Shown here: positions 1 through 64,000 of the stretch, in pieces
How positions within the stretch are numbered: position 1 is the stretch's first letter
Layout: each line of letters opens with the position of its first letter
Source: an uncultured Lachnospiraceae bacterium
GTDB lineage: Bacteria; Bacillota; Clostridia; Lachnospirales; Lachnospiraceae
Direction of reading: 5' to 3'
NCBI GenBank assembly: GCA_947305245.1
Contig: CAMZDG010000005.1
Location: 26,891 to 90,890 of the forward strand
Length of the DNA stretch: 64,000 bases
The notes under the pieces: model-generated
Told to the model about the DNA's origin: nothing
Databases searched by the model: none
What the model saw: the letters and a program-made list of their open reading frames with translations, nothing else
Program-made: the position numbers and the translations under genes

Positions 1-40
1 GCGAAATCAGGGCTATTCGCTGGAGAAGAAAAGCAAGTAA
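1..40 (+). CDS. 3' end of an OmpR/PhoB-family response regulator (partial)
   Basis: Frame reads ...RNQGYSLEKKSK* (stop 38-40), like the R-x-x-G-Y winged-helix C-terminus; lies directly before a sensor kinase. Confidence 0.6.
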   Translation, partial: RNQGYSLEKKSK

Positions 41-67
41 GAACCAAAGAAGAGGGGTTAAAGATCC

Positions 68-1414
68 ATGATCTTAAAGCTGCGAAGACAATTTATCATT
101 GTGGCCACCTGTTCCGTCCTGGCGGTTCTGGTCGTGATCATCAGCGCGCTGAACATCATCAATTATCATTCCGTGACGAAGCGGAAGGATGACGTGTTGC
201 AGCTCCTTTCCAGCAATGACGGCAGATTCCCGGAGGCGATGAATCAAAGAAGGGCGAACAAGGAAGACTTTCCCAAGGAATTTCCGTCGGGCGACTTTGA
301 TCCGGAGAGGGATTTCTTTGCATTTCGTGAATTCGATCGGATGAATTTCTCGAGGGAGATGGCGTATGAGACGAGATTCTTTACCATCTCGGTGAGTGCT
401 GACGGCGAGGTGACTTCGGTGGACCTCGGAAGGATCGCTTCCGTGGAAGAGGATCTGGCGAAGGAATATGCGAAGTCCGTGATAAAAAAGCACCAAAAGG
501 GAAAGACCACGAAAGGATATCTGGACGGATACCGTTATCAGATCACGGAGGACGGAGGCGGATACTTCCTCGTGTTCGTCGATTGTTCCTCGGACCTGCA
601 GAACGTACGAAACACGCTGATCGCCAGCATTTCCGTGTCTTTGCTTGGATTTCTGGCGGTGTTTGTCCTGGTGCTGATCTTCTCGAAAAAGGTGTTCCGT
701 CCCGTGGAAGAATCCTATCAAAAGCAGAAGCGCTTTATCACGGATGCCAGTCATGAATTAAAGACGCCGCTCACCATCATCTCCGCGAACGTCGAGGTCA
801 TGGAGATGGAGTCGGAGGAATCTCACTGGAGCAAGAGCATCAAGAAGCAGATCGACCGCATGATCTCGCTGGTGGAGCAGATGGTGACGCTGTCGCGCTT
901 AGATGAACAGATTGAGACGGTGAAGGAGAAATTTTCCTTAAGCGAGGCGCTGGAAAATACGGCGCAGGCTTATGCGCCGGTTGCGGAGAGCAACAAGAAG
1001 GATTTAGAGATCGACCTGGCGGAAAACATATCCATGCTGGGAGATGAGAAGCAGATCCGTCAGATGACGGGACTGCTCCTGGACAATGCGATGAAATATG
1101 CCTCCGTAAAGAGTGATCCAATGAGAGACGGCGAAGAGGAAAAGCGGCCGAAGATCCGTCTGACCCTGAGACAGAAGGGGAAAAAGGCGGAGATCGTGCT
1201 GTGGAATACGGTGGATGAGATCCCGCCCGGGGATCTGAATGAGCTATTTGAGCGCTTCTATCGTCCGGACCGCTCGCGCAGCGCGAAGACCGGCGGATCC
1301 GGCATCGGACTATCCATCGTAAGGTCCATCGTGGAGGCGCATCACGGAAAGATCACCGCCGTCAGCAAGGAGGAGGGCTCCATCGAATTCAAGGCAACGC
1401 TCCCGCTGAGCTAA
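68..1414 (+). CDS. Two-component sensor histidine kinase (2 TM, HisKA, HATPase_c)
   Basis: H-box FITDASHELKTPL, N-box LLDNAMKY, G-box GGSGIGLSIV; two hydrophobic segments. Confidence 0.95.
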   Translation: MILKLRRQFIIVATCSVLAVLVVIISALNIINYHSVTKRKDDVLQLLSSNDGRFPEAMNQRRANKEDFPKEFPSGDFDPERDFFAFREFDRMNFSREMAYETRFFTISVSADGEVTSVDLGRIASVEEDLAKEYAKSVIKKHQKGKTTKGYLDGYRYQITEDGGGYFLVFVDCSSDLQNVRNTLIASISVSLLGFLAVFVLVLIFSKKVFRPVEESYQKQKRFITDASHELKTPLTIISANVEVMEMESEESHWSKSIKKQIDRMISLVEQMVTLSRLDEQIETVKEKFSLSEALENTAQAYAPVAESNKKDLEIDLAENISMLGDEKQIRQMTGLLLDNAMKYASVKSDPMRDGEEEKRPKIRLTLRQKGKKAEIVLWNTVDEIPPGDLNELFERFYRPDRSRSAKTGGSGIGLSIVRSIVEAHHGKITAVSKEEGSIEFKATLPLS

Positions 1415-1450
1415 AATGCTCAGGCAGGGTTAAAATAGATTTATCTGCGT

Positions 1451-1488
1451 GCCACCTGGAAGAAATTTCTTCCCAGGTGGCTTTTTTA
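1451..1488 (+). terminator. Rho-independent terminator
   Basis: GCCACCTGG...CCAGGTGGC stem followed by a T-run, downstream of the kinase. Confidence 0.8.
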
Positions 1489-1546
1489 TGGGAAAAAACC
1501 TCATTTTTGTCAAAAAAACAGGAAAAAACTTAAAATTTATGGTTGA

Positions 1547-1591
1547 TTTAAGGCTTTGTTTAAGCTTTGTTTTAGGTTGGGCGGATACAAT
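1547..1591 (+). promoter_or_regulatory. Tandem direct repeats upstream of a TACAAT -10; probable OmpR-family binding site
   Basis: GCTTTGTTT at 1553 and 1564 (11-bp period); TTTAAG/TTTAAG/TTTAGG at 1547/1559/1571; -10 at 1586-1591; no clear -35. Confidence 0.55.
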
Positions 1592-1616
1592 GGGAACCAG
1601 AAAAGGAGGAAAAGTC

Positions 1617-2312
1617 ATGAGTTATCAGGATACCTTCAAAAGACATGAATTAAAATACATGCTCACAAAACAGCAAAAGCAAGGCCTTCTTAAGATCATG
1701 GAGCAGCATATGGCACTGGATCAGTACGGAAGAACGACGATCATGAATATCTATTATGACACGCCGGAGTATCTCCTCATCCAAAGATCGCTGGAAAAGC
1801 CTGCTTATAAAGAAAAGCTTCGGCTTCGAAGCTATGGCGTGACCACAAGGGACGGAGAGGTTTTCGTGGAGCTGAAAAAGAAATACGATGGCATCGTGTA
1901 TAAGAGAAGGACCAGCGCCACGGAGAGAGAGGCGGAGGAATACTTCCAAAACAACAAGCCCTTGTCCAAGTCGGATCAGATCACGGAAGAGATCGATTAT
2001 TTCAAATCCTTCTACCAGAACCTGATCCCGGCCATGGTGATCTCTTATGAAAGGGAAGCTTATTATGATCTGGACGGATCGGATCTTCGGATCACCTTCG
2101 ATGAGAACATTTTATGGCGGGAGACGGAGCTGAACCTAAGGAGCGAGCCCTATGGACAGGCGCTCCTTCAAAAGGATCAGACGCTGGCGGAGATCAAGGT
2201 CGGCGGCGCGATGCCCCTCTGGCTGGCCCGGGGCCTGTCGGAACTAAGCATCTTTCAGACTTCCTTCTCCAAGTATGGAAGCGCATTTTTACAAAAAAGA
2301 AAGGTAGGGTGA
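1617..2312 (+). CDS. VTC (polyphosphate polymerase / CYTH-like) domain protein, 231 aa
   Basis: KRHELKY, KLRLRSY, VELKKK, YEREAY, LRITFD, EIK motifs; start reset to ATG 1617 after AGGAGG. Confidence 0.85.
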   Translation: MSYQDTFKRHELKYMLTKQQKQGLLKIMEQHMALDQYGRTTIMNIYYDTPEYLLIQRSLEKPAYKEKLRLRSYGVTTRDGEVFVELKKKYDGIVYKRRTSATEREAEEYFQNNKPLSKSDQITEEIDYFKSFYQNLIPAMVISYEREAYYDLDGSDLRITFDENILWRETELNLRSEPYGQALLQKDQTLAEIKVGGAMPLWLARGLSELSIFQTSFSKYGSAFLQKRKVG

Positions 2313-2316
2313 AGCT

Positions 2317-3015
2317 ATGAATACATTATTTCAGGGAGTTTTTGACAGTGCGTCAAGCACGGCCGCCTTGCAGGTGGGAGATTTCATCCTCTGCCTTGGC
2401 GCGGCACTACTCATCGGATTCTTTCTGGCGATGGTCTCCACATATCAGACCAGCCACACGCAAAGCTTTTTCCTCTCCCTTGCGATCCTGCCCGCCGTTG
2501 TCTGCGTCGTCATTATGATGGTGAATGGCAACGTCGGGGCCGGCATCGCGGTAGCCGGAGCGTTCAGTCTCGTGAGATTCCGCTCAGCGCCGGGGAATGC
2601 CAAGGAAATCTGCGCCATCTTCCTTGCCATGGGCGCGGGACTGATCCTGGGGATGGGCTATATCGGATATGCCGTTTTATTTACGGTTGTCATGAGCGTG
2701 ATCATGCTCGCTTACGTAAAGCTCGGCGTTGGAAAAACAAAGCTGTTGCCGTTAGAAAAGACATTGCACGTGACTATCCCGGAGAACCTGGATTATGAGA
2801 CGGTCTTTGAGGAATTTATGGAAGCCTATACGACGGAGCATGAGCTGACCAACGTAAAGACGACCAACATGGGGAGCCTTTTTAAGCTTACCTACAGCAT
2901 TACCCTAAAAGAAGTCGGAAAAGAAAAAGAGTTTTTAGACAAGCTTCGCACGCGGAACGGAAATCTGGAACTCTCGTTATCGAAGAGAGACAAGACCCAG
3001 CAGGCAGAGCTATAA
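2317..3015 (+). CDS. DUF4956-family membrane protein
   Basis: GIAVAGAFSLVRFRSAPG motif, several TM helices, ACT-like C-terminus; usual neighbour of VTC genes. Confidence 0.85.
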   Translation: MNTLFQGVFDSASSTAALQVGDFILCLGAALLIGFFLAMVSTYQTSHTQSFFLSLAILPAVVCVVIMMVNGNVGAGIAVAGAFSLVRFRSAPGNAKEICAIFLAMGAGLILGMGYIGYAVLFTVVMSVIMLAYVKLGVGKTKLLPLEKTLHVTIPENLDYETVFEEFMEAYTTEHELTNVKTTNMGSLFKLTYSITLKEVGKEKEFLDKLRTRNGNLELSLSKRDKTQQAEL

Positions 3016-3076
3016 TAGGGATCGAAGTTTTTGGAACAGGGAATCGTTAGAAACCCGCTAAGCAGGAGGGAATAGT

Positions 3077-4963
3077 ATGAAGAAAAAATATCTGATGCAT
3101 AAATTTTCAAAGGTGTTTGCAGTGATGCTCCTTTCCGCAGCGCTGGCGCTCGGCGGATGCACTTCCGCGAACACCTCAGAAGGGACGACGGACGCGGCGG
3201 CCAGCCAGACGGAGAGTTCGGTGCAGGCCGGGCAGACAACCTACAGCGCGGCGGCCAGTGCGGGAGTGGTGACCACCATTGATATCACGGACATGTTTTC
3301 CAAACGGGACATGGAGACCGAGTATCAAGAGGAGGAATGCGTTCTGATCACCTTAAACGGGACGGAGGCGCAGTGCAGTAGCTCCGGCGTGACTATAGAG
3401 GACGGTACCGTCATCATTAAGGAGGCAGGGAGCTATCTGCTTCGGGGCAGCTTTAACGGATCCATCCGCGTTGAGGCGCCGGAGGATGCGAAGGTGCAAG
3501 TGATCCTGGACGGCGTGACGCTCCGGCAATCCGGAACTGCCGCAATCTATGGGAAGACGGCTGATAAGATCTTTCTTACCATGGCTGAGGGCAGCAGCAA
3601 TCAGATCATCAATGAGGGTGACTTCCAGGCCATCGACGAGAATAACATCGATGGCGCCATCTACTCGAAATGTGACCTGACGCTGAACGGCAACGGAACG
3701 CTGACCGTCAGCTCCGAAAAGGGTCATGGCATTGTCTCCAAGGATGACCTAAAGATCACCAGTGGCACTTATGTCATCACGGCAGGGGATCACGGCATAT
3801 CCGGGAAGGACAGCATCCGGATCGCTGACGGCGACCTGACCATCACTTCGACGGAGGATGGCCTGCATTCCGGCAATGACGAAGACGCGGACAAGGGTTA
3901 TGTTTATGTCGCAGGCGGCAAGATCACCATCTCTGCGGGAGATGACGCCATTCACGGCGAGACAAAGGTCGTGATCGCGGACGGCAAGATCAATATTACG
4001 AAGAGCAAGGAAGGCATCGAGGGAGCCATCGTGGAGATTGCAGGCGGCGATATCACGGTTGTTGCAAGCGACGACGGACTGAACTGTACGGACGGCAGCA
4101 GTACGGAAGGCTTTGGCGGCCGCGGCTTTGGGCAGCAGGGCGCTTCGGGAGGAAATACGGCGAAATCTTCGGTGTATCTTCTGATCTCCGGGGGCAAGAT
4201 CCTGGTGGATTCTCAGGGAGACGGCATTGATTCGAACGGCGACGTCTATGTGACGGGCGGTGAGATTTACGTCTCCGGGCCCGAGAATAACGGAAATGGC
4301 GCGTTGGATTATGATTCCAAGGGAGAGATCACCGGAGGAAGCTTCATTGCGATTGGATCCACGGGAATGGCCATGAATTTCAGCAGTGCGACCCAGGGCA
4401 GCGCCCTGATCACCTTATCCTCAACCCATAAGGCGGGAGAGGAGATCTTGCTGAAGGACAGTGACGGAAATCTGATCCTGAGCTTTACTTCGACACGGAG
4501 CTTTGCCAGCGTAGTTGTCAGCAGCCCTCTGATGAAGCAGGGCGGTACCTATACTCTGACGGTCGGGAGCGAAACGCAGACCATTACCTTAGATCAGCTG
4601 ATCTATGGCCAGTCGAACGGCTTCGGCGGCATGGGCGGCTTCGGCGGCGGCCGCGGTGGTTTCGGCGGACAGAGACCTGACGGATCGGATGGCCAGATGC
4701 CTAATTTTGGAGATGGGCAGATGCCAAGTTGGGGAGACGGGCAGATGCCGGAAGGATTCGACGGTCAAATGCCGAGTTGGGGAGACGGCCAGATGCCGAA
4801 AGGATTCGACGGTCAGATGCCTAATTTTGGAGATGGGCAGATGCCGAGTTGGGGCGACGGTCAGATGCCCGGAGGTTCCGGCGGACAAAAGCCTGGCGGC
4901 TTTAATGGACAGAAGCCCGGGAACGCTGACGGGAAGTCGGATAAGCAAAGCAGCGGAACCTGA
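3077..4963 (+). CDS. Cthe_2159-like (DUF4353) beta-helix carbohydrate-binding lipoprotein with low-complexity tail
   Basis: Lipobox ALGGC; repeated D-G-I/L-H/D-S beta-helix turns; G/Q/M/P-rich C-terminus. Confidence 0.8.
   Translation: MKKKYLMHKFSKVFAVMLLSAALALGGCTSANTSEGTTDAAASQTESSVQAGQTTYSAAASAGVVTTIDITDMFSKRDMETEYQEEECVLITLNGTEAQCSSSGVTIEDGTVIIKEAGSYLLRGSFNGSIRVEAPEDAKVQVILDGVTLRQSGTAAIYGKTADKIFLTMAEGSSNQIINEGDFQAIDENNIDGAIYSKCDLTLNGNGTLTVSSEKGHGIVSKDDLKITSGTYVITAGDHGISGKDSIRIADGDLTITSTEDGLHSGNDEDADKGYVYVAGGKITISAGDDAIHGETKVVIADGKINITKSKEGIEGAIVEIAGGDITVVASDDGLNCTDGSSTEGFGGRGFGQQGASGGNTAKSSVYLLISGGKILVDSQGDGIDSNGDVYVTGGEIYVSGPENNGNGALDYDSKGEITGGSFIAIGSTGMAMNFSSATQGSALITLSSTHKAGEEILLKDSDGNLILSFTSTRSFASVVVSSPLMKQGGTYTLTVGSETQTITLDQLIYGQSNGFGGMGGFGGGRGGFGGQRPDGSDGQMPNFGDGQMPSWGDGQMPEGFDGQMPSWGDGQMPKGFDGQMPNFGDGQMPSWGDGQMPGGSGGQKPGGFNGQKPGNADGKSDKQSSGT
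4691..4930 (+). repeat. 24-bp in-frame tandem repeat, about 10 units, encoding GQ(M/K)Pxxxx
   Basis: GG(C/G/T/A)CA(G/A) unit starts at 4691, 4715, 4739, 4763, 4787, 4811, 4835, 4859, 4883, 4907. Confidence 0.9.
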
Positions 4964-4998
4964 TCAGATAAAACTAAGTAGGATCCTTTCGATCCCAG

Positions 4999-5034
4999 GG
5001 GCTTTCCGGGCAGACGGAAAGCCCTTTACTTTTG
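4999..5034 (+). terminator. Rho-independent terminator
   Basis: GGGCTTTCC...GGAAAGCCC followed by TTTACTTTT. Confidence 0.75.
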
Positions 5035-5078
5035 CCCATTCTTTCGATATACTTGTGTATAGATTTGGAGGGTTGCCT

Positions 5079-6443
5079 ATGTCAGAGAAAGATCCAAACG
5101 TCCAAAGCGATTTTATGATCGAGAGAATCAAGGAACGCCCCGTAAATAAGGGCAAGCTGATCCGTCGCATGCTGCTCACCGCAGCCATGGCCGTGATCTT
5201 TGGTTTGGTTGCCTGTTTTACTTTCCTGGCGCTCGAGCCAGTGCTGAACGGCTGGATGAATCCGGAAAAAGATCTTCCGAAGATTTACTTCCCTGAGGAG
5301 ACGGAGGAGATGTTGCCGGAGGAAATGCTGCTGGAGAATATTCCGGATACCTCCCTGACGGGAAATTCCGAGATCGAAGCAGATCCTTCCGAACAGGGCA
5401 CCGAGACGGGGGAAGTGGAGCTGGAAGAAGAGCAGATCCAAAAGATCCTTTCTGAGATCAACCTGAGCGTTGTCAACTACAGACAGATGTATTCCGCGTT
5501 GTCCGAGTATACCAAGACACTTCAAAAATCCATGGTCACGCTGACGGGCGTTACTTCCAGAACGGACTGGCTGAATGACGTCAACGAAAGCACCAATCGT
5601 GCCTCCGGGATCATCATTTATAATAATACCGTAGACCTCTTTATTCTCACGGATTATTCCGCGCTCGAGAATGCGCAGCGGCTGAACGTGACCTTCTGTA
5701 ACGGTGCGGAGACGACGGCCGTGCTAAAGCGCAAGGATCCGGGCACTGGACTTGCCGTGGTGACCGTTCCGATCGAGGCGCTTCCGGAGAACTTTTTGCA
5801 GGAGACCATTGCCGTTGCGAAGCCTGGTTCCTCCAACTATACGAATCTTGTCGGAATGCCTGTGATCGCCCTGGGAAGTCCCATGGGCACCGTGAATTCC
5901 GCGGGATATGGCGTGATCAATTCCGTTTCGGGAGTGGTGTTCGATGAGGACGTCAATTATAAGCTCCTTCAGACGGACATTGTCGGGAGTCCTTTGGCGG
6001 ACGGCGTTCTTTTCAATCTCTATGGACAATTCATTGGTATTATCACGCATGATCATTCTGCCGCAGGCATGGAAAACCTGATCACCGCATATGGTATCAC
6101 GGACCTGAAAAAGAGGATGGAAAAGATGTCCAATGATCAGCCCTTCTCCTACGCGGGCATCTACGGGACTTCCGTTAGCCTGAGCGCACATGAAGAGCTT
6201 TACGTTCCCTATGGAGCCTACGTCAAGGACATTGCGCTGGACTCTCCTGCCATGCGCGCGGGCATCCAAAAGGGCGACGTGATCACCCAGATGGATGAAT
6301 ATGCGATCACGAATTTTTCGGATTACGTATCCTTCCTGAATATTAAAAATCCGGAGACGGAGGTTCTAGTGACCGTACTTCGCCTGGCCCAGAACGGATA
6401 TAAGGAAATGCAGGTGGAAATGACGCTGGGCGAACTGAAATAA
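5079..6443 (+). CDS. Membrane-anchored HtrA-like trypsin-fold + PDZ protein with a degenerate catalytic triad, 454 aa
   Basis: One TM; VIALGSPMG, LLQTDI, G-D-V-I PDZ motif; start reset to ATG 5079 (MSEKDP) after GGAGGG. Confidence 0.8.
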   Translation: MSEKDPNVQSDFMIERIKERPVNKGKLIRRMLLTAAMAVIFGLVACFTFLALEPVLNGWMNPEKDLPKIYFPEETEEMLPEEMLLENIPDTSLTGNSEIEADPSEQGTETGEVELEEEQIQKILSEINLSVVNYRQMYSALSEYTKTLQKSMVTLTGVTSRTDWLNDVNESTNRASGIIIYNNTVDLFILTDYSALENAQRLNVTFCNGAETTAVLKRKDPGTGLAVVTVPIEALPENFLQETIAVAKPGSSNYTNLVGMPVIALGSPMGTVNSAGYGVINSVSGVVFDEDVNYKLLQTDIVGSPLADGVLFNLYGQFIGIITHDHSAAGMENLITAYGITDLKKRMEKMSNDQPFSYAGIYGTSVSLSAHEELYVPYGAYVKDIALDSPAMRAGIQKGDVITQMDEYAITNFSDYVSFLNIKNPETEVLVTVLRLAQNGYKEMQVEMTLGELK

Positions 6444-6473
6444 TCATCATGACTAGACGGAAAGGAAAACGAC

Positions 6474-7424
6474 ATGAAGTTTTTAGCAGAATTAAAAGAG
6501 GGAGACCGCATCTTTGACGTATATCTTTGCAAGCATAAGCAGTCCGCCGTGACAAAGAACGGGAAGGCGTATGAAAACGTGATCCTGCAGGATAAGACCG
6601 GAACCATCGACGCGAAGGTCTGGGATCCCAACAACCCCGGAATTTCGGAATTTGACGCCATGGACTACATCGAGGTGGTCGGTGAGGTCAACAGCTTTAT
6701 GGGCGCGCTGCAGGTGAACGTGAAGCGGATCCGTGTCTGCCAGGAGGGGGAGTATGAGCCGTCGAACTATCTTCCCGTGAGCGAAAAGAATATCGATCAG
6801 ATGTATCAGGAGCTCCTGGGGCTGATCGGCGGCATCCAGAACCAGTATCTCAAGGCGCTTTTGGAAAGCTTTTTTGTGAAGGATCCGGAGTTCGCGAAGG
6901 CATTTCGATCTTCTTCCGCGGCGAAGGCCGTGCATCACGGTTTCGTGGGAGGCCTCCTAGAGCACACCTTGAGCGTGACAAAGCTTTGTGATTATTATTG
7001 TACGGCGTATCCCATTTTGAAAAGAGACCTGCTGCTGACTGCGGCCATGTGTCATGACATCGGCAAAGTGAAGGAGCTCTCCGCATTCCCGATCAATGAT
7101 TATACGGATGACGGACAATTCCTCGGACACATTGTGATGGGTGCGCAGATGGTGGCGGAGAGAGCCGCTCAGATCCCGAATTTCCCGCACCAGTTGCTTG
7201 TCCAGGTGCAGCACTGCATTCTCGCGCATCACGGGAAATATGAGTATGGTTCTCCGAAATTGCCTGCCCTTGTGGAAGCCGTGGCGCTCAATTATGCAGA
7301 TGACACGGATGCAAAGATGGAAACCTTTAAGGAGATCCTTGCCAGCAGCGGCGGGAATATGGACTGGCTGGGGTATAATCGCTTGTTTGAGTCCAATCTG
7401 AAGGCGACAAAGATCGATTTCTAG
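6474..7424 (+). CDS. yhaM: 3'-5' exoribonuclease YhaM/Cbf1 (OB-fold + HD)
   Basis: LQDKTGTIDAKVW OB-fold; AAKAVHH..GGLLEHT, HDIGK, HIVMG, AHHG, ADDTDAK HD motifs. Confidence 0.9.
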   Translation: MKFLAELKEGDRIFDVYLCKHKQSAVTKNGKAYENVILQDKTGTIDAKVWDPNNPGISEFDAMDYIEVVGEVNSFMGALQVNVKRIRVCQEGEYEPSNYLPVSEKNIDQMYQELLGLIGGIQNQYLKALLESFFVKDPEFAKAFRSSSAAKAVHHGFVGGLLEHTLSVTKLCDYYCTAYPILKRDLLLTAAMCHDIGKVKELSAFPINDYTDDGQFLGHIVMGAQMVAERAAQIPNFPHQLLVQVQHCILAHHGKYEYGSPKLPALVEAVALNYADDTDAKMETFKEILASSGGNMDWLGYNRLFESNLKATKIDF

Positions 7425-7481
7425 AGGGATGACGCCGCTGATCAAAGGGATGGATCGGCGGAATATGATAAAGGATAAAGC

Positions 7482-9059
7482 ATGAAAGAATATCAGAAAA
7501 ATGATCTGGTCACGGTGACGATCGATGACATTGGTACGGAAGGAGAAGGCATCGGCAAAGTCGATGGATTCACTCTTTTCGTGAAGGATGCAGTGCCCGG
7601 TGACGTCGTGACGGCAAAGATCATGAAGAGCAAAAAGACCTATGCCTATGCAAGATTAGAGAAGGTGGAAACACCTTCTCCTTTTCGTGTGACGCCTCCC
7701 TGCAAATTTTACAGACAGTGCGGCGGATGTCAGATCCAGACGATCCGTTATGAGAAGCAACTGGAGTTCAAACAGCAAAAGATCCGCAATAACCTTATTC
7801 GCATCGGCGGCTTCGCGCCGGAAGAGGTGGATGCAAAGATGGATCCGATCGTTGGCATGGAGGAGCCCTTACATTATCGCAACAAGGCACAGTACCCCGT
7901 GGGAACGGACCGGGAAGGGAATCTCATCACCGGATTTTATGCAGGACGCACCCACAGCATAATCGCGAACACGGATTGCCTTCTCGGAGCGCCGGAAAAT
8001 CAAGTGATCCTGGAGACGATCCTGAAATATATGCGGGATAATAAGGTGAGCGCCTATGATGAGACGACGGGAAAGGGCCTGGTGCGCCATGTGTTGATCC
8101 GCATGGGATTTACCAGCGGCGAGCTCATGGTCTGCATCGTGATCAATCATAAGCATGAAAAAGAAATCCTGCCGGCGCAGAAAGTCCTTGTAGAAATGCT
8201 TGCAAGGATTCCCGGCATGAAGAGCATCTCCGTGAATTTCAACGCGGAAAATACCAATGTCATTCTTGGCCGCGAGGTGCAAACTATTTGGGGTGAGCCG
8301 ACCATTTTTGACGTGATCCACGTGCGCGACATGAAATTGGAGGGATATCCCTTTACGGGGGATGAACTGACCTTTAAGATATCGCCCCTTAGCTTTTACC
8401 AGGTGAATCCCGTGCAAACGGAGAAGCTGTACAGTCTCGCGCTGGAATATGCAGGGCTTACGGGTAAAGAAACTGTTTGGGATTTATACTGTGGCATCGG
8501 CACCATTTCGTTATTCCTAGCCCGAAAAGCAAAGCAGGTTTATGGCGTGGAGATCGTGGAGCAGGCCATTTTGGACGCGCGGGAGAATGCCGTGCGAAAT
8601 GGGATCGAGAATGCGAAGTTCTTTGTGGGGAAGGCGGAGGAAGTGCTGCCGGCATATTATGAAGGAAGGCTGGATACGGAAGCTCTGGATGGAAAGATGC
8701 CAGGCACGCAGGAGCAGCTTCTTGAAGATCAGGACATGCGTCATCCCGATGTCATCGTGGTCGATCCGCCTCGCAAGGGCTGCGACGACGCCTGCCTTGC
8801 CACCATGCTGAAGATGCAACCTTCCCGCATCGTCTATGTCAGCTGCGACAGCGCCACCCTCGCCCGGGACTTAAAAATCCTGTGCGACGGCGGCTATGAA
8901 ATTCAAAAAATCCGCGGCGTGGACCAGTTCGCGCAGACGGTCCATGTCGAGACGGTAGTTTTGCTGAACAACAAAAATGCGAAGCCGAAAGATTATGTTG
9001 AAATAGGCATAGATGCTGAAGATTACTATAAAATCAAGGATTCGGAGAAGGAGAAGTAA
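7482..9059 (+). CDS. rlmD: 23S rRNA m5U1939 methyltransferase RlmD (RumA)
   Basis: TRAM domain, CxxxxxCGGC Fe-S motif, SFYQVN, DLYCGIG, VDPPRKG, YVSC, HVETV. Confidence 0.95.
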   Translation: MKEYQKNDLVTVTIDDIGTEGEGIGKVDGFTLFVKDAVPGDVVTAKIMKSKKTYAYARLEKVETPSPFRVTPPCKFYRQCGGCQIQTIRYEKQLEFKQQKIRNNLIRIGGFAPEEVDAKMDPIVGMEEPLHYRNKAQYPVGTDREGNLITGFYAGRTHSIIANTDCLLGAPENQVILETILKYMRDNKVSAYDETTGKGLVRHVLIRMGFTSGELMVCIVINHKHEKEILPAQKVLVEMLARIPGMKSISVNFNAENTNVILGREVQTIWGEPTIFDVIHVRDMKLEGYPFTGDELTFKISPLSFYQVNPVQTEKLYSLALEYAGLTGKETVWDLYCGIGTISLFLARKAKQVYGVEIVEQAILDARENAVRNGIENAKFFVGKAEEVLPAYYEGRLDTEALDGKMPGTQEQLLEDQDMRHPDVIVVDPPRKGCDDACLATMLKMQPSRIVYVSCDSATLARDLKILCDGGYEIQKIRGVDQFAQTVHVETVVLLNNKNAKPKDYVEIGIDAEDYYKIKDSEKEK

Positions 9060-9148
9060 ATGGCAACGCATAAACTCACCCGAGCCGGGTTGTGACTATT
9101 GAAATAATGTGATCAGATTGACAATTGGTATTTGCAGAAAGGAAACAA

Positions 9149-10108
9149 ATGATAATTCGAGACTTTGAACCAAAATATACAGAGGAAGCAGCGGAAATTG
9201 CTCTTGACGTATATGATCATGAGAGAGCATTTACACAGGAACTTCCGGAAATATCAGACATTCCGATACTGAAACATTTATCCGGAAACGGCTTCGGTGT
9301 TGCAGCATTTGAAGGCGGAAAAATGGTCGGATTTCTTTGCAGTGTGGAACCATTTGAGAATGCTTTTCGTTCCACTGATGTGAGAGGAGTTTTTTCGCCC
9401 ATGGGTGCGAATGGCGCAGTTATGGAAAATCACGGCATGATTTATGCGGCATTGTATCAGGCTGCTGCAAAAAAGTGGGTAAAAGCCGGAGCGGTGTCAC
9501 ATGCAATTTGTTTATATGAACATGATGAGGAAGCTGCGCAGCAGCTTTTTCGGTATGGATTTGGCATGAGGTGTGTTGATGCCATTCGTCCGATGGAAAC
9601 AATCGATTGCGTTGTATGCAGCGGATATGAGTTTTTGGAATTGCCCAAGGAAGATTATGCATATGTTTATCCGTTGCATTTGGCACTGAATGAGCATTAC
9701 TGCTCCAGCCCCTTTTTTATGAACCGAAAACCAGACACACTGGAAGAGTTTTTGGATTTTTCGGAAAGGAATAAGGAACGTTACTTTGCAGCGAAGATAG
9801 GCGGAGAATTATGCGCTTATTTGGAAGTGTCAGATCAGGGTGAAACCTTCATTGCATCAGGGAATCTTTATCGTCATATCATGGGGGCATATTGTATGCC
9901 GGAACACAGGGGCAGGGGAGTATATCAGAACCTGTTGAATTTTGTGGTAAATACTTTGAAAACGGAAGGATATACCAGACTTGGAGTGGATTTTGAAAGT
10001 ATCAATCCGTCAGGCAGCGGGTTTTGGCTTAAGTTTTTTCATGCCTATACCAATAGCGTTGTGCGCAGGATAGATGATCGGATTATGCAGAGAGCTTCTC
10101 TGATATAA
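9149..10108 (+). CDS. Tandem GNAT-family acetyltransferase, 319 aa
   Basis: C-terminal GAYCMPEHRGRGV motif A; visibly more AT-rich than upstream genes; start reset to ATG 9149. Confidence 0.75.
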   Translation: MIIRDFEPKYTEEAAEIALDVYDHERAFTQELPEISDIPILKHLSGNGFGVAAFEGGKMVGFLCSVEPFENAFRSTDVRGVFSPMGANGAVMENHGMIYAALYQAAAKKWVKAGAVSHAICLYEHDEEAAQQLFRYGFGMRCVDAIRPMETIDCVVCSGYEFLELPKEDYAYVYPLHLALNEHYCSSPFFMNRKPDTLEEFLDFSERNKERYFAAKIGGELCAYLEVSDQGETFIASGNLYRHIMGAYCMPEHRGRGVYQNLLNFVVNTLKTEGYTRLGVDFESINPSGSGFWLKFFHAYTNSVVRRIDDRIMQRASLI

Positions 10109-10279
10109 TCCCATGAATGAAGAAGCAGCGGCTTATTTTTCGGGAGACAAAACCAAACAAGAAGTGATTGACGTGATTCAAAAGAGAGTACAATTGTATT
10201 TGGCTGAGGATTAGAGAACAGGTAAAATCTACTGCTTAGGGTATTGTACTCTTGATAAGAAAGACCAGGAGAAATAGGC

Positions 10280-10777
10280 ATGATGGAATTATTGACCAGA
10301 GATCTTATCCTCAGATCGCTTACCTCAGATGATCTAGACGAAATTGTCAGAATGTGGAATTATCCTGCGGGCGTGACACCGGAAGAGGCAGCTGGGGTCC
10401 TGAAAGGCATGCAGGATAATCTGAAAAAGAACAAGTCCGGAGCGATCTATCATTTATGCCTTGGCGTATTTGAAAAGAGCGATCCGAAGCGTGTGATCGG
10501 TTGGTGCGGGCTTGACGGGATCGCAGCCCCGGGGCAGACAGTTTTGTTTTACGTCATGGATGAAAAATATCGATGCAAAGGTTATGCGACGCAATGCGCC
10601 AAAGAGCTGCTCCGATACGCGTTTGAAGACATGGATTGTAGCAGCGTAGAAAGCGCGTGCGCCAAGGATAACATGGCTTCTTACCGCGTTATGGAAAAAG
10701 CAGGGATGAGACTGATCTCAAGGACAAAGCACGGCGGGTATAATTTTACGATGGCGAAAGAGGATTTTAAGAGCTGA
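10280..10777 (+). CDS. GNAT-family (RimJ/RimL-like) acetyltransferase
   Basis: YRCKGYATQCA motif A; DNMASYRVMEKAGM. Confidence 0.85.
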   Translation: MMELLTRDLILRSLTSDDLDEIVRMWNYPAGVTPEEAAGVLKGMQDNLKKNKSGAIYHLCLGVFEKSDPKRVIGWCGLDGIAAPGQTVLFYVMDEKYRCKGYATQCAKELLRYAFEDMDCSSVESACAKDNMASYRVMEKAGMRLISRTKHGGYNFTMAKEDFKS

Positions 10778-10795
10778 GGAATTGTCAGAGGGGGC

Positions 10796-11689
10796 TTGAG
10801 CATGGACATGAAAACATATTTGGCAGGATTTGATAAGGCGGAAAAGATAAAGCGTGGCATGGCCGGAGATGAGAAATATTACTGCCTGCGCGGCGGGGAG
10901 GAGTTTCTTCTGCGGATCGCTGACGGCGAAGACTATGAGGAAAAGAAAAGAGAATTTGAGCATTTGAAAAGGCTTGGCGATAAAGGCCTTCCGGTTCCGA
11001 AATGCATAGAATTTGCAAAGAGCGATGACAGCAGCAAGGTATTTACGTTACTGTCCTGGATCCCAGGAGAAGAAGCGGAAAAATTGATCCCGCAACTGAG
11101 TCCCAAAGAGCAATACGAACTTGGAAAGCAGGCAGGAGTTATTCTTCGGAAGATTCATGAGGCAGCGCCGATAACGGAGGATTCAAAGGGATGGTATGAA
11201 AGATACTTTGAAGTGATCACACCAAGGCTGGATGCCTATAAGAGCGAAGGAATCCCTTTCGACGGGTCGGATAAGATACGAAACTTTATTGAAGAAAACA
11301 AACACTTGATAAAGTCTCGCCCGCTTTGTCACCACCACGGGGATTATCATACGGGAAATCTGATCGTAAATGATGGAAAACTATGGGTGATCGATTGGCA
11401 TACCATGGACTTTGACAGCATCGGAGATCCCTGGTATGAGTTTAACAGGCTCGATACGAAATATCCGGAATTTGCAAAAGGACAGATTGACGCATATTTT
11501 GACGGCAAGGTGCCCGATGAGTTCTGGCGTTTGTTCGCTTTATATTTTTCCACAAGTGCGATCACTTCGATCGTCTGGGCAAAGTATTGGGCACCGGATA
11601 AGCTCGATGAGATCATGGGATTAAACCGAAGCGTTCTTAAACTGTTTGACAATATGGAGAATCCGATTCCAGCGTGGTATCGGAAATGA
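10796..11689 (+). CDS. APH/choline kinase-family phosphotransferase
   Basis: Intact Brenner motif HHGDYHTGN followed by VIDW and GDPWYEF. Confidence 0.85.
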   Translation: MSMDMKTYLAGFDKAEKIKRGMAGDEKYYCLRGGEEFLLRIADGEDYEEKKREFEHLKRLGDKGLPVPKCIEFAKSDDSSKVFTLLSWIPGEEAEKLIPQLSPKEQYELGKQAGVILRKIHEAAPITEDSKGWYERYFEVITPRLDAYKSEGIPFDGSDKIRNFIEENKHLIKSRPLCHHHGDYHTGNLIVNDGKLWVIDWHTMDFDSIGDPWYEFNRLDTKYPEFAKGQIDAYFDGKVPDEFWRLFALYFSTSAITSIVWAKYWAPDKLDEIMGLNRSVLKLFDNMENPIPAWYRK

Positions 11690-11741
11690 GAGAGTATGAG
11701 GGAGCGGCGACGAACTAATAATATATTTATGGGGGTATCAC

Positions 11742-12617
11742 ATGGAAAATACTATTTTGGAGTGGTTACTTGAGGAAGGGACGCCAGAGGTGAGACTTCG
11801 CACGTTAAAAGAGTTTCAAAAGCTTTCGGATCATGATGAGCGCATCAAGGATTGCAAGCAAAAGCTCCTGCAAAGCAAGACCTATGAGAGGGCTCTGAAA
11901 AAGCTGAAGAAGGACAAGCCCTGGGACAAATATGACGCCATCATGGCCTTTGCGGAATGGGGACTGACAAGGGACGATATCGGAAAAGAAATTGATGATG
12001 AAGTGTTTGGCTTGATCGAGAGCACGGGATTTAAGATGCTGTGCGGAGAGCCTCTTTTGCTAAGAAATCTGGTCAAGCTGGGGTATTATTCCGAAGAAAT
12101 CGTTAAGAATGAAATTGATTCCGTCCTGAAACTGATCAAGGAAGACGGCGGGTTTGGATGCATCAGCACCAACAAAAAGACGAACGATCCGAAAAAGCCT
12201 CATAAGAGCTGCGCCAGGCTCACGGTAGAATACCTGTTGTTGGCTGCGGAACTGTCGCTTCAGGGGCACAGACCGGAATGCGCGGATGCCCTGGTTCATT
12301 ATTTCACCAAGCGAAACATCTTCTACCGAACGGATGACATGAAAACACCCATGGTGGACGTGATGCTTAGCACGTTCTATCCACCTGATCCCATCAAGAT
12401 AGGCGCGCACATGATTGTTTATGCTCTAAGAGTACTGGGATGCGACCCTGGCTTAGATGCCATGCAGGCCGGGTACAAAGCATTGGATCAGCACAGGCTG
12501 ACTAACGGCAGGTTCGTGCTGACCGCGTCCAAAAGCGTACCCGCATTCAAGGCCGGGAACATTGGCGAAGAGAACAAATGGGTAACGCTTTACGCCTATA
12601 TGGCGCAAGAATCATGA
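11742..12617 (+). CDS. Hypothetical all-alpha protein (possibly prenyltransferase/squalene-cyclase-repeat-like)
   Basis: 291-aa ORF with RBS; EDGGFGC and LTNGRF resemble QW-type repeats; function not assignable. Confidence 0.5.
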   Translation: MENTILEWLLEEGTPEVRLRTLKEFQKLSDHDERIKDCKQKLLQSKTYERALKKLKKDKPWDKYDAIMAFAEWGLTRDDIGKEIDDEVFGLIESTGFKMLCGEPLLLRNLVKLGYYSEEIVKNEIDSVLKLIKEDGGFGCISTNKKTNDPKKPHKSCARLTVEYLLLAAELSLQGHRPECADALVHYFTKRNIFYRTDDMKTPMVDVMLSTFYPPDPIKIGAHMIVYALRVLGCDPGLDAMQAGYKALDQHRLTNGRFVLTASKSVPAFKAGNIGEENKWVTLYAYMAQES

Positions 12618-13126
12618 AAAATCATATTATACATCCTATTCCGCCGTTTTATGATGAGAATTCAAACATACTGATCCTGGGGAGTTTTCCTTCCGTGAAA
12701 TCGCGTGAGCAACTGTTTTTTTACGGACATCCGCAAAACAGGTTTTGGAAGGTGATCGCTTCGGTTTTTGAGACGGACAAGCCGGAAACGATCCCTGAAA
12801 AGAAGGCTTTTCTTACGGAGCATCACATTGCGCTGTGGGACGTGATCGGATCCTGTGACATTGAGGGTTCGTCGGATTCCAGTATTGAGAACGTCGTGGC
12901 AAATGATATCTCGCCCATCCTGAAAAAGGCCAAGATCAGAGGTGTCTTTGTGAATGGGAAAACGGCGGAGAAATATTATATCAAATATATGGAACCGAAA
13001 ACAGGCATCAAAGCAATCTGCTTGCCGTCCACCAGTCCCGCCAACGCTGCCTGGAGCGTGGAAAGGCTGGTAAAGCAATGGGGCAAGGAGATCGCCGGAG
13101 TGCTTTCGGATAGAAAATTCCTTTAG
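12614..13126 (+). CDS. DNA-deoxyinosine glycosylase (UDG superfamily), 170 aa
   Basis: LILGSFPSVKS, YGHPQNRFW, ALWDVI, NGK, LPSTSPAN. Confidence 0.9.
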   Translation: MKNHIIHPIPPFYDENSNILILGSFPSVKSREQLFFYGHPQNRFWKVIASVFETDKPETIPEKKAFLTEHHIALWDVIGSCDIEGSSDSSIENVVANDISPILKKAKIRGVFVNGKTAEKYYIKYMEPKTGIKAICLPSTSPANAAWSVERLVKQWGKEIAGVLSDRKFL

Positions 13127-13141
13127 AGCGGGAAAGGGGGC

Positions 13142-13963
13142 GTGGCCTTGAAATCGTTATATGTTTCGGACTTAGACGGTACGCTCCTCCGGAGTGATCA
13201 GAGAATTTCAGAATATACCAATCGCGTGATCAATGACCTGACGGAGCGGGGCATGTTTTTTTCCTATGCGACCGCGCGTTCCCTGATCACGGCGAAAAAG
13301 GTGACGAAGGGCTTAAATGCAAAGATCCCGCTGATCCTTTATAACGGTGCATTCATTATTGACAATGCCACCGGGGAGATCTTAAAGGCGAATTATTTCG
13401 AGAAGGCTTCCGTGAAAGAGCTCTTGGATCGGTTGTTTGATCATCAGATTTATCCCATCGTTTATGCCTATTTAGACGGTGCGGAGAAGTTTTCTTACGT
13501 GCCGGAGCTTAGCACCTCCGGCATGAAAAAGTTTACGGACAGCCGCGCGGGCGACGTCAGGGAGCATGCAGTCCCTGCGGCTGACGATCTTCGAAACGGT
13601 GACATTTTCTATCTGACCTGCATTGACGAGCCGGAAAAGCTGTACCCAATTTACGAACGCTACAAGGATCAATTTCACTGCGTCTATCAGAAAGACGTTT
13701 ACACGGGAGACCAGTGGCTTGAGATCATGCCTAAGGAGGCATCCAAGGCGAATGCCATCCGGCAGCTAAAGGAACTGTTTTCCTGCGACAGGGTGATCGC
13801 CTTTGGCGACGGGAAAAACGACATAGACATGTTCGAGATCGCCGATGAGACCTATGCCGTTTCCAACGCGCATGAGGCGCTGAAGGAGAAGGCCACGGGG
13901 ATCATTGGTTCCAATAATGAGGACGGCGTTGCAAAATGGCTGGAAGAACATGGAAAGGTATAG
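13142..13963 (+). CDS. Cof-type HAD-IIB hydrolase
   Basis: SDLDGTLL, YATARS, SKANA, FGDGKNDIDMF; GTG start. Confidence 0.92.
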   Translation: MALKSLYVSDLDGTLLRSDQRISEYTNRVINDLTERGMFFSYATARSLITAKKVTKGLNAKIPLILYNGAFIIDNATGEILKANYFEKASVKELLDRLFDHQIYPIVYAYLDGAEKFSYVPELSTSGMKKFTDSRAGDVREHAVPAADDLRNGDIFYLTCIDEPEKLYPIYERYKDQFHCVYQKDVYTGDQWLEIMPKEASKANAIRQLKELFSCDRVIAFGDGKNDIDMFEIADETYAVSNAHEALKEKATGIIGSNNEDGVAKWLEEHGKV

Positions 13964-14011
13964 TTTTGTTATAACGATTCTCTCTATATCACAATGCGTT
14001 TCATGCTGTTA

Positions 14012-14037
14012 TGATAAAATCGTAAAGCGCTTTACGA
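14012..14037 (+). promoter_or_regulatory. Extended -10 promoter with a perfect 18-bp LacI/CcpA-type palindrome
   Basis: TGaTAAAAT (14012-14020) abuts TCGTAAAGCGCTTTACGA (14020-14037). Confidence 0.75.
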
Positions 14038-14082
14038 AAGAAATCACTTGAAAACATTAGCATGGAAAAGGAGGATTGTTTT

Positions 14083-14793
14083 ATGAACAGAGATATTTTT
14101 ATCAGAAATTTGACGAAAGACAAAATAGAGATGAGCCCGAAAGGTAGGAATTCCAATGAGCTGACGCCGGAGGAATTTGAACAGTGCTATGAGAACTTCT
14201 TTGACATGATCTATGAGATCGCGGCCACGGATATTTCTTCATTATCTGGGTACGGGGAGTTTGACGAGAATAATCAGGCGCCGTATGAGACGCTGGAGGA
14301 CTTCATTCGCGACGAGATCATTCATGAGAAGACGGAAGGATATTGGAAGAACTGGACCCAGATGTTCGGAACCACGTTCCTTGAGAAGGAGTATTATTAT
14401 GAGATCGCGGAAAAGGCACTAAAATATGCGCCCTTCTGCGAAGGGAAGAGATTCCTTGTCAACAATAATACCTTCTTTTGCAACATGATCGTGGACGAGG
14501 CGGGCAAGGTACATCCTGCAGACTGGGGAAGAGCCGGGATCATGGATTATCTGATGGATTTTGCGATCCTTGACCTGAATAAGCCTTATCTCCTGGTACC
14601 TGAAAAGTTGTGGGACTACGCGAAAAAGAGAGGCATTCAGATTGAGAATTTCAAGGAGCGCTTCCTGTGCATGGCGTATTTTAAGGGAATTGCAACCTTA
14701 AGGTGGCATGCCTCCATCGATGATCTGGAATCCTGCGAGTCCATTGTCAGGTCCATCAATGCATTGGAAGGACGCATGTCGAAGCTGGCTTAA
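14083..14793 (+). CDS. APH-fold C-lobe-only protein resembling hygromycin B kinase; catalytic loop degenerate, 236 aa
   Basis: IAATDISSLSGYGEFD and RFLVNNNTFFCNMIV..ADWG; start ATG 14083 after AAGGAGG. Confidence 0.6.
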   Translation: MNRDIFIRNLTKDKIEMSPKGRNSNELTPEEFEQCYENFFDMIYEIAATDISSLSGYGEFDENNQAPYETLEDFIRDEIIHEKTEGYWKNWTQMFGTTFLEKEYYYEIAEKALKYAPFCEGKRFLVNNNTFFCNMIVDEAGKVHPADWGRAGIMDYLMDFAILDLNKPYLLVPEKLWDYAKKRGIQIENFKERFLCMAYFKGIATLRWHASIDDLESCESIVRSINALEGRMSKLA

Positions 14794-14812
14794 GAAAGCA
14801 GGGAATGGCGCG

Positions 14813-15493
14813 ATGAAATATGAAAATGCAAAGGACGTGCTTCCTGCGAGGCTTTTGGAGGAAGTGCAGAAATATGCGGAGGGCAAAGTGATCTATATCC
14901 CCAGAACCGAAAAAGGAAGGGGCTGGGGAGAGGCCTCCGGATATCGGGAAAAATTAAGGAAACGAAATGCGTTGATCTGCAGCCGTTACTTGGCTGGGCA
15001 GTCCATTATGGAAATCGCGGAAGAATTTTTTCTTTCGCCGGAAACCATAAAAAAGCTCGTTTATGGAAAGAAAATGGAGCTGCCTGCTTTCTCGCCGTCG
15101 GTTATGTCCGCGCGGCAGTATGCGGAAGCAGGCATGGGAGAAGAATGGGTGCGCAGTTACCTAAGCCTGTACCAGAAGACCGTGCCGGATACGGAGGAAT
15201 ACTTTATGTCGGAGCTGGTACGGATCCCGCTTCGGCTGATCGAGGCAGGTACTATTCACGCGATGGCCAAGGCGGGAGATCCCGGCGAAGCGGCAGAGTC
15301 AGATGAGAGCTTTTATGAGGTCCCGCTGATCGTGGTTTATGAGCAGGGACATTTTATGGTGCCGTTTCAACCATCCTACCTGGAAGGGCTGGTGAAAGAA
15401 AAAAGAAACGCGCATTATGCCTTCGTCTTTGCCCAAAATGAAGATTACGGGTATTTTTGGAATCATTACGGAAAACATTTTTCAAAGTGGTAA
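14813..15493 (+). CDS. CD3324/Mor-like HTH protein fused to a degenerate ParB-N-like domain, 226 aa
   Basis: MKYENAKDVLP..LLEEVQKYAEG..IYIP; second half QYAEAG..EEWV..YL and PLIVVY. Confidence 0.65.
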   Translation: MKYENAKDVLPARLLEEVQKYAEGKVIYIPRTEKGRGWGEASGYREKLRKRNALICSRYLAGQSIMEIAEEFFLSPETIKKLVYGKKMELPAFSPSVMSARQYAEAGMGEEWVRSYLSLYQKTVPDTEEYFMSELVRIPLRLIEAGTIHAMAKAGDPGEAAESDESFYEVPLIVVYEQGHFMVPFQPSYLEGLVKEKRNAHYAFVFAQNEDYGYFWNHYGKHFSKW

Positions 15494-15537
15494 AGCAGGT
15501 TTATGGTTATTTTTTTGAAAAAATTTGCATAAAACTA

Positions 15538-15568
15538 TTGACTGTAAACCTTGTTGATACTGTATGGT
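15538..15568 (+). promoter_or_regulatory. MerR-type promoter with a 19-bp spacer
   Basis: TTGACT-N19-TATGGT directly upstream of the MerR-family gene. Confidence 0.6.
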
Positions 15569-15601
15569 TGCCCTATCAAGCAAAACAAGGAGGTATTTGC
15601 C

Positions 15602-16360
15602 ATGACAATCAAAGAAGTGGAAAAGCTCCTGGAGATTCCCAGGGCAACTGTAAGGTTTTATGAAAAAGAAGGATTGATCGATCCTGGCAGGGAAGAAAAC
15701 GGATATCGGGATTATTCGGAAGAAGACGTGGAAAAGCTGCGGAAGGTCATAATCCTTCGGAAAATTGGAATGTCGGTGGATGATGTCAGTGATATTTTTG
15801 ACGGGGCAAAAACCATGAGTGATGCGCTCGAGATCAACATCCTAAAGCTCCGTCAGCAAATGGAGGAATTAAAGGGCGCCATCAGGCTAAGTCAAAGGAT
15901 GAAGGAAGACGCGGCCACGATTTCTTCCATGGATGCCATCGCTTATTGGAATGTCATTGCGGAGGAAGAAAAGCAGGGAAATTCCTTTATGGACGTCGCG
16001 AAGGATATCGCCATGGTGGAAAAAGAGGTCGTAAAGGGCTATTTTGGAAAGCCCGAGGATTCTCCGGCCCGCTTTTTCAGAAACGTTGTAATCAATGTTT
16101 TCATGAGCGGCATCGTTGTGTGCATTTTGAAACGCTCGTGGGAGCTCAAGAATTTTAAGGATGGTCTGCTGGGCGTCGGAATCATCATGCTCCTTGAGAT
16201 CGTGCTATCTGTTCCCTTGTATTATCTTGGGAAGAGATACGAATTTATCCGGAAACATAGAACGGCCATCCTGATCATGATGGCGTTTATTCTGGTAGGC
16301 ATATTATTGATAATAGATCAATTTTTGGCCCATGGGGACGGGGTAATAGGTTCAAAATAG
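15602..16360 (+). CDS. MerR-family regulator with C-terminal TM segments, 252 aa
   Basis: MTIKEVEKLL..RATVRFYEKEGLI.P.REENGYRDY; hydrophobic C-terminus. Confidence 0.9.
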   Translation: MTIKEVEKLLEIPRATVRFYEKEGLIDPGREENGYRDYSEEDVEKLRKVIILRKIGMSVDDVSDIFDGAKTMSDALEINILKLRQQMEELKGAIRLSQRMKEDAATISSMDAIAYWNVIAEEEKQGNSFMDVAKDIAMVEKEVVKGYFGKPEDSPARFFRNVVINVFMSGIVVCILKRSWELKNFKDGLLGVGIIMLLEIVLSVPLYYLGKRYEFIRKHRTAILIMMAFILVGILLIIDQFLAHGDGVIGSK

Positions 16361-16382
16361 TGACCCACAAACCCCGTCCCCA
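16333..16382. repeat. REP-like hairpin element overlapping the MerR stop
   Basis: TGGGGACGGGGT (16333-16344) / ACCCCGTCCCCA (16371-16382) with an inner GGTTCA/TGACC stem. Confidence 0.6.
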
Positions 16383-16395
16383 AAGGTCCCAGGCT

Positions 16396-16422
16396 ACCCT
16401 TGGCGGGGTAGTCTTTTTTTTT
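16396..16422 (+). terminator. Rho-independent terminator
   Basis: GGCTACCC...GGGTAGTC followed by a long T-run. Confidence 0.75.
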
Positions 16423-16552
16423 GTCAATTGATATCACGGGCGGCAGTCTTCAATCTTTGCAGAAAATGAAATTTGTGATAGAATGATAAATGTAGATTTA
16501 TGCGGCGCAGGCCGATGGAATACATAAGACCTATGGAAAGAGGATCGAGGAT

Positions 16553-17641
16553 ATGAAAAAGAGATTCATTTCATTCATGATCGCATGCATGATGACGACA
16601 TTGTTATGCGCATGCGAAACAAATACGCGGGAGGAAAGTACAATGACGGAAAACATTGCGACGGAAAGTAGTGAGCAGGAAGAAAATGTTGGAGGGGTAA
16701 GCGAGGAGGACAAGGGCTCGTTCGCGACCGGCATCGCGACGGAGGATAGTTCGGAAAACTCTTCCGCCACGGAAGAGACGAGTGCGGAAGAAGCATTTGT
16801 CCTGACGGACGAGATCGAGGAGCGTTGTCCCATTGCCTTTACGGCGACACGCAAGGACGTAACATACGGGGAGTATACTCACGGGACATATCAGTCGACG
16901 ACCTGCGGGATGGAGCGAGGGTACTGTATTCTTCTTCCGGCAGATTATAGCATGGAAAAGAAGTATCCCGTGCTGTATCTCCTGCACGGGATCTTTGGAA
17001 ATGAATATTCCTTCTCGGGCGATTCGAGCAATAAGATCAAGGAAATTGTGGGGAACATGGCCGCGGAGGGTCTGATCGAGGAGACGATCATCGTTTGTCC
17101 CAACATGTATGCGACCACAGATCCCAAGCAACAGCCGGGGTTTGATGCGGAGAGCTGTCTGCCGTATGATAATTTTATCAATGATCTGGTAACCGATCTG
17201 ATGCCGCATATCGAGAAGGAATACTCGGTCCTTACCGGAAGGGAGAATACCTATTTGGGCGGTTTCTCCATGGGCGGGCGTGAGACGATCTTTATCGCAC
17301 TGCAAAAGCCTGAGCTGTTCGGCTATGTGTGTGCGATCTCTGCGGCGCCCGGGATCGTGGCGACGACGGACAAGTTTATGACGCATCCGGGACAGCTTGC
17401 GGAGGACGAAGTGAAGTTCGCGGAGGATGCAACCGTTCCCAACGTATTTATCCTTTGCTGTGGTACCAGGGATTCCGTCGTGGGAACCTATCCCAAGTCC
17501 TATCATGAATTGCTTGAGGCAAATGGCACGGACCATATTTGGTATGAGATCACGGGAGCGGATCATGACAACAATGCGATCAAGAGCGGACTGTATAATC
17601 TGTTCAAGCAGATCGCATATGACAAGGCAACGGATAAGTAA
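16553..17641 (+). CDS. Lipoprotein alpha/beta-hydrolase esterase (CE1, XynZ-esterase-like)
   Basis: Lipobox LLCAC; acidic linker; KYPVLYLLHG, GFSMGG nucleophile, GADHD. Confidence 0.88.
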   Translation: MKKRFISFMIACMMTTLLCACETNTREESTMTENIATESSEQEENVGGVSEEDKGSFATGIATEDSSENSSATEETSAEEAFVLTDEIEERCPIAFTATRKDVTYGEYTHGTYQSTTCGMERGYCILLPADYSMEKKYPVLYLLHGIFGNEYSFSGDSSNKIKEIVGNMAAEGLIEETIIVCPNMYATTDPKQQPGFDAESCLPYDNFINDLVTDLMPHIEKEYSVLTGRENTYLGGFSMGGRETIFIALQKPELFGYVCAISAAPGIVATTDKFMTHPGQLAEDEVKFAEDATVPNVFILCCGTRDSVVGTYPKSYHELLEANGTDHIWYEITGADHDNNAIKSGLYNLFKQIAYDKATDK

Positions 17642-17691
17642 GATAAAGTTTCATCAAACCAGGATTTTCTTGTGTTAAGGGAGGGCGACAT

Positions 17692-19752
17692 ATGGCTTAT
17701 ACGGCACTGGAAAAAATGAGAAGTAAGAATCTGGAAACCTATGGAAAGAACGTGGGCCCCGCGCAGCCAATGCTATATGGCAGCGGCTTGGAGCGGGCGG
17801 ACTTAAAGTCTGCGGCGCTTCGATTTTTGCATGAGCGGTGCGAGGAACTAAAGTTTGACGCGAAAATAGAGGCAAAGGAAGAGGCCACGGGCATGCTTTG
17901 CGGAACCAGCCTTATGCCGAATCAGATTCCTTACAACATGCAGATGGACTTAAACCGCTTATGTCTGGAGAAGGCCCTGGAGCGATTTATTGATTCCGGC
18001 GTCGCCGAGGATGCGTATGACGTCTATTATTGTTATCTGGAAATCTTTTTTGGACGCTACGGAAAGTCCAAGAAGATGGTAGAGCTGCTCTCGGAATTTG
18101 AGGCGAATGGCAGTTCCCTTTTGATGAAGCATCGAGATCACTATTCTCACTCCGTTTATGTCTTTGCACTGGGTCTTGCGATTTATGAGACCAATGCAAT
18201 CTTTCGCAGAGTTTTTCAGGAGTATTATGGGATCCGCTCCAAAAATGAAAAGCAGCAGGAAAGAAAGGCGGCTAATCTGTTCCTGGAGTTTTGGGGACTG
18301 ACTTCCCTGTTCCATGACATTGGTTATCCGTTTGAGCTTCCCTTCGAGCAGGTGATGTCCTATTTCGAAGTGAATAAGCAGGATCGCGGGCAGGGCAGCC
18401 TGTACATTGCATATCGCGACGTCGACGTGTTCACGAAACTTGGAGCGGCGGCGAAGAAGCAATTTCAAAAGCTTTACAAAAAAGACTTTGACACGATCAC
18501 GGCCCTGCTTGCCTTCGACGTTACCGATAAGCTGGGCGCACAGTATGACTTTACGGAAGAGAAGATGCTGGACGTCTTAAACCGCAAACCCGTGGAGCCG
18601 GATGATTTTGGCTACTTTATGGATCATGCCTTCTTTAGCGCCGTGAGGCTCTTTCATGAGTTGGAGGAGTCCGTCAAGGCGCCCGGGATCACGAAGATGC
18701 ACGTGGACGCGCTCTCGGCGATCATTATGCATAACAGCCTGTTTAAGTTTTCAATCTCCTTCTACAAAGCAAGGGATAAGGCAAAGAGGAAAAGACCACT
18801 TCGCATGGAGGATCATCCGCTGGCATTCATGCTGATGCTTTGTGATGAACTGCAGTGCTGGGACAGAACGGCGTATGGCCGCAATTCCAGGACGGAGCTG
18901 CATCCCATGGCCGTGGACTTTGATTTCAGCGGCAATGCCATTCGCGCCTGCTATTATTATGATGAGGCCGAGCAGGAGAAGATCAATGAATTCCGCAAGG
19001 ATTACAAGGCATGGGAGAAGGGCGGAGAAAAGGGAGACGCTCCCCGGCTGAAGGCGTACAGCGACATGGCGGAGAAGGAGCAGCGCTTCACTTCCGACAT
19101 CAAAAAGATCGTGGATCTGACGGAGATCCCGCTGCACGTGGTGCCTGACACAAGGCGCAATGACCGTACGAACAAGCATGTGTTCCTCTCGAGCAGCAAC
19201 TTCCTGCACCTGTATGATTTCGCGGTTGCCATTCACGGCAAGGACAGAAGTCAGGACACGCCGACGGCGGAATTGGAGCGGCAGTTCGAGATGCTCTCCC
19301 TGGAGTATCAGCTCTCTACGCTGAACAGGGCAAAGAATTTTAGCAGATATCTGGATGCCATCGACTGCTTCTATACGGATAAGCCCGTGGATTATGAAAT
19401 GGTGACGGAGTTTACGCCGCAGCAGGCGGCGATCTTTGCACCCCTCGAGCATGAGCGCTGGATTCGGGAGCATCAGGCGATGGGCTGGGTCTATGGAAAA
19501 GACTATGAAGTGGTTCCTCTGCCCAAGGGGATCAAATCCGATTCCCCGGAGGGAGTCGAGATGCGAAAGACGCTTCGGGAACAGATGCGATGCCACCACA
19601 TTGCCATGGACGGAAGCGTCACCACGGAGGACATTAGGGATCATTATCTTGCCCTTCCGGAGGAGTTTCAGGACAAGGACTGGAAGCCGATCAACAGCAT
19701 GTTAAAGCTCTTAAAGAAATTCGACGGACTGAGGATTTATAAATTAGACTAA
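17692..19752 (+). CDS. HD-domain protein with a C-terminal RyR-repeat domain, 686 aa
   Basis: HRDHYSHS, LFHDIGY, DHAFFS, MHNS, LCDELQ; C-terminal LEHERW..H..MGWVYG..LPEEFQDKD. Confidence 0.65.
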   Translation: MAYTALEKMRSKNLETYGKNVGPAQPMLYGSGLERADLKSAALRFLHERCEELKFDAKIEAKEEATGMLCGTSLMPNQIPYNMQMDLNRLCLEKALERFIDSGVAEDAYDVYYCYLEIFFGRYGKSKKMVELLSEFEANGSSLLMKHRDHYSHSVYVFALGLAIYETNAIFRRVFQEYYGIRSKNEKQQERKAANLFLEFWGLTSLFHDIGYPFELPFEQVMSYFEVNKQDRGQGSLYIAYRDVDVFTKLGAAAKKQFQKLYKKDFDTITALLAFDVTDKLGAQYDFTEEKMLDVLNRKPVEPDDFGYFMDHAFFSAVRLFHELEESVKAPGITKMHVDALSAIIMHNSLFKFSISFYKARDKAKRKRPLRMEDHPLAFMLMLCDELQCWDRTAYGRNSRTELHPMAVDFDFSGNAIRACYYYDEAEQEKINEFRKDYKAWEKGGEKGDAPRLKAYSDMAEKEQRFTSDIKKIVDLTEIPLHVVPDTRRNDRTNKHVFLSSSNFLHLYDFAVAIHGKDRSQDTPTAELERQFEMLSLEYQLSTLNRAKNFSRYLDAIDCFYTDKPVDYEMVTEFTPQQAAIFAPLEHERWIREHQAMGWVYGKDYEVVPLPKGIKSDSPEGVEMRKTLREQMRCHHIAMDGSVTTEDIRDHYLALPEEFQDKDWKPINSMLKLLKKFDGLRIYKLD

Positions 19753-19775
19753 GGAATTCGTAAGAGAGTGTTATA

Positions 19776-19822
19776 AAAAGTGACAAACGTCACTTTTGAA
19801 CTCCCCAAAAAGTGACGAACGT
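19776..19822. promoter_or_regulatory. Three-half-site operator candidate
   Basis: AAAAGTGAC-aaac-GTCACTTTT (19776-19797), then AAAAGTGACgAACGT again at 19808. Confidence 0.5.
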
Positions 19823-19903
19823 TCCATGGTGCGATCCGATACCATGCGGTATTCTAGAATTGGAAGGAAATCTGGATCGCGCGCGGCGCAGGGAGGAAGA
19901 GAA

Positions 19904-20440
19904 ATGCAAAGCGAAAAAGAAAAATATGTCACTTTATATAACATGTTATTTCCCATCTGGATCTTGGTATGGCTGCCGACGCCTTTATGGCTCCTCATCA
20001 TTCCGGGGAATTATCTGATCGATCGGCTGGTGTTTACCATCAATGCGAGGAAACAAAAGCCGGAGCTGGAGAAGAAATTCTTTCGGAAGCACACCTGGAA
20101 GCTTTTTCTGTTTGGGTTCCTGGCGGATTTCATCGGGTCCATTCTTCTTCTGATCCCGCTATTTATTCCGGTACCGGATGGGGTTGCGAAGCATTATAAT
20201 CAGACTTTCTTTGGCAAGTTTATGAACGCGTTGCAGTTTAATGCCTTTAGCAATTTTGGGGCGTTTATGTATACGCTCTTTGCCATTGCGGTCGCAGGGC
20301 TTCTCATCTATGTCTTTGACAGGGGCGTTTTGATGAGAACGAAGGAGTTCACTGCGGAGCAGGCAAAAAGAATTGCATTTTGGATGGCAGTCATCACTGC
20401 GCCGTATCTGTACCTAGTCCCAGGGCAATTATTCTTTTAA
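19904..20440 (+). CDS. Hypothetical integral membrane protein, 178 aa
   Basis: LYNMLFPIWILVWLP and about 4 TM helices; ATG 19904 after GGGAGG. Confidence 0.7.
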   Translation: MQSEKEKYVTLYNMLFPIWILVWLPTPLWLLIIPGNYLIDRLVFTINARKQKPELEKKFFRKHTWKLFLFGFLADFIGSILLLIPLFIPVPDGVAKHYNQTFFGKFMNALQFNAFSNFGAFMYTLFAIAVAGLLIYVFDRGVLMRTKEFTAEQAKRIAFWMAVITAPYLYLVPGQLFF

Positions 20441-20458
20441 TCCAGGAAAGATCCTATG

Positions 20459-20490
20459 GGCCTTCTTCCTTCGGGGAGAGGGCCTTTTTT
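20459..20490 (+). terminator. Rho-independent terminator with a UUCG loop
   Basis: GGCCTTCTTCC-TTCG-GGGAGAGGGCC followed by TTTTTT. Confidence 0.8.
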
Positions 20491-20492
20491 CG

Positions 20493-20561
20493 ACCATTCA
20501 TCTGTCAGAACAGACCATTCACGTCAAATCTATTTTCTTTTTTTGCGAAACAAGATATGGT
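20493..20561 (+). promoter_or_regulatory. LytTR-type direct repeat and -10
   Basis: ACCATTCAT-N12-ACCATTCAC (20493-20522); TATGGT at 20556-20561. Confidence 0.75.
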
Positions 20562-20607
20562 GGATTCACAAGAGGAAAACACCCCAAAAGAAAAGAGGAG
20601 ACATGGA

Positions 20608-21369
20608 ATGAAACAAGAGATTGCCATTCGGACGGAGAGTCTGACGAAAAGATATGGAGAGAAATTAGCCGTGGATCATTTGGATCTGACGGTGGCGGAA
20701 GGAGAGATGCTGGCGCTGCTTGGCGTCAATGGGGCAGGAAAGACGACGACCATACGCATGCTGTCGGGACTTTCCGTGCCGACGGAAGGGACGGCATGGA
20801 TCCTTGGGAAAGAAGTGAAAAAGGAAAAGGATGCCGTAAAGCGTCTTGTGGGCATTTCGCCGCAGGACACGGCAGTTGCGGATAATCTGACCGTGGAAGA
20901 AAATCTGAAGTTCATGGCGGGGATCTGTCTGGGAGAGAAGACGCGGATCCGGGATAGAGTGGAGGAGGTCCTAAAAAGCTTCCACCTGGAGGAGGTTCGC
21001 ACGAAACGCGCGAAGACGCTCTCCGGCGGATGGAAGAGAAAGCTTTCGATCGCCATGGCGATCATCGGTGAGCCCAAGGTTTTATTCTTGGATGAGCCGA
21101 CGCTCGGCCTGGACGTTCTGGCGAGGAGGGAGCTTTGGCGGGAGATCGAGGCGTTAAAGAGTCGGATGACCATTATTCTTACCACGCATTATATGGAAGA
21201 AGCGCAGGCGCTGGCGGATCGCATTGCCATTATGATAGACGGCAGGTTAGAGGAGATCGGGACGCTCGCGCAGCTGGAAGAAAAGACGGGAAAGCAAGGC
21301 CTGGAGGAAGTGTTCGTGTATGTGGCGGAGCAGGCAGGAAATCAGAACGGATCGGTGAAGAGAGGGTAG
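20608..21369 (+). CDS. ABC-2 type transporter ATP-binding protein, 253 aa
   Basis: GVNGAGKTT, LSGGWKRK, LDEPT, TTH; start reset to ATG 20608. Confidence 0.95.
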   Translation: MKQEIAIRTESLTKRYGEKLAVDHLDLTVAEGEMLALLGVNGAGKTTTIRMLSGLSVPTEGTAWILGKEVKKEKDAVKRLVGISPQDTAVADNLTVEENLKFMAGICLGEKTRIRDRVEEVLKSFHLEEVRTKRAKTLSGGWKRKLSIAMAIIGEPKVLFLDEPTLGLDVLARRELWREIEALKSRMTIILTTHYMEEAQALADRIAIMIDGRLEEIGTLAQLEEKTGKQGLEEVFVYVAEQAGNQNGSVKRG

Positions 21370-21373
21370 AAAC

Positions 21374-22144
21374 ATGAATAGAACTTTAGTGTTTAGTAAA
21401 AGAAATTTGATCGAGATTTCAAGGGATGTGCTGAGTTATATCTTTTGCGTCGGATTTCCATTGGTGATGCTTTTTGTGATGACGCTGGTCAATGAGAGCA
21501 TCCCCAAGGAGGCGGGCATGACGATCTTTCGGATCGATAATCTCGCGGGCGGCATCGGGATCTTTGGACTGACCTTTGTCATGCTGTTCACCGCCCTGGC
21601 AGTTTCGAAAGACCGCACGAGCTCCTTTTTGGTGCGCCTTTATGCATCTCCCATGAAGAGCAGTGACTTCACGAACGGATATCTTCTTCCCATGTTGATC
21701 GTGGCCGTGGTGCAAGCGCTCCTTTCCTTCCTGGTATCCCTGGTGATCTCCTGGATCGTGGGATATTCCTTAAATCCCCTGGGTCTTCTCCTTGGGATCC
21801 TTGCCCTTCTCCCGTCTGCGGTATTTTTGATCTCCGTCGGGATCCTGTTCGGGACGCTCTTTAATGAAAAGGCGGCGCCGGGGCTTTGCTCCATTATTAT
21901 ATCGCTGGGCTCCTTTCTTGGAGGCATCTGGTTTGACGCGGAGAGCACCGGCGGCGTGATGCTGAAGATCTGTAAGGCATTGCCTTTCTATTACTGTACG
22001 AAGGCAGTCAGGGCTGCCATCCACCTGGACTTTCAGGCGGAGAGCTTTTGGATCCCGACGCTGATCGTGGCGGCAGTCGCCATCTTGATCACCGTGATTG
22101 CATCCCTGGTCTTCCGCACGAAGATGAAGGCAGACCTGGCCTGA
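21374..22144 (+). CDS. ABC-2 type permease
   Basis: Six hydrophobic segments, RLYASP motif; follows the ATPase. Confidence 0.9.
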   Translation: MNRTLVFSKRNLIEISRDVLSYIFCVGFPLVMLFVMTLVNESIPKEAGMTIFRIDNLAGGIGIFGLTFVMLFTALAVSKDRTSSFLVRLYASPMKSSDFTNGYLLPMLIVAVVQALLSFLVSLVISWIVGYSLNPLGLLLGILALLPSAVFLISVGILFGTLFNEKAAPGLCSIIISLGSFLGGIWFDAESTGGVMLKICKALPFYYCTKAVRAAIHLDFQAESFWIPTLIVAAVAILITVIASLVFRTKMKADLA

Positions 22145-22145
22145 C

Positions 22146-22174
22146 TTTACTTTCCCTCGCGTATTCGCTATACT
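22146..22174 (+). promoter_or_regulatory. Sigma70-type internal promoter for the LytTR pair
   Basis: TTTACT-N17-TATACT. Confidence 0.55.
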
Positions 22175-22215
22175 GATACTGTCAGGGAACATGCAACGTA
22201 AGGCGAGGTGAGACT

Positions 22216-22692
22216 ATGCAGATCAAAGCATTGATCGATTCGAAATATGAGGAAATAGAGTTGCACGTCTGCAAGGACAGACAGGATGAAGAGGTGGCAA
22301 ATGTCATAAGCGAGCTACATGCCTGGTTTGATGAGTCCTTAAAGGCGGTGGATGAAAGGGGCAATCAACTTATGTTGCCCCTTTCTGACGTGCTATCTTT
22401 TTATGCGCAGGGGCAACGGGTGTATGCCTTGGATGAATCCGGCAGGTACGTGATCTCAAAAAAGCTCTATGAGCTGGAACAGCAATACGGGGACAGCAGC
22501 TTCGTCCGGATCTCGAAATCCGAGCTCGTGAACCTGAAAAAGATCAAGAGTATTGACTTAAGTCTGACGGGAACCGTCAAGATCCTTATGAAAAATGGTT
22601 ATGAAACCTATTCTTCCCGAAGGAGCGTTGCAAAGATCCGGGAGCGCCTGGACTTAAACAAGAAGCAAAAGGGAAACAGGGCAGAGGCCTAA
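22216..22692 (+). CDS. Stand-alone LytTR DNA-binding regulator (LRS type)
   Basis: KKLYELEQ...FVRISKSELVNLKKI...SSRR; no receiver domain. Confidence 0.92.
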   Translation: MQIKALIDSKYEEIELHVCKDRQDEEVANVISELHAWFDESLKAVDERGNQLMLPLSDVLSFYAQGQRVYALDESGRYVISKKLYELEQQYGDSSFVRISKSELVNLKKIKSIDLSLTGTVKILMKNGYETYSSRRSVAKIRERLDLNKKQKGNRAEA

Positions 22693-22703
22693 GGAGGAGT
22701 AAA

Positions 22704-23156
22704 ATGAGAACAGTATTAGAACGCGGGGGGATCAGCTTTGCCATTTCTTCCTTTGCCGGAACCCTCATCAATTTCATCATAGATCTGATCGGCAATGCCT
22801 GCGGGATTTTCGGGTTTATCTCCATCTCGCCGGATTTCAGGTGCCTTTTTCCGACGCCGGTCATGGCGGCGTACGTCAATATCTTTCTATACGGACTGAT
22901 CGGCGCAACCTTTGCCATGATGACGGTGATCTTTGAATGCAACCGGATCGGATTTCTCATTCAGGGGCTGATCTATTTCATCGTCACGGCCATTGTCTCC
23001 GTCGGGATCACGGTCCTGTTCTGGCAGCTGCACCACCATCCGGCGGCACTGATCTGCACGCTTCTTGGCTATGGGGTGACCTACGTGATCATGGGCTTTG
23101 TGCAGTATCGCAGGCTGAAGCAGGACGTGCAGTACATCAACGAGGAATTGGCATAG
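22704..23156 (+). CDS. DUF3021-like membrane inhibitor of the LRS
   Basis: About 4 TM; ends with D/E-V-x-x-I-N-E-x-L; directly after LytTR. Confidence 0.75.
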   Translation: MRTVLERGGISFAISSFAGTLINFIIDLIGNACGIFGFISISPDFRCLFPTPVMAAYVNIFLYGLIGATFAMMTVIFECNRIGFLIQGLIYFIVTAIVSVGITVLFWQLHHHPAALICTLLGYGVTYVIMGFVQYRRLKQDVQYINEELA

Positions 23157-23292
23157 ATAAGAAAGGGAATCAAAGGGAAAGAAAGACGGAAGTTTCTTAA
23201 GATTTCCTATAGTTTTCCGCGGAGTTCTTTACAAACGAAGGGTTTGGTGTCAGAATAAGATTGTTGAGAATTCTTTCATAAGGGGAAACAAA

Positions 23293-24249
23293 ATGGGAAG
23301 CGTAAATTATCAAAATGCGACCGCCGTGATCCGTGAAGTTTCCAAGGCTGTCACGGGAAAGGACGATTGCATCAGAAAGGCATTTGCCGCAGTGATCGCG
23401 GGGGGACATATATTGATCGAGGACGTGCCGGGCGTGGGAAAGACGACCCTGGCGCTCTCGCTTTCGCGCGCCATGAAGCTAAAGGGAAACCGCGTACAGT
23501 TCACGCCGGACGTCATGCCGTCGGACATTCTCGGGTTTTCCATGTATAAAAAGGAATTGGATTGCTTTGAGTATCATCCGGGCGCCATTGCCTGCAATCT
23601 GTTCCTTGCCGATGAGATCAACCGCACTTCGCCGAAGACGCAGTCTGCCCTTTTGGAAGTCATGGAGGAAGGCGCCTGGACGGTGGACGGCGTGACGAGA
23701 AAGGTGGAAGATCCCTTTATCGTGATCGCGACGCAGAACCCAAAGGGCAGCGCGGGAACGCAGCTTCTTCCCGATTCACAGCTGGACCGCTTTATGATCT
23801 GCATGAGTATGGGATATCCGGACTTAAAGGATGAGATCGCCATTGCAAAGGGGCGAAATAACGGTGTTTCCGTGGACAGCCTCCAGGAGGTGATCGACGC
23901 GCGGGGACTGATCGCCATCAAGGAGGAAGTATCCAACGTCTTTGTGCATAATCACGTGTACGCTTATATCGTGAAGCTGGTGCAGGCGACCAGGGAGAAT
24001 CCGTACGTGGAGCTTGGCATCAGTCCGAGAGGAACCATTGCGTGCAGCCGCATGGCCATGGCGTGGGCCTTTCTGCAGGGAAGGGATTATTGCATTCCGG
24101 AGGACGTGGAGAATGTATTTCGGGACGTGGCCACGCACCGCATCGTCATGAACACGAAGGCGAGGGTGGCGAAGATCCGCCGGGAGGACGTACTTACGGA
24201 GATCCTTGGCAGCGTGCGTCAGCCGGCTTCCTTCCTGGAAAGGAGCTAG
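23293..24249 (+). CDS. MoxR-family AAA+ ATPase
   Basis: EDVPGVGKTT, QFTPD..PSD, DEINR, ATQNP, QLDRF, GISPR. Confidence 0.95.
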   Translation: MGSVNYQNATAVIREVSKAVTGKDDCIRKAFAAVIAGGHILIEDVPGVGKTTLALSLSRAMKLKGNRVQFTPDVMPSDILGFSMYKKELDCFEYHPGAIACNLFLADEINRTSPKTQSALLEVMEEGAWTVDGVTRKVEDPFIVIATQNPKGSAGTQLLPDSQLDRFMICMSMGYPDLKDEIAIAKGRNNGVSVDSLQEVIDARGLIAIKEEVSNVFVHNHVYAYIVKLVQATRENPYVELGISPRGTIACSRMAMAWAFLQGRDYCIPEDVENVFRDVATHRIVMNTKARVAKIRREDVLTEILGSVRQPASFLERS

Positions 24250-24251
24250 AC

Positions 24252-25313
24252 GTGCTGGGCTTTGTTTGGGTGATACCTTTTGCGTTTTTGTTATTCTATC
24301 TGGCATTGATATTTGAAAGCACTGGAATTGCACTGCTGGGCTATGCCGCAGTGGCTTTTGCCGTGCTTTCTTTTCTTTCGCTCCTTTTTACGAATCGTCT
24401 GGTAAAAATACGGCTGGACGTCCCCGCGAGGGTGGCGGAAAAAGACCAGGTCTTTGGCCTTCGGATGGAGATCGAGGATCAATCTCCCCTGCCCGTGGGA
24501 AGGGTCAAGGCATATGTTTCCTACGGGGAGGACGCAGGGATGGAGCGGCAAAGGATCGTCCTTTCAGCGGAGGATCTACGAAGGGGCGAAAGCAGTGAGA
24601 CGAGAAGACTTTCGGTCAGCAGCTCGGGGTATTATGAGTTTCAGCTAAAGAGGTATCGGGTGTATGACGCCTTCGGCGTATTTTATCTTTCGAGAAAGGG
24701 AAAGAGCATCGCGCACGTCATGATCCTGCCAAAGCTGGAGGTGGTTCCCGTCAAGCTGGGCGAGGCCGTCAGGAATTTTTACGGGGAGACCGTGGATTAT
24801 GACGAGAATCAGTCGGGCGCAGATTCCAGCGAAACCTTTGGGATCCGGGAATTTCATGACGGGGATAAGCTTCAGAGGATCCATTGGAAGCTGAGTGCAA
24901 GGACGGAGGAGCTGATGGTCAAGGAGGATTCCCTTCCGAAATCCTGCGCCGTCGTGCTGTTCCTGCCGGAAGGGATCCTGAGCGAAAGTAAGAGTCTGGA
25001 TTATATGGCGTCCCTTTCTTTTACGCTGACGGATGAAAAATGTGCACATTACGTGGCATGGTTTTCCCAGAGCCGAAATGACGTGCTTCGCGCGCGGGTG
25101 GAGGACGAGGAGAGCTTTTACCTGGCGCTCACGACATATATGAAGGACTGCAGCGCAAAGCCCGTGGAAGACCGCGTTCTGAGATATAAGGAGAAATATA
25201 AGGGAGAGCAGTTCCTGCATTCCGTCAGCGCGAACAAGGAAGGGGAACTCTGGGTGGACGAAGAGAAGGTTGGCAAGATCGGGAGCTTTAGCGAGGAGCT
25301 GTTTTTAAGATAG
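24252..25313 (+). CDS. DUF58 domain protein, 353 aa
   Basis: IREFHDGD..RIHWKLSAR; GTG 24252 after AAGGAG; N-terminal TM pair. Confidence 0.88.
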   Translation: MLGFVWVIPFAFLLFYLALIFESTGIALLGYAAVAFAVLSFLSLLFTNRLVKIRLDVPARVAEKDQVFGLRMEIEDQSPLPVGRVKAYVSYGEDAGMERQRIVLSAEDLRRGESSETRRLSVSSSGYYEFQLKRYRVYDAFGVFYLSRKGKSIAHVMILPKLEVVPVKLGEAVRNFYGETVDYDENQSGADSSETFGIREFHDGDKLQRIHWKLSARTEELMVKEDSLPKSCAVVLFLPEGILSESKSLDYMASLSFTLTDEKCAHYVAWFSQSRNDVLRARVEDEESFYLALTTYMKDCSAKPVEDRVLRYKEKYKGEQFLHSVSANKEGELWVDEEKVGKIGSFSEELFLR

Positions 25314-25315
25314 AC

Positions 25316-27898
25316 ATGAAGAAGAGAAAGCTTGTAAATTGGGAAAAACCGCAGAAGAACCCAAGGATGGGTTGGAAGCATTGGTTTGCGGAAGCCGCGT
25401 GGGAATGCGCCGCGCTGCTTTTGCTGATCTTTGCTGCCGTTTCCATGCTTTCCAAATTGAACCCCAGGGACGGGGTTAGCGGTTCACATGCTTTCTGGAT
25501 GGTGCTTAGCGTGATCTTTGCGGTACTCCTTCGGGAGGGGGGGCTTTATGGGATCCTGTGCCTTTCCAAGGACGTAAAAAGGGAAACATTGATCTGGCTT
25601 CTTTGCAGGCTTATGCCCGTGCTTGTCGTGATCCCTTTGTTCCTTCGCGCGTGGAGCAGGCATGCGGAGGAGATCCGCGACGGCCTTCTTGCCGTCGCGG
25701 TGGACGTGATCACTGCTTATAACGGTGCATTTCATCGAAACATCGCCGTCAGCGGCGGAAACGAGGCGTGGATTTCGGCGGCCTTACAGTTTACGATCCT
25801 TGGGGTGTTCTTTTTGCTCCTTTTGAGCCCCGGCATCGGAAAGCGAAAATGGCAGTTTGTCCTACTGCCCGCAGCGACGACGGTTCTATTGATGTACCTG
25901 GGACTTGCGCCGGAATGGAAAGAGATCCTGTGGATGCTTGCCGGAATCCTTATGGTGCACTGCAGCCGAAGAGCGGGCGGGATCAGACCCGGCAAGGCTG
26001 TGGCCGTAGCGCTTTGCCTGGCGGGGATCTCCTTGCTTGGGCTTGCGATGGGAGCCTCCGCCGCAAGGCTTTTGGAGCGCTCTGAAGAGACCAAGCTGTT
26101 TGAGAAAGAGCTGGAGACAAACCTCAAGAATCTTTCGACTTTTTCCTTTTCCTTTGGCAGGGCGACTGTGTCGAACAAAGCGCCAAAGTACCGTGACAAG
26201 AAGATCATGACGGTACGGATGGATCAGAAACCGCAGACCAATCTGTATTTTCAGGAGGTTGGCGCCGCCGAGTATGACCATGGGGAATGGACCTCTCCTG
26301 GCAATGAGTTCTCTGCTTTTTGCGCGGAAAACGGCTTTGACGAGAAGTGGGCGGCGGAGCTCCTGTCCAGTTCCCTGTTTCAATCCATCAATCTCGAGCT
26401 GTATCAATATGAGCTGGAGTGGGCTTATTACGGCGAAAGTCAGGAAAAAGATTATGCAGTGACGCAGTATCAGGTGAAGTATCACCGTTTTAGGAATCCG
26501 TTCATGCTTCTTCCCTATGGAGTGAATACGGAAAAAACGGAAGGCATCCGCTTTGACGGAAAAGCCATCGCGCGAAAGGATCCAGGCAGGAAAACCATTT
26601 CTTTTGAGGGCTGGAACGGCAATGAATTGGAGCAAAATTCGCTGATCTATGACTGGTCCGGAAGAAATATGGAGCGCGGATCCAAAGAGAAAGCCTTCTG
26701 GGAGAAATACAATGAATTCGCGCAAGAACACTATCTGTCCTATCCCGATTACATAAAGACGCTGGATTCTTATCCCTATTATCGGGCCGTCATGGATGCC
26801 GAGAATAGCTCCTACAAGCGCGTGGAATATGTGATCCTGGACAAGGATGCGATGGATTCGCTTTGGGAGTTTGTGGATGAAAACGGCGCGCTGCAGGGAT
26901 TTGATGCAGACTGGCTCAATGAAATTATGGTTCCGGTCGAGTATAACGAGATGTCAAATACCGGGCGGGTTCAGGTGACGCTGAATCTGAGCGAGGTCAT
27001 GACGGGGACAAATTCCATTTACAGCTGGGCCTTGGATGAGCTCGGGCCCGACCAGGATCCAGTGGAATATTTCCTGAGAAACAGGAGAAAGGGATATTGC
27101 ACGCATTATGCCTCGGCAGCAGTTTTCCTCCTTCGCAGCGTGGGCATCCCCGCGAGATTTGCTTCCGGATATATGTTAAAGCCTTATGCCTTTGTCGAGC
27201 AGTCGGACGGGAGCTATGCGGCGGAGGTGATCGACCGGAACGGGCATGCCTGGGTGGAGATTTATTTGAACGACATCGGCTGGATCCCCGTTGAAATGAC
27301 GCCAGGCTATGGAGCGGATCAGACGACCATGCCGACGGATAAGGACATGGAGGAGCTTCGGCGCGCGCAGGAGAAAACGCAGGAGGCACAGGCGACGCCT
27401 TCGCCAACGCCGGAAGTGACGCCCTCGCCGACGCCTGAGGCGACGAACAAGCCAGAGGAGACGACGGCGCCCAAGGAGACCAAGGCACCGAAAAATCCGG
27501 AAGGGAAGGAAGGAAAGCACTCAGAAGGGACGGATACAAAAGTCTATGCCTGGATCGCGGCCGCAGTCTTGGCGCTTGCCATCCTATTTGTCATTCTTGA
27601 GCGCAGGAGAGCCGCGAAAAAAAGGCTCCAGATGGCACTGAAGCGGAAGTATTATAAAGCGGCGGTGGTGATGATGAACCGGCGCGTCTACCGAAAATTG
27701 CGGAAAAAAAGCAAGATCAGGAAGAGAAATCTCACGGACAGGGATTTCGAAGAGATGCTCATTTCGGCGTTTGGAGAAGAAAAAAGGAGTAGGATCGCAG
27801 AGTATATGCGCGTGGTGAAGGCGGCGGCCTTTTCCGACGGAAAGCTTTCCAAAGAGGACTGCAAGCTTGTCTGGCGGATTTATAAAACGGTCACCTGA
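25316..27898 (+). CDS. Membrane transglutaminase-like (TgpA-type) protein
   Basis: Multi-TM N-terminus; GYCTHYASA, GHAWVEIY, VEMTPG; Pro/Thr linker and C-terminal TM. Confidence 0.9.
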   Translation: MKKRKLVNWEKPQKNPRMGWKHWFAEAAWECAALLLLIFAAVSMLSKLNPRDGVSGSHAFWMVLSVIFAVLLREGGLYGILCLSKDVKRETLIWLLCRLMPVLVVIPLFLRAWSRHAEEIRDGLLAVAVDVITAYNGAFHRNIAVSGGNEAWISAALQFTILGVFFLLLLSPGIGKRKWQFVLLPAATTVLLMYLGLAPEWKEILWMLAGILMVHCSRRAGGIRPGKAVAVALCLAGISLLGLAMGASAARLLERSEETKLFEKELETNLKNLSTFSFSFGRATVSNKAPKYRDKKIMTVRMDQKPQTNLYFQEVGAAEYDHGEWTSPGNEFSAFCAENGFDEKWAAELLSSSLFQSINLELYQYELEWAYYGESQEKDYAVTQYQVKYHRFRNPFMLLPYGVNTEKTEGIRFDGKAIARKDPGRKTISFEGWNGNELEQNSLIYDWSGRNMERGSKEKAFWEKYNEFAQEHYLSYPDYIKTLDSYPYYRAVMDAENSSYKRVEYVILDKDAMDSLWEFVDENGALQGFDADWLNEIMVPVEYNEMSNTGRVQVTLNLSEVMTGTNSIYSWALDELGPDQDPVEYFLRNRRKGYCTHYASAAVFLLRSVGIPARFASGYMLKPYAFVEQSDGSYAAEVIDRNGHAWVEIYLNDIGWIPVEMTPGYGADQTTMPTDKDMEELRRAQEKTQEAQATPSPTPEVTPSPTPEATNKPEETTAPKETKAPKNPEGKEGKHSEGTDTKVYAWIAAAVLALAILFVILERRRAAKKRLQMALKRKYYKAAVVMMNRRVYRKLRKKSKIRKRNLTDRDFEEMLISAFGEEKRSRIAEYMRVVKAAAFSDGKLSKEDCKLVWRIYKTVT

Positions 27899-27938
27899 GG
27901 CAAGTTTCCGCGCAGGGCGGGCATTTGACGACGGTGCA

Positions 27939-27967
27939 TGGACATTTTCGAAAGTCGATGTTATAAT
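27939..27967 (+). promoter_or_regulatory. Near-consensus sigma70 promoter of the ExbBD-like operon
   Basis: TGGACA-N17-TATAAT with extended -10 TG. Confidence 0.75.
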
Positions 27968-28027
27968 AGAATCAGGAATCTGTTTCTGAAAGAAAAGTTT
28001 CGATTGATTCTATGGGAGGTTACGGCT

Positions 28028-28564
28028 ATGGTTGGTTTTCTGGCAAAGTACATGAACTGGATCATTATTCTCGGCGGCTTGATCGTGCTCTTTTTCCTGA
28101 TCAAGAATTATATCAAGCTGTATAACAAAAAGAGCTTTATTCATGACGCCATGAACAGGAAGAATAAAGAATCCTATCTCAACGCCGCAACGGGTGAGGT
28201 AGAGGAGAGGGAGATCTCTGAGGCGGTGACGCCGGACACGATCCGTGATTATGAGAAATCCTTTAATGAGGTGGTCTCCGGATATAATGCCTGCACGCAG
28301 TTTATTCCGCTGTTCCCGCTTCTTGGTATTCTTGGCACCGTTTCCGGTCTCGTGGAACAGCTGAAGGCGCAGAACCTTGATGAGATGTTCAAGTCTTTGG
28401 ACGTGGCGCTGACCTCCACCTTCTGGGGCCTGATCGTTACCATTATCCTGAAGATCTTTGCCACCGTGTCCGCAAAGCTGATCGAGGATACGGAGATTGT
28501 TCTGGATGACTATGACAAGAAGTTTGATAACTCCGTGAAGCTCGGAAATATCACTTCCGAGTAA
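28028..28564 (+). CDS. MotA/TolQ/ExbB-family ion-channel subunit, 178 aa
   Basis: FPLLGILGTVSGL and ALTSTFWGL TM motifs; 3 TM; ATG 28028 after GGGAGGT. Confidence 0.85.
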   Translation: MVGFLAKYMNWIIILGGLIVLFFLIKNYIKLYNKKSFIHDAMNRKNKESYLNAATGEVEEREISEAVTPDTIRDYEKSFNEVVSGYNACTQFIPLFPLLGILGTVSGLVEQLKAQNLDEMFKSLDVALTSTFWGLIVTIILKIFATVSAKLIEDTEIVLDDYDKKFDNSVKLGNITSE

Positions 28565-28608
28565 GTAACGAAACAAGGCATAACATCGCTATTCATTTTG
28601 GAGGGAAT

Positions 28609-29160
28609 ATGAAAAAGAGGAGACATCGGGCGAAAGCAGATATCCTGATCGACCTGACTTCCTTACTCGACGTCATATTCATTGTACTGCTCGTCGTGAT
28701 CGGACGGCAGATGAATCTGACGGAGAGGCAGGCGGAGCAGGTGCAGGCCGCCGTGGCAGTGGAAGAAGCCATGGCCAAGGCGCAGGAAGCTCAGGCGGAA
28801 TATGAACTGTACATGGATCAGGTGGACACGGCGGAGACGATCGGACAATATGTCTGCGTGATCTCTGTGTATGCCTATTATGATGAGGCGGACATTACGG
28901 AACGGCACATAAAGGTCTTTCGGAAGGGGGATGCGGATCCCTTTGCCACCATTGACCTCAAGGGGGAGAACGTAGAAACGCCTTTAAATCAGCTGAAATC
29001 CGTGATCGAAGAGTATGCAACGAAGAATGACGATCTTCCCGTGATACTGACCTTGAACGAGAATGACGAGAAGATCCTGTATCGAGATGAGAAAGCCATC
29101 AGGGGTATTTTTCAGGATTTAGCAGATATGGACACATTACCTAATGTTTTTTTGAAGTAG
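28609..29160 (+). CDS. ExbD/TolR-like single-TM partner
   Basis: IDLTSLLDVIFIVLL (conserved TM Asp), coiled-coil stalk, extracellular domain; no OmpA-like motif. Confidence 0.75.
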   Translation: MKKRRHRAKADILIDLTSLLDVIFIVLLVVIGRQMNLTERQAEQVQAAVAVEEAMAKAQEAQAEYELYMDQVDTAETIGQYVCVISVYAYYDEADITERHIKVFRKGDADPFATIDLKGENVETPLNQLKSVIEEYATKNDDLPVILTLNENDEKILYRDEKAIRGIFQDLADMDTLPNVFLK

Positions 29161-29171
29161 GAGAAGGGCTT

Positions 29172-29783
29172 ATGATAGCAATCCTGTTAATGGTGGTGGG
29201 AGGGATCCTCGCCATCGCCGGTTTTCTGGGACTAATGGCACTCATGATCGAACCGGTGCACACGATGTACATGGTCATCTTCAAGCGAAAGGATGACTAT
29301 GTCTACTATGAGACCAAGCCCGGAAAAGCCCTGCTGCAGAGAAATAAAAAGAGCCTTGGGGGTTCCTGTCTGTTTTTCATGATCGTCGGGATCCTTCTGT
29401 TCGCGTTGGGCTTTTTCCTGAAATTTAGTCCGAGAGGCCTGGATTCCCTGTTCTCCAAGCAGGTGGACAGCGGGACTGGCGTCGGGGATGCGGAGTCCGA
29501 CAAGGGCATCAAAGAGGCGGTGAACGCTGCCGGAAATTACGTGGATGAGGCAGGGGAAGAGTACTATGATTATCTGATCATTCACCAGACTTCCATTCAG
29601 TATCGGGATCAAAAGAAGATGACGATCGGGGAATTCGAGGAATTCTTAGAGGGCCTTAGGAAGCAAAACGGAAAGAGAACCTTTTATCTGGTAGATGACT
29701 TCGCCTCCGCGCAGACCTTTCATCGGGTGGAGCAGCTGATCGAAGCGGGCGGCATGGACTATCTGGGAGGAGGCGGCAAATGA
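29172..29783 (+). CDS. Hypothetical 2-TM protein with an extracellular domain
   Basis: Two hydrophobic helices; C-terminal FYLVDDFA domain; operonic. Confidence 0.65.
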   Translation: MIAILLMVVGGILAIAGFLGLMALMIEPVHTMYMVIFKRKDDYVYYETKPGKALLQRNKKSLGGSCLFFMIVGILLFALGFFLKFSPRGLDSLFSKQVDSGTGVGDAESDKGIKEAVNAAGNYVDEAGEEYYDYLIIHQTSIQYRDQKKMTIGEFEEFLEGLRKQNGKRTFYLVDDFASAQTFHRVEQLIEAGGMDYLGGGGK

Positions 29784-30211
29784 CAAGAAAAACGAAAAGA
29801 ATCCTTCTTGTACTGAGCGTTCTTTGCCTGACCTTTCTGGCCGGATTTGCAGTAAAGACGGTGCAGCTCCTCAACGAGAATCCGCCTCTGATCGACTTAA
29901 ATACCGCCATTGTGGAAGCAAAGTTTGGAAAGAACGGCAATGAAGCCCATGCGGATGGAGAGGAACCGGACAAGAACTCCGAGAAACCGGGGAAAACCAT
30001 TAAGATCAGGGTTTGCGGCGAAGCGGTCTGGATGGAAGAGCACAGATATTTCTCATTGGACAATCTGAACACAAGGATCATCAGCAATTATAAGGAGGGC
30101 GACGAGATCCTGCTGATCGATGATTATGCGGAAGCACATTTTTACAGGGAAGTCCTTGCCATTCTTGAAAAGCTGAATGCGGAGAGTGGCTTCGCATACG
30201 CGGCGGATTAG
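29780..30211 (+). CDS. Hypothetical single-TM protein, C-domain paralogous to the previous gene
   Basis: ATGA overlap; ILLIDDYAEAHFYREV versus FYLVDDFASAQTFHRV. Confidence 0.65.
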   Translation: MTRKTKRILLVLSVLCLTFLAGFAVKTVQLLNENPPLIDLNTAIVEAKFGKNGNEAHADGEEPDKNSEKPGKTIKIRVCGEAVWMEEHRYFSLDNLNTRIISNYKEGDEILLIDDYAEAHFYREVLAILEKLNAESGFAYAAD

Positions 30212-30222
30212 GAGGTGGAAGC

Positions 30223-31197
30223 ATGAAGAGTAAGAGAAAAATCGCTTTCCTTATGTGCCTCCTGATGATGGCAACCTTTCTCTTTGCCGGCTTCTTAAAG
30301 CCCAAGGAGATGGCCCTGGATGCAGAGAAGGTGATCGTTTATAAAAATGAGTCCGCAGAGAATTTCCTGATCCTGATCTATTCCAACCCCGCAGCGGCGA
30401 AGGAGCGTTATAAGGATCAGTATTTCATGATGTATGGAAAGGTTCGGTCCAAGGACAGATCCAACAAGCAGTTAAAGCTTGCCATGGTTTCCGGTCTCTC
30501 GAAAGAGACGCTGCAGTGCAATGCCAGTCAGGAGGACGTGATCGAATCCGTGTCGGAGCTTCGGGCAGGGGACGTCGTCAGAGTCTATGGAAAGCTGAGC
30601 TTAAGCCTGCTTGGAAAATGGAGCATGTCCATCGATAAGATTGAGGCGACCTCCGAGAAGACGGTCTCCCGAACGGCGTATTCCGTGATCGGCGGAAAGA
30701 CCATAGATCAGACGCAGACGCAGGAAAGAACCCTAAACCAGGGGCGGATCCATCTTTATATCCCGAAGGAATGGGTCTCCGTGGAGTATGACATGATCGA
30801 TTCCGGTCTCGGGACCATGGAGGGCTTCCAATACCGCTTAAATGAGATCAATCATCAGTCCGTTCAACCGGAGAGCCTCTTTGTCTGCTATTTTGACAAT
30901 GAAAAATTCCTGCTCCACTCCAGCGATAAAACGGAGACGGAAGGCATCGAGAGAGCCATCGTGAACAATATCATCAAGATGGATCCCGGGAAGCCGGAAA
31001 AAAAGAAGGTCACCCATTACGGAGCGGAGTACCATTATTATCAGGAAGCATATAAAACGGCGCTCGGTCAAAACTATCACGCAGAGTTTATCTTCCAGCC
31101 GGTTGGCACGCAGGGATTCATCGTCTACTTGTATGTTTATCTGGAAAAGAGCCATTTGGACGACGTCATGATGTTTCTTCGGATGGTGGAGCAGTAA
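30223..31197 (+). CDS. Exported/anchored protein: OB-fold (tRNA_anti-like) + PsbP-like domain
   Basis: N-terminal hydrophobic helix; YSNPAAAKERYKDQYFMMYGKV; IHLYIPKEW. Confidence 0.55.
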   Translation: MKSKRKIAFLMCLLMMATFLFAGFLKPKEMALDAEKVIVYKNESAENFLILIYSNPAAAKERYKDQYFMMYGKVRSKDRSNKQLKLAMVSGLSKETLQCNASQEDVIESVSELRAGDVVRVYGKLSLSLLGKWSMSIDKIEATSEKTVSRTAYSVIGGKTIDQTQTQERTLNQGRIHLYIPKEWVSVEYDMIDSGLGTMEGFQYRLNEINHQSVQPESLFVCYFDNEKFLLHSSDKTETEGIERAIVNNIIKMDPGKPEKKKVTHYGAEYHYYQEAYKTALGQNYHAEFIFQPVGTQGFIVYLYVYLEKSHLDDVMMFLRMVEQ

Positions 31198-31213
31198 CAT
31201 AAAACCTTCGGGA

Positions 31214-31239
31214 GGCTGTTGCAAAGGCAGCAGCCTTTC
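31214..31239 (+). terminator. Probable terminator
   Basis: GGCTGTTGC-AAAG-GCAGCAGCC followed by TTT. Confidence 0.55.
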
Positions 31240-31260
31240 CTAGTAAATGAAAGGAAAAAA

Positions 31261-33222
31261 ATGAAACAGAAAATATTTGGTTTACTTCTAGCGCTGATGT
31301 TAGCCGTCAGCGCTACGGCTTGTACGGATACGGGTACGCTTGAGACCTCTAAGGGGGAGTCCGTCAGCAAGGAAAGCCAGACGGGGAAGGAATCTGACGA
31401 CGCGGGAGCCAGTCAGGAATCCAATGGCACAGAAACGGTGCAGGGATCCGAAATGAGTCTGCCGGTCGCCAAGATCTCGTCGGAAGATAATAGGTATATC
31501 TTCCGAAGCTATTATACAAATCATTATACGATCACTGACAATCACTGCAAAATCATCGCAGAGTATGATTTTATGGCCCTTTGCAGAAAACTATATGACG
31601 CCGGAAAGGGTAATTTCGAATACGCGTCAATCCGCGCCGTCGGGGAGGACGTCCTGTACGTGGAGAAGCAGGATCAGGTTGGAGACGCCTATGTCAGACA
31701 GGCGTATGCCATTGATCCAAAGACGCTGGATACGTTTTTGCTTTATACCCCGGAAGAGGGCTGGTGGTGGTCTGAAACAGATGTTTATCAGGGAAAGGTT
31801 TACGTAACGGCATTCGCATATGATGCAATGAGGAGCAAAGAGCTCGTCTTTGTCAAGGATCCGAATGGTTTTACGTATCACGAGGAAAAGAATCCGAACG
31901 AAGCACTGATCGAAAACTTAAACGGATATAGGCCCATTCCATTTTCTCCCAGTTTGAACGCGCAGTGCAGCATCACTCGCGCGATGGATGAAGTAGGTTT
32001 TGTCATCGCAGAAAAGGATAATAAATACTATTCCTTGATCACGAGGGACGGGAAGGTCATCGAAGTTCCGGAGCTTCCCCAAGGGCCACTTCGCATTTCG
32101 GCCTACGACAATAAGGGCATCGTATATTATGCCAACGATGAGTCCGGACTTTACGGAATGTACTGCCTGAACCTGGAGACCAGACAGAGCAGACCCATTG
32201 TCAAGGATGATGAGAGATATGAAGCGTTCCTTGCCTATGCGGACGGGAAAATATACTATTACACGCAGTCAGAAGGGTTCATTCACGTAACGAATACGGT
32301 TTGGCAATATGACGTTACCACGGGAAGTGAAAAGAAGCTTTATGCGATGGAATCGACGCCTGGCATAGCCTATATCGATCCCGGCGTAGAGGAGTTTCGG
32401 CTGATCGACGGCGAAATCTATTTCGTCGGGCTCAATGGAACTACGGACGTGTGGCTTCGCGCTACGCCAAATGGAGAGACGGTAAGCTTATGGAGTACGG
32501 GGATCTATTGGTCAGACCTCAGTGAAAATCTTTTCGTCCGGGGCACCGTGATCTATGATACATATTCTTTCAATTGTCCATACTGTGGTATTCCGCTGGA
32601 GAAGTATTACGGCGAGGCTTTCCAGGTGAAGGAGCATCTGTCCGCCTATGCGGATAAGATCAATGAGCAGCTTCGCGCGGATCTGCAGCAGAAGATCAAC
32701 GACTATCAGAAAAACGAAACGCAGGAGTGGACGGACGAAGAGTGTGAGGAACACCTGGAGATGCCGATCATCTATTGTGTGACCGTGGAAGAGTACGTAG
32801 ATGATGCGTACATATTAAGTGATCAATATCTGGCGGTGGAATATAGCGGTTATTGGTATGGCGGCGGCGCGCATGGCATGCCATATATGTCACAGGACTT
32901 GTTTGACCTAAAGACTGGAGAGAGAAAGACGTTCAAGGATTTTTATGACGGTTCGAACGAAAGCTTTAAGAAGCTTGCCGCTGAATATACCAAGAAGGAT
33001 TTCTTAAGCTATCCGGAGGGCTCTTCTCCTTATTTTGCGGAGGACGCGGAGACGGTTTATCAGCAGGCTTATGATGCGGCGTCCATTGAATACTCCCATA
33101 TTTCATTCCAGACCTATGGCATTTACCTGATCTATGATCCCTATGAGATGGGGCCGTATGCATCCGGATTCATTGAGATCTACATTCCTTATGAAGAACT
33201 GTTGGGAAGATATTCTTTATAA
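31261..33222 (+). CDS. Large lipoprotein: beta-propeller-like N-terminal part and RsiV/DUF3298-like C-terminal domain, 653 aa
   Basis: Lipobox ATAC; YWYGGGAHG..FDLKTG; YDPYEMGPYASG. Confidence 0.7.
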   Translation: MKQKIFGLLLALMLAVSATACTDTGTLETSKGESVSKESQTGKESDDAGASQESNGTETVQGSEMSLPVAKISSEDNRYIFRSYYTNHYTITDNHCKIIAEYDFMALCRKLYDAGKGNFEYASIRAVGEDVLYVEKQDQVGDAYVRQAYAIDPKTLDTFLLYTPEEGWWWSETDVYQGKVYVTAFAYDAMRSKELVFVKDPNGFTYHEEKNPNEALIENLNGYRPIPFSPSLNAQCSITRAMDEVGFVIAEKDNKYYSLITRDGKVIEVPELPQGPLRISAYDNKGIVYYANDESGLYGMYCLNLETRQSRPIVKDDERYEAFLAYADGKIYYYTQSEGFIHVTNTVWQYDVTTGSEKKLYAMESTPGIAYIDPGVEEFRLIDGEIYFVGLNGTTDVWLRATPNGETVSLWSTGIYWSDLSENLFVRGTVIYDTYSFNCPYCGIPLEKYYGEAFQVKEHLSAYADKINEQLRADLQQKINDYQKNETQEWTDEECEEHLEMPIIYCVTVEEYVDDAYILSDQYLAVEYSGYWYGGGAHGMPYMSQDLFDLKTGERKTFKDFYDGSNESFKKLAAEYTKKDFLSYPEGSSPYFAEDAETVYQQAYDAASIEYSHISFQTYGIYLIYDPYEMGPYASGFIEIYIPYEELLGRYSL

Positions 33223-33250
33223 GATAAATATGTTTTAGGAGGGTTATCAG

Positions 33251-34333
33251 ATGAAAAAGATTTGGCCATTGGACACTGCAGTATCATTCGATCCCTATTT
33301 CGGGGAGCCGAACCGCGACGGAGATCAGGGATATGAGATCCTTCCCGACGGGAAGGTGAAATTCCGCATCAAGGCACCCTTTGCGAAGGAAGTTGCCATC
33401 GATCAGTTTGGGACAGTCACGAAGCTGGAGAAGGTGACGGAGGAGGAATGGGAAGGCGCCGTGGATCTGGGAAGAGGCTTTAAGTATTTCTTCTTAAAGA
33501 TCGACGGAAATGAGGTTTTGAATCCCTATCTGCCCATCGGTTATGGGTGCTGCCGCCCCATGAACTTTGTGGACGTGCCCGTGCCCGGAGAGGAGGACTG
33601 GGACGTACTTCCCGGCATTCCGCACGGTGCAGTGACCAGAAGATATTTCCCTTCTTCCGTGAGCGGAAAGCTCGAGATCTGCATGATCTATACGCCTGCA
33701 AATTATGATCCCGCGAAGAAATATCCCGTGCTTTACCTGCAGCATGGCTACGGTGAGAATGAGACGGGCTGGATCTATCAGGGCCATGCGGGAAGGATTG
33801 CGGACAAGCTGATCTATGAGGGGAAGATGACGGAGATGATCATCGTCATGGGAAATGGCATGACCCAGTGCGACGATCCCGCGAAGAGATTTGGCCTCTT
33901 TATCGAGGTGTTCCTAAAGGATCTGATCCCGTTCATTGAGAGCACCTACAACGTATATACGGACAAGTGGCATCGCGCCATGGCAGGCCTTAGCATGGGC
34001 AGCTATCAGACCAGCATGATCACCATGACGAATCCTGACATGTTCAGCCATGTCGGCGTGTTCAGCGGCTTTATGAGCTTCCCTCGCCCGGATGGTTCGA
34101 AGGAGGCACACCTGGAGATCCTCGAGGATGCAGAGAAATTCAACTCCAGCTTCAAGGTATTCTACCGCGCGATGGGCACGGAGGATAATTACTTTGACAG
34201 CTTCGCAAGGGATGATGAAATGTTAAAGGGAAAGCCCCTGAACATTACCAGAAAGACTTTCCCCGGCGGCCACGACTGGAGCGTGTGGAGAAGATGCATC
34301 CACGACTTCCTGCCGATGATCTTTCAAGACTGA
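33251..34333 (+). CDS. Cytoplasmic CE1-type esterase with an N-terminal Ig-like/CBM48-like domain
   Basis: KYPVLYLQHG, AGLSMG, GGHDWSVWR; no signal peptide. Confidence 0.88.
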   Translation: MKKIWPLDTAVSFDPYFGEPNRDGDQGYEILPDGKVKFRIKAPFAKEVAIDQFGTVTKLEKVTEEEWEGAVDLGRGFKYFFLKIDGNEVLNPYLPIGYGCCRPMNFVDVPVPGEEDWDVLPGIPHGAVTRRYFPSSVSGKLEICMIYTPANYDPAKKYPVLYLQHGYGENETGWIYQGHAGRIADKLIYEGKMTEMIIVMGNGMTQCDDPAKRFGLFIEVFLKDLIPFIESTYNVYTDKWHRAMAGLSMGSYQTSMITMTNPDMFSHVGVFSGFMSFPRPDGSKEAHLEILEDAEKFNSSFKVFYRAMGTEDNYFDSFARDDEMLKGKPLNITRKTFPGGHDWSVWRRCIHDFLPMIFQD

Positions 34334-36124
34334 TTATTCGAACTGACTCGCGTATAATTTGTAATAGAAACCACGGCGGGTCATGAGGTCGTCGTGGGTA
34401 CCCTGTTCCACGACGTCGCCGGCGTTCACGACGAGGATCTGGTCGGCGTTCTGGATGGTACTTAATCTGTGGGCGATCACGAAGCTTGTTTTCCCTTTCA
34501 TCAAGCTTCGGATCGCCTTTTGTACTTGGCGCTCCGTGTTGGTGTCGACGTTGCTGGTCGCCTCGTCGAGGATCAGCATATTGGTATTATAAAGCATGGC
34601 GCGGGCGATGGTGAGGAGCTGCTTCTGGCCCTTGGAAATATTGCCGCCGTCCTCATAAATGATGGTGTTATAGCCTTTGGGAAGGCGCAGTACGTAGTCG
34701 TGGATCTTCGCTGCTTTGGCGGCGGCCACGACTTCTTCTTTGGTCGCATTTTCCTTGCCATAGGCGATGTTGTCGAAGATGGTGCCCTGAAAGAGCCAGG
34801 TGTCCTGCAGCACCATGGCGTAATTCTTTCGAAGGCTCTCCATGGTATAGGAGCGATATTCCTTGTCATCCACGGTGATCTCACCGGAATTTACGTCATA
34901 AAACCGCATGAGCAGGTTAATGATGGTGGTCTTTCCGGCGCCGGTGGGGCCTACGATGGCGATGGTCTGTCCAGGCTTCGCCTCGAAGTTTAAGTCCTTC
35001 AGGATCGTCTTTTCCGGCACGTAACCAAAGGCGACGTGCTTTGCGCCGACCTCACCCTGACAGTTTTCGAGCGTTTCCGCGCCATAGAGGTCTGCGGCCT
35101 CCTCGGGCTGATCTAACAGGTGGAAGACTCTCTCGCCGGCCGCGAGCGCGCTGAAGATCTCGTTGATGATGTTGGAGATCTCGTTGATGGGGCCGGAGAA
35201 CTTACGGCTGTAGAGGATAAAGCTGGAGATCTGCTCCAGGCCGACGATCGCCTTCATGTACAGCACGGCGCCGCCCATGCCGATGGCGGCAAGGCCGAGG
35301 TTCGAGATCATGCCGATGGTGGGGCCCATTTTCATGCCCATGCCGTCCGCGTTCCGATACGCCTCCGCGGCATTTCGATTGATCTCGCTGAAGCGCTCGG
35401 ACATCTTGTCCTCGCAGGCGTAGGCCAGGATGGTCTTTTGGCCCGTGAACATTTCCTCGGCGTACCCATTCATGACGCCGTAGGCCGCGCTCCGCTTGGA
35501 ATACAAGGGGCGCGTGATCTTTCCCATCCGCTTGGTGTACCAGATGGACAGCGGGATGGTGAAGATCATGCAGAGCACCAGGGGAACCGAAATGGTGCAC
35601 ATGATGACGAAGCTTCCGACCACGGTGATGGTGCTCGTAAGGATTTGGATCACGTCCGTGGAGAGGCAGGTGGAGACCACGTCGATGTCGTAGGAGACGC
35701 GGCTGATGATGTCGCCGGCCTGATTTCGGTCAAAGTAACTCACGGGGAGCTTCATGAGCTTCTCGAACACGTCCTGACGCAGGTTTTGCGCGACGCGCTT
35801 GCCCACGCGGGTCATGCAGACGCTCACGGTAAAGCCGAGGATATTCGAGCAGACGTACGCGAGGAGCATCAGGATCGTATAATGCAGCACTTGATCCATG
35901 TCCACCTGTCCGATGCCCTTCTTATATCCTTCCTCGGCCACGCCGATGGCCTTTCCGGCAAAGCGGGGGCCAAGAAGGTTCCCCACGTTGCTGACAATGG
36001 CACAAAGGAATAGGAGCGCAATGATCCATTTATATTTTTCCAGATAGCGAAGGATCCTAAGAAGCGTCCCCTTCGCGTCCTTCGGTTTTTCTTTTTTTCC
36101 GCCTCGATCTCCAGGTCCCGGCAT
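34334..36124 (-). CDS. ABC exporter (TMD+NBD), consensus-site subunit
   Basis: GPTGAGKTT, ISKGQKQL, ILDEATS, IAHRLS. Confidence 0.95.
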   Translation of the reverse strand: MPGPGDRGGKKEKPKDAKGTLLRILRYLEKYKWIIALLFLCAIVSNVGNLLGPRFAGKAIGVAEEGYKKGIGQVDMDQVLHYTILMLLAYVCSNILGFTVSVCMTRVGKRVAQNLRQDVFEKLMKLPVSYFDRNQAGDIISRVSYDIDVVSTCLSTDVIQILTSTITVVGSFVIMCTISVPLVLCMIFTIPLSIWYTKRMGKITRPLYSKRSAAYGVMNGYAEEMFTGQKTILAYACEDKMSERFSEINRNAAEAYRNADGMGMKMGPTIGMISNLGLAAIGMGGAVLYMKAIVGLEQISSFILYSRKFSGPINEISNIINEIFSALAAGERVFHLLDQPEEAADLYGAETLENCQGEVGAKHVAFGYVPEKTILKDLNFEAKPGQTIAIVGPTGAGKTTIINLLMRFYDVNSGEITVDDKEYRSYTMESLRKNYAMVLQDTWLFQGTIFDNIAYGKENATKEEVVAAAKAAKIHDYVLRLPKGYNTIIYEDGGNISKGQKQLLTIARAMLYNTNMLILDEATSNVDTNTERQVQKAIRSLMKGKTSFVIAHRLSTIQNADQILVVNAGDVVEQGTHDDLMTRRGFYYKLYASQFE

Positions 36125-36150
36125 GTCTAAATTTCTCCTTTTTGCTAGAT

Positions 36151-38007
36151 TTAAGCCATGGCGCCCATCTGCACTTCGTAGGTCTCAAGGTAGTCCTTGC
36201 AGGTGAGCAGCAGCTCCTCGTGCGTGCCATATCCGATGCACTTTCCATTGTCCAAAACCAGGATCTTATCCATGTTCATGACGCTGGAAACGCGCTGTGC
36301 GATGAGGATCAGCGTGCAGTCCGGATGATGCGCAAGGATCGCCTTACGCATGGCCGCGTCCGTCTTATAATCGAGCGCCGACGAGCTGTCGTCCAGGATC
36401 AGGATCTCCGGATTTCCGGCGAGCGCCCTTGCAACGAACATGCGCTGCTTTTGGCCGCCGGAGAGGTTTGCTCCCTTGATGGTGGCCTCATATTGTAAGC
36501 CCTGTGCCAGGCCGTCCACGTATTCCGCGGCGCAGGCATCCTCCACGGCGCTTCGAATGGCCGCGGGGTCTAGCTTTCTCTCAAAATCAATGTTTTCATA
36601 GAGGGTATTTTGAAAGATCATGTCATTTTGGAAGACCGTGCCGAATTTCCTGCGAAGGTCATCCTTTCCATAGGCCGAAACAGGCTTTCCGTCAATGACG
36701 ATGCTTCCCTCATCCGCCTCATAAAAGCGCATCAGGAGGTTCACGATCGTGGATTTCCCACAACCCGTAGGCCCGATGATGCCAAGGGTTTCGCCCTTTT
36801 TCATGGTAAAGGAAATCTCAGACAGTGCCTTCTCACGGCCTTCTCCGCCAAAGTCCGCAGTGGTCTGCGCCACTTCCTCTTGCGAAGCAGGGCGTTTCTT
36901 CTTTTGATCTGTGGCAGCAGGCGTTCCATCCGCTTCCAGTTTTCCATAACTAAAGGAGACATTTTCAAATCGGATGAAGGGCTCGTCCGCCGAAAGATTT
37001 TCCGCGTTGGAGGAGGGCGCCTCCTCACCTGCGGCAATGCGTTCCGCTTTGGCCACAAGCTCCTCCGTATCCATGGCGAGGACCTCCGCGATGCGGTTTG
37101 CACTGGCGCTGGCCTTACTCATGGTGGTAAAGATGCGGGAGAGGCCCATGACGCCCATGGTGATCATGTTAAAGTAGGTGAGGAACGCGAGGATCACGCC
37201 GGGCTTGATCTCTCCGATATTCACGCGATAGGCGCCGACGAAGACAACGATGGAAAGGCCGATGTTTAGGAGGAACTGGATCACGGGTCCGGGCATGGCC
37301 ATGACGGTCGCTGCCGCCACGTCACTCTTTGTCAGCTCCTGATTGGACTCGGCGAAACGCCGCTTTTCGTAGGCTTCCTTGCTCAGCGCCTTCACCACGC
37401 GGATGCCGGTAATGTTCTCGCGCATTACGCGCACCACGACGTCGAGCTTCTTTTGCACCTTGGTATACATGGGGATACCGCGGGAAGAAATAAAGTAGAT
37501 GACAAGGATCAGAAGCGGCATCATGAGCAGCAAGATCAGCGAGAGCTTGAAATCCATGAGCATGGTCATGATCAGGCCGCCAAGGAGCATCATGGGCGCG
37601 CGCACGCAAAGGCTCTGGAGCTGCGCCACCGCGGCTTGAACGTTGTAGCTGTCGCTTGTCATGCGCGAGATCAGGCTCGGGAGCGTGAGCGCGTCAAATT
37701 GTGTCCCCGACAGGTTCATGGTTTTTTCGAACAGCTTTTGACGGATCTCATAGCTGATCACGTGCGCATTGTTGATGGCGCGCTTATTCGCAATGACGTT
37801 CAGCGCGCGAAAGACGATGGCCGTGACGAACATGAGCGAACCCCAAAGGAGCACCCGGGTAAGGTTCCCGGAGGGCACGATCTCATCGATGATGTACTCC
37901 AAAATATACGGAAGCGATAGTTCGCTGACCGATCCGAGGAACTTGATCAGGATGGCCAGGGCGACCAGCTTCCAATGCATTTTCATGTGCTTGAAGATTA
38001 ATTTCAT
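36151..38007 (-). CDS. ABC exporter (TMD+NBD), degenerate-site subunit
   Basis: GPTGCGKST, LSGGQKQR, ILDDSSS, IAQR: TM287/288-type heterodimer pattern. Confidence 0.95.
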   Translation of the reverse strand: MKLIFKHMKMHWKLVALAILIKFLGSVSELSLPYILEYIIDEIVPSGNLTRVLLWGSLMFVTAIVFRALNVIANKRAINNAHVISYEIRQKLFEKTMNLSGTQFDALTLPSLISRMTSDSYNVQAAVAQLQSLCVRAPMMLLGGLIMTMLMDFKLSLILLLMMPLLILVIYFISSRGIPMYTKVQKKLDVVVRVMRENITGIRVVKALSKEAYEKRRFAESNQELTKSDVAAATVMAMPGPVIQFLLNIGLSIVVFVGAYRVNIGEIKPGVILAFLTYFNMITMGVMGLSRIFTTMSKASASANRIAEVLAMDTEELVAKAERIAAGEEAPSSNAENLSADEPFIRFENVSFSYGKLEADGTPAATDQKKKRPASQEEVAQTTADFGGEGREKALSEISFTMKKGETLGIIGPTGCGKSTIVNLLMRFYEADEGSIVIDGKPVSAYGKDDLRRKFGTVFQNDMIFQNTLYENIDFERKLDPAAIRSAVEDACAAEYVDGLAQGLQYEATIKGANLSGGQKQRMFVARALAGNPEILILDDSSSALDYKTDAAMRKAILAHHPDCTLILIAQRVSSVMNMDKILVLDNGKCIGYGTHEELLLTCKDYLETYEVQMGAMA

Positions 38008-38142
38008 GATACTTGTTTCCTGTCTTAGACAAAAATAATTAGACCGCTAACAATTCTAACACGTTTGCCTTCCCCTTAAAAGAGCCAAAGGCATTTTCGC
38101 AAATAATGGGCATAATTCCATAAAACTGAGAGTTTTCTGTCA

Positions 38143-38160
38143 TTAGACAAGCATGTCTAA
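38143..38160. promoter_or_regulatory. Palindromic operator, copy 1
   Basis: TTAGACAAGCATGTCTAA (arms extend to CATTAGACA/TGTCTAATG). Confidence 0.7.
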
Positions 38161-38276
38161 TGGAAAAAATGAATGGCAAAAGGAAAAATCCTATTCCATG
38201 TCCTGTTCAATTGGGGAGGAAGCGATTAGGATGAAACTCAAGAACTGCGAAATGCAGAAAATAGGAGGAAACAAAA

Positions 38277-38432
38277 ATGAGTTCAATCGCACCGATGTTA
38301 TTATTAAAGAAAAAAAGAGAAGAAAACCAGGGAGGCAAAAAAATGAAGAAATGGGTGAAAGCCGTTTTGGTTGGACTGACTATGATCGTGATCTTTTTGA
38401 TCGTGATCGGGATCATGATTGTTCGTTTCTAG
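38277..38432 (+). CDS. Small single-TM protein (51 aa; 29 aa from the second in-frame start at 38343)
   Basis: MSSIAPMLLLKKKREENQGGKKMKKWVKAVLVGLTMIVIFLIVIGIMIVRF*; RBS AGGAGG before 38277 and GGGAGG before 38343. Confidence 0.6.
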   Translation: MSSIAPMLLLKKKREENQGGKKMKKWVKAVLVGLTMIVIFLIVIGIMIVRF

Positions 38433-38444
38433 GAGAGAATTCGG

Positions 38445-39125
38445 TTATTGGGATCGATTTTGGAGCATGAGGTTGACCTTTCTGAGCAGGCAAGATACCC
38501 CCCAGCTGGTCAGCACGATGCCTGCGAAGATCATCGCGGCGGGCCCGTAGCCCCAGTTCATAAAGCCGTACCAGTCATTGGTATGGGGCCACTCGCCCTT
38601 GCCGTTGATCAAAATATTTCCCAGATAGACGCACCCATAGAGCAGGGCAGGAGCGCCTGCCAGGAAGGTATTGCGGAAGGGAAGGTCGCCGTCAAGCAGG
38701 CAAAATTCAACCATGCCAAGCAGCGGAATGATCAGATGGAAAAAGAGGTTGGAACCCAGATATAACATGCTATAGCCGTAGATCGGACCGAAAAAGCAGG
38801 CAACCACCAGAAAGGTCACCGAAACGGCGGCTGTCGCGGCAAGCTTTAACGTCATGATCCAAGCGGGAAGTGTCGAAGGGTTCTTGACGGGCGAAACGGT
38901 TTCAGTCGCTATTTTGCGAGAAGGAAGAACTTGCGTGATCATGAAGATCGCTGCAACGATCCCGCAAAAAATGTTAGAAAGCACGGTAAAATACTTTAGG
39001 TTTGCCCAGCCAGAGGAGGTCAGAAGTTCCCCTTCGGCACCGTTTCGATACAGCATGATCCCAAGACCCAATAAAGTAAATGCCACGATCAGTATGTTGA
39101 GAACAAATACGCAGTTTTTCTTCAT
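38445..39125 (-). CDS. Pr6Pr-like integral membrane protein
   Basis: LKYFTVLSN, LFFHLIIPL, WYGF motifs; about 6 TM. Confidence 0.7.
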   Translation of the reverse strand: MKKNCVFVLNILIVAFTLLGLGIMLYRNGAEGELLTSSGWANLKYFTVLSNIFCGIVAAIFMITQVLPSRKIATETVSPVKNPSTLPAWIMTLKLAATAAVSVTFLVVACFFGPIYGYSMLYLGSNLFFHLIIPLLGMVEFCLLDGDLPFRNTFLAGAPALLYGCVYLGNILINGKGEWPHTNDWYGFMNWGYGPAAMIFAGIVLTSWGVSCLLRKVNLMLQNRSQ

Positions 39126-39183
39126 AAGTGATATCTCCTTTATATGAGAAGTCCGTGAATGTACCAGCCCAATTTTATATTCG

Positions 39184-39786
39184 TCAACCGGCGCTGATCA
39201 TCAACAGGGGGAGTACGGCGAGCAACAGGGCAAAGCCGCCGATCACAATGAGCAGGATGGGCAGAAGGTTTTTCCGAAGCTTTTGTTTATACTTTCTCTG
39301 AAGGATCTGCAGGCGATCCGTCGTATACAGAATGCTGGCGGACAGGGCAAGATAGACGAAGAGAACGCAAAGCTTTTTTATCAAGTTGACCGGGAGGCTG
39401 TCCGCCGGGCCAAAATTGGTAAGACAAACATTGCAGATGACTGCGATCAGGCCTGCAATGGCATAGATCCTTGTTTTCGTCGCCATTTTTTCTTTGTCGG
39501 AATCTACATAGGCGGCTACTTCCTGCAACTTTGCATGATCCTCCACTTTGGCGTTACTTTCTTCTTTCGTAGGAGCATTTCGCTCTCCGTTTAGGATCTC
39601 GCGAACGTCCAATTGATAATACTCTGCGATCTCCAGAAGGAGACTAATGTCAGGCATGTTACTTCCGGTTTCCCATCTTGAGACGGTGCGGTTTGTCACT
39701 TGGAAGATTTCCGCGAGCTGCTCCTGCGTCAGATTTTTTTCTTTTCGAAGCTCTCTTAAAAAAGAACCTACTTTGATCATATCCAT
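39184..39786 (-). CDS. XRE-family HTH regulator with C-terminal TM helices
   Basis: LRELRKEKNLTQEQLAE..VTNRTVSRWETGSNMPD. Confidence 0.92.
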   Translation of the reverse strand: MDMIKVGSFLRELRKEKNLTQEQLAEIFQVTNRTVSRWETGSNMPDISLLLEIAEYYQLDVREILNGERNAPTKEESNAKVEDHAKLQEVAAYVDSDKEKMATKTRIYAIAGLIAVICNVCLTNFGPADSLPVNLIKKLCVLFVYLALSASILYTTDRLQILQRKYKQKLRKNLLPILLIVIGGFALLLAVLPLLMISAG

Positions 39787-39875
39787 GATAATATCTCTCC
39801 CATCACGACCAAGGCAGAAATCCTGCCGAATACTCTCTTAGAAATAAAACGACCTCTTTAGGTATCTTATCATGT

Positions 39876-39893
39876 TTGGACAAGCTTGTCCAA
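39876..39893. promoter_or_regulatory. Palindromic operator, copy 2
   Basis: Perfect palindrome TTGGACAAGCTTGTCCAA between the divergent XRE and CPBP genes. Confidence 0.7.
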
Positions 39894-40049
39894 TCCTGTT
39901 AAATAAAGGAATTCCCGCGATATGTCCTGTATTCTTTCTCGGATCACAGGTATGCTTTTTTCAGAGGCCGCGGGAAAGCGGTGATAAAGATCACTCAAGA
40001 GGAAGAAATCAAATCTTCATTATGGAAGAAGAAAGAAGAGGAAAGTAGA

Positions 40050-40895
40050 ATGGAAAAGAGAAGTTTAGTGAAAAAAGAAATCCCTGTGACGGGAAAGGAA
40101 GGTTTGGTAAAGGGTGCACTGATTCTGTTTGCCATCCTGTTTGGGGTTGGAGGCAGTATCGTGTTATCCTTTCTGTTTGGGAAGCAACTAAAGGAGATGT
40201 TTTCGAATTACTTTGTTTTGCGATTTGTGTCAGAGTCGATCTCTGCCATACTCGGGTTGCTCCTGGTTTTTGCATTTCGTAAGCAAAAAGTGCTAAAAGC
40301 ATCTTCAAAGGGGATGAAGGAAGGACTGATTTGCGGTGCGGCATGGGTCCTCCTTCCAATCCTGGTTCTTGCGAATATGACCATGGACCTGCGAGATATG
40401 CCAGATCTTCAGTTCGTTCGCGGGTGGGAGATCTTGCTGCTCCTTCTTCAATGCGTACTGATCGGTTTCTATGAGGAATGCATATTCCGTGGCATTGCAC
40501 TGGAGCTTTCTTTTGAATTGTTTGGCGCGGAGACGAAAAAGCAGGCGAAGCGGGCCATATTCGTTGTGGCGAGCCTATTCGGGGCGACGCACTTGATCAA
40601 TGCCTTTCACTCGGAAATCACCCTTACGGCAGCGATCATGCAAGCCATCTCAGCCATGGGGCTCGGACTTGTCTTTGGCGCGATTTTTTATCGCTCCGAG
40701 AGAAACATTTGGCCCTGCGTGATCTTCCACGCCATCCAGGATGCATCCGCATTCATCATGAGCGGCGCGCTTTACGGAGTGTCACAGGAGTCAGCGATCG
40801 GGAAGACGAACGTATCACAGGTGCTTTATTCCCTGCTTTTTGTCGCATGGTTTTTCTATCTGATGCGGGAGCAGACGGACGAGAAATCAGTTTAA
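40050..40895 (+). CDS. CPBP (Abi/CAAX-type) intramembrane metalloprotease, 281 aa
   Basis: EECIFRG, LFGATH, FHAIQD. Confidence 0.9.
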   Translation: MEKRSLVKKEIPVTGKEGLVKGALILFAILFGVGGSIVLSFLFGKQLKEMFSNYFVLRFVSESISAILGLLLVFAFRKQKVLKASSKGMKEGLICGAAWVLLPILVLANMTMDLRDMPDLQFVRGWEILLLLLQCVLIGFYEECIFRGIALELSFELFGAETKKQAKRAIFVVASLFGATHLINAFHSEITLTAAIMQAISAMGLGLVFGAIFYRSERNIWPCVIFHAIQDASAFIMSGALYGVSQESAIGKTNVSQVLYSLLFVAWFFYLMREQTDEKSV

Positions 40896-40965
40896 TGCAT
40901 CTCACATGCGAAAAATGCATCTCACCTTCGGAAATCTTGCCGTGCCTGGAAGGCCTTTTTATAAT
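40894..40965 (+). promoter_or_regulatory. LytTR-type direct repeat and -10
   Basis: AATGCATCTCAC at 40894 and 40914 (20-bp period); TATAAT at 40960-40965. Confidence 0.7.
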
Positions 40966-41021
40966 GGCATCAACAGGGAAATCAAAGGCAATGGATTTCA
41001 GATGAAAAAGGAGAAAATGAG

Positions 41022-42431
41022 ATGGGAATCGCAGCATTGATCATTTTAATTGGTTTAGAGATAGGGCTTTGCGTATGGACGATGGCAAAGCATAGGGAGG
41101 GGCTTACGCGGAAGCGGGATCGCCTGGCGGTGAGCCTCGTTCAGTGGGGCGTGATCGCTATGATCATGCTCCTGCCGATTGGGAATAAGGGCCTTCGGTT
41201 CGCGGCGTGCTTTGCGCTCCTGAGCATTCGACTGCTTATCTTCCTGATCCGGCTCTTCTTGATGAGAAAGCAGGGAAAGGTGCGCGGGGTTTTTGCAACG
41301 GTTTTAAGTTGCCTTCTGATCATGTTTTCGCTGTTCCCGGCATTTCTGTTCACGGGATATCAGAGCCTGCCGACGACGGGGGAATATGAGGTACAGATGG
41401 TAAGTGCGATCCTCACGGATGAGGCGAGAATTGAGAGCTTTGAGACGGATCAAAGTCACAGAGAGGTGCCGATTTACGTGTTTTATCCGGTGGAAGCTAA
41501 GGCGAAAGGCGGCGCGGCGGATGTGCTTCCGGACGGGAAATTTCCGCTGGTGTTATTCTCTCACGGAGCGTTCGGATTTTATGCAAGCAACCTGTCCACC
41601 TATCAGGAGCTGGCCAGCCATGGATATATCGTGATCAGCATGGACCATCCTTATCATTCCTTTTATACGAAGGATACGAGCGGGAAGATCATTACCGTCA
41701 ATCGTGATTTCATGCAGTCCGTCATGAACGCTAATGCGACGGGGGAAGATGCGCTCTCGGAGGAAAAGATTTTTGAGACTTCCAGAGAGTGGATGAAGCT
41801 GCGCATCGAGGACGTATCCTTTGTGCTGGATGAGGTGGAGCGACAGATCGGCGGGGAAAGCGCGGTTGATGGCGGGAAAGGAGTTTATGCACTTGGCGAG
41901 GCATGGCACGTGGAGAAGGATGCCGATGCGCAGCAGCTCGGTCAGATCCTTGCGCGGACCGATGCGGACAAGATCGGCGTGATGGGGCATTCCCTTGGCG
42001 GCGCGACCAGCGTGACGATCGGGCGGACGAGGAGCGACGTAAAGGCTGTGATCGACCTGGACGGGACGATGCTCGGCGAAGAGCTTAGCTTTGAAAATGG
42101 AGAGTATCAATATTATGATGAGGCGTATCCGATCCCGCTCCTTGCGATCAACAATGAGGAGCATCAGGAAGAGATGGAGCGGTATGGCACGCTGTACGTG
42201 AATGGCACAGTGCTTGCAAATGCAAAGGACGCAAGTTATACTTATTTCAAGGGAAGCGCGCATATGAACTTTACGGATCTGCCGCTGTTTTCACCTGTCC
42301 TTGCTTCCATGCTTGGAACGGGGAGCGTGGATGCGAAGGAATGCGTTATGACCATGAATGAGCTTGTGCTACAGTTCTTTGATCATTATCTGAAGGGCCA
42401 AGGGGAGTTTCAGGTGGAGGAATTCTACTAG
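41022..42431 (+). CDS. Membrane-anchored alpha/beta hydrolase (PAF-acetylhydrolase/chlorophyllase-like)
   Basis: N-terminal TMs; PLVLFSHG, LASHGYIV, GHSLGG, DLDG, HMNFTD. Confidence 0.85.
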   Translation: MGIAALIILIGLEIGLCVWTMAKHREGLTRKRDRLAVSLVQWGVIAMIMLLPIGNKGLRFAACFALLSIRLLIFLIRLFLMRKQGKVRGVFATVLSCLLIMFSLFPAFLFTGYQSLPTTGEYEVQMVSAILTDEARIESFETDQSHREVPIYVFYPVEAKAKGGAADVLPDGKFPLVLFSHGAFGFYASNLSTYQELASHGYIVISMDHPYHSFYTKDTSGKIITVNRDFMQSVMNANATGEDALSEEKIFETSREWMKLRIEDVSFVLDEVERQIGGESAVDGGKGVYALGEAWHVEKDADAQQLGQILARTDADKIGVMGHSLGGATSVTIGRTRSDVKAVIDLDGTMLGEELSFENGEYQYYDEAYPIPLLAINNEEHQEEMERYGTLYVNGTVLANAKDASYTYFKGSAHMNFTDLPLFSPVLASMLGTGSVDAKECVMTMNELVLQFFDHYLKGQGEFQVEEFY

Positions 42432-42434
42432 AAG

Positions 42435-42884
42435 ATGGAGATTAAGATATTTAAGGTGGGAAAAGATAAGCCGGAAGAGGTGGAGATCCACTGCCACGAG
42501 ATGACGGAGGAGGTGCGTGAGATCGTAGCCTTCGTGAAGACGAGGCAGGGACAGCTCACCGGCATGCAGGAGGGAAAGCAGTTTGAGATCGCCGTGACGG
42601 ACCTTGCGTACGTGGAGGCGGTCGACAATAAGGTCTTTCTTTATACGCAAAAGCAGGTGTATGAGACGAAGCAAAAGCTCTATGAGCTCGAGGAGCTTTT
42701 GCGGGAGAAGTACTTTCTGCGCGTGTCGAAATCGATGCTGCTAAACCTGATGAAGGTGGGATCGATCAAGCCTGCGATGAACGGGCGAATGCTGGCCGTG
42801 CTTAAGAGCGGGGAAGAGATCCTCATCACGAGAAAGTACGTGGCTGACCTGAAGAGGGCGCTTCGGGGTGAGAGGGCGGACTGA
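42435..42884 (+). CDS. Stand-alone LytTR regulator (second LRS)
   Basis: KLYELEELL..FLRVSKSMLLNL..ITRKY. Confidence 0.92.
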   Translation: MEIKIFKVGKDKPEEVEIHCHEMTEEVREIVAFVKTRQGQLTGMQEGKQFEIAVTDLAYVEAVDNKVFLYTQKQVYETKQKLYELEELLREKYFLRVSKSMLLNLMKVGSIKPAMNGRMLAVLKSGEEILITRKYVADLKRALRGERAD

Positions 42885-42963
42885 TTACAGGATAAGGTCT
42901 GAGCGGAATGGCTTTAGGAAGAGTGCCAGGTTTCGGCAAAGGGATTGGAAAGGATCGGAAAGA

Positions 42964-43404
42964 ATGAGCGGGAAAGATTTTTGGATAGATTTTATCAGAA
43001 CTTATTTCATGATCGTGACCTTGATCACGATCGTAATGTGCATTGTCGGGAAGGTGGTCATGCCGGAGCAGACCTTCGGATATGAGGCGTTTACCGCGCC
43101 GCTGATCGACGGTTTCGTGGGCACGGTGCCAAATTTCGTGCTGTATTCAAAGCGGGAACTCAGGGTGAAGGAACTCCTTGTGCGCAAGGTGGCGCAGCTT
43201 ATTTTGATCGAGGCGGCCGTCCTCTTTCTTTCCTTATATGGCGCGGATCAGAGTTGGAGAGAGCCAAGGATTGTCGGTATACTGATCGGTTCCGTGTTCA
43301 CCGTTTACATGGTCGGAACATTGATCTCATGGATCGTAGATCTCCTGTCGGCAAAGTCGCTGACGAAGGAGCTGCAGGAATTCCAAAGAGCGAATGAAGG
43401 ATGA
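42964..43404 (+). CDS. LRS membrane partner (DUF3021-like), 146 aa
   Basis: About 4 TM; ends AKSLTKELQEFQ. Confidence 0.7.
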   Translation: MSGKDFWIDFIRTYFMIVTLITIVMCIVGKVVMPEQTFGYEAFTAPLIDGFVGTVPNFVLYSKRELRVKELLVRKVAQLILIEAAVLFLSLYGADQSWREPRIVGILIGSVFTVYMVGTLISWIVDLLSAKSLTKELQEFQRANEG

Positions 43405-43464
43405 GTGATTCTTCGCCATCGGATTTCGATACAAACATGACCTTTCAAAAGTAGAAAGAAAGGG

Positions 43465-43498
43465 TTGACACGCTAAATTATATTTGATACAATATAAT
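43465..43498 (+). promoter_or_regulatory. Sigma70 promoter overlapped by an AT-rich inverted repeat (OhrR-type box)
   Basis: TTGACA-N17-TACAAT; ATTATATTTG-ATA-CAATATAAT. Confidence 0.7.
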
Positions 43499-43572
43499 CG
43501 CAACAAAGATAAAACATCGTACATATATGCATGAACGAGAAGCAGGTAAAGAGTAGATAAGGAGGATGAACC

Positions 43573-44115
43573 ATGGGATTTTATGATTATAGCGTGACGG
43601 CACCGGATGGAAAAGAGGTTTCCATGAAGGAATATGAGGGTAAGGTGGTTTTGGTGGTGAATACGGCGACGGGCTGTGGATTTACGCCGCATTATAAGGA
43701 TTTGGAAGAAATGTATGAGCAGTTTCATGAAAAGGGATTTGAGATCGTGGACGTTCCCTGCAATCAGTTCGCGGGTCAGACGCCAGGCACGGATGAGGAA
43801 ATCCATGAGTTTTGTTCGTTGAAGTATCACACGCAGTTCCCGCAGATGAAGAAATCGGACGTCAATGGTGAGAACGAGCTGCCTCTGTTCCGTTTCTTAA
43901 AAGAGCAGAAGGGCTTTGAGGGCTTTGGAAAGGGTCCCGTGGCGCTGGCCATGAGCGCGATGCTCGGAAAGATCGACAAGAATTACAAGGAAAACCCGGA
44001 CGTTAAGTGGAATTTCACGAAGTTTGTGGTCGACCGCGCGGGGAACGTGGTAGCGAGATTTGAGCCGACGGCGAAGATGGCAGACGTTGCAAAGTGTGTG
44101 GAAGGGCTGCTGTAA
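43573..44115 (+). CDS. gpx: Glutathione peroxidase-family (Cys) peroxidase
   Basis: VNTATGCGFTP, PCNQF, KWNFTKF. Confidence 0.95.
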   Translation: MGFYDYSVTAPDGKEVSMKEYEGKVVLVVNTATGCGFTPHYKDLEEMYEQFHEKGFEIVDVPCNQFAGQTPGTDEEIHEFCSLKYHTQFPQMKKSDVNGENELPLFRFLKEQKGFEGFGKGPVALAMSAMLGKIDKNYKENPDVKWNFTKFVVDRAGNVVARFEPTAKMADVAKCVEGLL

Positions 44116-44213
44116 AATAAAAAAGGCAGTCGCAAGGGGCTGCTTTGACGGAAAAGAAGTGGCCACGTGACGGTGGTAGGGCTCCTTTGACGAAATAAGT
44201 GGAGGGATGAGTC

Positions 44214-44702
44214 ATGTCGCAACCATATGAACAGCTGAAGTTAGATAATCAATTGTGTTTTCCGCTTTATGCCTGTGCAAGAAAGATCACGGGTCTTTAT
44301 ACGCCGCTGCTAAAGCCGCTGGGGCTGACGTATACGCAGTATATCGTGTTCCTGGTGCTTTGGGAGAAGGAAAAGGCGACGGTCGGCGAGCTCGGGAGGG
44401 AGCTTCTTCTCGACGCAGGAACGCTGACACCGCTCCTGAAAAACCTGGAAAAGCAAGGCTTTGTCACCAGGGAGCGCAGCAAGGAAGACGAGCGCGTGAC
44501 GCAAATCTGCATCACAAAAAAAGGGATGGATCTGATGGAAGATTGCAAAGACATTCCCTTCAAGATCGCATCAAATTGCGCGCAGCTTGGCGAGAAGGAT
44601 GCCAGGGAACTCTACCGGATCCTGCATAAGATGCTTGACAAAGAGGACGAGAGTGTGTTAGCCTTAACGAGTAGCAAGGAATTAAGTAACCAAATAAAAT
44701 AA
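44214..44702 (+). CDS. ohrR: OhrR-like MarR-family regulator
   Basis: LDNQLCFPLYAC with the sensing Cys; GLTYTQY, GTLTPLLK, RSKEDER. Confidence 0.85.
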   Translation: MSQPYEQLKLDNQLCFPLYACARKITGLYTPLLKPLGLTYTQYIVFLVLWEKEKATVGELGRELLLDAGTLTPLLKNLEKQGFVTRERSKEDERVTQICITKKGMDLMEDCKDIPFKIASNCAQLGEKDARELYRILHKMLDKEDESVLALTSSKELSNQIK

Positions 44703-44722
44703 TACCGCAGGAGGTGATCAAC

Positions 44723-44794
44723 ATGAACAAGAAAAATAGAATGAAGTTTGTTGAAATGTCAGATACAATGTTGATCACGAAAACTGCTTTTTAA
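44723..44794 (+). CDS. Candidate 23-aa small peptide MNKKNRMKFVEMSDTMLITKTAF
   Basis: SD AGGAGGTGA just upstream; terminator directly downstream. Confidence 0.5.
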   Translation: MNKKNRMKFVEMSDTMLITKTAF

Positions 44795-44810
44795 GTTTAG
44801 ATGATCTTAG

Positions 44811-44840
44811 GGCGCATCCGGCATGGATGCGCCTTTCTTA
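44811..44840 (+). terminator. Rho-independent terminator
   Basis: GGCGCATCC-GGCAT-GGATGCGCC followed by TTTCTT. Confidence 0.75.
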
Positions 44841-44913
44841 TTTCATAGGCTTCATTCTTTCTTGTTTGGTTACGGTTTTGGGAAGCTGTATCCCGTAGGT
44901 AAGAAAGGATGAT

Positions 44914-46683
44914 GTGAAGATGAAAAGATTTAAGAACATTATTTTAGGATTGCAGGCACAGAGTAAAGCTTCTTTAAGCTGGCTATACGTGGATTCCTAT
45001 ACAAAGGATCCCAATCTGACGGAAGACGAGAAAGTGTTTTCGCACGGCTCCCTGGATTTTTGGTTTCAGGGGACAGGAAGGCGCAATGCGGAAAGGGTTT
45101 TGATGATGGTGGCTATTCCCATGAAGGCGCCGGGAAACGATGCGATCCCGATGGGGACATACCTGCTAACTTGTTTGGAGCCTGTGATCCGGGCTTGGAG
45201 TGAAGATAACAAAAATGACAACAAGGCGCGGGAGAAAGCGCAGTTTTTCGTGCAGGCTTCAGGGAACCGAATGCTTCGAAGAAGCGGGATGTCTTATAAT
45301 GCGGCTTGCGAAAGGTTCGTGCTAAGAATGCTGTTTCAAGTGCCACTGATCAATGCCGTTTCCGTGAATGGAAAGGCAGCATATCGCGGTGTCGCGGAGA
45401 TCTTGGAGCTGATCGAGGGGTGCGTAGCTCATATAGATGGGAAGGAGATGGAAAACTATATTCGCACCTACCGCTGGCAGTGTGAGATCCGAAGATATTT
45501 AAGGGAGCACGGGCTGTGCGCGTTCGTGGCCAACGGAAGCATTCTCCCGCGGGAGAAGGATAGCAACAACCCCATGCAGAGTGCGATCCCGTTCGTCTCG
45601 CCGAAGGAATGCGAGGTTACCATTGAGCTTGAGGGTGCTGGGAAAACTGTGATCACGGGCATGGGGATCCCCTGTGGCATTACCGTGATCACGGGCGGCG
45701 GTTACTCCGGAAAATCAACGCTTCTCGATGCCCTGGAGGCGGGCATATATGACCACGTGCCTGGGGACGGGCGCGAATTCGTGCTCGCGGACAGGAGTGC
45801 GCTCAAGGTGTATGCGGAGGACGGAAGACCCGTTTCTATGCTGGATCTCTCGGCATTTTTCAAATTCCTTCCGGGGAAGCCGCTGGAGGAATTTTGCACG
45901 CCGCATGCGAGCGGCAGCGTTTCGCAGGCCAGCAATATCATCGAGGCGGTCGGCGGCGGGTCAAAGCTTCTTCTCATCGATGAGGATAAGAGTGCGACCA
46001 ACTTTATGATCCGTGACCAGATCATGCGGCTTATTGTGGAGGACGAACCGATCATTCCGTTTACGGAGCGCGTGAAGGAGCTTTGGAAGGAAAAAGGCGT
46101 TTCGACCATCCTTGTCATCGGAGGGTCGAGTGAATATCTGCACTTGGCGGATCAGGTGATCCTGATGAAGGATTTTTGCCCGCGGATGATCACGGGAGCG
46201 GTGAAGAAGTTGGTAGAGGCGCAGGAAGAGAGCAGTCTGCCCAGTGCAAGCTGGCAGTTCTCGAGAAGGCTCCTAGTCAAGGAGACGTCGCAGCCGTTTT
46301 TGTTCTTCCGCACCGTGGAGACGGAGAATGAGAAGAAGGTGATCCTGGATGAGTATTCCGCAGACGTCACAATGCTGACGGCTCTTTCCACGCATGAGCA
46401 GCTCTGCACGGTGACCGTTGCCATGGAGCGGCTGCTCACGGATCCGAGTGGAAAAAACCGTGAGGTTTTGGAGAACGTAAGGGAGTTCTTGGAGGATCTT
46501 TTTGTAAAAGGGAAGACAGGCTCTATTATGCCGGAGACGCAAAGCTGGTTCTATGAGGAGATCCGGCCGTTGGACGCGCTGTGCTGCATCAACCGCATGC
46601 GCGGTGCAACCTTTTTAAGCCGGAAGGATCCAGCAAACTCTGTAGGCAATGCGGCGATACCACTTGTCGCCGTCGTCCTCTAA
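44914..46683 (+). CDS. Stand-alone P-loop ATPase of the 'predicted ABC-class ATPase' family
   Basis: ITGGGYSGKSTLL, AEDGR, ASGSVSQA, LLLIDEDKSATNFMIRD; no TM domain. Confidence 0.8.
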   Translation: MKMKRFKNIILGLQAQSKASLSWLYVDSYTKDPNLTEDEKVFSHGSLDFWFQGTGRRNAERVLMMVAIPMKAPGNDAIPMGTYLLTCLEPVIRAWSEDNKNDNKAREKAQFFVQASGNRMLRRSGMSYNAACERFVLRMLFQVPLINAVSVNGKAAYRGVAEILELIEGCVAHIDGKEMENYIRTYRWQCEIRRYLREHGLCAFVANGSILPREKDSNNPMQSAIPFVSPKECEVTIELEGAGKTVITGMGIPCGITVITGGGYSGKSTLLDALEAGIYDHVPGDGREFVLADRSALKVYAEDGRPVSMLDLSAFFKFLPGKPLEEFCTPHASGSVSQASNIIEAVGGGSKLLLIDEDKSATNFMIRDQIMRLIVEDEPIIPFTERVKELWKEKGVSTILVIGGSSEYLHLADQVILMKDFCPRMITGAVKKLVEAQEESSLPSASWQFSRRLLVKETSQPFLFFRTVETENEKKVILDEYSADVTMLTALSTHEQLCTVTVAMERLLTDPSGKNREVLENVREFLEDLFVKGKTGSIMPETQSWFYEEIRPLDALCCINRMRGATFLSRKDPANSVGNAAIPLVAVVL

Positions 46684-46935
46684 GTCAACGCCGTTGGATG
46701 CACTGTTATAAATGGAGCGGAAGATTTTCTGCTCTCTTAAAAACTTAGGAACAAGCCTAAAGTTTTGAAAAATATACGCATGCGCGAAGATCTCGCAGGA
46801 GAGCTGACTGAGGGTCATGCCAGTGATCTTTTCTTCTTTCACGATCTCTTCTGCGAGCTTTTTGCAGTATGCTCTGTCATAAAGCTCCTTCGTCATGGGA
46901 ATGCTCATATATTTCTTTGCGTCATTTGTCTTCAT
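46615..46935 (-). CDS. Hypothetical protein, 106 aa
   Basis: RBS GGAGGAG before ATG 46935; overlaps the ATPase 3' end convergently by 69 bp. Confidence 0.6.
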   Translation of the reverse strand: MKTNDAKKYMSIPMTKELYDRAYCKKLAEEIVKEEKITGMTLSQLSCEIFAHAYIFQNFRLVPKFLREQKIFRSIYNSASNGVDLEDDGDKWYRRIAYRVCWILPA

Positions 46936-47284
46936 GGTTTTCTCCTCCAATTGTTTTGGATTTCCTGTCTGTGATCTTAGCATAGCATTTGGGGGACGCG
47001 GATTCCATCGAATCTCCTTACGGAATCCTTACGTTTACGTAAGAATCTTTGGACGGTGAGGCATGGCCTTGGTGAGTCGTTGGCACCGGGAGCATGCCGG
47101 GTGGCGCGCGTATTCCGTACTAGACATAGAGGCTGTGACGCGGTATAATAAAATGTAAGACAATTTATGGGATCGCGGCATATTTTCAGTAATTTTCGAG
47201 CCGTTCTTCAATAAGGAGTTTTTGCCTATGGAGTGGGAACGGGATATTTGATCCAAAGAGATAGTTGATGTCAGGAGGCAGTCT

Positions 47285-48127
47285 ATGAGAATTGGCGGAG
47301 GAATTGAAAAACCTTATCGAAACCCGGAGGAATGGGTGAAGCTGGCAAAGGACCTGCGGTACAGCGCAGTGCTGTCGCCGATCGATTGCAGCAGTGATCA
47401 TAATACCAGGCGGGAATATATGCGGGCGGCGAGGGACGCGGATCTTCTGATCGGCGAGGTGGGCGTATGGCGTAATTGCCTTTCCAAGAATGACAAGGAG
47501 CGCAAGGCGAACATGGAATATGCCAAGGCGCAGCTTGCGCTGGCGGATGAGCTTGGTGCAAACTGCTGCGTGAATATCATCGGAAGCCATAGCGACACGG
47601 CGTGGGACGGGTTCTGCGCCGAGAATTATTCGAAGGATTTTTATGCCATGGCCGTGGACAGCATCCGAGAGATCATTGACGACGTAAAGCCGCGGCATAC
47701 TTATTATACCATTGAGCCTATGCCCTGGATGGCGCCGGATTCGCCGGAAGCTTATCTTCGGCTGATCAGGGACGTGGCGCGGGACGGGTTTGCGGTGCAT
47801 CTCGACTTCGTGAATATGATCAATTGTCCGGAGAGATATTGCAAGAGCACGGAATTCATCAAGCATTGCTTTGAGCTCTTAGGACCCTTTATTTGCAGCA
47901 TTCATGCGAAGGACGTATCGATGGAGCAGGCCTATACCACGCTGATCCATGAGACCATGCCGGGCAATGGTACGCTGGATTATCCGAAGATCCTGGCGAT
48001 GGTGGATAAGCTTGGCCCGGAGATCCCGGTATTCGTAGAGCACCTCCCCGATTATGAGACCTATCGTGAGGCTGCCGCATATGTGCGAAGCCAGGCCGAG
48101 ATCGCAGGGGTCGGCGTTTTGGGCTGA
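47285..48127 (+). CDS. Sugar phosphate isomerase/epimerase (AP endonuclease 2 TIM barrel)
   Basis: IEPMP, VHLDFVN, SIHAKD, PGNG.LDY, VEH. Confidence 0.85.
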   Translation: MRIGGGIEKPYRNPEEWVKLAKDLRYSAVLSPIDCSSDHNTRREYMRAARDADLLIGEVGVWRNCLSKNDKERKANMEYAKAQLALADELGANCCVNIIGSHSDTAWDGFCAENYSKDFYAMAVDSIREIIDDVKPRHTYYTIEPMPWMAPDSPEAYLRLIRDVARDGFAVHLDFVNMINCPERYCKSTEFIKHCFELLGPFICSIHAKDVSMEQAYTTLIHETMPGNGTLDYPKILAMVDKLGPEIPVFVEHLPDYETYREAAAYVRSQAEIAGVGVLG

Positions 48128-48158
48128 TCAGGAATAGAGATTATTCGTTCCATGGAAG

Positions 48159-48193
48159 AATGGCCGAGTCTTCATGCGGGGATTCGGCCATTT
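48159..48193 (+). terminator. Probable terminator hairpin
   Basis: AATGGCCGAGTC / GATTCGGCCATT; short T-tract. Confidence 0.5.
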
Positions 48194-48235
48194 CCCGTGG
48201 GAATTTTTGGGCGAAAAAAATTTTTAAAAAAAGTT

Positions 48236-48263
48236 TGTAACGAAATCTAAGCTTCTCCGTCTA
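48236..48263 (+). promoter_or_regulatory. ECF-sigma-type promoter (probably autoregulatory)
   Basis: TGTAAC-N16-CGTCTA, the AAC/CGT signature of ECF promoters. Confidence 0.7.
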
Positions 48264-48299
48264 ATCGATGAGATCACAGAAAGGAAAGCACGGCGATAC

Positions 48300-48788
48300 A
48301 TGGATAAGAACACCGCGGAAAAACTTTATGAAGCTTTTTACATGAAGGTGTTTTCTTACGTAATGACGCTCACAAGAGATCAGAACGACGCCATGGAGAT
48401 CACACAGGAAACCTTTTTCCGGGCCATCTCCACGGAGCGGGAGTTCCGAGGCGAAAGCGAAAGTTTTACTTGGCTATGTGCCATCGCGAAGAACCTCTTT
48501 ATTGACGAGAAAAGGCGAAATGCCAGATTTGACGACGTACCTCTTGATGAGCAGCCAGACACGCAGAAAAGCATTGAGAAGAGCCTGATGGACGCAGAGA
48601 CGTCCATACGGATCCACCGAATCCTTCATGCGTTGGAGGAACCCTATAAGGAAGTCTTCCAGCTTCGCATCTTCGGAGAATTATCCTTCAAGGAGATAGG
48701 TTCTATCTTCGGAAAGACCGAAACCTGGGCCCGGGTAACGTTCCACCGTGCAAGAATTATGATCAAAGAAAGGATGGACGAACAATGA
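48300..48788 (+). CDS. ECF RNA polymerase sigma factor
   Basis: ITQETF, FTWLCAIAKN, LSFKEIG, WARVTFHRAR. Confidence 0.93.
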   Translation: MDKNTAEKLYEAFYMKVFSYVMTLTRDQNDAMEITQETFFRAISTEREFRGESESFTWLCAIAKNLFIDEKRRNARFDDVPLDEQPDTQKSIEKSLMDAETSIRIHRILHALEEPYKEVFQLRIFGELSFKEIGSIFGKTETWARVTFHRARIMIKERMDEQ

Positions 48789-49741
48789 AATACGATTGTG
48801 ACGTAATAGAAGATCTCCTTCCGTTATATCAGGACGGCGCATGTACGAACGCGACGAAGCGCACCGTGGAAGAGCACCTGGCGGAATGCCCCAAGTGTGC
48901 GGAATTGGTGAAGAAGCTGAAGGACATGTCGATCGATGACATGATCCTAAAGGAAAAAGAGGACGTGATCAGTTCTCAGTCAAAGTATTTTAAGAGAAAA
49001 AGTGCTTTGGCAGGAAGCATTGTCGGAGGCATCTTTGCACTGCCGATCCTGATCTGCCTGATCGTGAATCTGGCGACGGGACATGGGCTTACCTGGTTCT
49101 TTATCGTGCTGGCTGCAATGCTGATCCCGACCTCCCTCTTCGTCGTGCCACTGGTGGCACCGAAGAATCGGATGTTCCTGACGATGACCTCCCTGACGGG
49201 AAGTATCATTTTGCTCCTTGCGGTTTGCTGCATTTATTCCAAAGGGAATTGGTTCTTTGTGGCGGCGTCGGCAGTGCTGTTTGGCCTGACGGTTTGCTTC
49301 GGACCCTTTATCGCCTGCAGAAGGCCCGTGAACGCCTACTTAAAGAACTGCAAGGGACTCGCCGTGATGATCGCGTGCACCGTTACGTTCTTTTTGATGA
49401 TGCTTTGCATCGGGATTTACGCATATTATCCCGGAATCTTTGCAGAAATTTTTGGAGTTTTCCTTCCCTTGACTTTGGTGGCATGGGTGCTGTTCCTGAT
49501 CATCCGTTACCTTCCTGCAAACGGCTTGGTGAAGGCTGGCGTTTGCATCGCAGCCATGAGTGCGCTGTGTTACCTTGCAAATGAGGCAGGGACCTGGCTG
49601 ACGACAAAGCATTTAGAGCCTGGAGTCGTAATCGTGAGAGCAACGCCTTCTCTGGCCATGACGTTTGTCGGCATCGGGATCGGCGTGGCATTTGCGCTGA
49701 TCGGACTGCTTGTGAAAAAGAATGGAGGGAAAAAGCAATGA
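48785..49741 (+). CDS. zf-HC2 anti-sigma factor with multiple TMs
   Basis: CDVIEDLLPLY..EEHLAECPKC; hydrophobic C-terminal part. Confidence 0.9.
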   Translation: MKYDCDVIEDLLPLYQDGACTNATKRTVEEHLAECPKCAELVKKLKDMSIDDMILKEKEDVISSQSKYFKRKSALAGSIVGGIFALPILICLIVNLATGHGLTWFFIVLAAMLIPTSLFVVPLVAPKNRMFLTMTSLTGSIILLLAVCCIYSKGNWFFVAASAVLFGLTVCFGPFIACRRPVNAYLKNCKGLAVMIACTVTFFLMMLCIGIYAYYPGIFAEIFGVFLPLTLVAWVLFLIIRYLPANGLVKAGVCIAAMSALCYLANEAGTWLTTKHLEPGVVIVRATPSLAMTFVGIGIGVAFALIGLLVKKNGGKKQ

Positions 49742-50679
49742 GAAGATTCGGTAAATTCATGATCGGGGCCGTGAGCCTGGCGTTGGCGTTGTGCCTTAGC
49801 GGTTGCAATTTTGGCTGGAAGATAAGTTATACCTACGCGGATGCGGAAAAATATACTGCCGGAGACAGACAGATCACGGAAAAGATCGAGACCATCGACA
49901 TTGATTATCTGTCGGGAGACATAACGCTGAGCGGTACGGATGGGAACGCCGTGACCGTGAAGGAAACTTCCGGGAAGGAGTTAGATGACAAAAGAAAGGT
50001 TCACACCTGGGTGGATGGCACGACGCTGTACGTCAGATATTGCGCCTCGGCAAAGGGCCTGGACTTAGATCACCTCAATAAGAAGCTTGAGATCCAGATC
50101 CCTGCGGACTGCCAGCTGGAGAAGCTCAAAGTGGATGTTTCCTCCGGGGATTTCACCGGGAAAGATTTTGAGGCGAATGGCGTAAACGTATACGCATCCT
50201 CCGGCGACGTGGAAGTGTCCTGCGGTGCGAAAGACATAGAGCTTAGGACGTCTTCCGGGGACATTACCCTGACCCAGCACGGGGAAAGCGACTCCATAAA
50301 ATTGCATGCCTCTTCCGGGCACGTGAATGCCACGGTGGAGACGGCCGGTAAGGTTGACAGCTACGTAAGCTCCGGAAAGCTTTTGATCCAGGGTCATTTC
50401 ATTAAGGAGCTGGAATCCAAGGTTTCCAGCGGAGAGGGAGAATACCGTTTCGCCGTGACGCCGGAAAAGTCAAAGATCGATCATTCCTCCGGAACCGTGA
50501 CCATTTTCCTTCCTAAGGACGCCGACCTGACGGGTGAATTCAAGAGCTCGAGCGGCAAGGTTCTTTATGATCTTGCATTCTCCAAGGCGGATAACAAGTA
50601 TGTCTGCGGAAGCGGCGCGAATGAGATGAACGTGCACGTGTCCTCCGGAAACATTGAGATCAAAGAAATGAATAAATAA
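49738..50679 (+). CDS. DUF4097 beta-strand-repeat lipoprotein
   Basis: Lipobox LSGC; repeated SSG(D/K/N) motifs. Confidence 0.85.
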   Translation: MRRFGKFMIGAVSLALALCLSGCNFGWKISYTYADAEKYTAGDRQITEKIETIDIDYLSGDITLSGTDGNAVTVKETSGKELDDKRKVHTWVDGTTLYVRYCASAKGLDLDHLNKKLEIQIPADCQLEKLKVDVSSGDFTGKDFEANGVNVYASSGDVEVSCGAKDIELRTSSGDITLTQHGESDSIKLHASSGHVNATVETAGKVDSYVSSGKLLIQGHFIKELESKVSSGEGEYRFAVTPEKSKIDHSSGTVTIFLPKDADLTGEFKSSSGKVLYDLAFSKADNKYVCGSGANEMNVHVSSGNIEIKEMNK

Positions 50680-50699
50680 ACGAATAAATGAGCAGAAAG

Positions 50700-50745
50700 A
50701 AAGAACCGCCTTGTGACATGCGTGTCATCATAGGTGGTTCTTTTT
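50700..50745. terminator. Bidirectional terminator
   Basis: AAAGAACCGCCT...AGGTGGTTCTTTTT between convergent genes. Confidence 0.75.
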
Positions 50746-50787
50746 GTGATTCTTTTCTGCGGTACTTTTTCTGCGGAAAGACTTTCA

Positions 50788-52014
50788 TCAGGCAAGCGTA
50801 AGGGTGGCTGATTGATCGGAAGTCAGCTCCAGGGCGGCCTTGAGATCGCCGCTCGAAAGCTCGTAGTTCCCCTTGAAGCCTTCCAAAGTAAGCATGCCGT
50901 TTTCATCCGTTTGCAGGGTAAGGTTCGTTGACCAGTCCTCGTGGATGAGCTTTTGCAGCGCGAGATAAGAGGGCTTTATGGTATTGTCGCTGTGAAGGAA
51001 GCCGGACGGCGCATGAAGCCAGCAGTCGTCCGTGAAATCCCAGGTCGTGATGGCCTGCACTAAGGGATGCTCGAAGAGGATCGAATACATCTCGCAGATC
51101 TCTTTCGCCTGACGCGCCTCGCCCTCCGGCGTGGAAGGCCAGCTGTCCACCTGGAAATCATTGAGGTCCACAATATGCGCAGGCATGATCTCGCCGGAAA
51201 TCAGCGTGTTTTCCGTAAAGTGGATGGGCAGGCCAAAACGAGAAAAGCGCGAAAGGACGTTGCGAAGCTTTTCCTCACCCCAGTAGCCCTGATGCTGATG
51301 GGACTGGATGCCGATGGCACTGATCGGAACACCGGCCTCTAGGAGGCCCTCCAGCAGTATTTCATAAGATACACTCGTGTTAAAGTCATTGATCAGAAGC
51401 GTTGCATTCGGGTTCATGGCCTTCGCCTCGTCGAACACCGCCTTGACAAGCTGAATGCGTCCCTTTTCCTGACAGATGCGCGTGATGGCGTTATCATACT
51501 TATCGAATATTGGCATGATCACGACTTCGTTGATCACGTCCCACATGTCGATCACGCCGCGAAATGCCGTGACGTCGCGGTCAATGCGCTTTAACTGACG
51601 CTTTAGGATTTCTTCGTTCGAATATTGCATCAGCCAGTCGGCGCAGGCCGTATGCCAGCAAAGAGGATGACCCTTGGCGGTCACGCCGTGGTCCTTTAGC
51701 CATTTGGCAGCTGCCATGGTCGGAGCTTCCATCGTCTGCCCCTCCACGGGCTCATACCGTCCCCAATAAAACGGAAGCGTCCCGTAATTAAAGAGCTTCA
51801 GCCATTTTTCCATGCGGTCTTCCAAGAAGGCAATCTTTTCTTCATCGCCCGCTTTCCGTGCCTGCATCAGCGCAACACTGTCGAACGCGCCACATCCGAA
51901 CAAAAACTGATGAGAAACCTGCCGTACCGTCACCTGCTGATTTGCCAGCGCCGAGCCGTCCTTCCTCACAAGCTTTATTTTAGCCGTCGCCTTCCTATGC
52001 TCCAAATTACCCAT
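50788..52014 (-). CDS. GH10 endo-1,4-beta-xylanase, no signal peptide
   Basis: KGHPLCWH, WDVINE (acid/base), IGIQSH, IHFTEN (nucleophile). Confidence 0.9.
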   Translation of the reverse strand: MGNLEHRKATAKIKLVRKDGSALANQQVTVRQVSHQFLFGCGAFDSVALMQARKAGDEEKIAFLEDRMEKWLKLFNYGTLPFYWGRYEPVEGQTMEAPTMAAAKWLKDHGVTAKGHPLCWHTACADWLMQYSNEEILKRQLKRIDRDVTAFRGVIDMWDVINEVVIMPIFDKYDNAITRICQEKGRIQLVKAVFDEAKAMNPNATLLINDFNTSVSYEILLEGLLEAGVPISAIGIQSHQHQGYWGEEKLRNVLSRFSRFGLPIHFTENTLISGEIMPAHIVDLNDFQVDSWPSTPEGEARQAKEICEMYSILFEHPLVQAITTWDFTDDCWLHAPSGFLHSDNTIKPSYLALQKLIHEDWSTNLTLQTDENGMLTLEGFKGNYELSSGDLKAALELTSDQSATLTLA

Positions 52015-52056
52015 ACCAAGCCTCCTTCATCCATATTCTTCCATCTAGTTCTTTAT

Positions 52057-52088
52057 CCAAATCCAAAACAAACCAAATCCAAAACAAA
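52057..52088. repeat. 16-bp tandem duplication CCAAATCCAAAACAAA
   Basis: Copies at 52057 and 52073; related sequence at about 52123-52143. Confidence 0.7.
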
Positions 52089-52179
52089 CTAAAGCTTATT
52101 TTAAAACAAGCTAAATCCTATTCCAAAAACAAACTAAATCCAATAGCTAGTGCGATTACTGATACATAATCCAATCCAA

Positions 52180-52241
52180 TACCTACCACAATTCCTAAAA
52201 CAATTCCTACCACAATTCCTAAAACAATTCCTAATACAATT
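52180..52241. repeat. 12-bp tandem repeat (CAATTCCT-AC/AA-CA/AA), about 5 units
   Basis: CAATTCCT recurs at 52189, 52201, 52213, 52225; degenerate copy at 52237. Confidence 0.85.
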
Positions 52242-52319
52242 CTATCTCTGCCTGCATATTCCATACAATGCATTTATTGTCCAAACGTATGTATATTTAG
52301 CCATCGGAGCATGAAATTT

Positions 52320-52612
52320 ACGCTTGTAAGGGGGAAAAAGCAGAAAAGCATAAACCGTATTTCGGAATCTTATGCTTGTAAGGAAAAGCAAGTAAAAAAG
52401 CATAAGCTAATTCTTGGAATCTTATGCTTGTAGAGAAAAGCAGGTGAAAAAGCATAGGCTAATTCTTGGAAGCTTATGCTTGTAGGGAAAAGCAGGTGAA
52501 AAAGCATAGGCTAATTCTCGGAAGCTTATGCTTGTAAGGAGAAGCAAGTAAAAAAGCATAGACTAATTCTCGGAAAATTATGCTTGTAAATAAAAACAAA
52601 TTAAAAAGCATA
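52320..52612. repeat. Array B: 6 units, 52-bp period, alternating TATGCTT / AAGCATA arms
   Basis: Unit starts 52320, 52372, 52424, 52476, 52528, 52580. Confidence 0.92.
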
Positions 52613-52629
52613 GCACAAAATCGAAGATG

Positions 52630-53228
52630 GACTGCTTGGAAGACAAAAATGAAATTTGTACAGTCTTAGAAGAGGATAGCGACTACAAGAAATGAAAAAG
52701 TGGAATTTGTGCAGTCAGAAAACGGAAGAATAGACTGTAGGGAATGAGGAAGTGGAATTTGTGCAGTCAGAAAACGGAAGAACTGACTGTAGGGAATGAG
52801 GAAGTGGAATTTGTGCAGTCAGAAAACGGAAGAATAGACTGCATGAAATTAGAAAGCAGAATTCTTGCAGTCAGAAAACGGAAGAATAGACTGTAGGGAA
52901 TGAGGAAATGGAATTTGTGCAGTCAGAAAACGGAAGAATAGACTGTAGGGAATGAGGAAATGGAATTTGTGCAGTCAGAAAACGGAAGAATAGACTGTAG
53001 GGAATGAGGAAGTGGAATTTGTGCAGTCAAAAAGCAATGAAAGTGACTGTAGGGAAGACGAAAATTGAAACCGTACAGTCCGAAACAAGAGAGATAGACT
53101 GCATAAAAGCTGAAAATAAAATCCATGCAGTCCGAGAAGAGGAAGATGGACTGCATGGAAAACAAAAATGAAATCCGTACAGTCTAAGAAGAGGATGGAC
53201 TGCATGGAAGGCGAAAAATAAAATCCGT
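52630..53228. repeat. Array C: 12 units, 52-bp period, alternating GACTGYA / TRCAGTC arms
   Basis: GACT starts 52630, 52681, 52733, 52785, 52837, 52889, 52941, 52993, 53045, 53097, 53149, 53198. Confidence 0.92.
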
Positions 53229-53376
53229 GAGTCATGAATGCGGAAAAGCTTGGTGGCTCAGGATTTGTTGGGGGGTGTTCTGCTAAAAGGAGCAAATCGG
53301 AGGCAGAATAGAAAAAATGTTCCTTCTACAGGCGAGGGCAGAAAAATGGCACACCCCACACCCGTGGACAGGGAGA

Positions 53377-53407
53377 GAAAAACTCCCGCCCTTGGGGACG
53401 GGAGTTG
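53377..53407 (-). terminator. Terminator of the TraX-like gene
   Basis: AACTCCCG...CGGGAGTT hairpin with a T-run on the minus strand. Confidence 0.75.
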
Positions 53408-53417
53408 CGGGAGTTGT

Positions 53418-54119
53418 CTACAACCGGAATAAAAATGCCAGGATCAATAAATGCAGGGGGTAGAACACATAAAAGAACCATTTGTGGAACGGGTCGAGGC
53501 TCCCTGGCTTTCCGTTATACGCCCGCAGTAGCGGGATCACCAGGAACACGCCGATCTGGAATACCTGCGCAAAGGGGTGATAGCTAGAGATCACCGTCAG
53601 CTGTATGAGCAGGACTTCCGAAATGGCGATGATGGTAAAGGCCGTCCATTTCTTCTTTGGATCGTCGCGGTAGATGACGAAGAATAGCGGCCACAGAATG
53701 TCGAAAATGGGCCAGTCTCCGAAGATTGAAATCGCACAGAGCAGGACAATGATCACGACTTTCCATGCGACCTTAAGGTTTGTTTTGTCCCAGACCCAAA
53801 GCGCGATCAGCCCGAGGAACAGGGTGTAGATCACGCCAAAGGTTGGCGCCGGCCAGGTTCTTGCTTCAAAGAGGGAATAGGGCACCCAGGAGATGAGCGT
53901 GAAAACAAAAAGGCGAATGCCATATTTCTTAATGCTGCGGGTGTGCAGATAGCCCTCGGCGAGCATGAACGCCATAATGGGGCCGGTCAGCCTTCCGATC
54001 ACATGCATCACAAAGCCCAGGGGCGTCGTCGTGGAGGTAATGCACCAGGCCACGTGGTCTATGAGCATGGCGAGGATGGCAATGTATTTTAACTGGTTTC
54101 TGTTCAGCGAGAGTTTCAC
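53418..54119 (-). CDS. TraX-family (acyltransferase-like) membrane protein, 233 aa
   Basis: NQLKYIAILAMLIDH, IGRLT.P.MAF..AEG..HT, KWFFYVFYPLHL; GTG 54119 after AAGGAGG. Confidence 0.85.
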   Translation of the reverse strand: MKLSLNRNQLKYIAILAMLIDHVAWCITSTTTPLGFVMHVIGRLTGPIMAFMLAEGYLHTRSIKKYGIRLFVFTLISWVPYSLFEARTWPAPTFGVIYTLFLGLIALWVWDKTNLKVAWKVVIIVLLCAISIFGDWPIFDILWPLFFVIYRDDPKKKWTAFTIIAISEVLLIQLTVISSYHPFAQVFQIGVFLVIPLLRAYNGKPGSLDPFHKWFFYVFYPLHLLILAFLFRL

Positions 54120-54366
54120 AAAGAGTTCCTCCTTTTCCATAATGATGTCTATCAAACTAGTTTCCAAGAATCATTATAAAATCGAGAATAGCAATTTGCA
54201 ACAAGAAATAAGTGGTTTCCTCTATGGTCAGAATTCTTATTTACGACAAGAAATAAGTGGTTCGCGATATTAAGAATTCCTGAAGGGATGGTAAAAAAAT
54301 AAAGAGAGAGAAAAAAGAGATGCATTGCGGCAAGAGCAAGTTTCGTGATAAAATAACCTAAGACAA

Positions 54367-54600
54367 GCAGGCCATGAGAAAAAACGAGCATGACAAGAAA
54401 GAGCATGGCCAGGAAAAGTGAGCGCGGCCAGGAAAAGTGAGCGCGGCCAGGAAAAGTGAGCGCGGCCAGGAAAAGCGAGCATGGCCAGGAAAAGTGAGCG
54501 CGGCCAGGAAAAACGAGCATGACAAGAAAGAGCATGGCCAGGAAAAGTGAGCGCAGCCAGGAGAACGAGCGCGGCCAGAGGAAGCAGGCAAGGCCAGAAA
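54367..54600. repeat. VNTR, about 12 units, mostly 19 bp (AGCGCGGCCAGGAAAAGTG)
   Basis: Units at 54402, 54421, 54440, 54459, 54478, 54497, 54531, 54550, 54568; 15-bp variants at 54387 and 54516. Confidence 0.92.
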
Positions 54601-54626
54601 GATGGTAAAATAGGGGGAGATGCGGG

Positions 54627-55517
54627 ATGGGAAAGGAAAGGCAGGATTCCAATCAGATCACAAGAGAGTATTTTGACAGTCTCATGATCGAGATGAGGCA
54701 TATTGACAGTGAGATCCCGAGCACGAAAATCAGGCTGTTCGGGCAGGAGTTTTCGATGCCGATCGCGACGGCGGCGCTGTCGCACTTGAACGGACAGACA
54801 GAGGACGGCATGGCGAAGATGGCGGAGGGAGCCCGCATGGCGGACGCGCTCTGCTTTTCTGGCATGGGCGAGGCGGAGGAGATCCAGGCCATGTGCGCGA
54901 CGGGAGCGAAGGTGATCAAGATCGTAAAGCCCCACGCGGACAATGAGAAGGTCTTTGCGAAGATCCGGGAGGCCGAAGAAGCGGGCGCATTCGGCGTCGG
55001 AATGGACATTGATCATGCATTTTCCTGGAATGGAGAATATGACAATGTTGTCGGTTTGCCAATGAGGCCGAAGTCCTTAGAGGAAATGAGAAGCTTTGTG
55101 GAAAGTACGAAGCTGCCGTTCGTCGTGAAGGGCGTGCTCAGCGTGCAGGATGCAAGGAAGTGCCTCGAGATCGGTGCGGCAGGCATCATTGTGTCACATC
55201 ATCATGGCATTATGAGCAGCGCCGTGCCGCCACTTTATCTTCTTCCAAAGATCAAGGAAGTGGTTGGCGACAGGATCCCGATCTTTGTGGATTGCTGCGT
55301 GGAGTCCGGCATGGATGCCTTTAAGGCGCTGGCACTGGGAGCGGACGCGGTCTGCGTCGGACGGGCCATCATGGAGCCCTTGAAGGAAAAAGGCGCGGAG
55401 GGCGTATGCGAAAAGCTCACCGGCATGAATCAGGAACTCAAGGCTGTCATGGAGCGCACGGCGTTTACGAAGCTGAGCAAAATTGACAGCAGTGTCATAC
55501 ACAAGCGCGACTTTTAA
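54627..55517 (+). CDS. FMN-dependent alpha-hydroxy-acid dehydrogenase-family protein
   Basis: PIATAA, PFVVKGV, IIVSHH, IFVD, KALALGADAVCVGR; extended -10 TGgTAAAAT at 54603-54611. Confidence 0.85.
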   Translation: MGKERQDSNQITREYFDSLMIEMRHIDSEIPSTKIRLFGQEFSMPIATAALSHLNGQTEDGMAKMAEGARMADALCFSGMGEAEEIQAMCATGAKVIKIVKPHADNEKVFAKIREAEEAGAFGVGMDIDHAFSWNGEYDNVVGLPMRPKSLEEMRSFVESTKLPFVVKGVLSVQDARKCLEIGAAGIIVSHHHGIMSSAVPPLYLLPKIKEVVGDRIPIFVDCCVESGMDAFKALALGADAVCVGRAIMEPLKEKGAEGVCEKLTGMNQELKAVMERTAFTKLSKIDSSVIHKRDF

Positions 55518-55633
55518 AATGACGGAAATCATAAGAGATAAGGGAAGCGCAGGATGTCATAAAACCAAAACCTTAGAGATAAGGAAAACACAGTACGTCA
55601 TAAGACCTAAAATTATCGGAAACTGAAATCAGC

Positions 55634-55674
55634 GATCCTCCCTGTTCCCTGTCGGAGCGGGGGGATCATTTTTT
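55634..55674 (+). terminator. Rho-independent terminator
   Basis: GATCCTCCCTGTTCC...GGAGCGGGGGGATC followed by TTTTTT. Confidence 0.7.
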
Positions 55675-55773
55675 GCCATTTTATTTCCTTTTTTTCATCA
55701 TATTTTGTGGAAGGAATGCAAGTTTTATGCTATTGTAGTAATGATGGTTTTTGGGAAACGGGAGGGCAAGAAA

Positions 55774-55863
55774 ATGCAAAACGAAAGAATTGGAGTCTTC
55801 TCCATGGGTCTTGCCAGGGAGATCGCAAATCGCATGCAGGCCTATTACGTGGAAATGCTGTAA
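55774..55863 (+). CDS. Candidate 29-aa leader/small protein MQNERIGVFSMGLAREIANRMQAYYVEML
   Basis: RBS GGGAGGG; TAA TAG double stop; ends 35 nt before the dehydratase start. Confidence 0.45.
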   Translation: MQNERIGVFSMGLAREIANRMQAYYVEML

Positions 55864-55897
55864 TAGACCTGTGATTCTATCAAGAAGGGATGGACGG

Positions 55898-57079
55898 ATG
55901 AGAGACTTAAGGCATCTGCAATACTTTGAGGATCTGCTGCAGCAGGCTCATAATGATTTGGTGAGAGAAGCGAAAAGTGAAGGGCGCGTCTGCGCGGCGT
56001 ATCTTTGCGAGAATACGCCGGAGCCGCTTTTGAATCTGGGGAACTGCTTTGGCGTAAGGCTGTTTGCGCCGCATACGGGTTCCATGGATGTGGCGACCTA
56101 TTACATGTCGAATCTTCTCTGCGAGACCGTGCGCGCCATTTTGGAACGCGCCGTGGAGGGAGGATATCAATTCGCGGACTGTCTGATCGCACCGGACGGA
56201 TGCACCATGATGAACAGGTGCGCGGAGAACATAGAGCTGCTCCATGCCATGGACGGGAATGAGAAGTTCTTTTATGAACATATGGAAATCCCGTTCAAGG
56301 CGGATGATAACGGCGTGGAGCTGTTGATCCTGCAGTGCAAAAATCATATATTGACACCTCTGTTGGAAACCTATGGGATCGATGTCTCGGACGAGGCGAT
56401 CCGAAAGGCCGTGGCAGTACATAATCGGGTCTGCGAGCTGATCACCGCCATCGGGGAATTCCGCAAGGAAGAGCATCCGAGGATCACGGGATATGAATTC
56501 GCGGTCCTGACGCTGGCGACTTACGTTTGCCCGAAGGATCTCCTGATCGAAAAGCTGGAGGAGACCTTGGAGGAGTTAAAGGCCAGGGAGCCGGATGACA
56601 GAAAATGGCGGGCGCGCCTTGTGGTCGTTGGCTCTGAGATGGACGACGTGGAATATATCAGGCTCATCGAGGAGTGCGGGGCCTATGTCTGCGCGGATCG
56701 GTACTGCTTCGGGTCCATCCCGGGACGGGTTCCGATCGAGTTAAGCGCGGACAGGGACGCGCTGACGCAGGTCTGCGAGCATTATGTTTACAAGTGCCAG
56801 TGCCCGCGCCAGATGAACATGGAGAAGGTCTACGGGCGCAAGGAGTTTGTCGCAAATCTCGCGAAGGAATACCACGCGGACGGCGTAATCTACAATCAGG
56901 TGAAGTTCTGTGACCCGTGGGCGTATGAGCGGCTGTCCGGTTCGACGGCGCTGAGGGAGGATTTCGGATATCCCGTGCTCTCCGTGGACAGGCCGTATAA
57001 CATTCGCTCGTCGGAGGGACAGATGCGCACGAGAGTGCAGGCCTTCATAGAGAGTATTGAATATAAGAAACTGAACTAA
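55898..57079 (+). CDS. 2-hydroxyacyl-CoA dehydratase subunit (HgdB/FldC/HadC-like), 393 aa
   Basis: CENTPEPL, LCETVR, DGCTMM, ADRYCFG, ADGVI..VKFCDPW, QMRTRVQAFIE; start reset to ATG 55898. Confidence 0.88.
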   Translation: MRDLRHLQYFEDLLQQAHNDLVREAKSEGRVCAAYLCENTPEPLLNLGNCFGVRLFAPHTGSMDVATYYMSNLLCETVRAILERAVEGGYQFADCLIAPDGCTMMNRCAENIELLHAMDGNEKFFYEHMEIPFKADDNGVELLILQCKNHILTPLLETYGIDVSDEAIRKAVAVHNRVCELITAIGEFRKEEHPRITGYEFAVLTLATYVCPKDLLIEKLEETLEELKAREPDDRKWRARLVVVGSEMDDVEYIRLIEECGAYVCADRYCFGSIPGRVPIELSADRDALTQVCEHYVYKCQCPRQMNMEKVYGRKEFVANLAKEYHADGVIYNQVKFCDPWAYERLSGSTALREDFGYPVLSVDRPYNIRSSEGQMRTRVQAFIESIEYKKLN

Positions 57080-57107
57080 GGAATGGATTTTAGATCGGAG
57101 GGTTCAC

Positions 57108-57506
57108 ATGTTGGGATTGGGAAAGGATCAAATAAGGACGTTTGAGAGGGTCACGCTGCGGTTAAGCGGCATGCGTGGGATCTGGGAGCAGGAGATCACG
57201 TGCAAGGACGAGAAGGCACTGGTCTCGGAATATGGCCTTCGGTTTTATGAAGGGCAGGAAGAGAGAGTGCTTCGAAGGAGCGGCGAGGTGGACTTGCAGG
57301 AAGTCTTAAAGGTTTTGAATTCCTGTAATATTGCCAGTTGGAACGGATTTTACGGAGAACGTCCACACGGCCTGCTGGACGGGATCATGTTCCAGTTTGA
57401 GGCCGTGGTAAATGACGGGCAACAGATCACGGCGCGCGGGACCGAGAATTTTCCGAGCCATTATGAGAAGTTTACGGATGCACTCTATGACTGGCTGAAG
57501 GAGTAG
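57108..57506 (+). CDS. Hypothetical protein, 132 aa
   Basis: RBS GGAGGG; lies between the two dehydratase subunits. Confidence 0.65.
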   Translation: MLGLGKDQIRTFERVTLRLSGMRGIWEQEITCKDEKALVSEYGLRFYEGQEERVLRRSGEVDLQEVLKVLNSCNIASWNGFYGERPHGLLDGIMFQFEAVVNDGQQITARGTENFPSHYEKFTDALYDWLKE

Positions 57507-57510
57507 GAAG

Positions 57511-59091
57511 ATGGCGATTGTAAAGAATGAGAAAGCGATCCCGGGCGATCAGCTGCTGGGATGCCTTTATGATCACGGAAAAGTGAGGAAGCGGCGCGAG
57601 TGGCGAGGCTTTAAGGATACGATGTATGACTTCGGACAGTGGCTCGCGACCTGGAAGATCATGATGGGCGTGTCCATGGGAAGGGGGTTCCTTCGGGGGC
57701 TGTTCCGCTATCGCTGGATGGTGAATTTCCTCGCGGTGCCGCACATGATCGACAAGTTTACGATCGGGCAACGGGATGAGATCCTGCGGATCACGCATAT
57801 AGGCATGGGCTACGTTTCCTATGAGGTGGCCGGGATCGTGAAGCAGTGCCTTCGCGCGGACCGACGGTGCGGAAATGATAAGAAATTCTCGGACAAGTGC
57901 GTGCTCGTGGATGAAAACGCCATGACCTCATATCTCATGGGCTTTCCGAATCTGATCGCGCTGCAGCGCGAGATCCCGACGCTCTTTGCGGCGAACCTGA
58001 TCAATCAAAATTCCGACATTCATTACATCGACGTGGCGCAGGCCTTTGGCATTCCGGGCGACGTGTGCCCCATGCCGGAGGTGGAGGCGGGCGTCTCCAT
58101 TGAGGACGACCTGGTTGTGGCCGGAAAGTGTGCCGTGCAGGTGAACACGACCTGCGACGGTTCCATGCTGGGCAATGGCATCATCGCAAAGCGCCTGGAG
58201 CGGCAGTATGGCATTCCGACCTTCCAGATGGCGTCTCCCCTGCGGCACCGCAATGAGGACACGCAAAAGTATGCCGCGGAGGAGATCAAGCGCGCCATCG
58301 CCTTTATCGAGGAGCAGACGGGCGAGAAATGGGACTGGACGGCGTATTTTGCAGCGGCAAAGCGTGTGAATATGACCACGAGGAACCGCTGGGAATGGCT
58401 CGACGTCAACTGTACGCCGTACCCGCAGTTCTTCGGCGCCGTGTTCTCGCTCTATAATAACACGAACTACATGGGGAACTGCGGACGGAGCGCGGAATTC
58501 CCGCTGATCGACGAAAAGATCATGAAGCTCGTGCACAAGGGCTATGAAAATAAGACCATGCTGGGCCGGGAATACCGCCATAGATGCGTGGTCTGGGGCG
58601 TGCAGCCGCAGTTCGTGATCGACATGCTGTACTGGATGACGCTCTGCTGGGGCGTGGTGCCGCTGACGGACATGCTCTCGATGGTGATCGAAAAGGAGAT
58701 CGCTGAGGACGACACGCCGGAGAACCGCGAGCAGGCCTACTATGACATGGCGTACCTCTCCGAGAATATGATCATGCGAAATCATACGCATGGAGGCTAT
58801 CAGATGCTGGTGGACCAGCTCTGGGAGTACGTGGAGCGCATGAATGCCGACATGGTCATGATGTGGGAGCACATGGGATGCAAGGCCCTCACGGGCATGC
58901 ACGGGCAGTTCGAGGAGCAGGCGAGGGAGAGAGGCATCAAGCTGGTGTGGGTTTCGCATGATCTTTGCGACCCGAGGATCTATTCCCGCCAGGCCATCCG
59001 CGACCAGTTCAATCAGTTCATGCGGACCGTGATGCGCGAGGAGCCCCTCGATCCCACGATCGAAGAGCTACCGGATAATGAAGCCTGGTAA
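57511..59091 (+). CDS. 2-hydroxyacyl-CoA dehydratase subunit (HgdA/FldB/HadB-like)
   Basis: GDVCPMP, TTCDGS, NADMV..HMGCK, HDLCDPR, DQFNQF. Confidence 0.85.
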   Translation: MAIVKNEKAIPGDQLLGCLYDHGKVRKRREWRGFKDTMYDFGQWLATWKIMMGVSMGRGFLRGLFRYRWMVNFLAVPHMIDKFTIGQRDEILRITHIGMGYVSYEVAGIVKQCLRADRRCGNDKKFSDKCVLVDENAMTSYLMGFPNLIALQREIPTLFAANLINQNSDIHYIDVAQAFGIPGDVCPMPEVEAGVSIEDDLVVAGKCAVQVNTTCDGSMLGNGIIAKRLERQYGIPTFQMASPLRHRNEDTQKYAAEEIKRAIAFIEEQTGEKWDWTAYFAAAKRVNMTTRNRWEWLDVNCTPYPQFFGAVFSLYNNTNYMGNCGRSAEFPLIDEKIMKLVHKGYENKTMLGREYRHRCVVWGVQPQFVIDMLYWMTLCWGVVPLTDMLSMVIEKEIAEDDTPENREQAYYDMAYLSENMIMRNHTHGGYQMLVDQLWEYVERMNADMVMMWEHMGCKALTGMHGQFEEQARERGIKLVWVSHDLCDPRIYSRQAIRDQFNQFMRTVMREEPLDPTIEELPDNEAW

Positions 59092-59183
59092 TCCGAAGGG
59101 GGGACCCACGCGCATTTACGTCCGAAGGGGGGACCCGCTTGCGGGGAGAAGCCTTCGGACAGCGTGGGGGGAAACCTTCGGAT
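59091..59183. repeat. Nested double-hairpin (REP-like / structured RNA) element
   Basis: TCCGAAGG at 59092 and 59121 pair with CCTTCGGA at 59175 and 59152; inner stems CCCACGC/GCGTGGG and CCCGC/GCGGG. Confidence 0.75.
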
Positions 59184-59217
59184 GGCATGCAAGCAATTAT
59201 AAGGAGAGGATAAAATT

Positions 59218-59382
59218 ATGATTTTGAAAATAGTGCTAATCCTATTGGCAATCATTGTTGCATTATTCCTATTGCTTTTTTGCGTATATTTCTTTAATCT
59301 AGATATGAAGCTGATCGTGAACGTGATCGCTCCGATCCTGGAGAAGTACCACGATAAGAAAAAGCACGATCAGTTCGTATAG
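59218..59382 (+). CDS. 54-aa small membrane protein missed by the ORF track
   Basis: MILKIVLILLAIIVALFLLLFCVYFFNLDMKLIVNVIAPILEKYHDKKKHDQFV*; RBS AAGGAGAGG. Confidence 0.75.
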   Translation: MILKIVLILLAIIVALFLLLFCVYFFNLDMKLIVNVIAPILEKYHDKKKHDQFV

Positions 59383-59422
59383 AGGAGAACTAAAAAAATA
59401 GATTTCATGAGGGGGAAAAAAC

Positions 59423-62400
59423 ATGAGGAAAACAAAGAAAAGACTAATCATTTCAGGCATCTTGGGGATGGTATTAATGCTTGCGTTGGTACTTAGTAAT
59501 TTTATTGGACTTTATCCGTCCACGCAGACGAAGGCGGCAGATGATCAAGGGGGAGTTGATCTTTGCATTAAGCTCGAAGCATCTCCAGATCCCTCTTCCG
59601 GCCAGCTGAAATTGGGAGATGCGATTACGGTAACAGCTACAGTATTGAACGGTGGAAACATAGATGCAACGGGCGTATGCGTAGAATTTGACATCAGTAA
59701 GCATTGGCGCATTGATCATACAGAAACGGATACGGGAGCGTTTAGTGATTCCGTCTGGACCGTTGGTGATTTAGACTTAGGCAAAACAGCCGTTTTGAGT
59801 ATTACTGCAACAGTGACCGCATATACTGATGAAAGTGATCCCAAAGACGTGATTACCTTTTCTGGCAATGCTAAATGTAATGAAACAGATACGAGTCTTT
59901 CGAACAATTCGGATGCCATAGAGCCATTCACCTTACCGGAAACGGAGTACCCTCTTTGGATCGGGGGTGTCCAGGTAACGCAAGATAACTGCAATAAGAA
60001 GGATGAGAATCATTGGTCCTATGATTCTAAAACACATACGCTGACGTTAGAAGATTATACTTACTACAGTATAATTCCAAGCAATAATTCGGTCATCTAT
60101 TATAACGGTGATAAGGATCTCACGATTGTTTTGCAGGGTGTTAACACAATTCTGGCAGACACGGACGAGAAAATAAATACATATAATCTGGTTGCCATTG
60201 ATAATGAAAACTGTACCTTGACCATTACGGGTAGCGGGAGCATTACGATCAACACGACAGGATTGTGGGACGAATATAATGCGTCAATTTTTAGCAAGGG
60301 ACCGATTGTGTTCCAGGGCGGAAGCGTTTCGGTCGGAGATCAATATAATGCCGCGCATGGCATCCAATCGGAAAAAAGTGTCACCGTAAAGTATGGGATC
60401 ACCTCACTCGTTGCGGTAGCAGGAATGTATGCTGGAAATACTGCCATTTCTGGAATTGTATACAGTGACGTACCGGGTAAGTATTCGCAACAAAGTTTAA
60501 ATTTTTCGTATGATTTAACGGATGTCAACGGTGTCGAGTTTTCTTACAGGAAAGTGGTTTTCCCTTTGAACGGCAAATATTTGCTCGTTTATGATCCAGG
60601 TAATTATGGCGTCGGATCCATGGCTAGCACGGTAGTTGCCATAGGAGATACATATATATTTCCTGAGTGCACGTTTGAGTCATCGGACAGAAAGTTTGTT
60701 TTCTCGCGTTGGGAAATGAGCGGCATTGATTTGATAGCTGCTCCAGGCCTTGAACAACCGATTGCCGACAATTGTTTGTCGGACGGCAAGATTGTAGTAA
60801 CGGCATGCTGGAAAGAGCTCACGCAGGAAGCGACGATCAAGACGGATTGCACGGGAATCACAAGTGATTTTGACGGCACGGAAAAGAACCTGATCACCGC
60901 GGGAGAGGCGACAAATGGCACGATGAATTACGCGATCGGCGAGGATAACGTCACTGCTCCAACTCTTGGCTGGAGCGCTGTTATTCCCAAGGCGATGGCG
61001 GCGGGAACTTACTATGTGTGGTATAAGGCGAGAGGAGATCGTCAAAACTATTGCGACAGCGGAGCCAAATGTGTTGTGGTGAAGATCAATCCCGCCACCG
61101 TGACGGCTTCCGTGGCGGATGCAACGGCGGAGTACAGCGGGTCCAAGCAAAGCGGAAACGACAGCGTCACTTTCCAGGGACTTTTGTCCGGACATACGGC
61201 GACGATCAATTATACGCCTGCATCCGGCAAGCTGGTAAGCGCATACAATAACGGAAGCTTTGATAAGAACAGTTTTCAGGTAAAGGACGCGAACGGAAAA
61301 GACGTGACTGGTGGTTATCAGCTGGGAACCCTGACGCCCGGCAAGCTGACGATCACAAATCGGAAAACTCCGTTTGAGATTGAGGTCAAGGCAAAGAGCG
61401 TTTCCGAAGAGTATAACGGAAAGCCAAAGAGTGCGACCGGATTTGAAACACTGAACTTCACCGTGAACGGCAACGCATTTACGGTGAGCGGCCTGACCAC
61501 CTCTGATCCGTCAAGCGTTAAGAAATGTAATAACGTGCCAAATACCATTAGCGGTACGGTGGTGGTAAAAGACGGCGACGGGAATGACGTGACCGCTCAG
61601 TTTGCCGTAAGTACGGTAAATGGCAGTTTAACGATCACGGAAAATACGAAGGACTTGTCGATATCCTCTTCGACGAAGAGTTGGACCTATGACGGCGTAA
61701 GTCACATGGATGAAAAGTATACCGTGACATATGATGGCGCAAACATAACGGCGGATGGTACCGGCAAAGTGTTTACGTTGTCAACGGGCGATACCGTGAC
61801 GATCACGCCTGCGGCTACGGGCGTGAAAGACGTTGGAACCTACAGTAATAACAACGAGTATTCCTACGTGCTGACAAATGCGGACCAGTATTCTAACGTT
61901 ACAAAGCAGAAAGGCACGCTTTCGATCGATCCGAAGGACGTAACGATCACCGCGCAGGACAAGAAATTCACTTATGACGGAACGGCGCAGAGCTGGCCTT
62001 ATTATGATGTGGACGGCCTGGTTGGGGAAGATGCCATCACGGCAGTGATCACGGGAAGCATCACCTGCCCTGACGAAGGCACGGTAACGAATCAGGTGGC
62101 AAGCTATACGTTCGCTTCTGGGACTGCCGGAAATTACGCAGTGACAATGGCGGACGGACAACTGACCATGGTGAATGCCTCTAATGCAATCACCATTACT
62201 GCGGCAAGCAGGGAGTGGACTTATGACGCAACCGCGCATTCCGATGGCACCGTGACCGTGACTTCGGGGGCGCTGTTTACCGGAGATGCTTTGGTTGCAA
62301 CGGCAACCGGCAGCGTAACGGGCGTGGCAGACACCGCTGACGGAAACAATCCGATCGCGGCCGGATATCGGATCATGCACGGCGACAAGGATGTTACGGC

Positions 62401-63106
62401 AAGTTACGTGATCACTTCCGTGGCAGGAAAGCTGACGGTGAATCCGAGACCCTTGACGATACTCGCGGACGCAAAGGACAAGACCATTGGAAGTGAGGAT
62501 CCTGAACTGACCTATCAGGCGAAGGGTCTTGTTGGCAGTGACGTGATCACCGGAAGCCTGGAGAGAGAAGAAGGGGAAGCCATTGGCATTTATGCGATCA
62601 AGAAGGGAACGCTTTCGGCCAGCTCGAATTATCAGATGACCTATCAGGGAGCAAACCTTGTGATCACCCAGAAGAAGGATTATTTGGGTGAGCTGTATGC
62701 GAAGCTGAATCAGGCAATCGCCCTCGGCGGAAAGCAGACGGTTTACTGGAATCAGGGAACGGCGCTGCCTTATAACGTCATGAAAATGTTGGAGATGCAT
62801 CCGGACGTCACGCTTGTCTTTTCTTACGGCTATGAGGGCAGGGAATACTCCGTGACGCTGTCAGGGGTATACGTAAAGGCAGACGCAGGCATTTCGTGGT
62901 ATGGTCCCCTTTATCTCTATGAGAAATATGGACAGATCAAGAGCGACAGCTTTGTAAATCAGGAAGCGCGCGTTTATGTCGTGGTACGCGGGGATACCTT
63001 GAGCAAACTCGCCAGACGGTTCCACGTTACGGTAAACCACCTTGTTGCCATGAATAAGATTAAAAACAGGAATCTGATCCGTGTTGGACAGCGCCTGAAA
63101 TACTAA
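59423..63106 (+). CDS. Large surface protein: signal/TM, DUF11-like, beta-rich, InlB-B-repeat-like and MBG-like repeats, C-terminal LysM
   Basis: About five TI-x-A/S...TY(D/N/S)G repeats; ADAKDKTIG.EDPELTY; YVVVRGDTLSKLA...NLIRVGQRL. Confidence 0.85.
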   Translation: MRKTKKRLIISGILGMVLMLALVLSNFIGLYPSTQTKAADDQGGVDLCIKLEASPDPSSGQLKLGDAITVTATVLNGGNIDATGVCVEFDISKHWRIDHTETDTGAFSDSVWTVGDLDLGKTAVLSITATVTAYTDESDPKDVITFSGNAKCNETDTSLSNNSDAIEPFTLPETEYPLWIGGVQVTQDNCNKKDENHWSYDSKTHTLTLEDYTYYSIIPSNNSVIYYNGDKDLTIVLQGVNTILADTDEKINTYNLVAIDNENCTLTITGSGSITINTTGLWDEYNASIFSKGPIVFQGGSVSVGDQYNAAHGIQSEKSVTVKYGITSLVAVAGMYAGNTAISGIVYSDVPGKYSQQSLNFSYDLTDVNGVEFSYRKVVFPLNGKYLLVYDPGNYGVGSMASTVVAIGDTYIFPECTFESSDRKFVFSRWEMSGIDLIAAPGLEQPIADNCLSDGKIVVTACWKELTQEATIKTDCTGITSDFDGTEKNLITAGEATNGTMNYAIGEDNVTAPTLGWSAVIPKAMAAGTYYVWYKARGDRQNYCDSGAKCVVVKINPATVTASVADATAEYSGSKQSGNDSVTFQGLLSGHTATINYTPASGKLVSAYNNGSFDKNSFQVKDANGKDVTGGYQLGTLTPGKLTITNRKTPFEIEVKAKSVSEEYNGKPKSATGFETLNFTVNGNAFTVSGLTTSDPSSVKKCNNVPNTISGTVVVKDGDGNDVTAQFAVSTVNGSLTITENTKDLSISSSTKSWTYDGVSHMDEKYTVTYDGANITADGTGKVFTLSTGDTVTITPAATGVKDVGTYSNNNEYSYVLTNADQYSNVTKQKGTLSIDPKDVTITAQDKKFTYDGTAQSWPYYDVDGLVGEDAITAVITGSITCPDEGTVTNQVASYTFASGTAGNYAVTMADGQLTMVNASNAITITAASREWTYDATAHSDGTVTVTSGALFTGDALVATATGSVTGVADTADGNNPIAAGYRIMHGDKDVTASYVITSVAGKLTVNPRPLTILADAKDKTIGSEDPELTYQAKGLVGSDVITGSLEREEGEAIGIYAIKKGTLSASSNYQMTYQGANLVITQKKDYLGELYAKLNQAIALGGKQTVYWNQGTALPYNVMKMLEMHPDVTLVFSYGYEGREYSVTLSGVYVKADAGISWYGPLYLYEKYGQIKSDSFVNQEARVYVVVRGDTLSKLARRFHVTVNHLVAMNKIKNRNLIRVGQRLKY

Positions 63107-63149
63107 AGAATAAAAAGAGAGACGAAAAGGCAAAGCGGAGGAATTAGAA

Positions 63150-64000
63150 GTGAATGTTAGGGAAGAAGCAAAGAAGGTGAAACTGGCGGCGCCGTATATG
63201 GCGGCAGCATCCTTGAAAGTCAGAACGCAGGCGCTTCAGAATATCGTTATGGCGCTGGAGGATCACAGGGAAGAGATCTTTCAGGCCAATGCGCTGGACG
63301 TGCAGGCGGCGGTGGACGCAGGCGTTGCACAGGCGGTGATCAAGCGCCTAAAGTTTGACGAGAATAAGCTGCGGGATGCCATCGCCGGCCTTCGTCAGAT
63401 GGCGGAGCTGAAAGATCCGCTTGGGAAGGTAACGCTGAAAAGGGAACTGGATCAAGGGCTTTTGCTACAGCGCGTGACCGTGCCCATTGGCGTGATCGGC
63501 GTGATCTTCGAAGCGCGTCCGGATGCGCTGATCCAGATCTCCGCACTTTGCATCATGAGCGGAAATTGTGCGATCTTAAAGGGCGGCAAGGAGACGGCGG
63601 GGACGAATAAGGTTCTGTTCGAGCTGGTGCACCAAGCAGCCGTGGAGGCGGGACTTCCCGAGGGCTGTCTGCTTCAGGTGGAGCTGCATAATGAGATCGA
63701 TGAGCTCTTAAAGTGTCAGGGTGAGGTGGACCTTCTGATCCCGAGGGGTTCCAATAAGTTTGTACAATATATCATGGACAATACGAACATTCCCGTGATG
63801 GGACATGCGGCCGGCATCTGCCATATTTATCTGGACGAGAAGGCAGATCTCGCCGAGGCCGTTCCCGTTATCTTGGATGCAAAGACGCAGTACCCGGCGG
63901 TATGTAATGCCGTGGAAACGCTGCTGGTGAACCGAAAGATCGCTGATACGGCGCTGCCCATGGTTTTGAACGCTTTGGTGCAAGCGGGCGTTAAGCTTCG
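63150..64000 (+). CDS. proA: Glutamate-5-semialdehyde dehydrogenase (5' part, runs off the window)
   Basis: GTG 63150 after GGAGG; frame reads PIGVIGVIFEARPD, SGNCAILKGGKE, LLIPRGS, GICHIY, AVCNAVETLL. Confidence 0.93.
   Translation, partial: MNVREEAKKVKLAAPYMAAASLKVRTQALQNIVMALEDHREEIFQANALDVQAAVDAGVAQAVIKRLKFDENKLRDAIAGLRQMAELKDPLGKVTLKRELDQGLLLQRVTVPIGVIGVIFEARPDALIQISALCIMSGNCAILKGGKETAGTNKVLFELVHQAAVEAGLPEGCLLQVELHNEIDELLKCQGEVDLLIPRGSNKFVQYIMDNTNIPVMGHAAGICHIYLDEKADLAEAVPVILDAKTQYPAVCNAVETLLVNRKIADTALPMVLNALVQAGVKL

Follow-up and report, generated by a model that had tools for sequence, protein, structure and literature searches.

What is the function of a gene that encodes part of an antibiotic-kinase-type protein, has lost the residues needed for catalysis and is nevertheless preserved behind a promoter of its own? 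This question is raised by a locus in a 64,000-nucleotide stretch of DNA from an uncultured Lachnospiraceae bacterium (the window, meaning the whole stretch that was analysed). The coding features of the locus are as follows.

14068-14074, + strand: ribosome-binding site AAGGAGG, read from the sequence; the ATG at 14083 is 8 nt downstream
14083..14793, + strand: gene 1, encoding an N-lobe-less APH(4)-like protein of 236 aa with its catalytic residues lost (pseudokinase C-lobe)
14813..15493, + strand: gene 2, encoding an HTH partner protein of 226 aa

Gene 1 encodes a kinase fold without a catalytic apparatus

Gene 1 matches hygromycin-B 4-O-kinase in a phmmer search of the PDB (3w0r, E-value: 5.9e-5; query residues 25-187 on chain residues 101-256), and the segments aligned are the same ones that a preliminary description of the locus had paired with APH(4)-Ia. 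The protein is also similar to the NCBIfam model APH_4_Ia (E-value: 2.4e-5; residues 31-186 on profile positions 107-255 of 341), with a score of 23.7 bits that falls below the curated cut-off of 725 bits. PF01636 (APH) gives no match at E <= 1. The AlphaFold model of gene 1 (pLDDT 95.7) has 3w0r as its best Foldseek match (E-value: 6.1e-9, TMq 0.73), in agreement with the APH(4)-Ia fold expected from the sequence. VIA-align places residues 1-234 of the model on residues 57-302 of the APH(4)-Ia chain (3w0p/3w0m; Z 19.2, rmsd 3.2 A, 222 residues aligned).

According to this fold comparison, the kinase C-lobe and the helical substrate subdomain are present in gene 1. The N-lobe beta-sheet, with its glycine-rich loop and ATP-binding Lys, is absent. 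Approximately 74 N-terminal alignment columns of full-length relatives (~305 aa) have no counterpart in the protein, as had been proposed, and a short helix (residues 3-11) and a linker are what is left at its N-terminus. The catalytic loop H-x-D-x4-N retains only its Asn (N134, equivalent to N203 of APH(4)-Ia, in 76 of 79 copies). In the phmmer alignment, N127-N128-N129 occupy the positions of H196-A197-D198, the substitution that had been read from the sequence earlier, and this NNN is invariant in 79/79 copies. The metal-binding Asp of the "IDW" motif (DFG-equivalent) is kept, with D147-W148 in all 79 copies, and substrate-side residues are conserved (D50, equivalent to APH(4) D126; D147, equivalent to D216; D155, D159 and R193).

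With neither the N-lobe sheet that binds ATP nor the catalytic His and Asp, gene 1 is predicted not to phosphorylate anything. The protein can be classified as a pseudokinase in that the kinase fold is kept, catalytic residues are lost and the gene is under purifying selection (discussed below). These same features support the earlier suggestion of a non-catalytic protein, derived from an APH(4)-like kinase and devoid of the N-lobe. The idea that a neighbouring gene supplies the N-lobe of a split kinase was also considered and rejected, as gene 2 has no likeness to a kinase N-lobe and the upstream genes vary.

Gene 1 is intact and strongly conserved

The start codon of gene 1 is the ATG at 14083 and its stop codon is the TAA at 14791-14793. 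An alternative start at ATG 14062 was ruled out because the orthologues begin with MNR: all 79 complete orthologous copies do so at an ATG. An in-frame stop is found 1-37 codons 5' of this ATG in 78 of 80 loci (of the two exceptions, one runs off the contig end and one is open for 392 codons). A ribosome-binding site of the GAAAGG/GGAGG type is kept in the orthologues. All 79 copies are intact and dN/dS is 0.014-0.113 in the nine pairs computed. This strong purifying selection rules out a recent pseudogene.

A first homologue search with gene 1 returned 452 matches at E <= 0.001. Among the 120 of these that were listed, 119 are 234-265 aa in length and one is 219 aa. In an exhaustive search of representatives, the short form comprises only two full-length 50%-identity clusters, and the next matches are ~305-aa kinases with an LVHGD motif. 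The possibility raised at the outset, that the orthologues are all full length and active, does not apply, as these full-length relatives are at most 32% identical to gene 1.

Homologues of gene 1 are annotated as "hypothetical" or, in one source and wrongly, as "hygromycin-B 4-O-kinase". Protein Atlas likewise returns the protein's own clusters, named "hypothetical protein", followed by APH clusters. The family has no Pfam model, and no description of it was found in the literature searched. In rumen Lachnospiraceae, few accessory genes are as strongly conserved as gene 1, and carriers of the cassette include Butyrivibrio isolates. A resistance-gene screen that labels the family an aminoglycoside kinase would, judging from the residues lost, be naming a protein that cannot be one.

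Gene 2 and the two-gene cassette

Gene 2 is located directly downstream of gene 1 on the same strand in 75/75 loci where the sequence leaves 650 nt or more for it. The gaps between the two genes are -4 to +112 nt and the flanking genes vary. Gene 2, the cassette's own HTH protein, had escaped notice in the preliminary description.

The gene 2 protein consists of an HTH region (residues 1-85), a conserved middle segment, a variable linker (approximately residues 146-166) and a C-terminal part; the pLDDT of its model is 74. The HTH passes NCBIfam NF040785 (CD3324 family; E-value: 6.7e-28, 96.6 bits against a cut-off of 65), with residues 3-83 matching profile positions 1-82 of 82. No paper on the CD3324 family was found in the literature searched. 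By fold, the best-scoring matches of this HTH are Mu C (9l0x_G; Z 5.3, rmsd 2.9, 46 residues aligned) and Mor (1rr7; Z 4.4), with many other HTH proteins within 1 Z unit. PHROG rows for a "late transcriptional activator" are weak (E-values: 0.018 and 0.045), and a VIA-wide search with gene 2 gave no match at Z >= 8.

Residues ~90-226 of gene 2 probably adopt a degenerate ParB/Srx-like fold. Foldseek matches of this part to PadC, sulfiredoxin, Noc, ParB and SbnI are weak (E-values: 0.075-1), as are VIA matches to sulfiredoxin (Z 5.1, 75 aligned) and Osa (Z 4.5, 97 aligned). In hhalign, this part of gene 2 is collinear with a small ParB-like family (A6) over 104 columns (E-value: 0.0065, with a probability of only 5.8%). 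Protein Atlas provides only leads at 0.92-0.93, one of which is a ParB cluster. The nucleotide-binding motif is absent from gene 2, which reads PFQPS or PYQPxY where the ParB-like family has DGNHR.

The tight coupling of the two genes in variable contexts, a promoter specific to the cassette and, by the records, the presence of two cassette copies in five MAGs (L007/L073, L027/L042, L035/L050, L043/L058 and L052/L059) are also what would be expected of a toxin-antitoxin-like or defence-type selfish module, in which one of the two proteins, HTH or kinase-like, neutralises the other in the manner of HipBA. We consider such a module quite unlikely, as gene 1 is without everything that kinase toxicity needs (the N-lobe and the catalytic Asp) and its very high conservation (dN/dS down to 0.014) is unlike that of fast-evolving conflict genes. 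In addition, the gene order is opposite to that of HipBA, and in PADLOC gene 1 has no match and gene 2 draws only an HTH model (E-value: 0.062).

The cassette promoter

Four features were identified upstream of gene 1.

13957..13989, + strand: upstream promoter block GGTATAG..GTTATAAC..TTCTnTCTAT, conserved across nearly all loci
13968-13975: dyad GTTATAAC inside the upstream promoter block
13988..14015, + strand: predicted sigma-70-type promoter (consensus scan, 9/12 matches with TG)
14020..14037, no strand: 18-bp perfect palindrome TCGTAAAGCGCTTTACGA, just 3' of the -10; this sequence has one site in the window

The predicted promoter consists of a -35-like ATCACA (13988-13993), a 16-nt spacer and an extended -10, TG-n-TATGAT (14007-14015), within which CTGnTAnnAT is conserved across cassette loci. 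The extended -10 and strong ribosome-binding site described previously are thus both present, as is the palindrome. The upstream block adjoins the -35 and overlaps the last codons of an unrelated HAD gene. It is kept in the aligned regions of nearly all loci despite differing upstream genes.

The conserved elements of the cassette promoter are found nowhere else in the genome. The conserved promoter block of ~85 bp has one significant nhmmer match in the 3.34-Mb genome (E-value: 1.3e-14; next best 0.83), and the upstream block alone also has one (E-value: 7.6e-7; next best 5.1). The palindrome occurs at one site when up to 1 mismatch is allowed, so the genome-wide scan that had been suggested for it yielded no second copy. 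Extending the search to the palindrome core and to nhmmer profiles of the two promoter elements likewise identified no second regulon site genome-wide.

The palindrome has a central CG and the core AAGCGCTT and is located at the likely (predicted) transcription start. Its conserved part is the left half and core, GTAA(A)RGCGCY. Symmetric pairs number 9/9 here, 8/9 in the closest relatives (L001-L003) and mostly 3-6/9 in the other loci scored. Perfect 18-bp palindromes are found 30 times in the genome, against a naive expectation of 12.8, and two are in the window. The weight of this element lies in its position and in its conserved left half and core, not in the perfect symmetry itself.

In the preliminary description, the palindrome was interpreted as a LacI-type operator through which a sugar-sensing LacI regulator controls a sugar- or aminocyclitol-binding, non-catalytic protein. 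The perfect symmetry, central CG, core and position are in keeping with this, as is the conservation of the APH(4) substrate-side equivalents (D50 with D126 and D147 with D216). The symmetry is not conserved in the orthologues, however, and their half-site spacing is unequal. The LacI operator consensus has an outer TG/CA, which is absent here. The site is single in the genome, no LacI-family gene is present among the nine window ORFs scanned or the 29 recurrent neighbour families, and the cassette brings its promoter and an HTH gene of its own along when it changes genomic context. Control by a LacI regulator is therefore highly unlikely, and this part of the original interpretation was abandoned.

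A second explanation is that the palindrome is a 5'-terminal mRNA hairpin (a stabiliser or translational element) rather than a DNA operator. The arms vary between clades (TGTA/TACA, CGTA/TACG and GTCA/TGAC) and do so complementarily, with varying spacing, which is a better fit to a stem-loop than to a fixed dimer site; in the window, the stem begins the minimum-energy fold of the leader. We nonetheless find a hairpin improbable. Whole-leader energies are weak (~0 to -17 kcal/mol, mostly above -6), many orthologues have no 5' stem, leader folding is inconsistent and cores of GGCGCC and AGCGCT cannot pair inside a hairpin. An Rfam scan of 13800-14200 gave only a chance miRNA row (E-value: 8.8), and the palindrome element may lie outside the transcript.

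Gene 1 and gene 2 are predicted to form a complex

Structure prediction places the gene 1 and gene 2 proteins in a complex, with an ipSAE of 0.85 (0.84-0.85 in three runs) against 0.00 for the best control; this confidence is the model's own. Contacts agree at 92% or above, with a partner pLDDT of at least 92. The same ipSAE mark is reached by 116 of 157 solved complexes and by two of 215 mismatched pairs, counts that hold only roughly because we used our own alignments.

In the model, gene 2 covers the N-terminal stub of gene 1, the floor of the former nucleotide pocket (I136 and D147-W148) and the substrate-side loops 85-90 and 208-214, and gene 1 touches the HTH helices of gene 2 (residues 62-84). 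The near-invariant MNRDIF N-terminus of gene 1 is outside the kinase core and inside the predicted interface. For gene 1, interface residues have a mean entropy of 0.35 against 0.73 for the rest of the protein, and the invariant share is 53% against 28% (one-sided Mann-Whitney p 8e-4, with related sequences counted as independent). For gene 2, the corresponding mean entropies are 0.85 and 1.24 (p 0.04, again with related sequences counted as independent).

The position of the interface could also suggest a composite enzyme, in which the ParB/Srx-like domain of gene 2 docks at the site of the lost N-lobe and supplies nucleotide binding to a split phosphotransferase. Proteins of the ParB/Srx fold are nucleotide binders, and kinases occur among them (SerK [5x0b] and SbnI are among the weak gene 2 matches), and I136 and D147-W148 are part of the predicted interface. 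Moreover, at locus L082 translational coupling links a full-length relative of gene 1 to a ParB-like protein in which DGNHR is intact. An active composite is nevertheless extremely unlikely, since the catalytic Asp is an Asn in 79/79 gene 1 copies and gene 2 reads PFQPS/PYQP in place of DGNHR. Kinase/ParB-like adjacency is found at one of four full-length-relative loci (L082) and one of 11 ParB-like loci; no such kinase is near the ParB-like genes at the 10 other loci, at least two of them counted twice, within the flanks examined. Such pairing was rejected as a general rule.

Proposed model for the cassette

On balance, we favour a model in which gene 1, a conserved predicted pseudoenzyme, is the obligate partner of the HTH protein gene 2, with the two genes co-transcribed from the cassette promoter. 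The role of gene 1 is most likely that of a regulatory partner, rather than an enzymatic one. The cassette is best read as a self-contained, self-regulating pair of a pseudokinase and a transcription factor; ligand sensing by this pair is inferred only.

The proposed sequence of events is as follows. Genes 1 and 2 would be co-transcribed from the promoter that the cassette carries. The HTH protein would bind this promoter at the upstream dyad GTTATAAC, the +1 element GTAAAGCGC or both. By holding the HTH, gene 1 could then modulate DNA binding by gene 2 as an anti-activator or an anti-repressor. A small molecule able to occupy the substrate pocket that gene 1 has kept may compete with gene 2 and so switch the loop. 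The HTH recognition helix of gene 2 is invariant across loci while the arms of the +1 element vary, which is a poor fit to an HTH that simply reads the palindrome arms. A further point weighs against the favoured model: regulators whose only target is their own cassette would still need some output.

An alternative that requires no other target gene is an autoinduced sequestration module, of which TipAL/TipAS and AlbA are examples. Here, the half-kinase would bind an antibiotic-like molecule without modifying it, free the HTH partner and thereby raise cassette expression, so that the compound is mopped up by the protein. The promoter elements are unique to the cassette, and substrate-side residues common to the active relatives are kept though catalysis is lost. 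The predicted gene 2 interface overlaps the substrate cleft of gene 1, so ligand and partner could compete. The recurrent neighbours are also of the detoxification/resistance type: the 29 families include GNATs, APHs, a beta-lactamase-like protein, ABC/MatE/MFS exporters and an AraC-GyrI regulator, and near the cassette in the window are two GNATs, a full-length APH, a HAD hydrolase and a MerR regulator. The argument from the neighbours is a weak one, since genes of these kinds are plentiful in the genomes concerned, and stoichiometric sequestration by a cytoplasmic protein is costly and rare. We regard sequestration as possible but doubtful.

The regulatory pair that we favour can be extended to an account of its origin, which we put forward tentatively and consider unlikely as a whole. 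A kinase without its ATP lobe and a ParB/Srx-like domain without its nucleotide motif would derive from an active pair like that of L082. The ParB-like domain would now occupy the place of the N-lobe and the half-kinase would clamp a Mor/C-type HTH, forming a ligand-switched, autoregulated cassette. If true, ligand-controlled transcription would here have a new architecture, assembled from the remains of an antibiotic-kinase-type enzyme. If the pair is a ligand switch, a resistance-type enzyme fold would have been recycled into a sensor, in a compact module of two proteins and one promoter.

Comparison with known systems

Pseudokinases have been explored much less fully in bacteria than in eukaryotes. 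In the non-catalytic APH-fold proteins known so far, such as those of the LanX/TvaE type, the fold is complete and peptides are bound. The gene 1 family differs from these in consisting of the C-lobe only and in being always accompanied by an HTH partner and a promoter of its own.

APH(4)-Ia (hygromycin B 4-O-kinase; PDB 3TYK, 3W0M-3W0S) is the best match of gene 1 in both sequence and fold, with an identity of only 15-18%. D126, N203 and D216 of APH(4)-Ia are kept in gene 1 (D50, N134 and D147), whereas H196 and D198 are Asn and the first ~56 residues (by structure) to ~100 residues (by sequence) have no counterpart. Unlike APH(4)-Ia, gene 1 always has an HTH partner gene (75/75 loci with room).

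The nearest relatives of gene 1 are full-length APH-like kinases of ~305 aa (P0128, P0131, P0133 and others, including those at L081, L082, L095 and L096), of which at least ~150 are known. These are 19-32% identical to gene 1 over the whole C-lobe and share with it invariant G21, D50, G56, G58, W91, R123, D147, W148, D155, D159 and R193. They have the N-lobe and mostly the motif LVHGD...N (L081 reads HSG). No HTH partner gene is present at the four full-length-relative loci whose contexts were examined (from a search of 702 genomes), and a search for related loci with P0128 found no relative.

LanX, RosX and TvaE of AviCys RiPP pathways have APH-like folds without the catalytic residues and Mg-chelating motif and are described as acting by binding and not by phosphotransfer (PMC12291118). 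What they bind are peptide substrates, in biosynthetic clusters. TvaE (8jsu_B) is at Foldseek rank 13 for gene 1 (E-value: 3.7e-4). Gene 1 is distinguished from these proteins by its lack of a RiPP context, its retained Mg-binding Asp, its missing N-lobe and its predicted DNA-binding partner.

For the gene 2 HTH, Mor and C of phage Mu are the best fold matches, with Z scores of a size that common HTH arrangements also give. In phage Mu, the dyad to which Mor and C bind is immediately 5' of the -35, and the conserved dyad block of the cassette lies in this Mor/C-type position, next to the -35. Gene 2 differs from Mor/C in having an extra domain of ~140 residues and a pseudokinase partner. The weak matches of its C-terminal part are nearly all to ParB/Srx-fold proteins (sulfiredoxin, PadC, Noc, KorB, Osa, SerK and SbnI). 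Compared with canonical ParB, the domain order is reversed (HTH first), the nucleotide-binding motif is absent and all scores are weak.

HipBA and HipBST also pair a kinase-fold protein with an autoregulating HTH protein, and in HipBST the kinase is split. The cassette described here differs from both in that its kinase fold belongs to another family, its gene order is reversed and gene 1 is without catalytic residues.

Cassette organization

The half-kinase gene (gene 1) and its HTH partner (gene 2) very probably constitute an obligate two-gene cassette with its own promoter, in which gene 1 encodes a conserved, non-catalytic APH(4)-type protein lacking the N-lobe. The preliminary description characterized gene 1 as a non-catalytic, C-lobe-only APH-like protein but missed gene 2, which directly adjoins it. 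In the window, the cassette lies within a run of small detoxification/resistance-type genes (9125-13963 and 15551-17641).

The cassette and its neighbours in the window
9125-10108: GNAT acetyltransferase
10280-10777: GNAT acetyltransferase
10796-11689: full-length APH with intact HHHGDYHTGN (PF01636, E-value: 4.8e-29)
11742-12617: 291-aa protein without a Pfam match
Between 12617 and the cassette, run ending at 13963: UDG-superfamily protein, then Cof-type HAD hydrolase
14083-14793, + strand: gene 1, 236 aa
14813-15493, + strand: gene 2, 226-aa ORF opening with ATG 19 nt past the gene 1 stop
15551-16360: MerR regulator with a membrane tail
16553-17641: putative esterase-like ORF, read from the sequence alone

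This genome holds one copy of each gene. Wherever the sequence continues for 650 nt or more past gene 1, which is the case in 75 of the 80 loci, gene 2 comes directly after gene 1 on the same strand, with a spacing of -4 to +112 nt; the remaining five loci break off too early to be counted. The genes flanking the cassette vary between loci. Five MAGs appear to hold two cassettes on different contigs (L007/L073, L027/L042, L035/L050, L043/L058 and L052/L059), and in L041, ORF clustering shows another gene 1-like ORF, located downstream of the cassette and following an MFS gene.

Gene 1

The ORF listing of the window gives gene 1 as 14062..14793. The ATG at 14083 is taken as the start because AAGGAGG lies 8 nt before it, all 20 aligned homologues begin with MNR and the equivalent codon is the start in 79/79 complete copies from the genome loci. 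Gene 1 matches no Pfam family at E ≤ 1, except for a chance MlaA row. Residues 31-186 are similar to positions 107-255 of 341 in the NCBIfam APH(4)-Ia profile (E-value: 2.4e-5), with a score (23.7 bits) below the cut-off of 725 bits. In a phmmer search of all PDB chains, only hygromycin-B 4-O-kinase is matched below E 1e-3, the best match being 3w0r (E-value: 5.9e-5; query 25-187 on chain 101-256). This alignment reproduces the segment pairs that had been proposed earlier: IAATDISSLSGYGEFD / IAAADLSQTSGFGPFG, RFLVNNNTFFCN / RHLVHADFGSAN and ADWG / IDWS. It also equates N127-N128-N129 with H196-A197-D198 of APH(4)-Ia, N134 with N203 and D147 with D216, a numbering consistent with the PDB entry titles D198A, N202A and N203A. 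The reported replacement of the catalytic HxD by NNN is thus borne out.

The AlphaFold model of gene 1 (92-row alignment) has a pLDDT of 95.7 and a pTM of 0.92. Its top seven Foldseek matches in the PDB are all APH(4)-Ia (E-values: 6.1e-9 to 1.3e-7; TMq 0.69-0.74), followed by LicA, APH(9), macrolide kinases, TvaE and CcrZ. VIA-align superimposes model residues 1-234 on APH(4)-Ia chain residues 57-302 (Z 19.2, rmsd 3.2 Å, 222 aligned); the second-ranking family has a Z of 15. Based on these matches, the product comprises the C-lobe of an APH(4)-type kinase together with its helical subdomain, preceded by a short N-terminal helix and a linker. The ATP-holding beta-sheet is missing, in agreement with the absent N-lobe first described.

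An initial homologue search with gene 1 returned 452 proteins. For 119 of the 120 proteins listed, the length is 234-265 aa, and the remaining one has 219 aa. Identity is 74% or higher throughout, the sources being rumen Lachnospiraceae, Butyrivibrio and the like; a few of these proteins are auto-named 'hygromycin-B 4-O-kinase'. An exhaustive search of 1.84 billion representatives gave 344 proteins at E ≤ 1e-3, in which the short form makes up only two full-length 50%-identity clusters (P0114 and P0121). The next full-length matches are ~305-aa proteins with an N-lobe and LVHGDFxxxN (19-32% identity), to which gene 1 aligns at about residues 75/100-300. NNN, D-W, D50 and R193 are present in all 79 complete copies from the 80 genome loci and N134 in 76, and dN/dS is 0.014-0.113 in the nine pairs computed. 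A recent pseudogene, with orthologues that are all full-length and active, is ruled out by the conserved short form, the conserved NNN and these dN/dS values.

Gene 2

Gene 2 residues 3-83 belong to the CD3324 family (NCBIfam E-value: 6.7e-28; 96.6 bits, cut-off 65). There are 392 homologues, of ~213-243 aa among those listed. In aligned homologues the HTH (residues 1-85) is nearly invariant; the middle and C-terminal segments that follow are both conserved and are separated by a variable linker of low complexity (about residues 146-166). The AlphaFold model is of mediocre quality (pLDDT 74). Foldseek finds no match to it below E 0.075, and the weak list is almost wholly of ParB/Srx fold (PadC, sulfiredoxin, Noc, ParB, SbnI, KorB and SerK). 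An independent VIA search matches the HTH to phage Mu late activator C (Z 5.3) and Mor (Z 4.4), and other parts to sulfiredoxin (Z 5.1; 75 aligned, residues 133-212) and Osa (Z 4.5; 97 aligned, residues 90-226), all values within the range possibly due to common arrangements. PHROGs gives 'late transcriptional activator' (E-values: 0.018 and 0.045). Because the family model passes its cut-off and the fold scores are weak, the HTH assignment is firm at the family-model level, whereas the resemblance to Mor/C and the assignment of a ParB/Srx fold remain putative, though probable.

Promoter block

The upstream regions of the cassette share a ~85-bp block at 79 distinct loci, consisting, in order, of TAGGTATAGTTTnGTTATAACGnTTCTnTCTAT, a -35-like TTGAA/TATGAA, an extended -10 (CTGnTAnnAT) and TGTAA(A)RGCGCY. 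In one clade (L035, L037, L040, L044, L049 and L051), the left arm of the element just downstream of the -10, CATGTAA, is complementary to TTACATG/TTACGTG, which lies 25-30 nt further downstream and immediately precedes the ribosome-binding site; L051 has a U-G-compatible change in this pairing. The block is conserved despite differing upstream genes, and its copy in the window reaches into the end of an unrelated HAD gene.

The 18-bp palindrome reported upstream of gene 1 is present (14020-14037), although its symmetry is not kept in orthologues. It is perfect only in this genome's copy; L001-L003 have 8/9 symmetric pairs and most of the 72 loci scored have 3-6/9, often with unequally spaced half-sites. 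Perfect 18-bp palindromes are not rare in the genome (30, against a naive expectation of 12.8), and a second lies at 39876-39893 of the window (TTGGACAAGCTTGTCCAA). Only one significant site in the 3.34-Mb assembly (94.6% complete) is returned by searches with the palindrome or its core and by nhmmer profiles built on the complete block and on either half. The LacI regulator that had been postulated was not found: no LacI-family protein is encoded by the nine window ORFs scanned or by representatives of 29 recurrent neighbour families (ABC, MatE and MFS exporters, GNATs, APHs, a beta-lactamase-like protein, methyltransferases, a NUDIX hydrolase and an AraC-GyrI regulator). As the block is kept across differing contexts and has one genomic site, and no LacI-family gene is among those scanned, the regulatory DNA is assigned to the cassette itself, whose own HTH protein is the obvious candidate for reading it. 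The arms around the GCGC core change complementarily between clades, with variable spacing, while the HTH recognition helix is invariant. Such complementary changes would fit a palindrome acting as an RNA hairpin of the leader, but predicted leader folds are weak and inconsistent and Rfam has no match.

Predicted gene 1-gene 2 complex

The products of genes 1 and 2 probably bind each other. Complex prediction, which supports binding but is no proof of it, gives an ipSAE of 0.85 (runs: 0.84, 0.85 and 0.85), whereas the highest-scoring of three controls reaches 0.00, with contact agreement in the predicted complex of at least 92% and partner pLDDT of at least 92. This mark is reached by 116/157 solved complexes and 2/215 mismatched pairs, counts that hold only roughly because our own alignments were used.

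Predicted interface residues in the complex model
Gene 1, 2-5, 8, 17-23: N-terminal stub
Gene 1, 85-90, 93-98, 208-214: substrate-side loops and helices
Gene 1, 131, 136, 146-150: strand after the catalytic loop and metal-binding Asp loop (by alignment)
Gene 2, 59-84: HTH, helices predicted at 65-72 and 76-84
Gene 2, 137-142, 179, 197-200, 213-226: putative ParB-like domain

By analogy with kinase architecture, gene 1 residues 131, 136 and 146-150 would form the floor of the former nucleotide pocket. In gene 1, conservation is higher at predicted-interface positions than elsewhere (entropy 0.35 versus 0.73; invariant 53% versus 28%; p 8e-4); the effect is weaker in gene 2 (0.85 versus 1.24; p 0.04), and both p-values make the effect look stronger than it is because the sequences are related.

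Possible origin

Full-length kinase relatives of gene 1 occur in four of the 702 genomes searched. In L082, from a genome of the same order (1031-2385), the gene for an active-looking 301-aa kinase (RYLVHGDFHLGN) shares 4 nt with the end of a ParB-like gene of 150-179 aa that carries a DGNHR motif (phrog_1033, E-value: 3.4e-6). This adjacency occurs in one of the four loci; L095 and L096 have no ParB-like neighbour. L081 (273-2424) encodes, just downstream of a radical-SAM gene, a relative with HSG for HGD (LIHSGFCGGN), in which the catalytic Asp may have been lost a second time, independently. The ParB-like family alignment (A6) is collinear with gene 2 residues 94-211 (hhalign E-value: 0.0065, probability 5.8%, 104 columns), and in a very small search set the gene 2 HMM picks up a family member from Paenibacillus (E-value: 4.3e-4). 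The other ten ParB-like loci (at least two of them duplicates) have no such kinase within the flanks examined. With one locus and weak profile scores, derivation of the cassette from an active kinase and ParB-like enzyme pair as in L082 is a possible lead. In L090 (Paenibacillus sp. RC67, 616-2944), a stand-alone 88-aa CD3324-family HTH gene, which matches the gene 2 profile at E 4.4e-27, is found 1.6 kb from an opposite-strand A6-family ParB-like gene, with one gene between. The two correspond to the halves of gene 2 encoded separately, although this may be coincidence.

Proposed function and comparison with known systems

A tentative model is that the half-kinase governs DNA binding of the HTH protein at the cassette promoter. 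More speculatively, and rather unlikely at present, the pair would be switched by a small molecule bound in the substrate pocket that gene 1 retains, and might thus serve for autoinduced sequestration. The literature searched yielded no paper on the CD3324 family or on an N-lobe-less APH-type pseudokinase. Non-catalytic kinase-fold proteins of APH lineage occur in RiPP pathways (PMC12291118); these bind peptides and, unlike the gene 1 product, are not C-lobe-only. The known kind to which the cassette protein would belong, as a variant, is that of the bacterial pseudokinase or pseudoenzyme regulator.

What the first reader, a model, noticed from the sequence alone, without database searches (positions are those of the whole stretch)
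27939..31197. Orphan ExbB/ExbD-like ion-driven motor operon in a monoderm bacterium
Seen: a dedicated near-consensus promoter drives five tightly linked genes: a 3-TM MotA/TolQ/ExbB subunit; an ExbD/TolR-like subunit with the TM Asp and a coiled-coil stalk; two membrane proteins with paralogous extracellular LxDD(F/Y)A domains; and an exported OB-fold + PsbP-like protein. Known: such 5:2 motors power flagella (MotAB), outer-membrane uptake (ExbBD-TonB), Tol-Pal, gliding (AglRQS) and Zorya. Here there is no TonB/TolA, no flagellar gene, no OmpA peptidoglycan-binding domain and no long ZorA tail, and the host appears to have no outer membrane. Inference: an undescribed ion-gradient-powered envelope machine in which the two DD-motif proteins act as TonB-like transducers. 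This is the best candidate for a new system in the window.
Basis: partly seen in the sequence, partly recalled or inferred. Interest (0 to 1): 0.78.

Follow-up and report, generated by a model that had tools for sequence, protein, structure and literature searches.

The report
Exb/Tol-type ion motor operon, Lachnospiraceae
A five-gene operon conserved in rumen and gut Lachnospiraceae, bacteria without an outer membrane, encodes a proton-channel motor of the kind that powers outer-membrane transport in Gram-negative bacteria, joined to three surface-exposed partner proteins that I found described nowhere; what it drives is unknown.

Summary
Behind a conserved extended -10 promoter (27939-27967) lie five tightly packed genes, and they occur in the same order in 62 of 79 species-level genomes, almost all Lachnospiraceae. 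The flanking genes differ between genomes, so this is a self-contained module.

- g1 (28028-28564, 178 aa, not 208) is a three-helix ExbB/TolQ-type channel that keeps both channel threonines.
- g2 is a divergent ExbD/TolR-type subunit with the invariant membrane Asp and a long helical stalk.
- g3 and g4 are paralogues. Their "DD(F/Y)A" domain is not TonB-like: its best structural matches are the periplasmic domains of TolR and ExbD. The operon therefore encodes three ExbD-fold proteins, and only g2 carries the channel Asp.
- g5 is membrane-anchored, with an outside OB fold and a second alpha/beta domain. The "PsbP-like" label for that domain could not be tested.

All five genes are under purifying selection. 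The cassette has no TonB, TolA, Pal, OmpA-type domain or ZorA tail, has no relative in the viral contigs scanned, and its varied flanking genes do not resemble a defence island. I found no published description.

Verdict: a real, undescribed variant of the Exb/Tol motor family in bacteria without an outer membrane. Output and stoichiometry remain inferred.

The parts
27939..27967 (+). Promoter-like site: TGGACA, 17-nt spacer, TG-extended TATAAT
   Evidence: Scores 11/12, the best site in 27400-34600. The extended -10 element is conserved upstream of g1 in relatives whose upstream genes differ. This is a motif match only; transcription was not shown.
28014..28019 (+). Ribosome-binding site GGGAGG, 8 nt before the g1 start codon
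   Evidence: Read directly from the sequence. A GGGAGG or GGAGG lines up at the same place in the relatives, though the alignment places it slightly differently in two of them.
28028..28564 (+). g1: 178-aa three-helix ExbB/TolQ-type channel subunit (A subunit of the motor)
   Evidence: Pfam MotA_ExbB: E 5e-10, 39.6 bits against a cut-off of 22.9. Profile comparison with E. coli proteins: ExbB E 1.2e-6 over 140 columns, TolQ 1.6e-4, MotA 2e-3. GILGT(104)V and ST(131)FWG align with the ExbB segments GLFGTVWG and LLATAIGL and are invariant in the family. Hydropathy gives three helices with the N terminus outside. 712 homologues were found, nearly all from Lachnospiraceae.
28609..29160 (+). g2: 183-aa ExbD/TolR-type subunit (B subunit) with N terminus inside, one membrane helix carrying invariant Asp21, an Ala/Glu/Gln-rich stalk and a C-terminal head with an invariant LYRD motif
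   Evidence: Pfam ExbD in 29 of 32 family members, best E 1.8e-6; the window protein scores 7e-4, below threshold. The membrane helix ILIDLTSLLDVIF aligns with TolR (E 1.7e-4) and ExbD (E 4.8e-4), placing D21 opposite the membrane-helix Asp of ExbD; there is no match to MotB. That the stalk is a coiled coil is inferred from composition only.
29172..29783 (+). g3: 203-aa protein with two membrane helices, a Lys/Arg-rich cytoplasmic loop and an outside C-terminal ExbD/TolR-like domain (LVDDFA motif); no membrane Asp
   Evidence: Its C-terminal domain is paralogous to that of g4 (hhalign 99.3%, E 4e-20). Alignment, topology. No Pfam family matches. It occupies a conserved position in 62 loci.
29780..30211 (+). 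g4: 143-aa protein with N terminus inside, one membrane helix, a conserved motif next to the membrane (LLNxxxPLIDLxxAI), a flexible linker and a C-terminal ExbD/TolR-like domain (LIDDYAEA motif)
   Evidence: AlphaFold model with pLDDT above 90 for residues 71-143. Top solved-structure matches are TolR 5by4 and ExbD 8pek, 8vgd, 8p9r and 2pfu: probability 0.89-1.0, and for the ExbD crystal structures TM-score about 0.7 and rmsd 2.8 A over 75 columns, with weak E-values of 0.03-0.09. Sequence profiles do not reach ExbD significantly, although the alignment is in register.
30223..31197 (+). g5: 324-aa protein with an N-terminal anchor, an outside OB fold (about residues 39-142) and an alpha/beta domain (about 150-324) of unassigned family
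   Evidence: Pfam tRNA_anti-like: E 1.2e-5, 25.4 bits against a cut-off of 23.5. AlphaFold mean pLDDT 93, pTM 0.85. The OB fold matches the anticodon-binding domain of lysyl-tRNA synthetase and phage 'host cell surface-exposed lipoprotein' models (E 4e-10, rmsd 2.1 A over 106 columns). The C-terminal domain has no PDB sequence match and only one weak PsbP hit among 32 members. The family is small: 138 clusters at E <= 1e-30 among 1.84 billion representatives.
31261..34333 (+). g6 (lipoprotein with PdaC and DUF3298 domains, 31261-33222) and g7 (esterase, 33251-34333): probably co-transcribed here, but not part of the conserved module
   Evidence: Pfam hits. The lipobox SATAC is read from the translation. 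No terminator-like site lies between g5 and g6. g6 is found downstream of g5 in six of the closest relatives and g7 in four of them (L001-L008).

Best explanation
The operon encodes a membrane motor of the ExbBD/TolQR type, driven by the proton-motive force and adapted to a cell envelope without an outer membrane.

Proposed mechanism:
1. g1 forms the channel ring. By analogy this is a pentamer.
2. g2 forms the central Asp-bearing axle, by analogy a dimer. Protons passing the g2 Asp and the g1 threonines drive rotation or a power stroke.
3. The long g2 stalk lifts its ExbD-like heads into the wall zone.
4. g3 and g4 are anchored beside the motor and carry further ExbD/TolR-fold heads. Such heads are known to dimerise, to capture a partner strand by beta-strand addition (ExbD with the TonB D-box, per PMC10907165) or, from memory of the TolR literature, to bind peptidoglycan. 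Here they would couple the motor to an outside target, either directly or through g5.
5. g5's OB fold and alpha/beta domain would bind a wall polymer or another ligand.

Shown: gene content, conservation, folds, key residues and topology.
Inferred: the 5:2 assembly, who contacts whom, and the final output. Candidate outputs are wall remodelling or maintenance, handling of a surface polymer or cargo, and sensing of envelope damage.
For: - The five-gene order is conserved in 62 of 79 species-level loci while the flanks are unrelated housekeeping genes.
- Purifying selection acts on all five genes: dN/dS 0.03-0.16 where it could be computed, with dS near saturation.
- g1 belongs to MotA_ExbB above threshold and aligns with ExbB across the cytoplasmic loop and the last two helices; both channel threonines are invariant.
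- g2 has the ExbD/TolR membrane-helix signature with an invariant Asp.
- The g4 head, and by paralogy the g3 head, has the ExbD/TolR fold.
- Topology places all the heads and g5 outside the membrane.
- A dedicated promoter motif is conserved.
- The ExbD dimer capturing the TonB D-box, a beta-strand just after the anchor, is documented in PMC10907165.
Against: - No assembly or stoichiometry prediction could be run.
- The fold match of g4 to ExbD/TolR ranks first but has weak E-values (0.03-0.09). Sequence profiles do not confirm it.
- The window's g2 is below the Pfam ExbD threshold.
- By profile search of solved structures, g1 scores slightly better against MotA of Firmicutes (5e-5) than against ExbB (3e-3), so its subfamily origin is unsettled.
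- No target, ligand or phenotype is known, and no expression data were obtained.
Confidence: 0.65

Rival explanations
1. It is a Zorya-like sentinel. The motor and its outside heads would sense damage to the wall, for example phage entry, and signal inward to trigger defence or a stress response.
For: - Weak PADLOC and NCBIfam hits to ZorA and ZorB (E 0.005-0.06).
- The outside components evolve much faster than g1 (dN 0.14-0.23 against 0.034), as expected for surface proteins under pressure.
- In one subclade a cytoplasmic AIM24-family gene is coupled directly upstream of g1 and could be an inward partner.
- The g5 OB fold resembles phage-encoded surface lipoproteins.
Against: - g1 has only about 28 residues after its last helix, with no ZorA-type tail.
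- There is no peptidoglycan-binding OmpA-type domain.
- No nuclease, ZorC/D-like or other effector gene is present in the window cassette. These features define Zorya according to PMC11946911.
- The flanking genes that were scanned are housekeeping genes, not a defence island.
- No relative was found in the viral contigs.
- The cassette looks lineage-conserved rather than patchy.
Confidence: 0.12
2. It is an alternative or auxiliary flagellar or motility stator derived from MotAB of Firmicutes.
For: By profile search of solved structures, the best matches to g1 are MotA of Clostridium sporogenes and other MotA chains that I take to be from Bacillus (E 5e-5), including a stretch of the cytoplasmic loop, VTPDTIR against EPETIRE. 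The best NCBIfam hit is MotP, but it is very weak (3.5e-4, 19.7 bits against a cut-off of 394).
Against: - g1 has three membrane helices and a cytoplasmic loop of about 60 residues, not four helices and the large torque-generating domain of MotA.
- g2 aligns with TolR and ExbD but not with MotB, and no OmpA-type domain was found in it.
- No flagellar gene was found in the window ORFs scanned, or among the flanking ORFs sampled in related loci.
- Against E. coli references g1 matches ExbB far better than MotA (1.2e-6 over 140 columns against 2e-3 over 45).
Confidence: 0.05
3. It is a decaying remnant of a Ton or Tol system from an ancestor with two membranes, or from horizontal transfer, and has no present function.
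For: PMC12204202 reports occasional Ton components in bacteria with one membrane and considers them probably non-functional.
Against: - All five genes are intact in more than 60 species, with conserved order, overlapping or tightly spaced starts and a conserved promoter.
- dN is much lower than dS in every gene, and the catalytic Asp and Thr residues are invariant.
- Three of the five proteins have no counterpart in Ton or Tol systems.
Confidence: 0.03

Closest known systems
ExbB-ExbD-TonB (Ton) system of Gram-negative bacteria
   Same: - g1 has the three-helix ExbB topology and aligns with E. coli ExbB over 140 columns, including both channel threonines.
- g2 has the ExbD-type helix with the conserved Asp.
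- The g4 head, and by paralogy the g3 head, has the fold of the ExbD periplasmic domain.
- g4 has the general layout of TonB: anchor, motif next to the membrane, flexible linker, head.
   Different: - There is no TonB: no TonB C-terminal domain was found and the g4 helix has no His of the SHLS kind.
- There is no TonB-dependent receptor, and the host family has no outer membrane.
- g1 is much shorter (178 against 244 aa).
- g2 carries a long helical stalk.
- There are three ExbD-fold proteins, two of them without the Asp.
- An OB-fold protein, g5, is an obligate partner.
TolQ-TolR-TolA-TolB-Pal (Tol-Pal) system
   Same: g1 aligns with TolQ (E 1.6e-4). The g2 helix aligns best with TolR (E 1.7e-4). 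TolR 5by4 is the top fold match of the g4 head.
   Different: No TolA, TolB or Pal was found in the cassette or among the window ORFs scanned. There is no outer membrane to stabilise.
MotAB/PomAB flagellar stator units
   Same: Same Pfam superfamily (PF01618). MotA of Firmicutes is the best solved-structure sequence match to the g1 profile. The Asp-bearing B subunit is a shared principle.
   Different: g1 has three helices rather than four and no large cytoplasmic torque domain. g2 has no OmpA-type wall-binding domain and no match to MotB. There is no flagellar context.
Zorya (ZorAB plus ZorC/D and others) anti-phage system
   Same: A motor of the same superfamily used outside motility and transport, and one that also occurs in Gram-positive bacteria. 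Hits to ZorA and ZorB models are weak.
   Different: No long ZorA tail, no peptidoglycan-binding domain on the B subunit and no soluble effector genes (features from PMC11946911). The flanking genes scanned do not form a defence island.
GldLM/PorLM gliding and type IX secretion motor of Bacteroidetes
   Same: As I recall from the literature on that system, the B subunit there extends a long dimeric shaft away from the membrane to drive a distant target. The g2 stalk suggests a modest version of this.
   Different: No sequence relation was detected. GldM has four periplasmic domains. It belongs to a different phylum with an outer membrane.

Membership tests
MotA/TolQ/ExbB channel superfamily (PF01618) | Match to the family model above the curated threshold, covering the last two membrane helices | tested here: met
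   g1 scores 39.6 bits against a cut-off of 22.9, E 5e-10. All listed homologues carry PF01618.
MotA/TolQ/ExbB channel superfamily (PF01618) | Conserved polar channel residues on the two helices, aligned with the ExbB segments GLFGTVWG and LLATAIGL (which I recall as holding Thr148 and Thr181) | tested here: met
   T104 and T131 are invariant in 14 diverse members and align with those ExbB segments.
ExbB/TolQ subfamily (as opposed to MotA) | Three membrane helices with the N terminus outside and a condensed cytoplasmic domain | tested here: met
   Hydropathy and the positive-inside rule give three helices and a 60-residue loop. The hhalign match to ExbB (1.2e-6) is stronger than to TolQ and MotA. 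However, HMMER against solved structures ranks MotA of Firmicutes first, so the evolutionary origin stays open.
ExbD/TolR (PF02472) | Match to the family model | tested here: inconclusive
   The window's g2 scores 20.0 bits against a cut-off of 25.4, E 7e-4. 29 of 32 orthologues match at E < 0.1, best 1.8e-6.
ExbD/TolR (PF02472) | Single N-terminal membrane helix with the essential Asp | tested here: met
   D21 is invariant in 32 sequences. It aligns with the Asp in the membrane helix of ExbD and of TolR.
5:2 rotary motor (A5B2 assembly) | A pentamer of the A subunit around a dimer of the B subunit | not testable with these tools
   Only single-chain structure prediction was available.
TonB/TolA force transducers | TonB-type C-terminal domain | tested here: not met
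   g3 and g4 have no Pfam hit. The g4 head is ExbD/TolR-like in fold.
TonB/TolA force transducers | SHLS-type motif with a conserved His in the membrane anchor (named in PMC10907165; that it includes a His is my recollection) | tested here: not met
   The g4 and g3 helices contain no His, and no residue in the anchor is conserved.
TonB/TolA force transducers | Anchor, then a short conserved strand next to the membrane, then an extended linker, then a head | tested here: inconclusive
   g4 has this layout and a nearly invariant (L/F)I(D/E)L motif about 10 residues after the helix. The motif does not follow the published D-box pattern, and the low-confidence model makes residues 40-48, just after it, helical.
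Zorya | ZorA with a long cytoplasmic coiled-coil tail, ZorB with a peptidoglycan-binding domain, and soluble effectors | tested here: not met
   g1 is 178 aa with a C-terminal tail of about 28 residues. PADLOC gives only E 0.005-0.018. No effector gene is present.
MotAB stator | Four-helix MotA with a large cytoplasmic domain; MotB with an OmpA-like domain | tested here: not met
PsbP/Mog1p-like fold (g5 C-terminal domain) | Structural or profile match to PsbP-like domains | tested here: inconclusive
   The fold-search output is filled by OB-fold matches. There is no PDB sequence match. One of 32 members has a weak PsbP hit (E 0.007). The order of secondary-structure elements is compatible, but that is no test.

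The most novel reading that the evidence does not exclude
This is a previously undescribed envelope machine, driven by the proton-motive force, in bacteria with a single membrane. An ExbB/ExbD-type rotor drives a transmission made of three different ExbD-fold proteins and a surface OB-fold protein. It would do mechanical work in or on the thick cell wall, such as moving or remodelling a wall polymer or importing a large substrate, or it would report wall damage. It would be the first functional Exb/Tol-class motor outside bacteria with two membranes.
Probability: 0.5. Interest if true: 0.8.

Novelty: new variant of a known kind. Interest (0 to 1): 0.62.

Why it matters
Motors of this superfamily are understood in flagella, Ton, Tol, gliding and Zorya. 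Reviews state that the role of ExbB-family proteins in Gram-positive bacteria remains to be tested (PMC9389320). One study treats Ton components in bacteria with one membrane as probably non-functional (PMC12204202).

This cassette contradicts that view in three ways:
- It is intact and under purifying selection.
- It keeps the channel residues.
- It has its own set of partners, so it should do something that needs energy outside the membrane of a cell that has no outer membrane.

It occurs in cultured strains (Butyrivibrio sp. INlla16 and Lachnospiraceae bacterium A4), which makes the question experimentally approachable. The use of ExbD-fold heads on separate anchor proteins would also broaden the known ways of coupling such motors to their targets.

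Tried and rejected
- Profile searches of the g3, g4 and g5 C-terminal domain alignments against solved-structure sequences gave nothing meaningful.
- Profile comparison of g4 with E. coli ExbD and TolR gave in-register but non-significant alignments. The ExbD-fold claim therefore rests on the structure model.
- The fold search with the whole g5 model was swamped by lysyl-tRNA synthetase OB-fold matches, so the C-terminal domain could not be assigned. The viral library matched only the OB fold.
- I looked for extra conserved neighbours. Only an AIM24 gene in one subclade turned up. All other flanks are unrelated, so the upstream MoxR-DUF58-transglutaminase operon and the downstream lipoprotein and esterase are not part of the module.
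- The scan of viral contigs found no relative.
- The search for RNA data found only one run of unknown type, stored as contigs, which says nothing about transcription.
- dS is at or near saturation, and in several comparisons it could not be computed. The dN/dS values are therefore rough.
- Literature searches found no description of this cassette.


Full report
**What is in the sequence**

Between the stop codon of a membrane transglutaminase gene (27898) and a convergent ABC-transporter gene (34334) lies a run of + strand genes. The first five are the finding:

| gene | coordinates |
|---|---|
| g1 | 28028-28564 |
| g2 | 28609-29160 |
| g3 | 29172-29783 |
| g4 | 29780-30211 |
| g5 | 30223-31197 |

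Gaps are 44, 11, -4 and 11 nt. The listed ORF for g1 begins at 27938. However, homologues are 178-184 aa and align from MVGFLAKY, and a GGGAGG lies 8 nt before ATG 28028. The gene is therefore 178 aa, and 27939-27967 is non-coding.

That stretch holds the best promoter-like site of the region: TGGACA, 17 nt, TG-extended TATAAT, scoring 11/12. An extended -10 element with an upstream TTGTAA/TTGTCA-type hexamer lines up in several relatives whose upstream genes differ. This supports a dedicated promoter, although transcription itself was not shown.

No terminator-like site follows g5. In this genome the transcript probably continues into g6, a lipoprotein with PdaC and DUF3298 domains starting at ATG 31261, and g7, an esterase.

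**Is it more than chance?**

A scan of one genome per species found at least 298 loci encoding a g1 relative. The best 79 were fetched, nearly all Lachnospiraceae from rumen and gut. They include the cultured strains Butyrivibrio sp. INlla16 and Lachnospiraceae bacterium A4.

- BLAST and iterated HMM searches on the ORFs of these loci show g1-g2-g3-g4-g5 in the same order and strand in 62 loci.
- The most divergent loci, labelled Erysipelotrichaceae, Ruminococcus, Oscillospiraceae, Clostridia/Clostridiales and a few Lachnospiraceae, keep g1, g2 and one or two g3/g4-type genes but no detectable g5, where enough downstream sequence is held.
- g6, g7 and the upstream MoxR-DUF58-transglutaminase genes accompany the cassette only in the closest relatives.
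- Elsewhere the flanks are unrelated housekeeping genes, such as FtsK, a dynamin-like GTPase, a GGDEF-EAL protein, aldose epimerase, xanthine-dehydrogenase-like proteins and an EamA transporter.
- The only extra recurrent neighbour is an AIM24-family gene. It abuts or overlaps the start of g1 in most of the 25 loci of one subclade.

Pairwise comparisons with close relatives give dN far below dS for all five genes, with ratios of 0.03-0.16 where computable. dS is near saturation, so these numbers are rough. g1 is much more conserved (dN 0.034 to L001) than g2-g5 (0.14-0.23).

**The motor core**

g1:
- It matches Pfam MotA_ExbB above threshold.
- A profile of 14 diverse members aligns with E. 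coli ExbB over 140 columns (probability 91%, E 1.2e-6). The match is weaker to TolQ (1.6e-4) and weakest to MotA (2e-3 over 45 columns).
- The invariant GILGT104V and ST131FWG align with the ExbB segments GLFGTVWG and LLATAIGL. From memory, these contain the channel threonines Thr148 and Thr181.
- Hydropathy and charge give three helices with the N terminus outside, a 60-residue cytoplasmic loop and a 28-residue cytoplasmic tail. This is the ExbB/TolQ layout in a reduced form.
- A HMMER profile search of solved structures ranks MotA of Firmicutes slightly ahead of ExbB (5e-5 against 3e-3), with a short similarity in the loop. Superfamily membership is therefore firm, but the subfamily origin is open.

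g2:
- It has N terminus inside and one helix, ILIDLTSLLDVIFIVL, with invariant D21.
- This is followed by an Ala/Glu/Gln-rich segment of variable length and a C-terminal head with an invariant LYRD motif.
- 29 of 32 orthologues match Pfam ExbD (best 1.8e-6). The window protein itself is just below threshold.
- The helix aligns with TolR (1.7e-4) and ExbD (4.8e-4), with D21 opposite the membrane-helix Asp of each. There is no match to MotB.

**The three partners**

- g3 and g4 have no Pfam family, and all database relatives are "hypothetical".
- Their C-terminal domains are paralogous (hhalign 99.3%, E 4e-20).
- An AlphaFold model of g4 built on 44 sequences is confident for residues 71-143 (pLDDT above 90). 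The element order is strand-strand-strand-helix-strand-helix-strand.
- Its best solved-structure matches are TolR (5by4) and the ExbD periplasmic domain (8pek, 8vgd, 2pfu, 8p9r, 8vgc): probability 0.89-1.0, and for the ExbD crystal structures TM-score about 0.7 and rmsd 2.8 A over 75 columns. E-values are only 0.03-0.09, as expected for a 70-residue domain.
- Sequence profiles do not confirm this. The g4 profile does align in register with E. coli ExbD, LIDDYAEAHFYREVLAILEK opposite FRADKTVDYETLMKVMDTLHQ, without significance.
- I therefore read the "DD(F/Y)A" domain as an ExbD/TolR-like head, with moderate confidence. It is not a TonB-like domain.
- Neither g3 (two helices around a Lys/Arg-rich loop) nor g4 (one helix) has an acidic residue in the membrane. 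They cannot replace g2 in the ion path.
- g4 has a nearly invariant motif about 10 residues after its helix, LLNxxxP(L/F)IDLxxA(I/V), followed by a low-confidence and often Pro/Thr-rich linker. In TonB a short strand in the same position, the D-box, is captured by the ExbD dimer (PMC10907165). That the g4 motif plays such a role is only a hypothesis.
- g5 models very well (pLDDT 93, pTM 0.85): an N-terminal helix, an OB fold and an alpha/beta domain.
- The OB fold passes the Pfam tRNA_anti-like threshold. It resembles the OB fold of lysyl-tRNA synthetase and OB folds in phage-encoded "host cell surface-exposed lipoproteins" (E 4e-10).
- The second g5 domain has no assignable family. "PsbP-like" remains untested.
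- The g5 family is small and uniform: 138 clusters at E <= 1e-30 among 1.84 billion representatives, nearly all 310-350 aa.

**Host and context**

The nearest relatives are Lachnospiraceae and Acetatifactor assemblies. These belong to Clostridia, Bacillota. That this family has a single membrane is established knowledge rather than something tested here. DNA runs holding the sequence are bovine and other gut metagenomes.

Pfam scans of the long ORFs across the 64-kb window found no TonB, TolA, Pal, outer-membrane or flagellar gene. They found typical Gram-positive content instead: a LysM wall protein, an ECF sigma and anti-sigma pair, a GH10 xylanase and ABC transporters. PADLOC gave only weak ZorA and ZorB hits. 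No relative exists in the viral contig collection.

**How it most likely works**

By homology, g1 and g2 form an ion-driven ring-and-axle complex. The channel residues are intact, so ion flow is likely.

The novelty lies on the outside. The g2 stalk should raise its heads several nanometres above the membrane. Two further anchored proteins present the same kind of head, and a fifth protein offers an OB fold and another domain.

ExbD/TolR heads are documented to dimerise and to capture partner strands (PMC10907165). From memory of the TolR literature, they can also bind peptidoglycan after remodelling. Either of two arrangements is possible:
- g2 is fixed to the wall, and the g1 ring turns against g3, g4 and g5.
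- g2 turns and pulls on g3, g4 and g5.

I commit to a motor that transmits energy from the proton-motive force to the wall zone, with confidence about 0.65. The specific output is unknown. Rivals, with their probabilities, are a Zorya-like damage sensor (0.12), a motility stator (0.05) and a dead remnant (0.03).

**Comparison and novelty**

The core is a member of the MotA/ExbB/TolQ and ExbD/TolR families. The system as a whole fails the defining features of Ton, Tol-Pal, MotAB and Zorya (see the membership table).

Reviews note that ExbB-family proteins in Gram-positive bacteria are untested (PMC9389320). A large "generic ion transporter" clade contains proteins of unknown function (PMC12505986). 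One study regards Ton components in bacteria with one membrane as probably non-functional (PMC12204202). I found no description of this cassette.

I rate it a new variant of a known kind, with interest 0.62.

Noticed in passing
L041-L068 and L075, directly upstream of g1 (e.g. L044:7105-7905): In 25 loci of one subclade an AIM24-family gene (PF01987, E 1.8e-36) precedes g1, abutting or overlapping its start in most of them. It may be a cytoplasmic partner of the motor. It is absent from the window's clade.
   Followed up: partly
window 28028-31197 compared with L001, L003, L005, L006 and L008: The channel subunit g1 is far more conserved (96% identity, dN 0.034 to L001) than the four outside-facing proteins (69-79% identity, dN 0.14-0.23). 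This pattern is typical of surface-exposed components.
   Followed up: partly
window 31261-33222: g6 is a lipoprotein (lipobox SATAC) with PdaC and DUF3298 domains. As I recall, this domain pair also occurs in the lysozyme-sensing anti-sigma factor RsiV. The ORF list starts it at TTG 31219, but ATG 31261 gives a proper signal peptide.
   Followed up: no
window 23293-27898: A three-gene MoxR AAA ATPase, DUF58 and large membrane transglutaminase operon lies immediately upstream. It is linked to the cassette only in the closest relatives.
   Followed up: partly
window 48300-50679: A three-gene unit: an ECF sigma factor, a zf-HC2 anti-sigma factor and a DUF4097 'toastrack' protein.
   Followed up: no
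window 1449-4963: Genes for a VTC domain protein, a DUF4956 protein and a Cthe_2159 carbohydrate-binding protein lie in a row. Function not examined.
   Followed up: no
window 29092-29171 and 30291: A contig of run X4, about 98-99% identical across the stretch laid (25000-33694), replaces 78 nt at the end of g2 and the g2-g3 junction with 68 other letters. It also lacks 6 nt near the start of g5. This points to strain-level variation at the g2 C terminus.
   Followed up: no
window 59423-63106: A 1227-aa surface protein with DUF11, MBG and C-terminal LysM domains, consistent with a Gram-positive wall.
   Followed up: no
window 16553-17641 and 33251-34333: Two esterase genes of about 360 aa from the same Pfam family (PF00756) lie in the window, one of them directly after g6. 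A related esterase also lies upstream of the cassette in L002.
   Followed up: no

What the first reader, a model, noticed from the sequence alone, without database searches (positions are those of the whole stretch)
52320..53228. Twin non-coding arrays with unrelated sequences but the same 52-bp period and two-arm palindromic design
Array B (6 units) alternates TATGCTT and AAGCATA arms. Array C (12 units) alternates GACTGYA and TRCAGTC arms, separated by fixed-length purine-rich segments of about 22 and 16 nt that vary in sequence. The two arrays abut, and both keep 52 bp (about 5 helical turns), although the outer units have diverged in sequence. Edge units of C resemble each other while the central units are homogenised. 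Conserved spacing with drifting sequence suggests selection on geometry. Possible roles: a phased protein-binding platform (centromere- or nucleoid-like), alternating hairpins processed into small RNAs, or a target/product of an HUH or recombinase-driven amplification. No cas, Nop-domain (Tas) or transposase gene is adjacent, so any protein partner acts in trans.
Basis: partly seen in the sequence, partly recalled or inferred. Interest (0 to 1): 0.7.

Follow-up and report, generated by a model that had tools for sequence, protein, structure and literature searches.

The report
Strain-variable 52-bp hairpin-unit tandem repeat
The two "twin arrays" are real but form one continuous, in-phase run of about 18 hairpin-forming 52-bp units in a non-coding gap of a rumen Lachnospiraceae chromosome. 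It behaves like a fast-changing minisatellite that keeps its stem pairing; there is no sign that it is a CRISPR- or TIGR-type guide array, and no function has been shown.

Summary
Confirmed: window 52318-53250 holds 6 B units (arms TATGCTT/AAGCATA) and about 12 C units (GACTGYA/TRCAGTC), all on a 52-bp period. The B-to-C junction is exactly in phase, so this is one array.

In other strains of the same rumen Lachnospiraceae species the locus holds 11-18 units. It also holds two further unit families, D (ACTGCTT/AAGCAGT) and E (ACGGCTT/AAGCCGT, an inverted block), again with a 52-bp period and the same arm register.

Stem pairing is kept through compensatory double substitutions at 7 of 8 positions. 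The period needs no selection: homologous units align without gaps. A-tract phasing is absent.

Anchor units diverge between strains like other intergenic DNA. No dispersed copies, Rfam match, cas, Tas/Nop, transposase or par gene were found, and TIGR detection rules give zero units. No RNA data exist.

Best reading (about 0.5): a lineage-specific hairpin-unit VNTR that evolves by whole-unit gain and loss, block duplication and inversion from a shared library of unit variants. Main rival (about 0.25): a regulated stem-loop ncRNA. Interest is moderate.

The parts
52318..52629 (+). Sub-array B: 6 units of 52 bp. Layout: arm1 TATGCTT, 20-nt purine-rich loop, arm2 AAGCATA, 18-nt spacer. First and last units are diverged; the middle four are similar.
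   Evidence: TRF, the repeat finder D2, unit table. 3 units instead of 6 in L039, L040, L170, L172 and in runs X2/X4, which skip 156 bp.
52630..53250 (+). Sub-array C: about 12 units, in phase with B. Layout: arm1 GACTGYA, 20-22-nt loop, arm2 TRCAGTC, 16-nt spacer. Diverged 'anchor' units at both edges, homogenised centre at 52734-53045, and a degenerate last unit (CGTGAGTC).
   Evidence: TRF, the repeat finder D1/D3, unit table. Anchor units are orthologous in all B+C strains while the central block varies.
52243..52317 (+). Conserved leader next to the array. It contains TACAAT (52264-52269) and the palindrome ACAATGCATTTATTGT. A 28-nt block is identical in the D-haplotype strain.
   Evidence: Comparison of the window with L002/L003. 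The promoter reading is inference: the sigma-70 scan did not call it. Weak sub-threshold SAM/SAH match.
52177..52242 (.). 12-bp direct repeats with core CAATTCC (5.5 copies), immediately upstream of the leader. Present with different copy number and different filler bases in other strains.
   Evidence: TRF; L002 has GCAATTCCAAAT x3; copy-number differences in L171/L172.
52055..52147 (.). 16/22-bp CA-rich repeats (CCAAATCCAAAACAAA) in front of the GH10 gene; another VNTR of the same intergenic region.
   Evidence: TRF; 2.3 copies here against 7.5 in L039/L040; indels in X2/X4.
53381..53406 (-). Intrinsic terminator of the TraX-family gene (11-bp stem followed by a T run). It lies between the gene and the array, so little TraX read-through should reach the array.
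   Evidence: Terminator scan.
53418..54140 (-). Context: TraX-family membrane protein gene, whose 3' end faces the array.
   Evidence: Pfam PF05857, E 6.6e-35. The exact protein is found on contigs carrying either the B+C or the D haplotype.
50788..52014 (-). Context: GH10 glycoside hydrolase gene, whose 5' end faces the array. Absent from the D haplotype.
   Evidence: Pfam PF00331, E 1.5e-31. L002/L003 go straight from the DUF4097 gene to the repeat region.

Best explanation
The region is a single, lineage-specific minisatellite (VNTR) built from 52-bp units. Each unit carries a 7-8-bp inverted repeat, giving the layout arm, ~20 nt, arm, ~16-18 nt.

Shown:
- The species carries a 'library' of unit variants (B, C, D, E) in the same register.
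- Strains differ by gain and loss of whole units, by duplication of multi-unit blocks, by inversion of a block, and by which variant has been amplified.
- Edge units stay put while the centre is homogenised.
- The period is 52 bp in all families; B, D and reverse-complemented E align without gaps.
- Stem complementarity has been kept through compensatory double substitutions.

Inferred:
- The period is shared because the unit families descend from one ancestral unit by substitution, without indels (the gap-free alignment is shown only for B, D and E).
- The changes arise by unequal exchange or replication slippage between units.
- The pairing is kept either because units that can fold back when single-stranded are amplified preferentially, or because quasi-palindrome template switching copies a change from one arm to the other.
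- If any part is transcribed, the units would act like REP/BIME-type extragenic hairpins rather than as sequence-specific guides or binding sites.

No dedicated protein partner is required.
For: Copy number and order:
- 11, 13, 13, 14, 16 and 18 units in six complete assemblies of the same haplotype, with the same roughly 9 anchor units in the same order.
- A 156-bp (3-unit) deletion in runs X2/X4.
- A higher-order duplication with a hybrid unit in L043.
- The D array is made of 2 copies of a 4-unit block.

Library of variants:
- A contig encoding the identical TraX protein carries family D instead of C.
- A lineage with 88% TraX identity carries two C-like units plus family E.
- rc(E) matches D at 34/52 (null maximum 29) and B matches D at 31/52 (null maximum 28), both ungapped.

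Pairing is kept. Recent point changes avoid the 5-bp stem core (4 of 59 where 11 are expected, p = 0.018).

Little other constraint:
- Anchor units differ 2-5% between strains, like neighbouring non-repeat intergenic DNA (2-5%) and more than most neighbouring coding sequence (about 0.7-2% for TraX, FMN_dh and GH10).
- The array is absent downstream of TraX in the nearest other species.
- There are no dispersed copies in the window or in 31 related loci.

The surroundings are repeat-prone: three other intergenic VNTRs lie within 2.5 kb.
Against: - A weak 7-8-bp stem with a 20-nt loop (ssDNA -2.4 to -6.8 kcal/mol) is a poor driver of slippage and is unlikely to extrude from duplex DNA.
- The units fold better as RNA (-6 to -12 kcal/mol).
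- The strong purine excess of one strand (68% A+G) and the fact that loops and spacers cannot pair with each other look like design for a single-stranded molecule.
- A leader block and CAATTCC repeats are conserved upstream of two very different arrays.
- Template switching and amplification bias are proposed, not demonstrated.
- Copy numbers come from short-read assemblies.
Confidence: 0.5

Rival explanations
1. The array is a gene for a regulated, roughly 1-kb non-coding RNA made of 11-18 stem-loops with purine-rich, GGA-containing loops and linkers. It would be transcribed on the + strand from the conserved leader and act as a multivalent sponge or scaffold for an RNA-binding protein, in the manner of CsrB/RsmZ.
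For: - Compensatory stem changes.
- Unit hairpins of -6 to -12 kcal/mol as RNA, and the whole + strand folds with z = -12.
- The purine-rich loops and linkers cannot pair with each other.
- GGA occurs 41 times where 27 are expected. In B units the best RNA fold puts AAGGAAAA in an 8-nt loop.
- A 28-nt leader block containing TACAAT, plus upstream CAATTCC direct repeats, is conserved in front of both the B+C and the D arrays.
Against: - No transcript data.
- No + strand terminator after the array and no called promoter.
- No strand bias of G.U against A.C states (7 against 6 events).
- Block E is inverted relative to the flanks yet well homogenised.
- Anchor units evolve like neutral intergenic DNA.
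- Absent in the nearest species.
- The GGA excess is small and not independent between repeated units.
- No Rfam match.
Confidence: 0.25
2. The array is a phased protein-binding platform on double-stranded DNA (centromere-, iteron- or nucleoid-like). Inverted half-sites every 26 bp would recruit a protein encoded elsewhere.
For: A regular 52-bp period (about 5 helical turns), with 6-bp arm cores alternating in orientation every 26 bp. It has 12-18 units, as in plasmid centromeres such as sopC (from memory).
Against: - Arm sequences differ between B, C, D and E within one species and even within one array, so a sequence-specific protein would need several specificities.
- Half-sites 26 bp apart are too far for an ordinary dimer (established knowledge).
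- No common A-tract phasing or curvature.
- No par, rep or recombinase gene in 64 kb.
- Chromosomal context with a monotonic GC skew.
- No plasmid or phage similarity.
Confidence: 0.07
3. The array is an orphan guide-RNA array of TIGR stem-loop type or CRISPR-like type. Its loop and spacer segments would be guides used by an effector encoded in trans.
For: TIGR stem-loop arrays are described as tandem units with 'variable but consistently palindromic' stems (PMC12045711), which matches the covarying arms.
Against: - TIGRFinder-type rules (box C CNA, 9-nt spacer, box D YG, two such intervals at most 15 nt apart, flanked by a stem of at least 5 bp; bioRxiv 10.64898/2026.09.09.750476) give 0 units on either strand.
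- Only 20-22 nt lie between the arms, too short for two 14-nt intervals.
- The intervening segments are homologous between units and identical in the centre, so they are not unique spacers.
- No Nop/Tas or cas gene in 64 kb.
Confidence: 0.03
4. The array is a REP/BIME-like cluster made or amplified by an HUH (RAYT-type) enzyme that recognises the hairpin in single-stranded DNA and is encoded elsewhere in the genome.
For: Alternating inverted arms in an extragenic position at gene 3' ends, with hairpin covariation between families, as seen for REP classes and their RAYTs (from memory).
Against: - No dispersed copies in 64 kb plus 31 related loci.
- No Y1/HUH transposase in the window.
- The arms are 7-8 bp separated by 20 nt, not 20-40-nt imperfect palindromes.
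- The genome outside the window could not be searched.
Confidence: 0.05

Closest known systems
Bacterial minisatellites / VNTR loci such as MIRU-VNTR of Mycobacterium tuberculosis (from memory: 40-100-bp intergenic tandem units, including units of 51-53 bp)
   Same: Intergenic tandem units of about 50 bp. Strains differ by whole units. Edge units are degenerate and the centre is homogenised.
   Different: The units here carry a conserved, covarying inverted repeat. There are several deeply diverged unit families in one register, and a single locus as far as could be searched.
BIME-2 clusters of REP elements in Enterobacteria (from memory: REPs alternating in orientation with short linkers, up to about 12 tandem copies, extragenic, at gene 3' ends)
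   Same: Alternating inverted elements with two fixed linker lengths, tandemly repeated, lying between genes.
   Different: REPs are 20-40-nt imperfect palindromes dispersed in hundreds of copies and linked to RAYT transposases. Here the arms are 7-8 bp, no dispersed copies were found and there is no RAYT in the window.
TIGR stem-loop arrays of TIGR-Tas systems (PMC12045711; bioRxiv 10.64898/2026.09.09.750476)
   Same: Tandem stem-loop units whose stems vary in sequence but stay palindromic.
   Different: No box C/D-flanked 9-nt spacer pairs (0 units). The loop is too short. The intervening sequence is not unique per unit. There is no Tas gene nearby.
CRISPR arrays
   Same: Regular alternation of conserved and less conserved segments. 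A repeat finder tuned for CRISPR could call this an array.
   Different: The 'spacers' are homologous to one another and identical in the central units. The conserved parts are inverted rather than direct copies. There are no cas genes.
CsrB/RsmZ-type sponge RNAs (from memory)
   Same: Many repeated hairpins, with GGA motifs in loops and linkers, and fast sequence turnover with retained design.
   Different: No evidence of transcription, promoter or terminator. The GGA excess is only 1.5-fold. No such sponge is known in Firmicutes, where FliW antagonises CsrA (from memory).
Eukaryotic satellite DNA, 'library' model and higher-order repeats (from memory)
   Same: A shared set of variant monomers is differentially amplified in related lineages. 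Multi-unit higher-order repeats occur, the centre is homogenised and the edges are diverged.
   Different: This is a bacterial single-copy locus of about 1 kb, not a megabase array.

Membership tests
CRISPR array | Direct repeats separated by unique spacers of similar length | tested here: not met
   The segments between arms are homologous between units and identical in the central units. The conserved arms are inverted copies.
CRISPR array | cas genes nearby | tested here: not met
   Pfam scans of all ORFs of at least 150 aa in the 64 kb found no Cas family.
TIGR-Tas (stem-loop architecture) | [quoted passage not shown] | tested here: not met
   A re-implementation of the published rules found 0 candidate units on both strands. 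The loop is only 20-22 nt.
TIGR-Tas (stem-loop architecture) | Variable but consistently palindromic stems | tested here: met
   90% of cells paired, and 7 of 8 pairs with changes on both sides.
TIGR-Tas (stem-loop architecture) | Adjacent Nop-domain Tas gene | tested here: not met
   No Nop hit, even at E up to 0.1, for the ORFs that lack other domains. The flanking genes are GH10, TraX, DUF4097 and FMN_dh.
REP/BIME | Units are 20-40-nt imperfect palindromes alternating in orientation | tested here: not met
   Arms of 7-8 bp alternate in orientation every 26 bp, but they are separated by 16-22 nt of non-palindromic sequence.
REP/BIME | Many dispersed copies in the genome; RAYT gene present | tested here: inconclusive
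   The covariance model finds no copy outside the array in the window or in 31 related loci. The rest of the genome could not be searched.
VNTR / minisatellite | Tandem non-coding units of 10-100 bp | tested here: met
   Stop codons occur in more than one phase of the + strand unit, 52 is not a multiple of 3, and only short ORFs cross the array.
VNTR / minisatellite | Copy number differs between strains by whole units | tested here: met
   11 to 18 units across strains; a 156-bp deletion. Caveat: these are short-read assemblies.
CsrB/RsmZ-like sponge RNA | Discrete transcript with its own promoter and terminator | tested here: inconclusive
   Conserved TACAAT in the leader, but no promoter or + strand terminator was called and no RNA runs are available.
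CsrB/RsmZ-like sponge RNA | GGA motifs presented in hairpin loops, well above chance | tested here: inconclusive
   41 observed against 27 expected. GGA is not in the loop of every family (rc(E) loop is AAGAAGA).
Plasmid centromere (sopC/parC type) | Invariant binding motif in each repeat and adjacent partition genes | tested here: not met
   The arm sequences differ between families. No ParA/ParB/ParR in the window. No plasmid similarity.

The most novel reading that the evidence does not exclude
The array is the gene of a new kind of bacterial long non-coding RNA: a strain-variable chain of 11-18 stem-loops with purine-rich (GGA-bearing) loops, made from the conserved leader under the control of a regulator that binds the upstream CAATTCC repeats. 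It would titrate or scaffold an RNA-binding protein. Valency would be tuned by unit gain and loss, and stems would be kept by compensatory evolution. It would be the first CsrB-like sponge in Firmicutes, or an entirely new RNA-protein system.
Probability: 0.15. Interest if true: 0.75.

Novelty: new variant of a known kind. Interest (0 to 1): 0.4.

Why it matters
If it is only a VNTR, it is a clean bacterial example of satellite-like 'library' evolution. It shows higher-order repeats, block inversion and compensatory maintenance of a hairpin at a single locus. It would also be a useful strain marker for an uncultured rumen Lachnospiraceae, and a warning that such arrays mimic CRISPR or TIGR arrays in scans.

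If the hairpin pairing is kept by selection on a transcript, it would point to an undescribed class of repetitive structured RNA in gut Firmicutes. The comparison set assembled here (5 unit families, about 15 contigs) makes that question directly testable with one stranded RNA-seq experiment.

Tried and rejected
- **Curved-DNA / helical-phasing idea.** The AA/TT power at 10.4 bp is not enriched in B, C, Ce or E (only D, 93 of 2000 shuffles), and a wedge-model end-to-end ratio is unremarkable. The wedge parameters were recalled from memory. Rejected as a common feature.
- **Strand of a putative RNA from wobble pairs.** G.U on + against A.C states gives 7 against 6 events, so there is no signal.
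- **Transcript evidence.** No RNA run holds the array or neighbouring genes. Runs X14, X24 and X25 look like low-coverage metagenomes.
- **Metagenome-wide pattern scan.** Absence elsewhere is therefore not shown.
- **Viral scans** with three arm patterns returned only chance hits.
- **blastn against plasmids and phages:** no match.
- **Rfam:** nothing at gathering score. A sub-threshold SAM/SAH match in the leader (22 bits against a gathering score of 40) loses a stem pair and the GGAG in strain L002, so it is treated as chance. The LhrC hit on the - strand has E of about 1.
- **Coding potential:** rejected. 52 is not a multiple of 3, and the + strand unit has stops in more than one phase.
- **Orthologous loci in other species.** 31 TraX loci from GTDB genomes have no array downstream of TraX.
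- **ECF-sigma-type or sigma-70 promoter motifs** in or near the units gave nothing convincing (and reading of the sequence).

Full report
**1. Observation**

The sequence at 52318-53250 is a tandem array with a 52-bp period.
- Tandem Repeats Finder reports 52362-52613 (4.8 copies, 89% matches) and 52691-53056 (7.0 copies, 89%), with a degenerate continuation to 53217.
- The repeat finder gives start-to-start spacings of 52 throughout.
- In a sliding autocorrelation scan of the whole 64 kb, 52 is the best lag only here.

Laid out in register, there are 6 B units and about 12 C units.
- B unit: arm TATGCTT, 20 nt, arm AAGCATA, 18 nt.
- C unit: arm GACTGYA, 20-22 nt, arm TRCAGTC, 16 nt.

The + strand is 68% purine.

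Three refinements:
- The step from the last B unit to the first C unit is exactly 52 bp, so B and C form one in-phase array.
- The 6-bp arm cores alternate in orientation every 26 bp. Each arm can therefore pair with either neighbour, and the two observed family junctions keep different registers.
- One step is 51 bp and one is 49 bp.

**2. Context and organism**

The array lies in a 1.4-kb non-coding gap. On one side is the 5' end of a GH10 glycoside hydrolase gene (50788-52014, - strand). On the other is the 3' end of a TraX-family gene (53418-54140, - strand), which has its own intrinsic terminator at 53406-53381.

Further out lie an ECF sigma / anti-sigma / DUF4097 operon and an FMN-dehydrogenase / 2-hydroxyacyl-CoA dehydratase cluster.

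The rest of the window encodes ordinary chromosomal functions. Pfam scans of all ORFs of at least 150 aa show no cas, Nop/Tas, transposase, integrase, HUH or partition gene. Cumulative GC skew is monotonic.

The sequence occurs in bovine and other gut metagenomes. The nearest genomes are rumen Lachnospiraceae MAGs. One NCBI MAG contig (GCA_017615935.1, locus L001) carries the same arrays.

**3. Other strains**

Contigs were fetched through exact or near-identical TraX proteins. Together with laid metagenome contigs, they show three things.

(a) Copy-number variation within the B+C haplotype.
- Complete assemblies have 11 units (L170), 13 (L039, L040), 14 (L172), 16 (L171) and 18 (window).
- The same roughly 9 diverged 'anchor' units appear in the same order in all of them. 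Only the homogeneous central blocks change.
- Runs X2 and X4 lack exactly 156 bp, which is 3 B units.
- L043 has a block duplication with a hybrid unit at the joint.

(b) A different unit family on an identical flank.
- L002/L003 encode an identical TraX protein but lack the GH10 gene.
- After one or two B-like units they carry a different family, D (arms ACTGCTT/AAGCAGT).
- D again has a 52-bp period (steps 51-53) and is organised as 2 copies of a 4-unit higher-order repeat.

(c) An inverted block in a more distant lineage.
- A lineage with 88% TraX identity (L044-L046) carries two C-like 52-bp units next to TraX.
- It then has family E (ACGGCTT...AAGCCGT), also 52 bp and pyrimidine-rich on the window's + strand.
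- Reverse-complemented E matches D at 34/52 without gaps (maximum of 500 shuffles: 29), so E is an inverted block of the same family.
- B matches D at 31/52 (shuffle maximum 28). C is not significantly similar to B or D by sequence. It does share the ACTGC/GCAGT arm core and the register, and its first unit has a D-type arm.

In the nearest other species (TraX identity of 74% or less) the gene is followed by a short terminator region and another gene, with no array. The element is therefore young and lineage-specific.

**4. What is conserved**

In an alignment of 61 distinct units, the 8-bp stem is paired in 90.4% of cells. Shuffled partners give 69.8% (0 of 500 shuffles reach the observed value), and sliding the partners by 1-3 columns gives 27-44%. 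Seven of 8 pairs show changes on both sides.

At family level the double changes are:

| Stem pair | States |
|---|---|
| 1-34 | T-A / A-T |
| 2-33 | A-T / C-G |
| 3-32 | T-A / G-C |
| 6-29 | T-A / A-T |
| 0-35 | T-A / G-C |

RNAalifold finds the same stem independently. Recent point differences between near-identical units avoid the 5-bp stem core (4 of 59 where about 11 are expected, p = 0.018).

By contrast, the rest of the unit shows little constraint. Orthologous anchor units differ by 2-5% between strains. That equals the neighbouring non-repeat intergenic DNA (2-5%) and exceeds most neighbouring coding sequence (0.7-2%).

**5. What the period means**

B, D and rc(E) align without a single gap at about 35-40% divergence. 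The same length therefore follows from common descent with substitutions only. With about 20 substitutions per unit, only about one indel would be expected.

Single-unit steps of 49, 51 and 53 bp do occur. There is no shared 10.4-bp A-tract harmonic or predicted curvature. I therefore do not read the 52-bp period as evidence of selection on helical geometry.

**6. Tests against known systems**

- **CRISPR:** the segments between the arms are homologous to each other and there are no cas genes.
- **TIGR-Tas:** the stem-loop architecture described in PMC12045711 shares the 'variable but palindromic stems'. However, the published detection rules find 0 units on either strand, the loop is too short for two box-C/spacer/box-D intervals, and no Nop-domain gene is present.
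- **Rfam:** no family at gathering score. There is one sub-threshold SAM/SAH match in the leader, which is degraded in strain L002.
- **Plasmids and phages:** no similarity. Arm patterns find only chance hits in viral contigs.
- **Dispersed copies:** a covariance model of the unit finds no copy outside the array in the window or in 31 related loci.
- **Metagenome pattern scan:** spoiled by a flaw in my pattern. Absence of the family elsewhere is not established.

**7. Mechanism**

The best-supported reading is a hairpin-unit minisatellite.

Shown:
- whole-unit gain and loss;
- block duplication;
- block inversion;
- stable edges with a homogenised centre;
- differential amplification of a shared library of unit variants;
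- retained stem complementarity.

Inferred:
- Unequal exchange or replication slippage drives the changes.
- Complementarity is kept by one of two routes: preferential amplification of foldable units, or quasi-palindrome template switching, a known mutational route that copies one arm onto the other (from memory).

The main rival is a transcribed stem-loop RNA. In its favour:
- the units fold better as RNA (-6 to -12 kcal/mol) than as ssDNA (-2.4 to -6.8 kcal/mol);
- the purine-only loops and linkers cannot pair with each other;
- GGA is 1.5-fold enriched;
- a 28-nt leader block with TACAAT, preceded by CAATTCC direct repeats at 12-bp spacing, is conserved in front of both the B+C and the D arrays.

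Against it:
- no terminator and no called promoter;
- no strand bias of wobble states;
- the inverted yet well-homogenised E block;
- a neutral-like substitution rate in the anchor units;
- no RNA data at all.

A DNA-binding platform is unlikely, because the arms change sequence within one species and even within one array.

**8. Verdict**

It is one in-phase array belonging to a strain-variable family with at least five unit types, and it shows strong compensatory covariation.

It is most probably a new variant of a known kind, a bacterial VNTR with palindromic units akin in design to BIME-type clusters, rather than a new RNA-guided or partition system. Interest is moderate. It would rise sharply if a discrete transcript or a binding protein were found.

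Noticed in passing
window 54407-54578: A third kind of intergenic tandem array: 19-bp unit GGCCAGGAAAAGTGAGCGC x 9.3, purine-rich on the + strand. It lies in the divergent gap between the TraX gene and the FMN-dehydrogenase gene. Run X24 lacks 18 bp there and has many substitutions, so it is also variable.
   Followed up: partly
window 52055-52242: Two short-period VNTRs sit in front of the GH10 gene. The 16/22-bp CCAAATCCAAAACAAA repeat has 2.3 copies here and 7.5 in L039/L040. The 12-bp CAATTCC repeat is the second. The only sigma-70-like site called for GH10 (52126-52098, - strand) lies inside the first, so copy number could alter GH10 expression.
   Followed up: partly
window 50788-52014 versus L002/L003: The GH10 gene is a presence/absence polymorphism. 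Strains with the D array go directly from the DUF4097 terminator to the repeat region, and the sequence just past the TraX stop codon, including the terminator, is also replaced. The whole gap behaves as a variable islet between conserved genes.
   Followed up: partly
L008 524-840: A related rumen Lachnospiraceae MAG (RGIG7929) has an unrelated 62-bp x 5.1 tandem array whose unit also holds an inverted repeat (GGGGACGGCGA ... TCGCCGTTCCC, 21-nt loop). It lies just upstream of a gene start. Hairpin-unit tandem arrays may be a recurrent feature of these genomes.
   Followed up: no
window 52257-52311 (+): Sub-threshold match to the SAM/SAH riboswitch aptamer (RF01727, 22.2 bits, gathering score 40) in the conserved leader. 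In strain L002 one stem pair and the GGAG are lost, so this is probably chance.
   Followed up: yes
window 52311-52433 (+): A short ORF of about 40 codons starts at ATG 52311 (MKF...) and runs into the first two B units. The ATGAAATTT start is conserved in L002, but the reading frame ends after 22 codons there and the GGAG before it is not conserved. Read by eye only.
   Followed up: no
window 4691-4869: 24/48/72-bp tandem repeats (CAGATGCCGAA...GGAGACGGG) lie inside coding sequence, where ORF 3077-4963 (Cthe_2159 carbohydrate-binding domain protein) overlaps ORF 4605-6443 (trypsin-PDZ protease). This is a repetitive linker region, or possibly a frameshift or fusion.
   Followed up: no
window 49738-50679 versus L171/L039/L040: The DUF4097 gene differs by about 5% from other B+C strains, against 0.7-2% for the TraX, FMN_dh and GH10 genes. 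This suggests a recombination boundary or a different history for the left flank.
   Followed up: no
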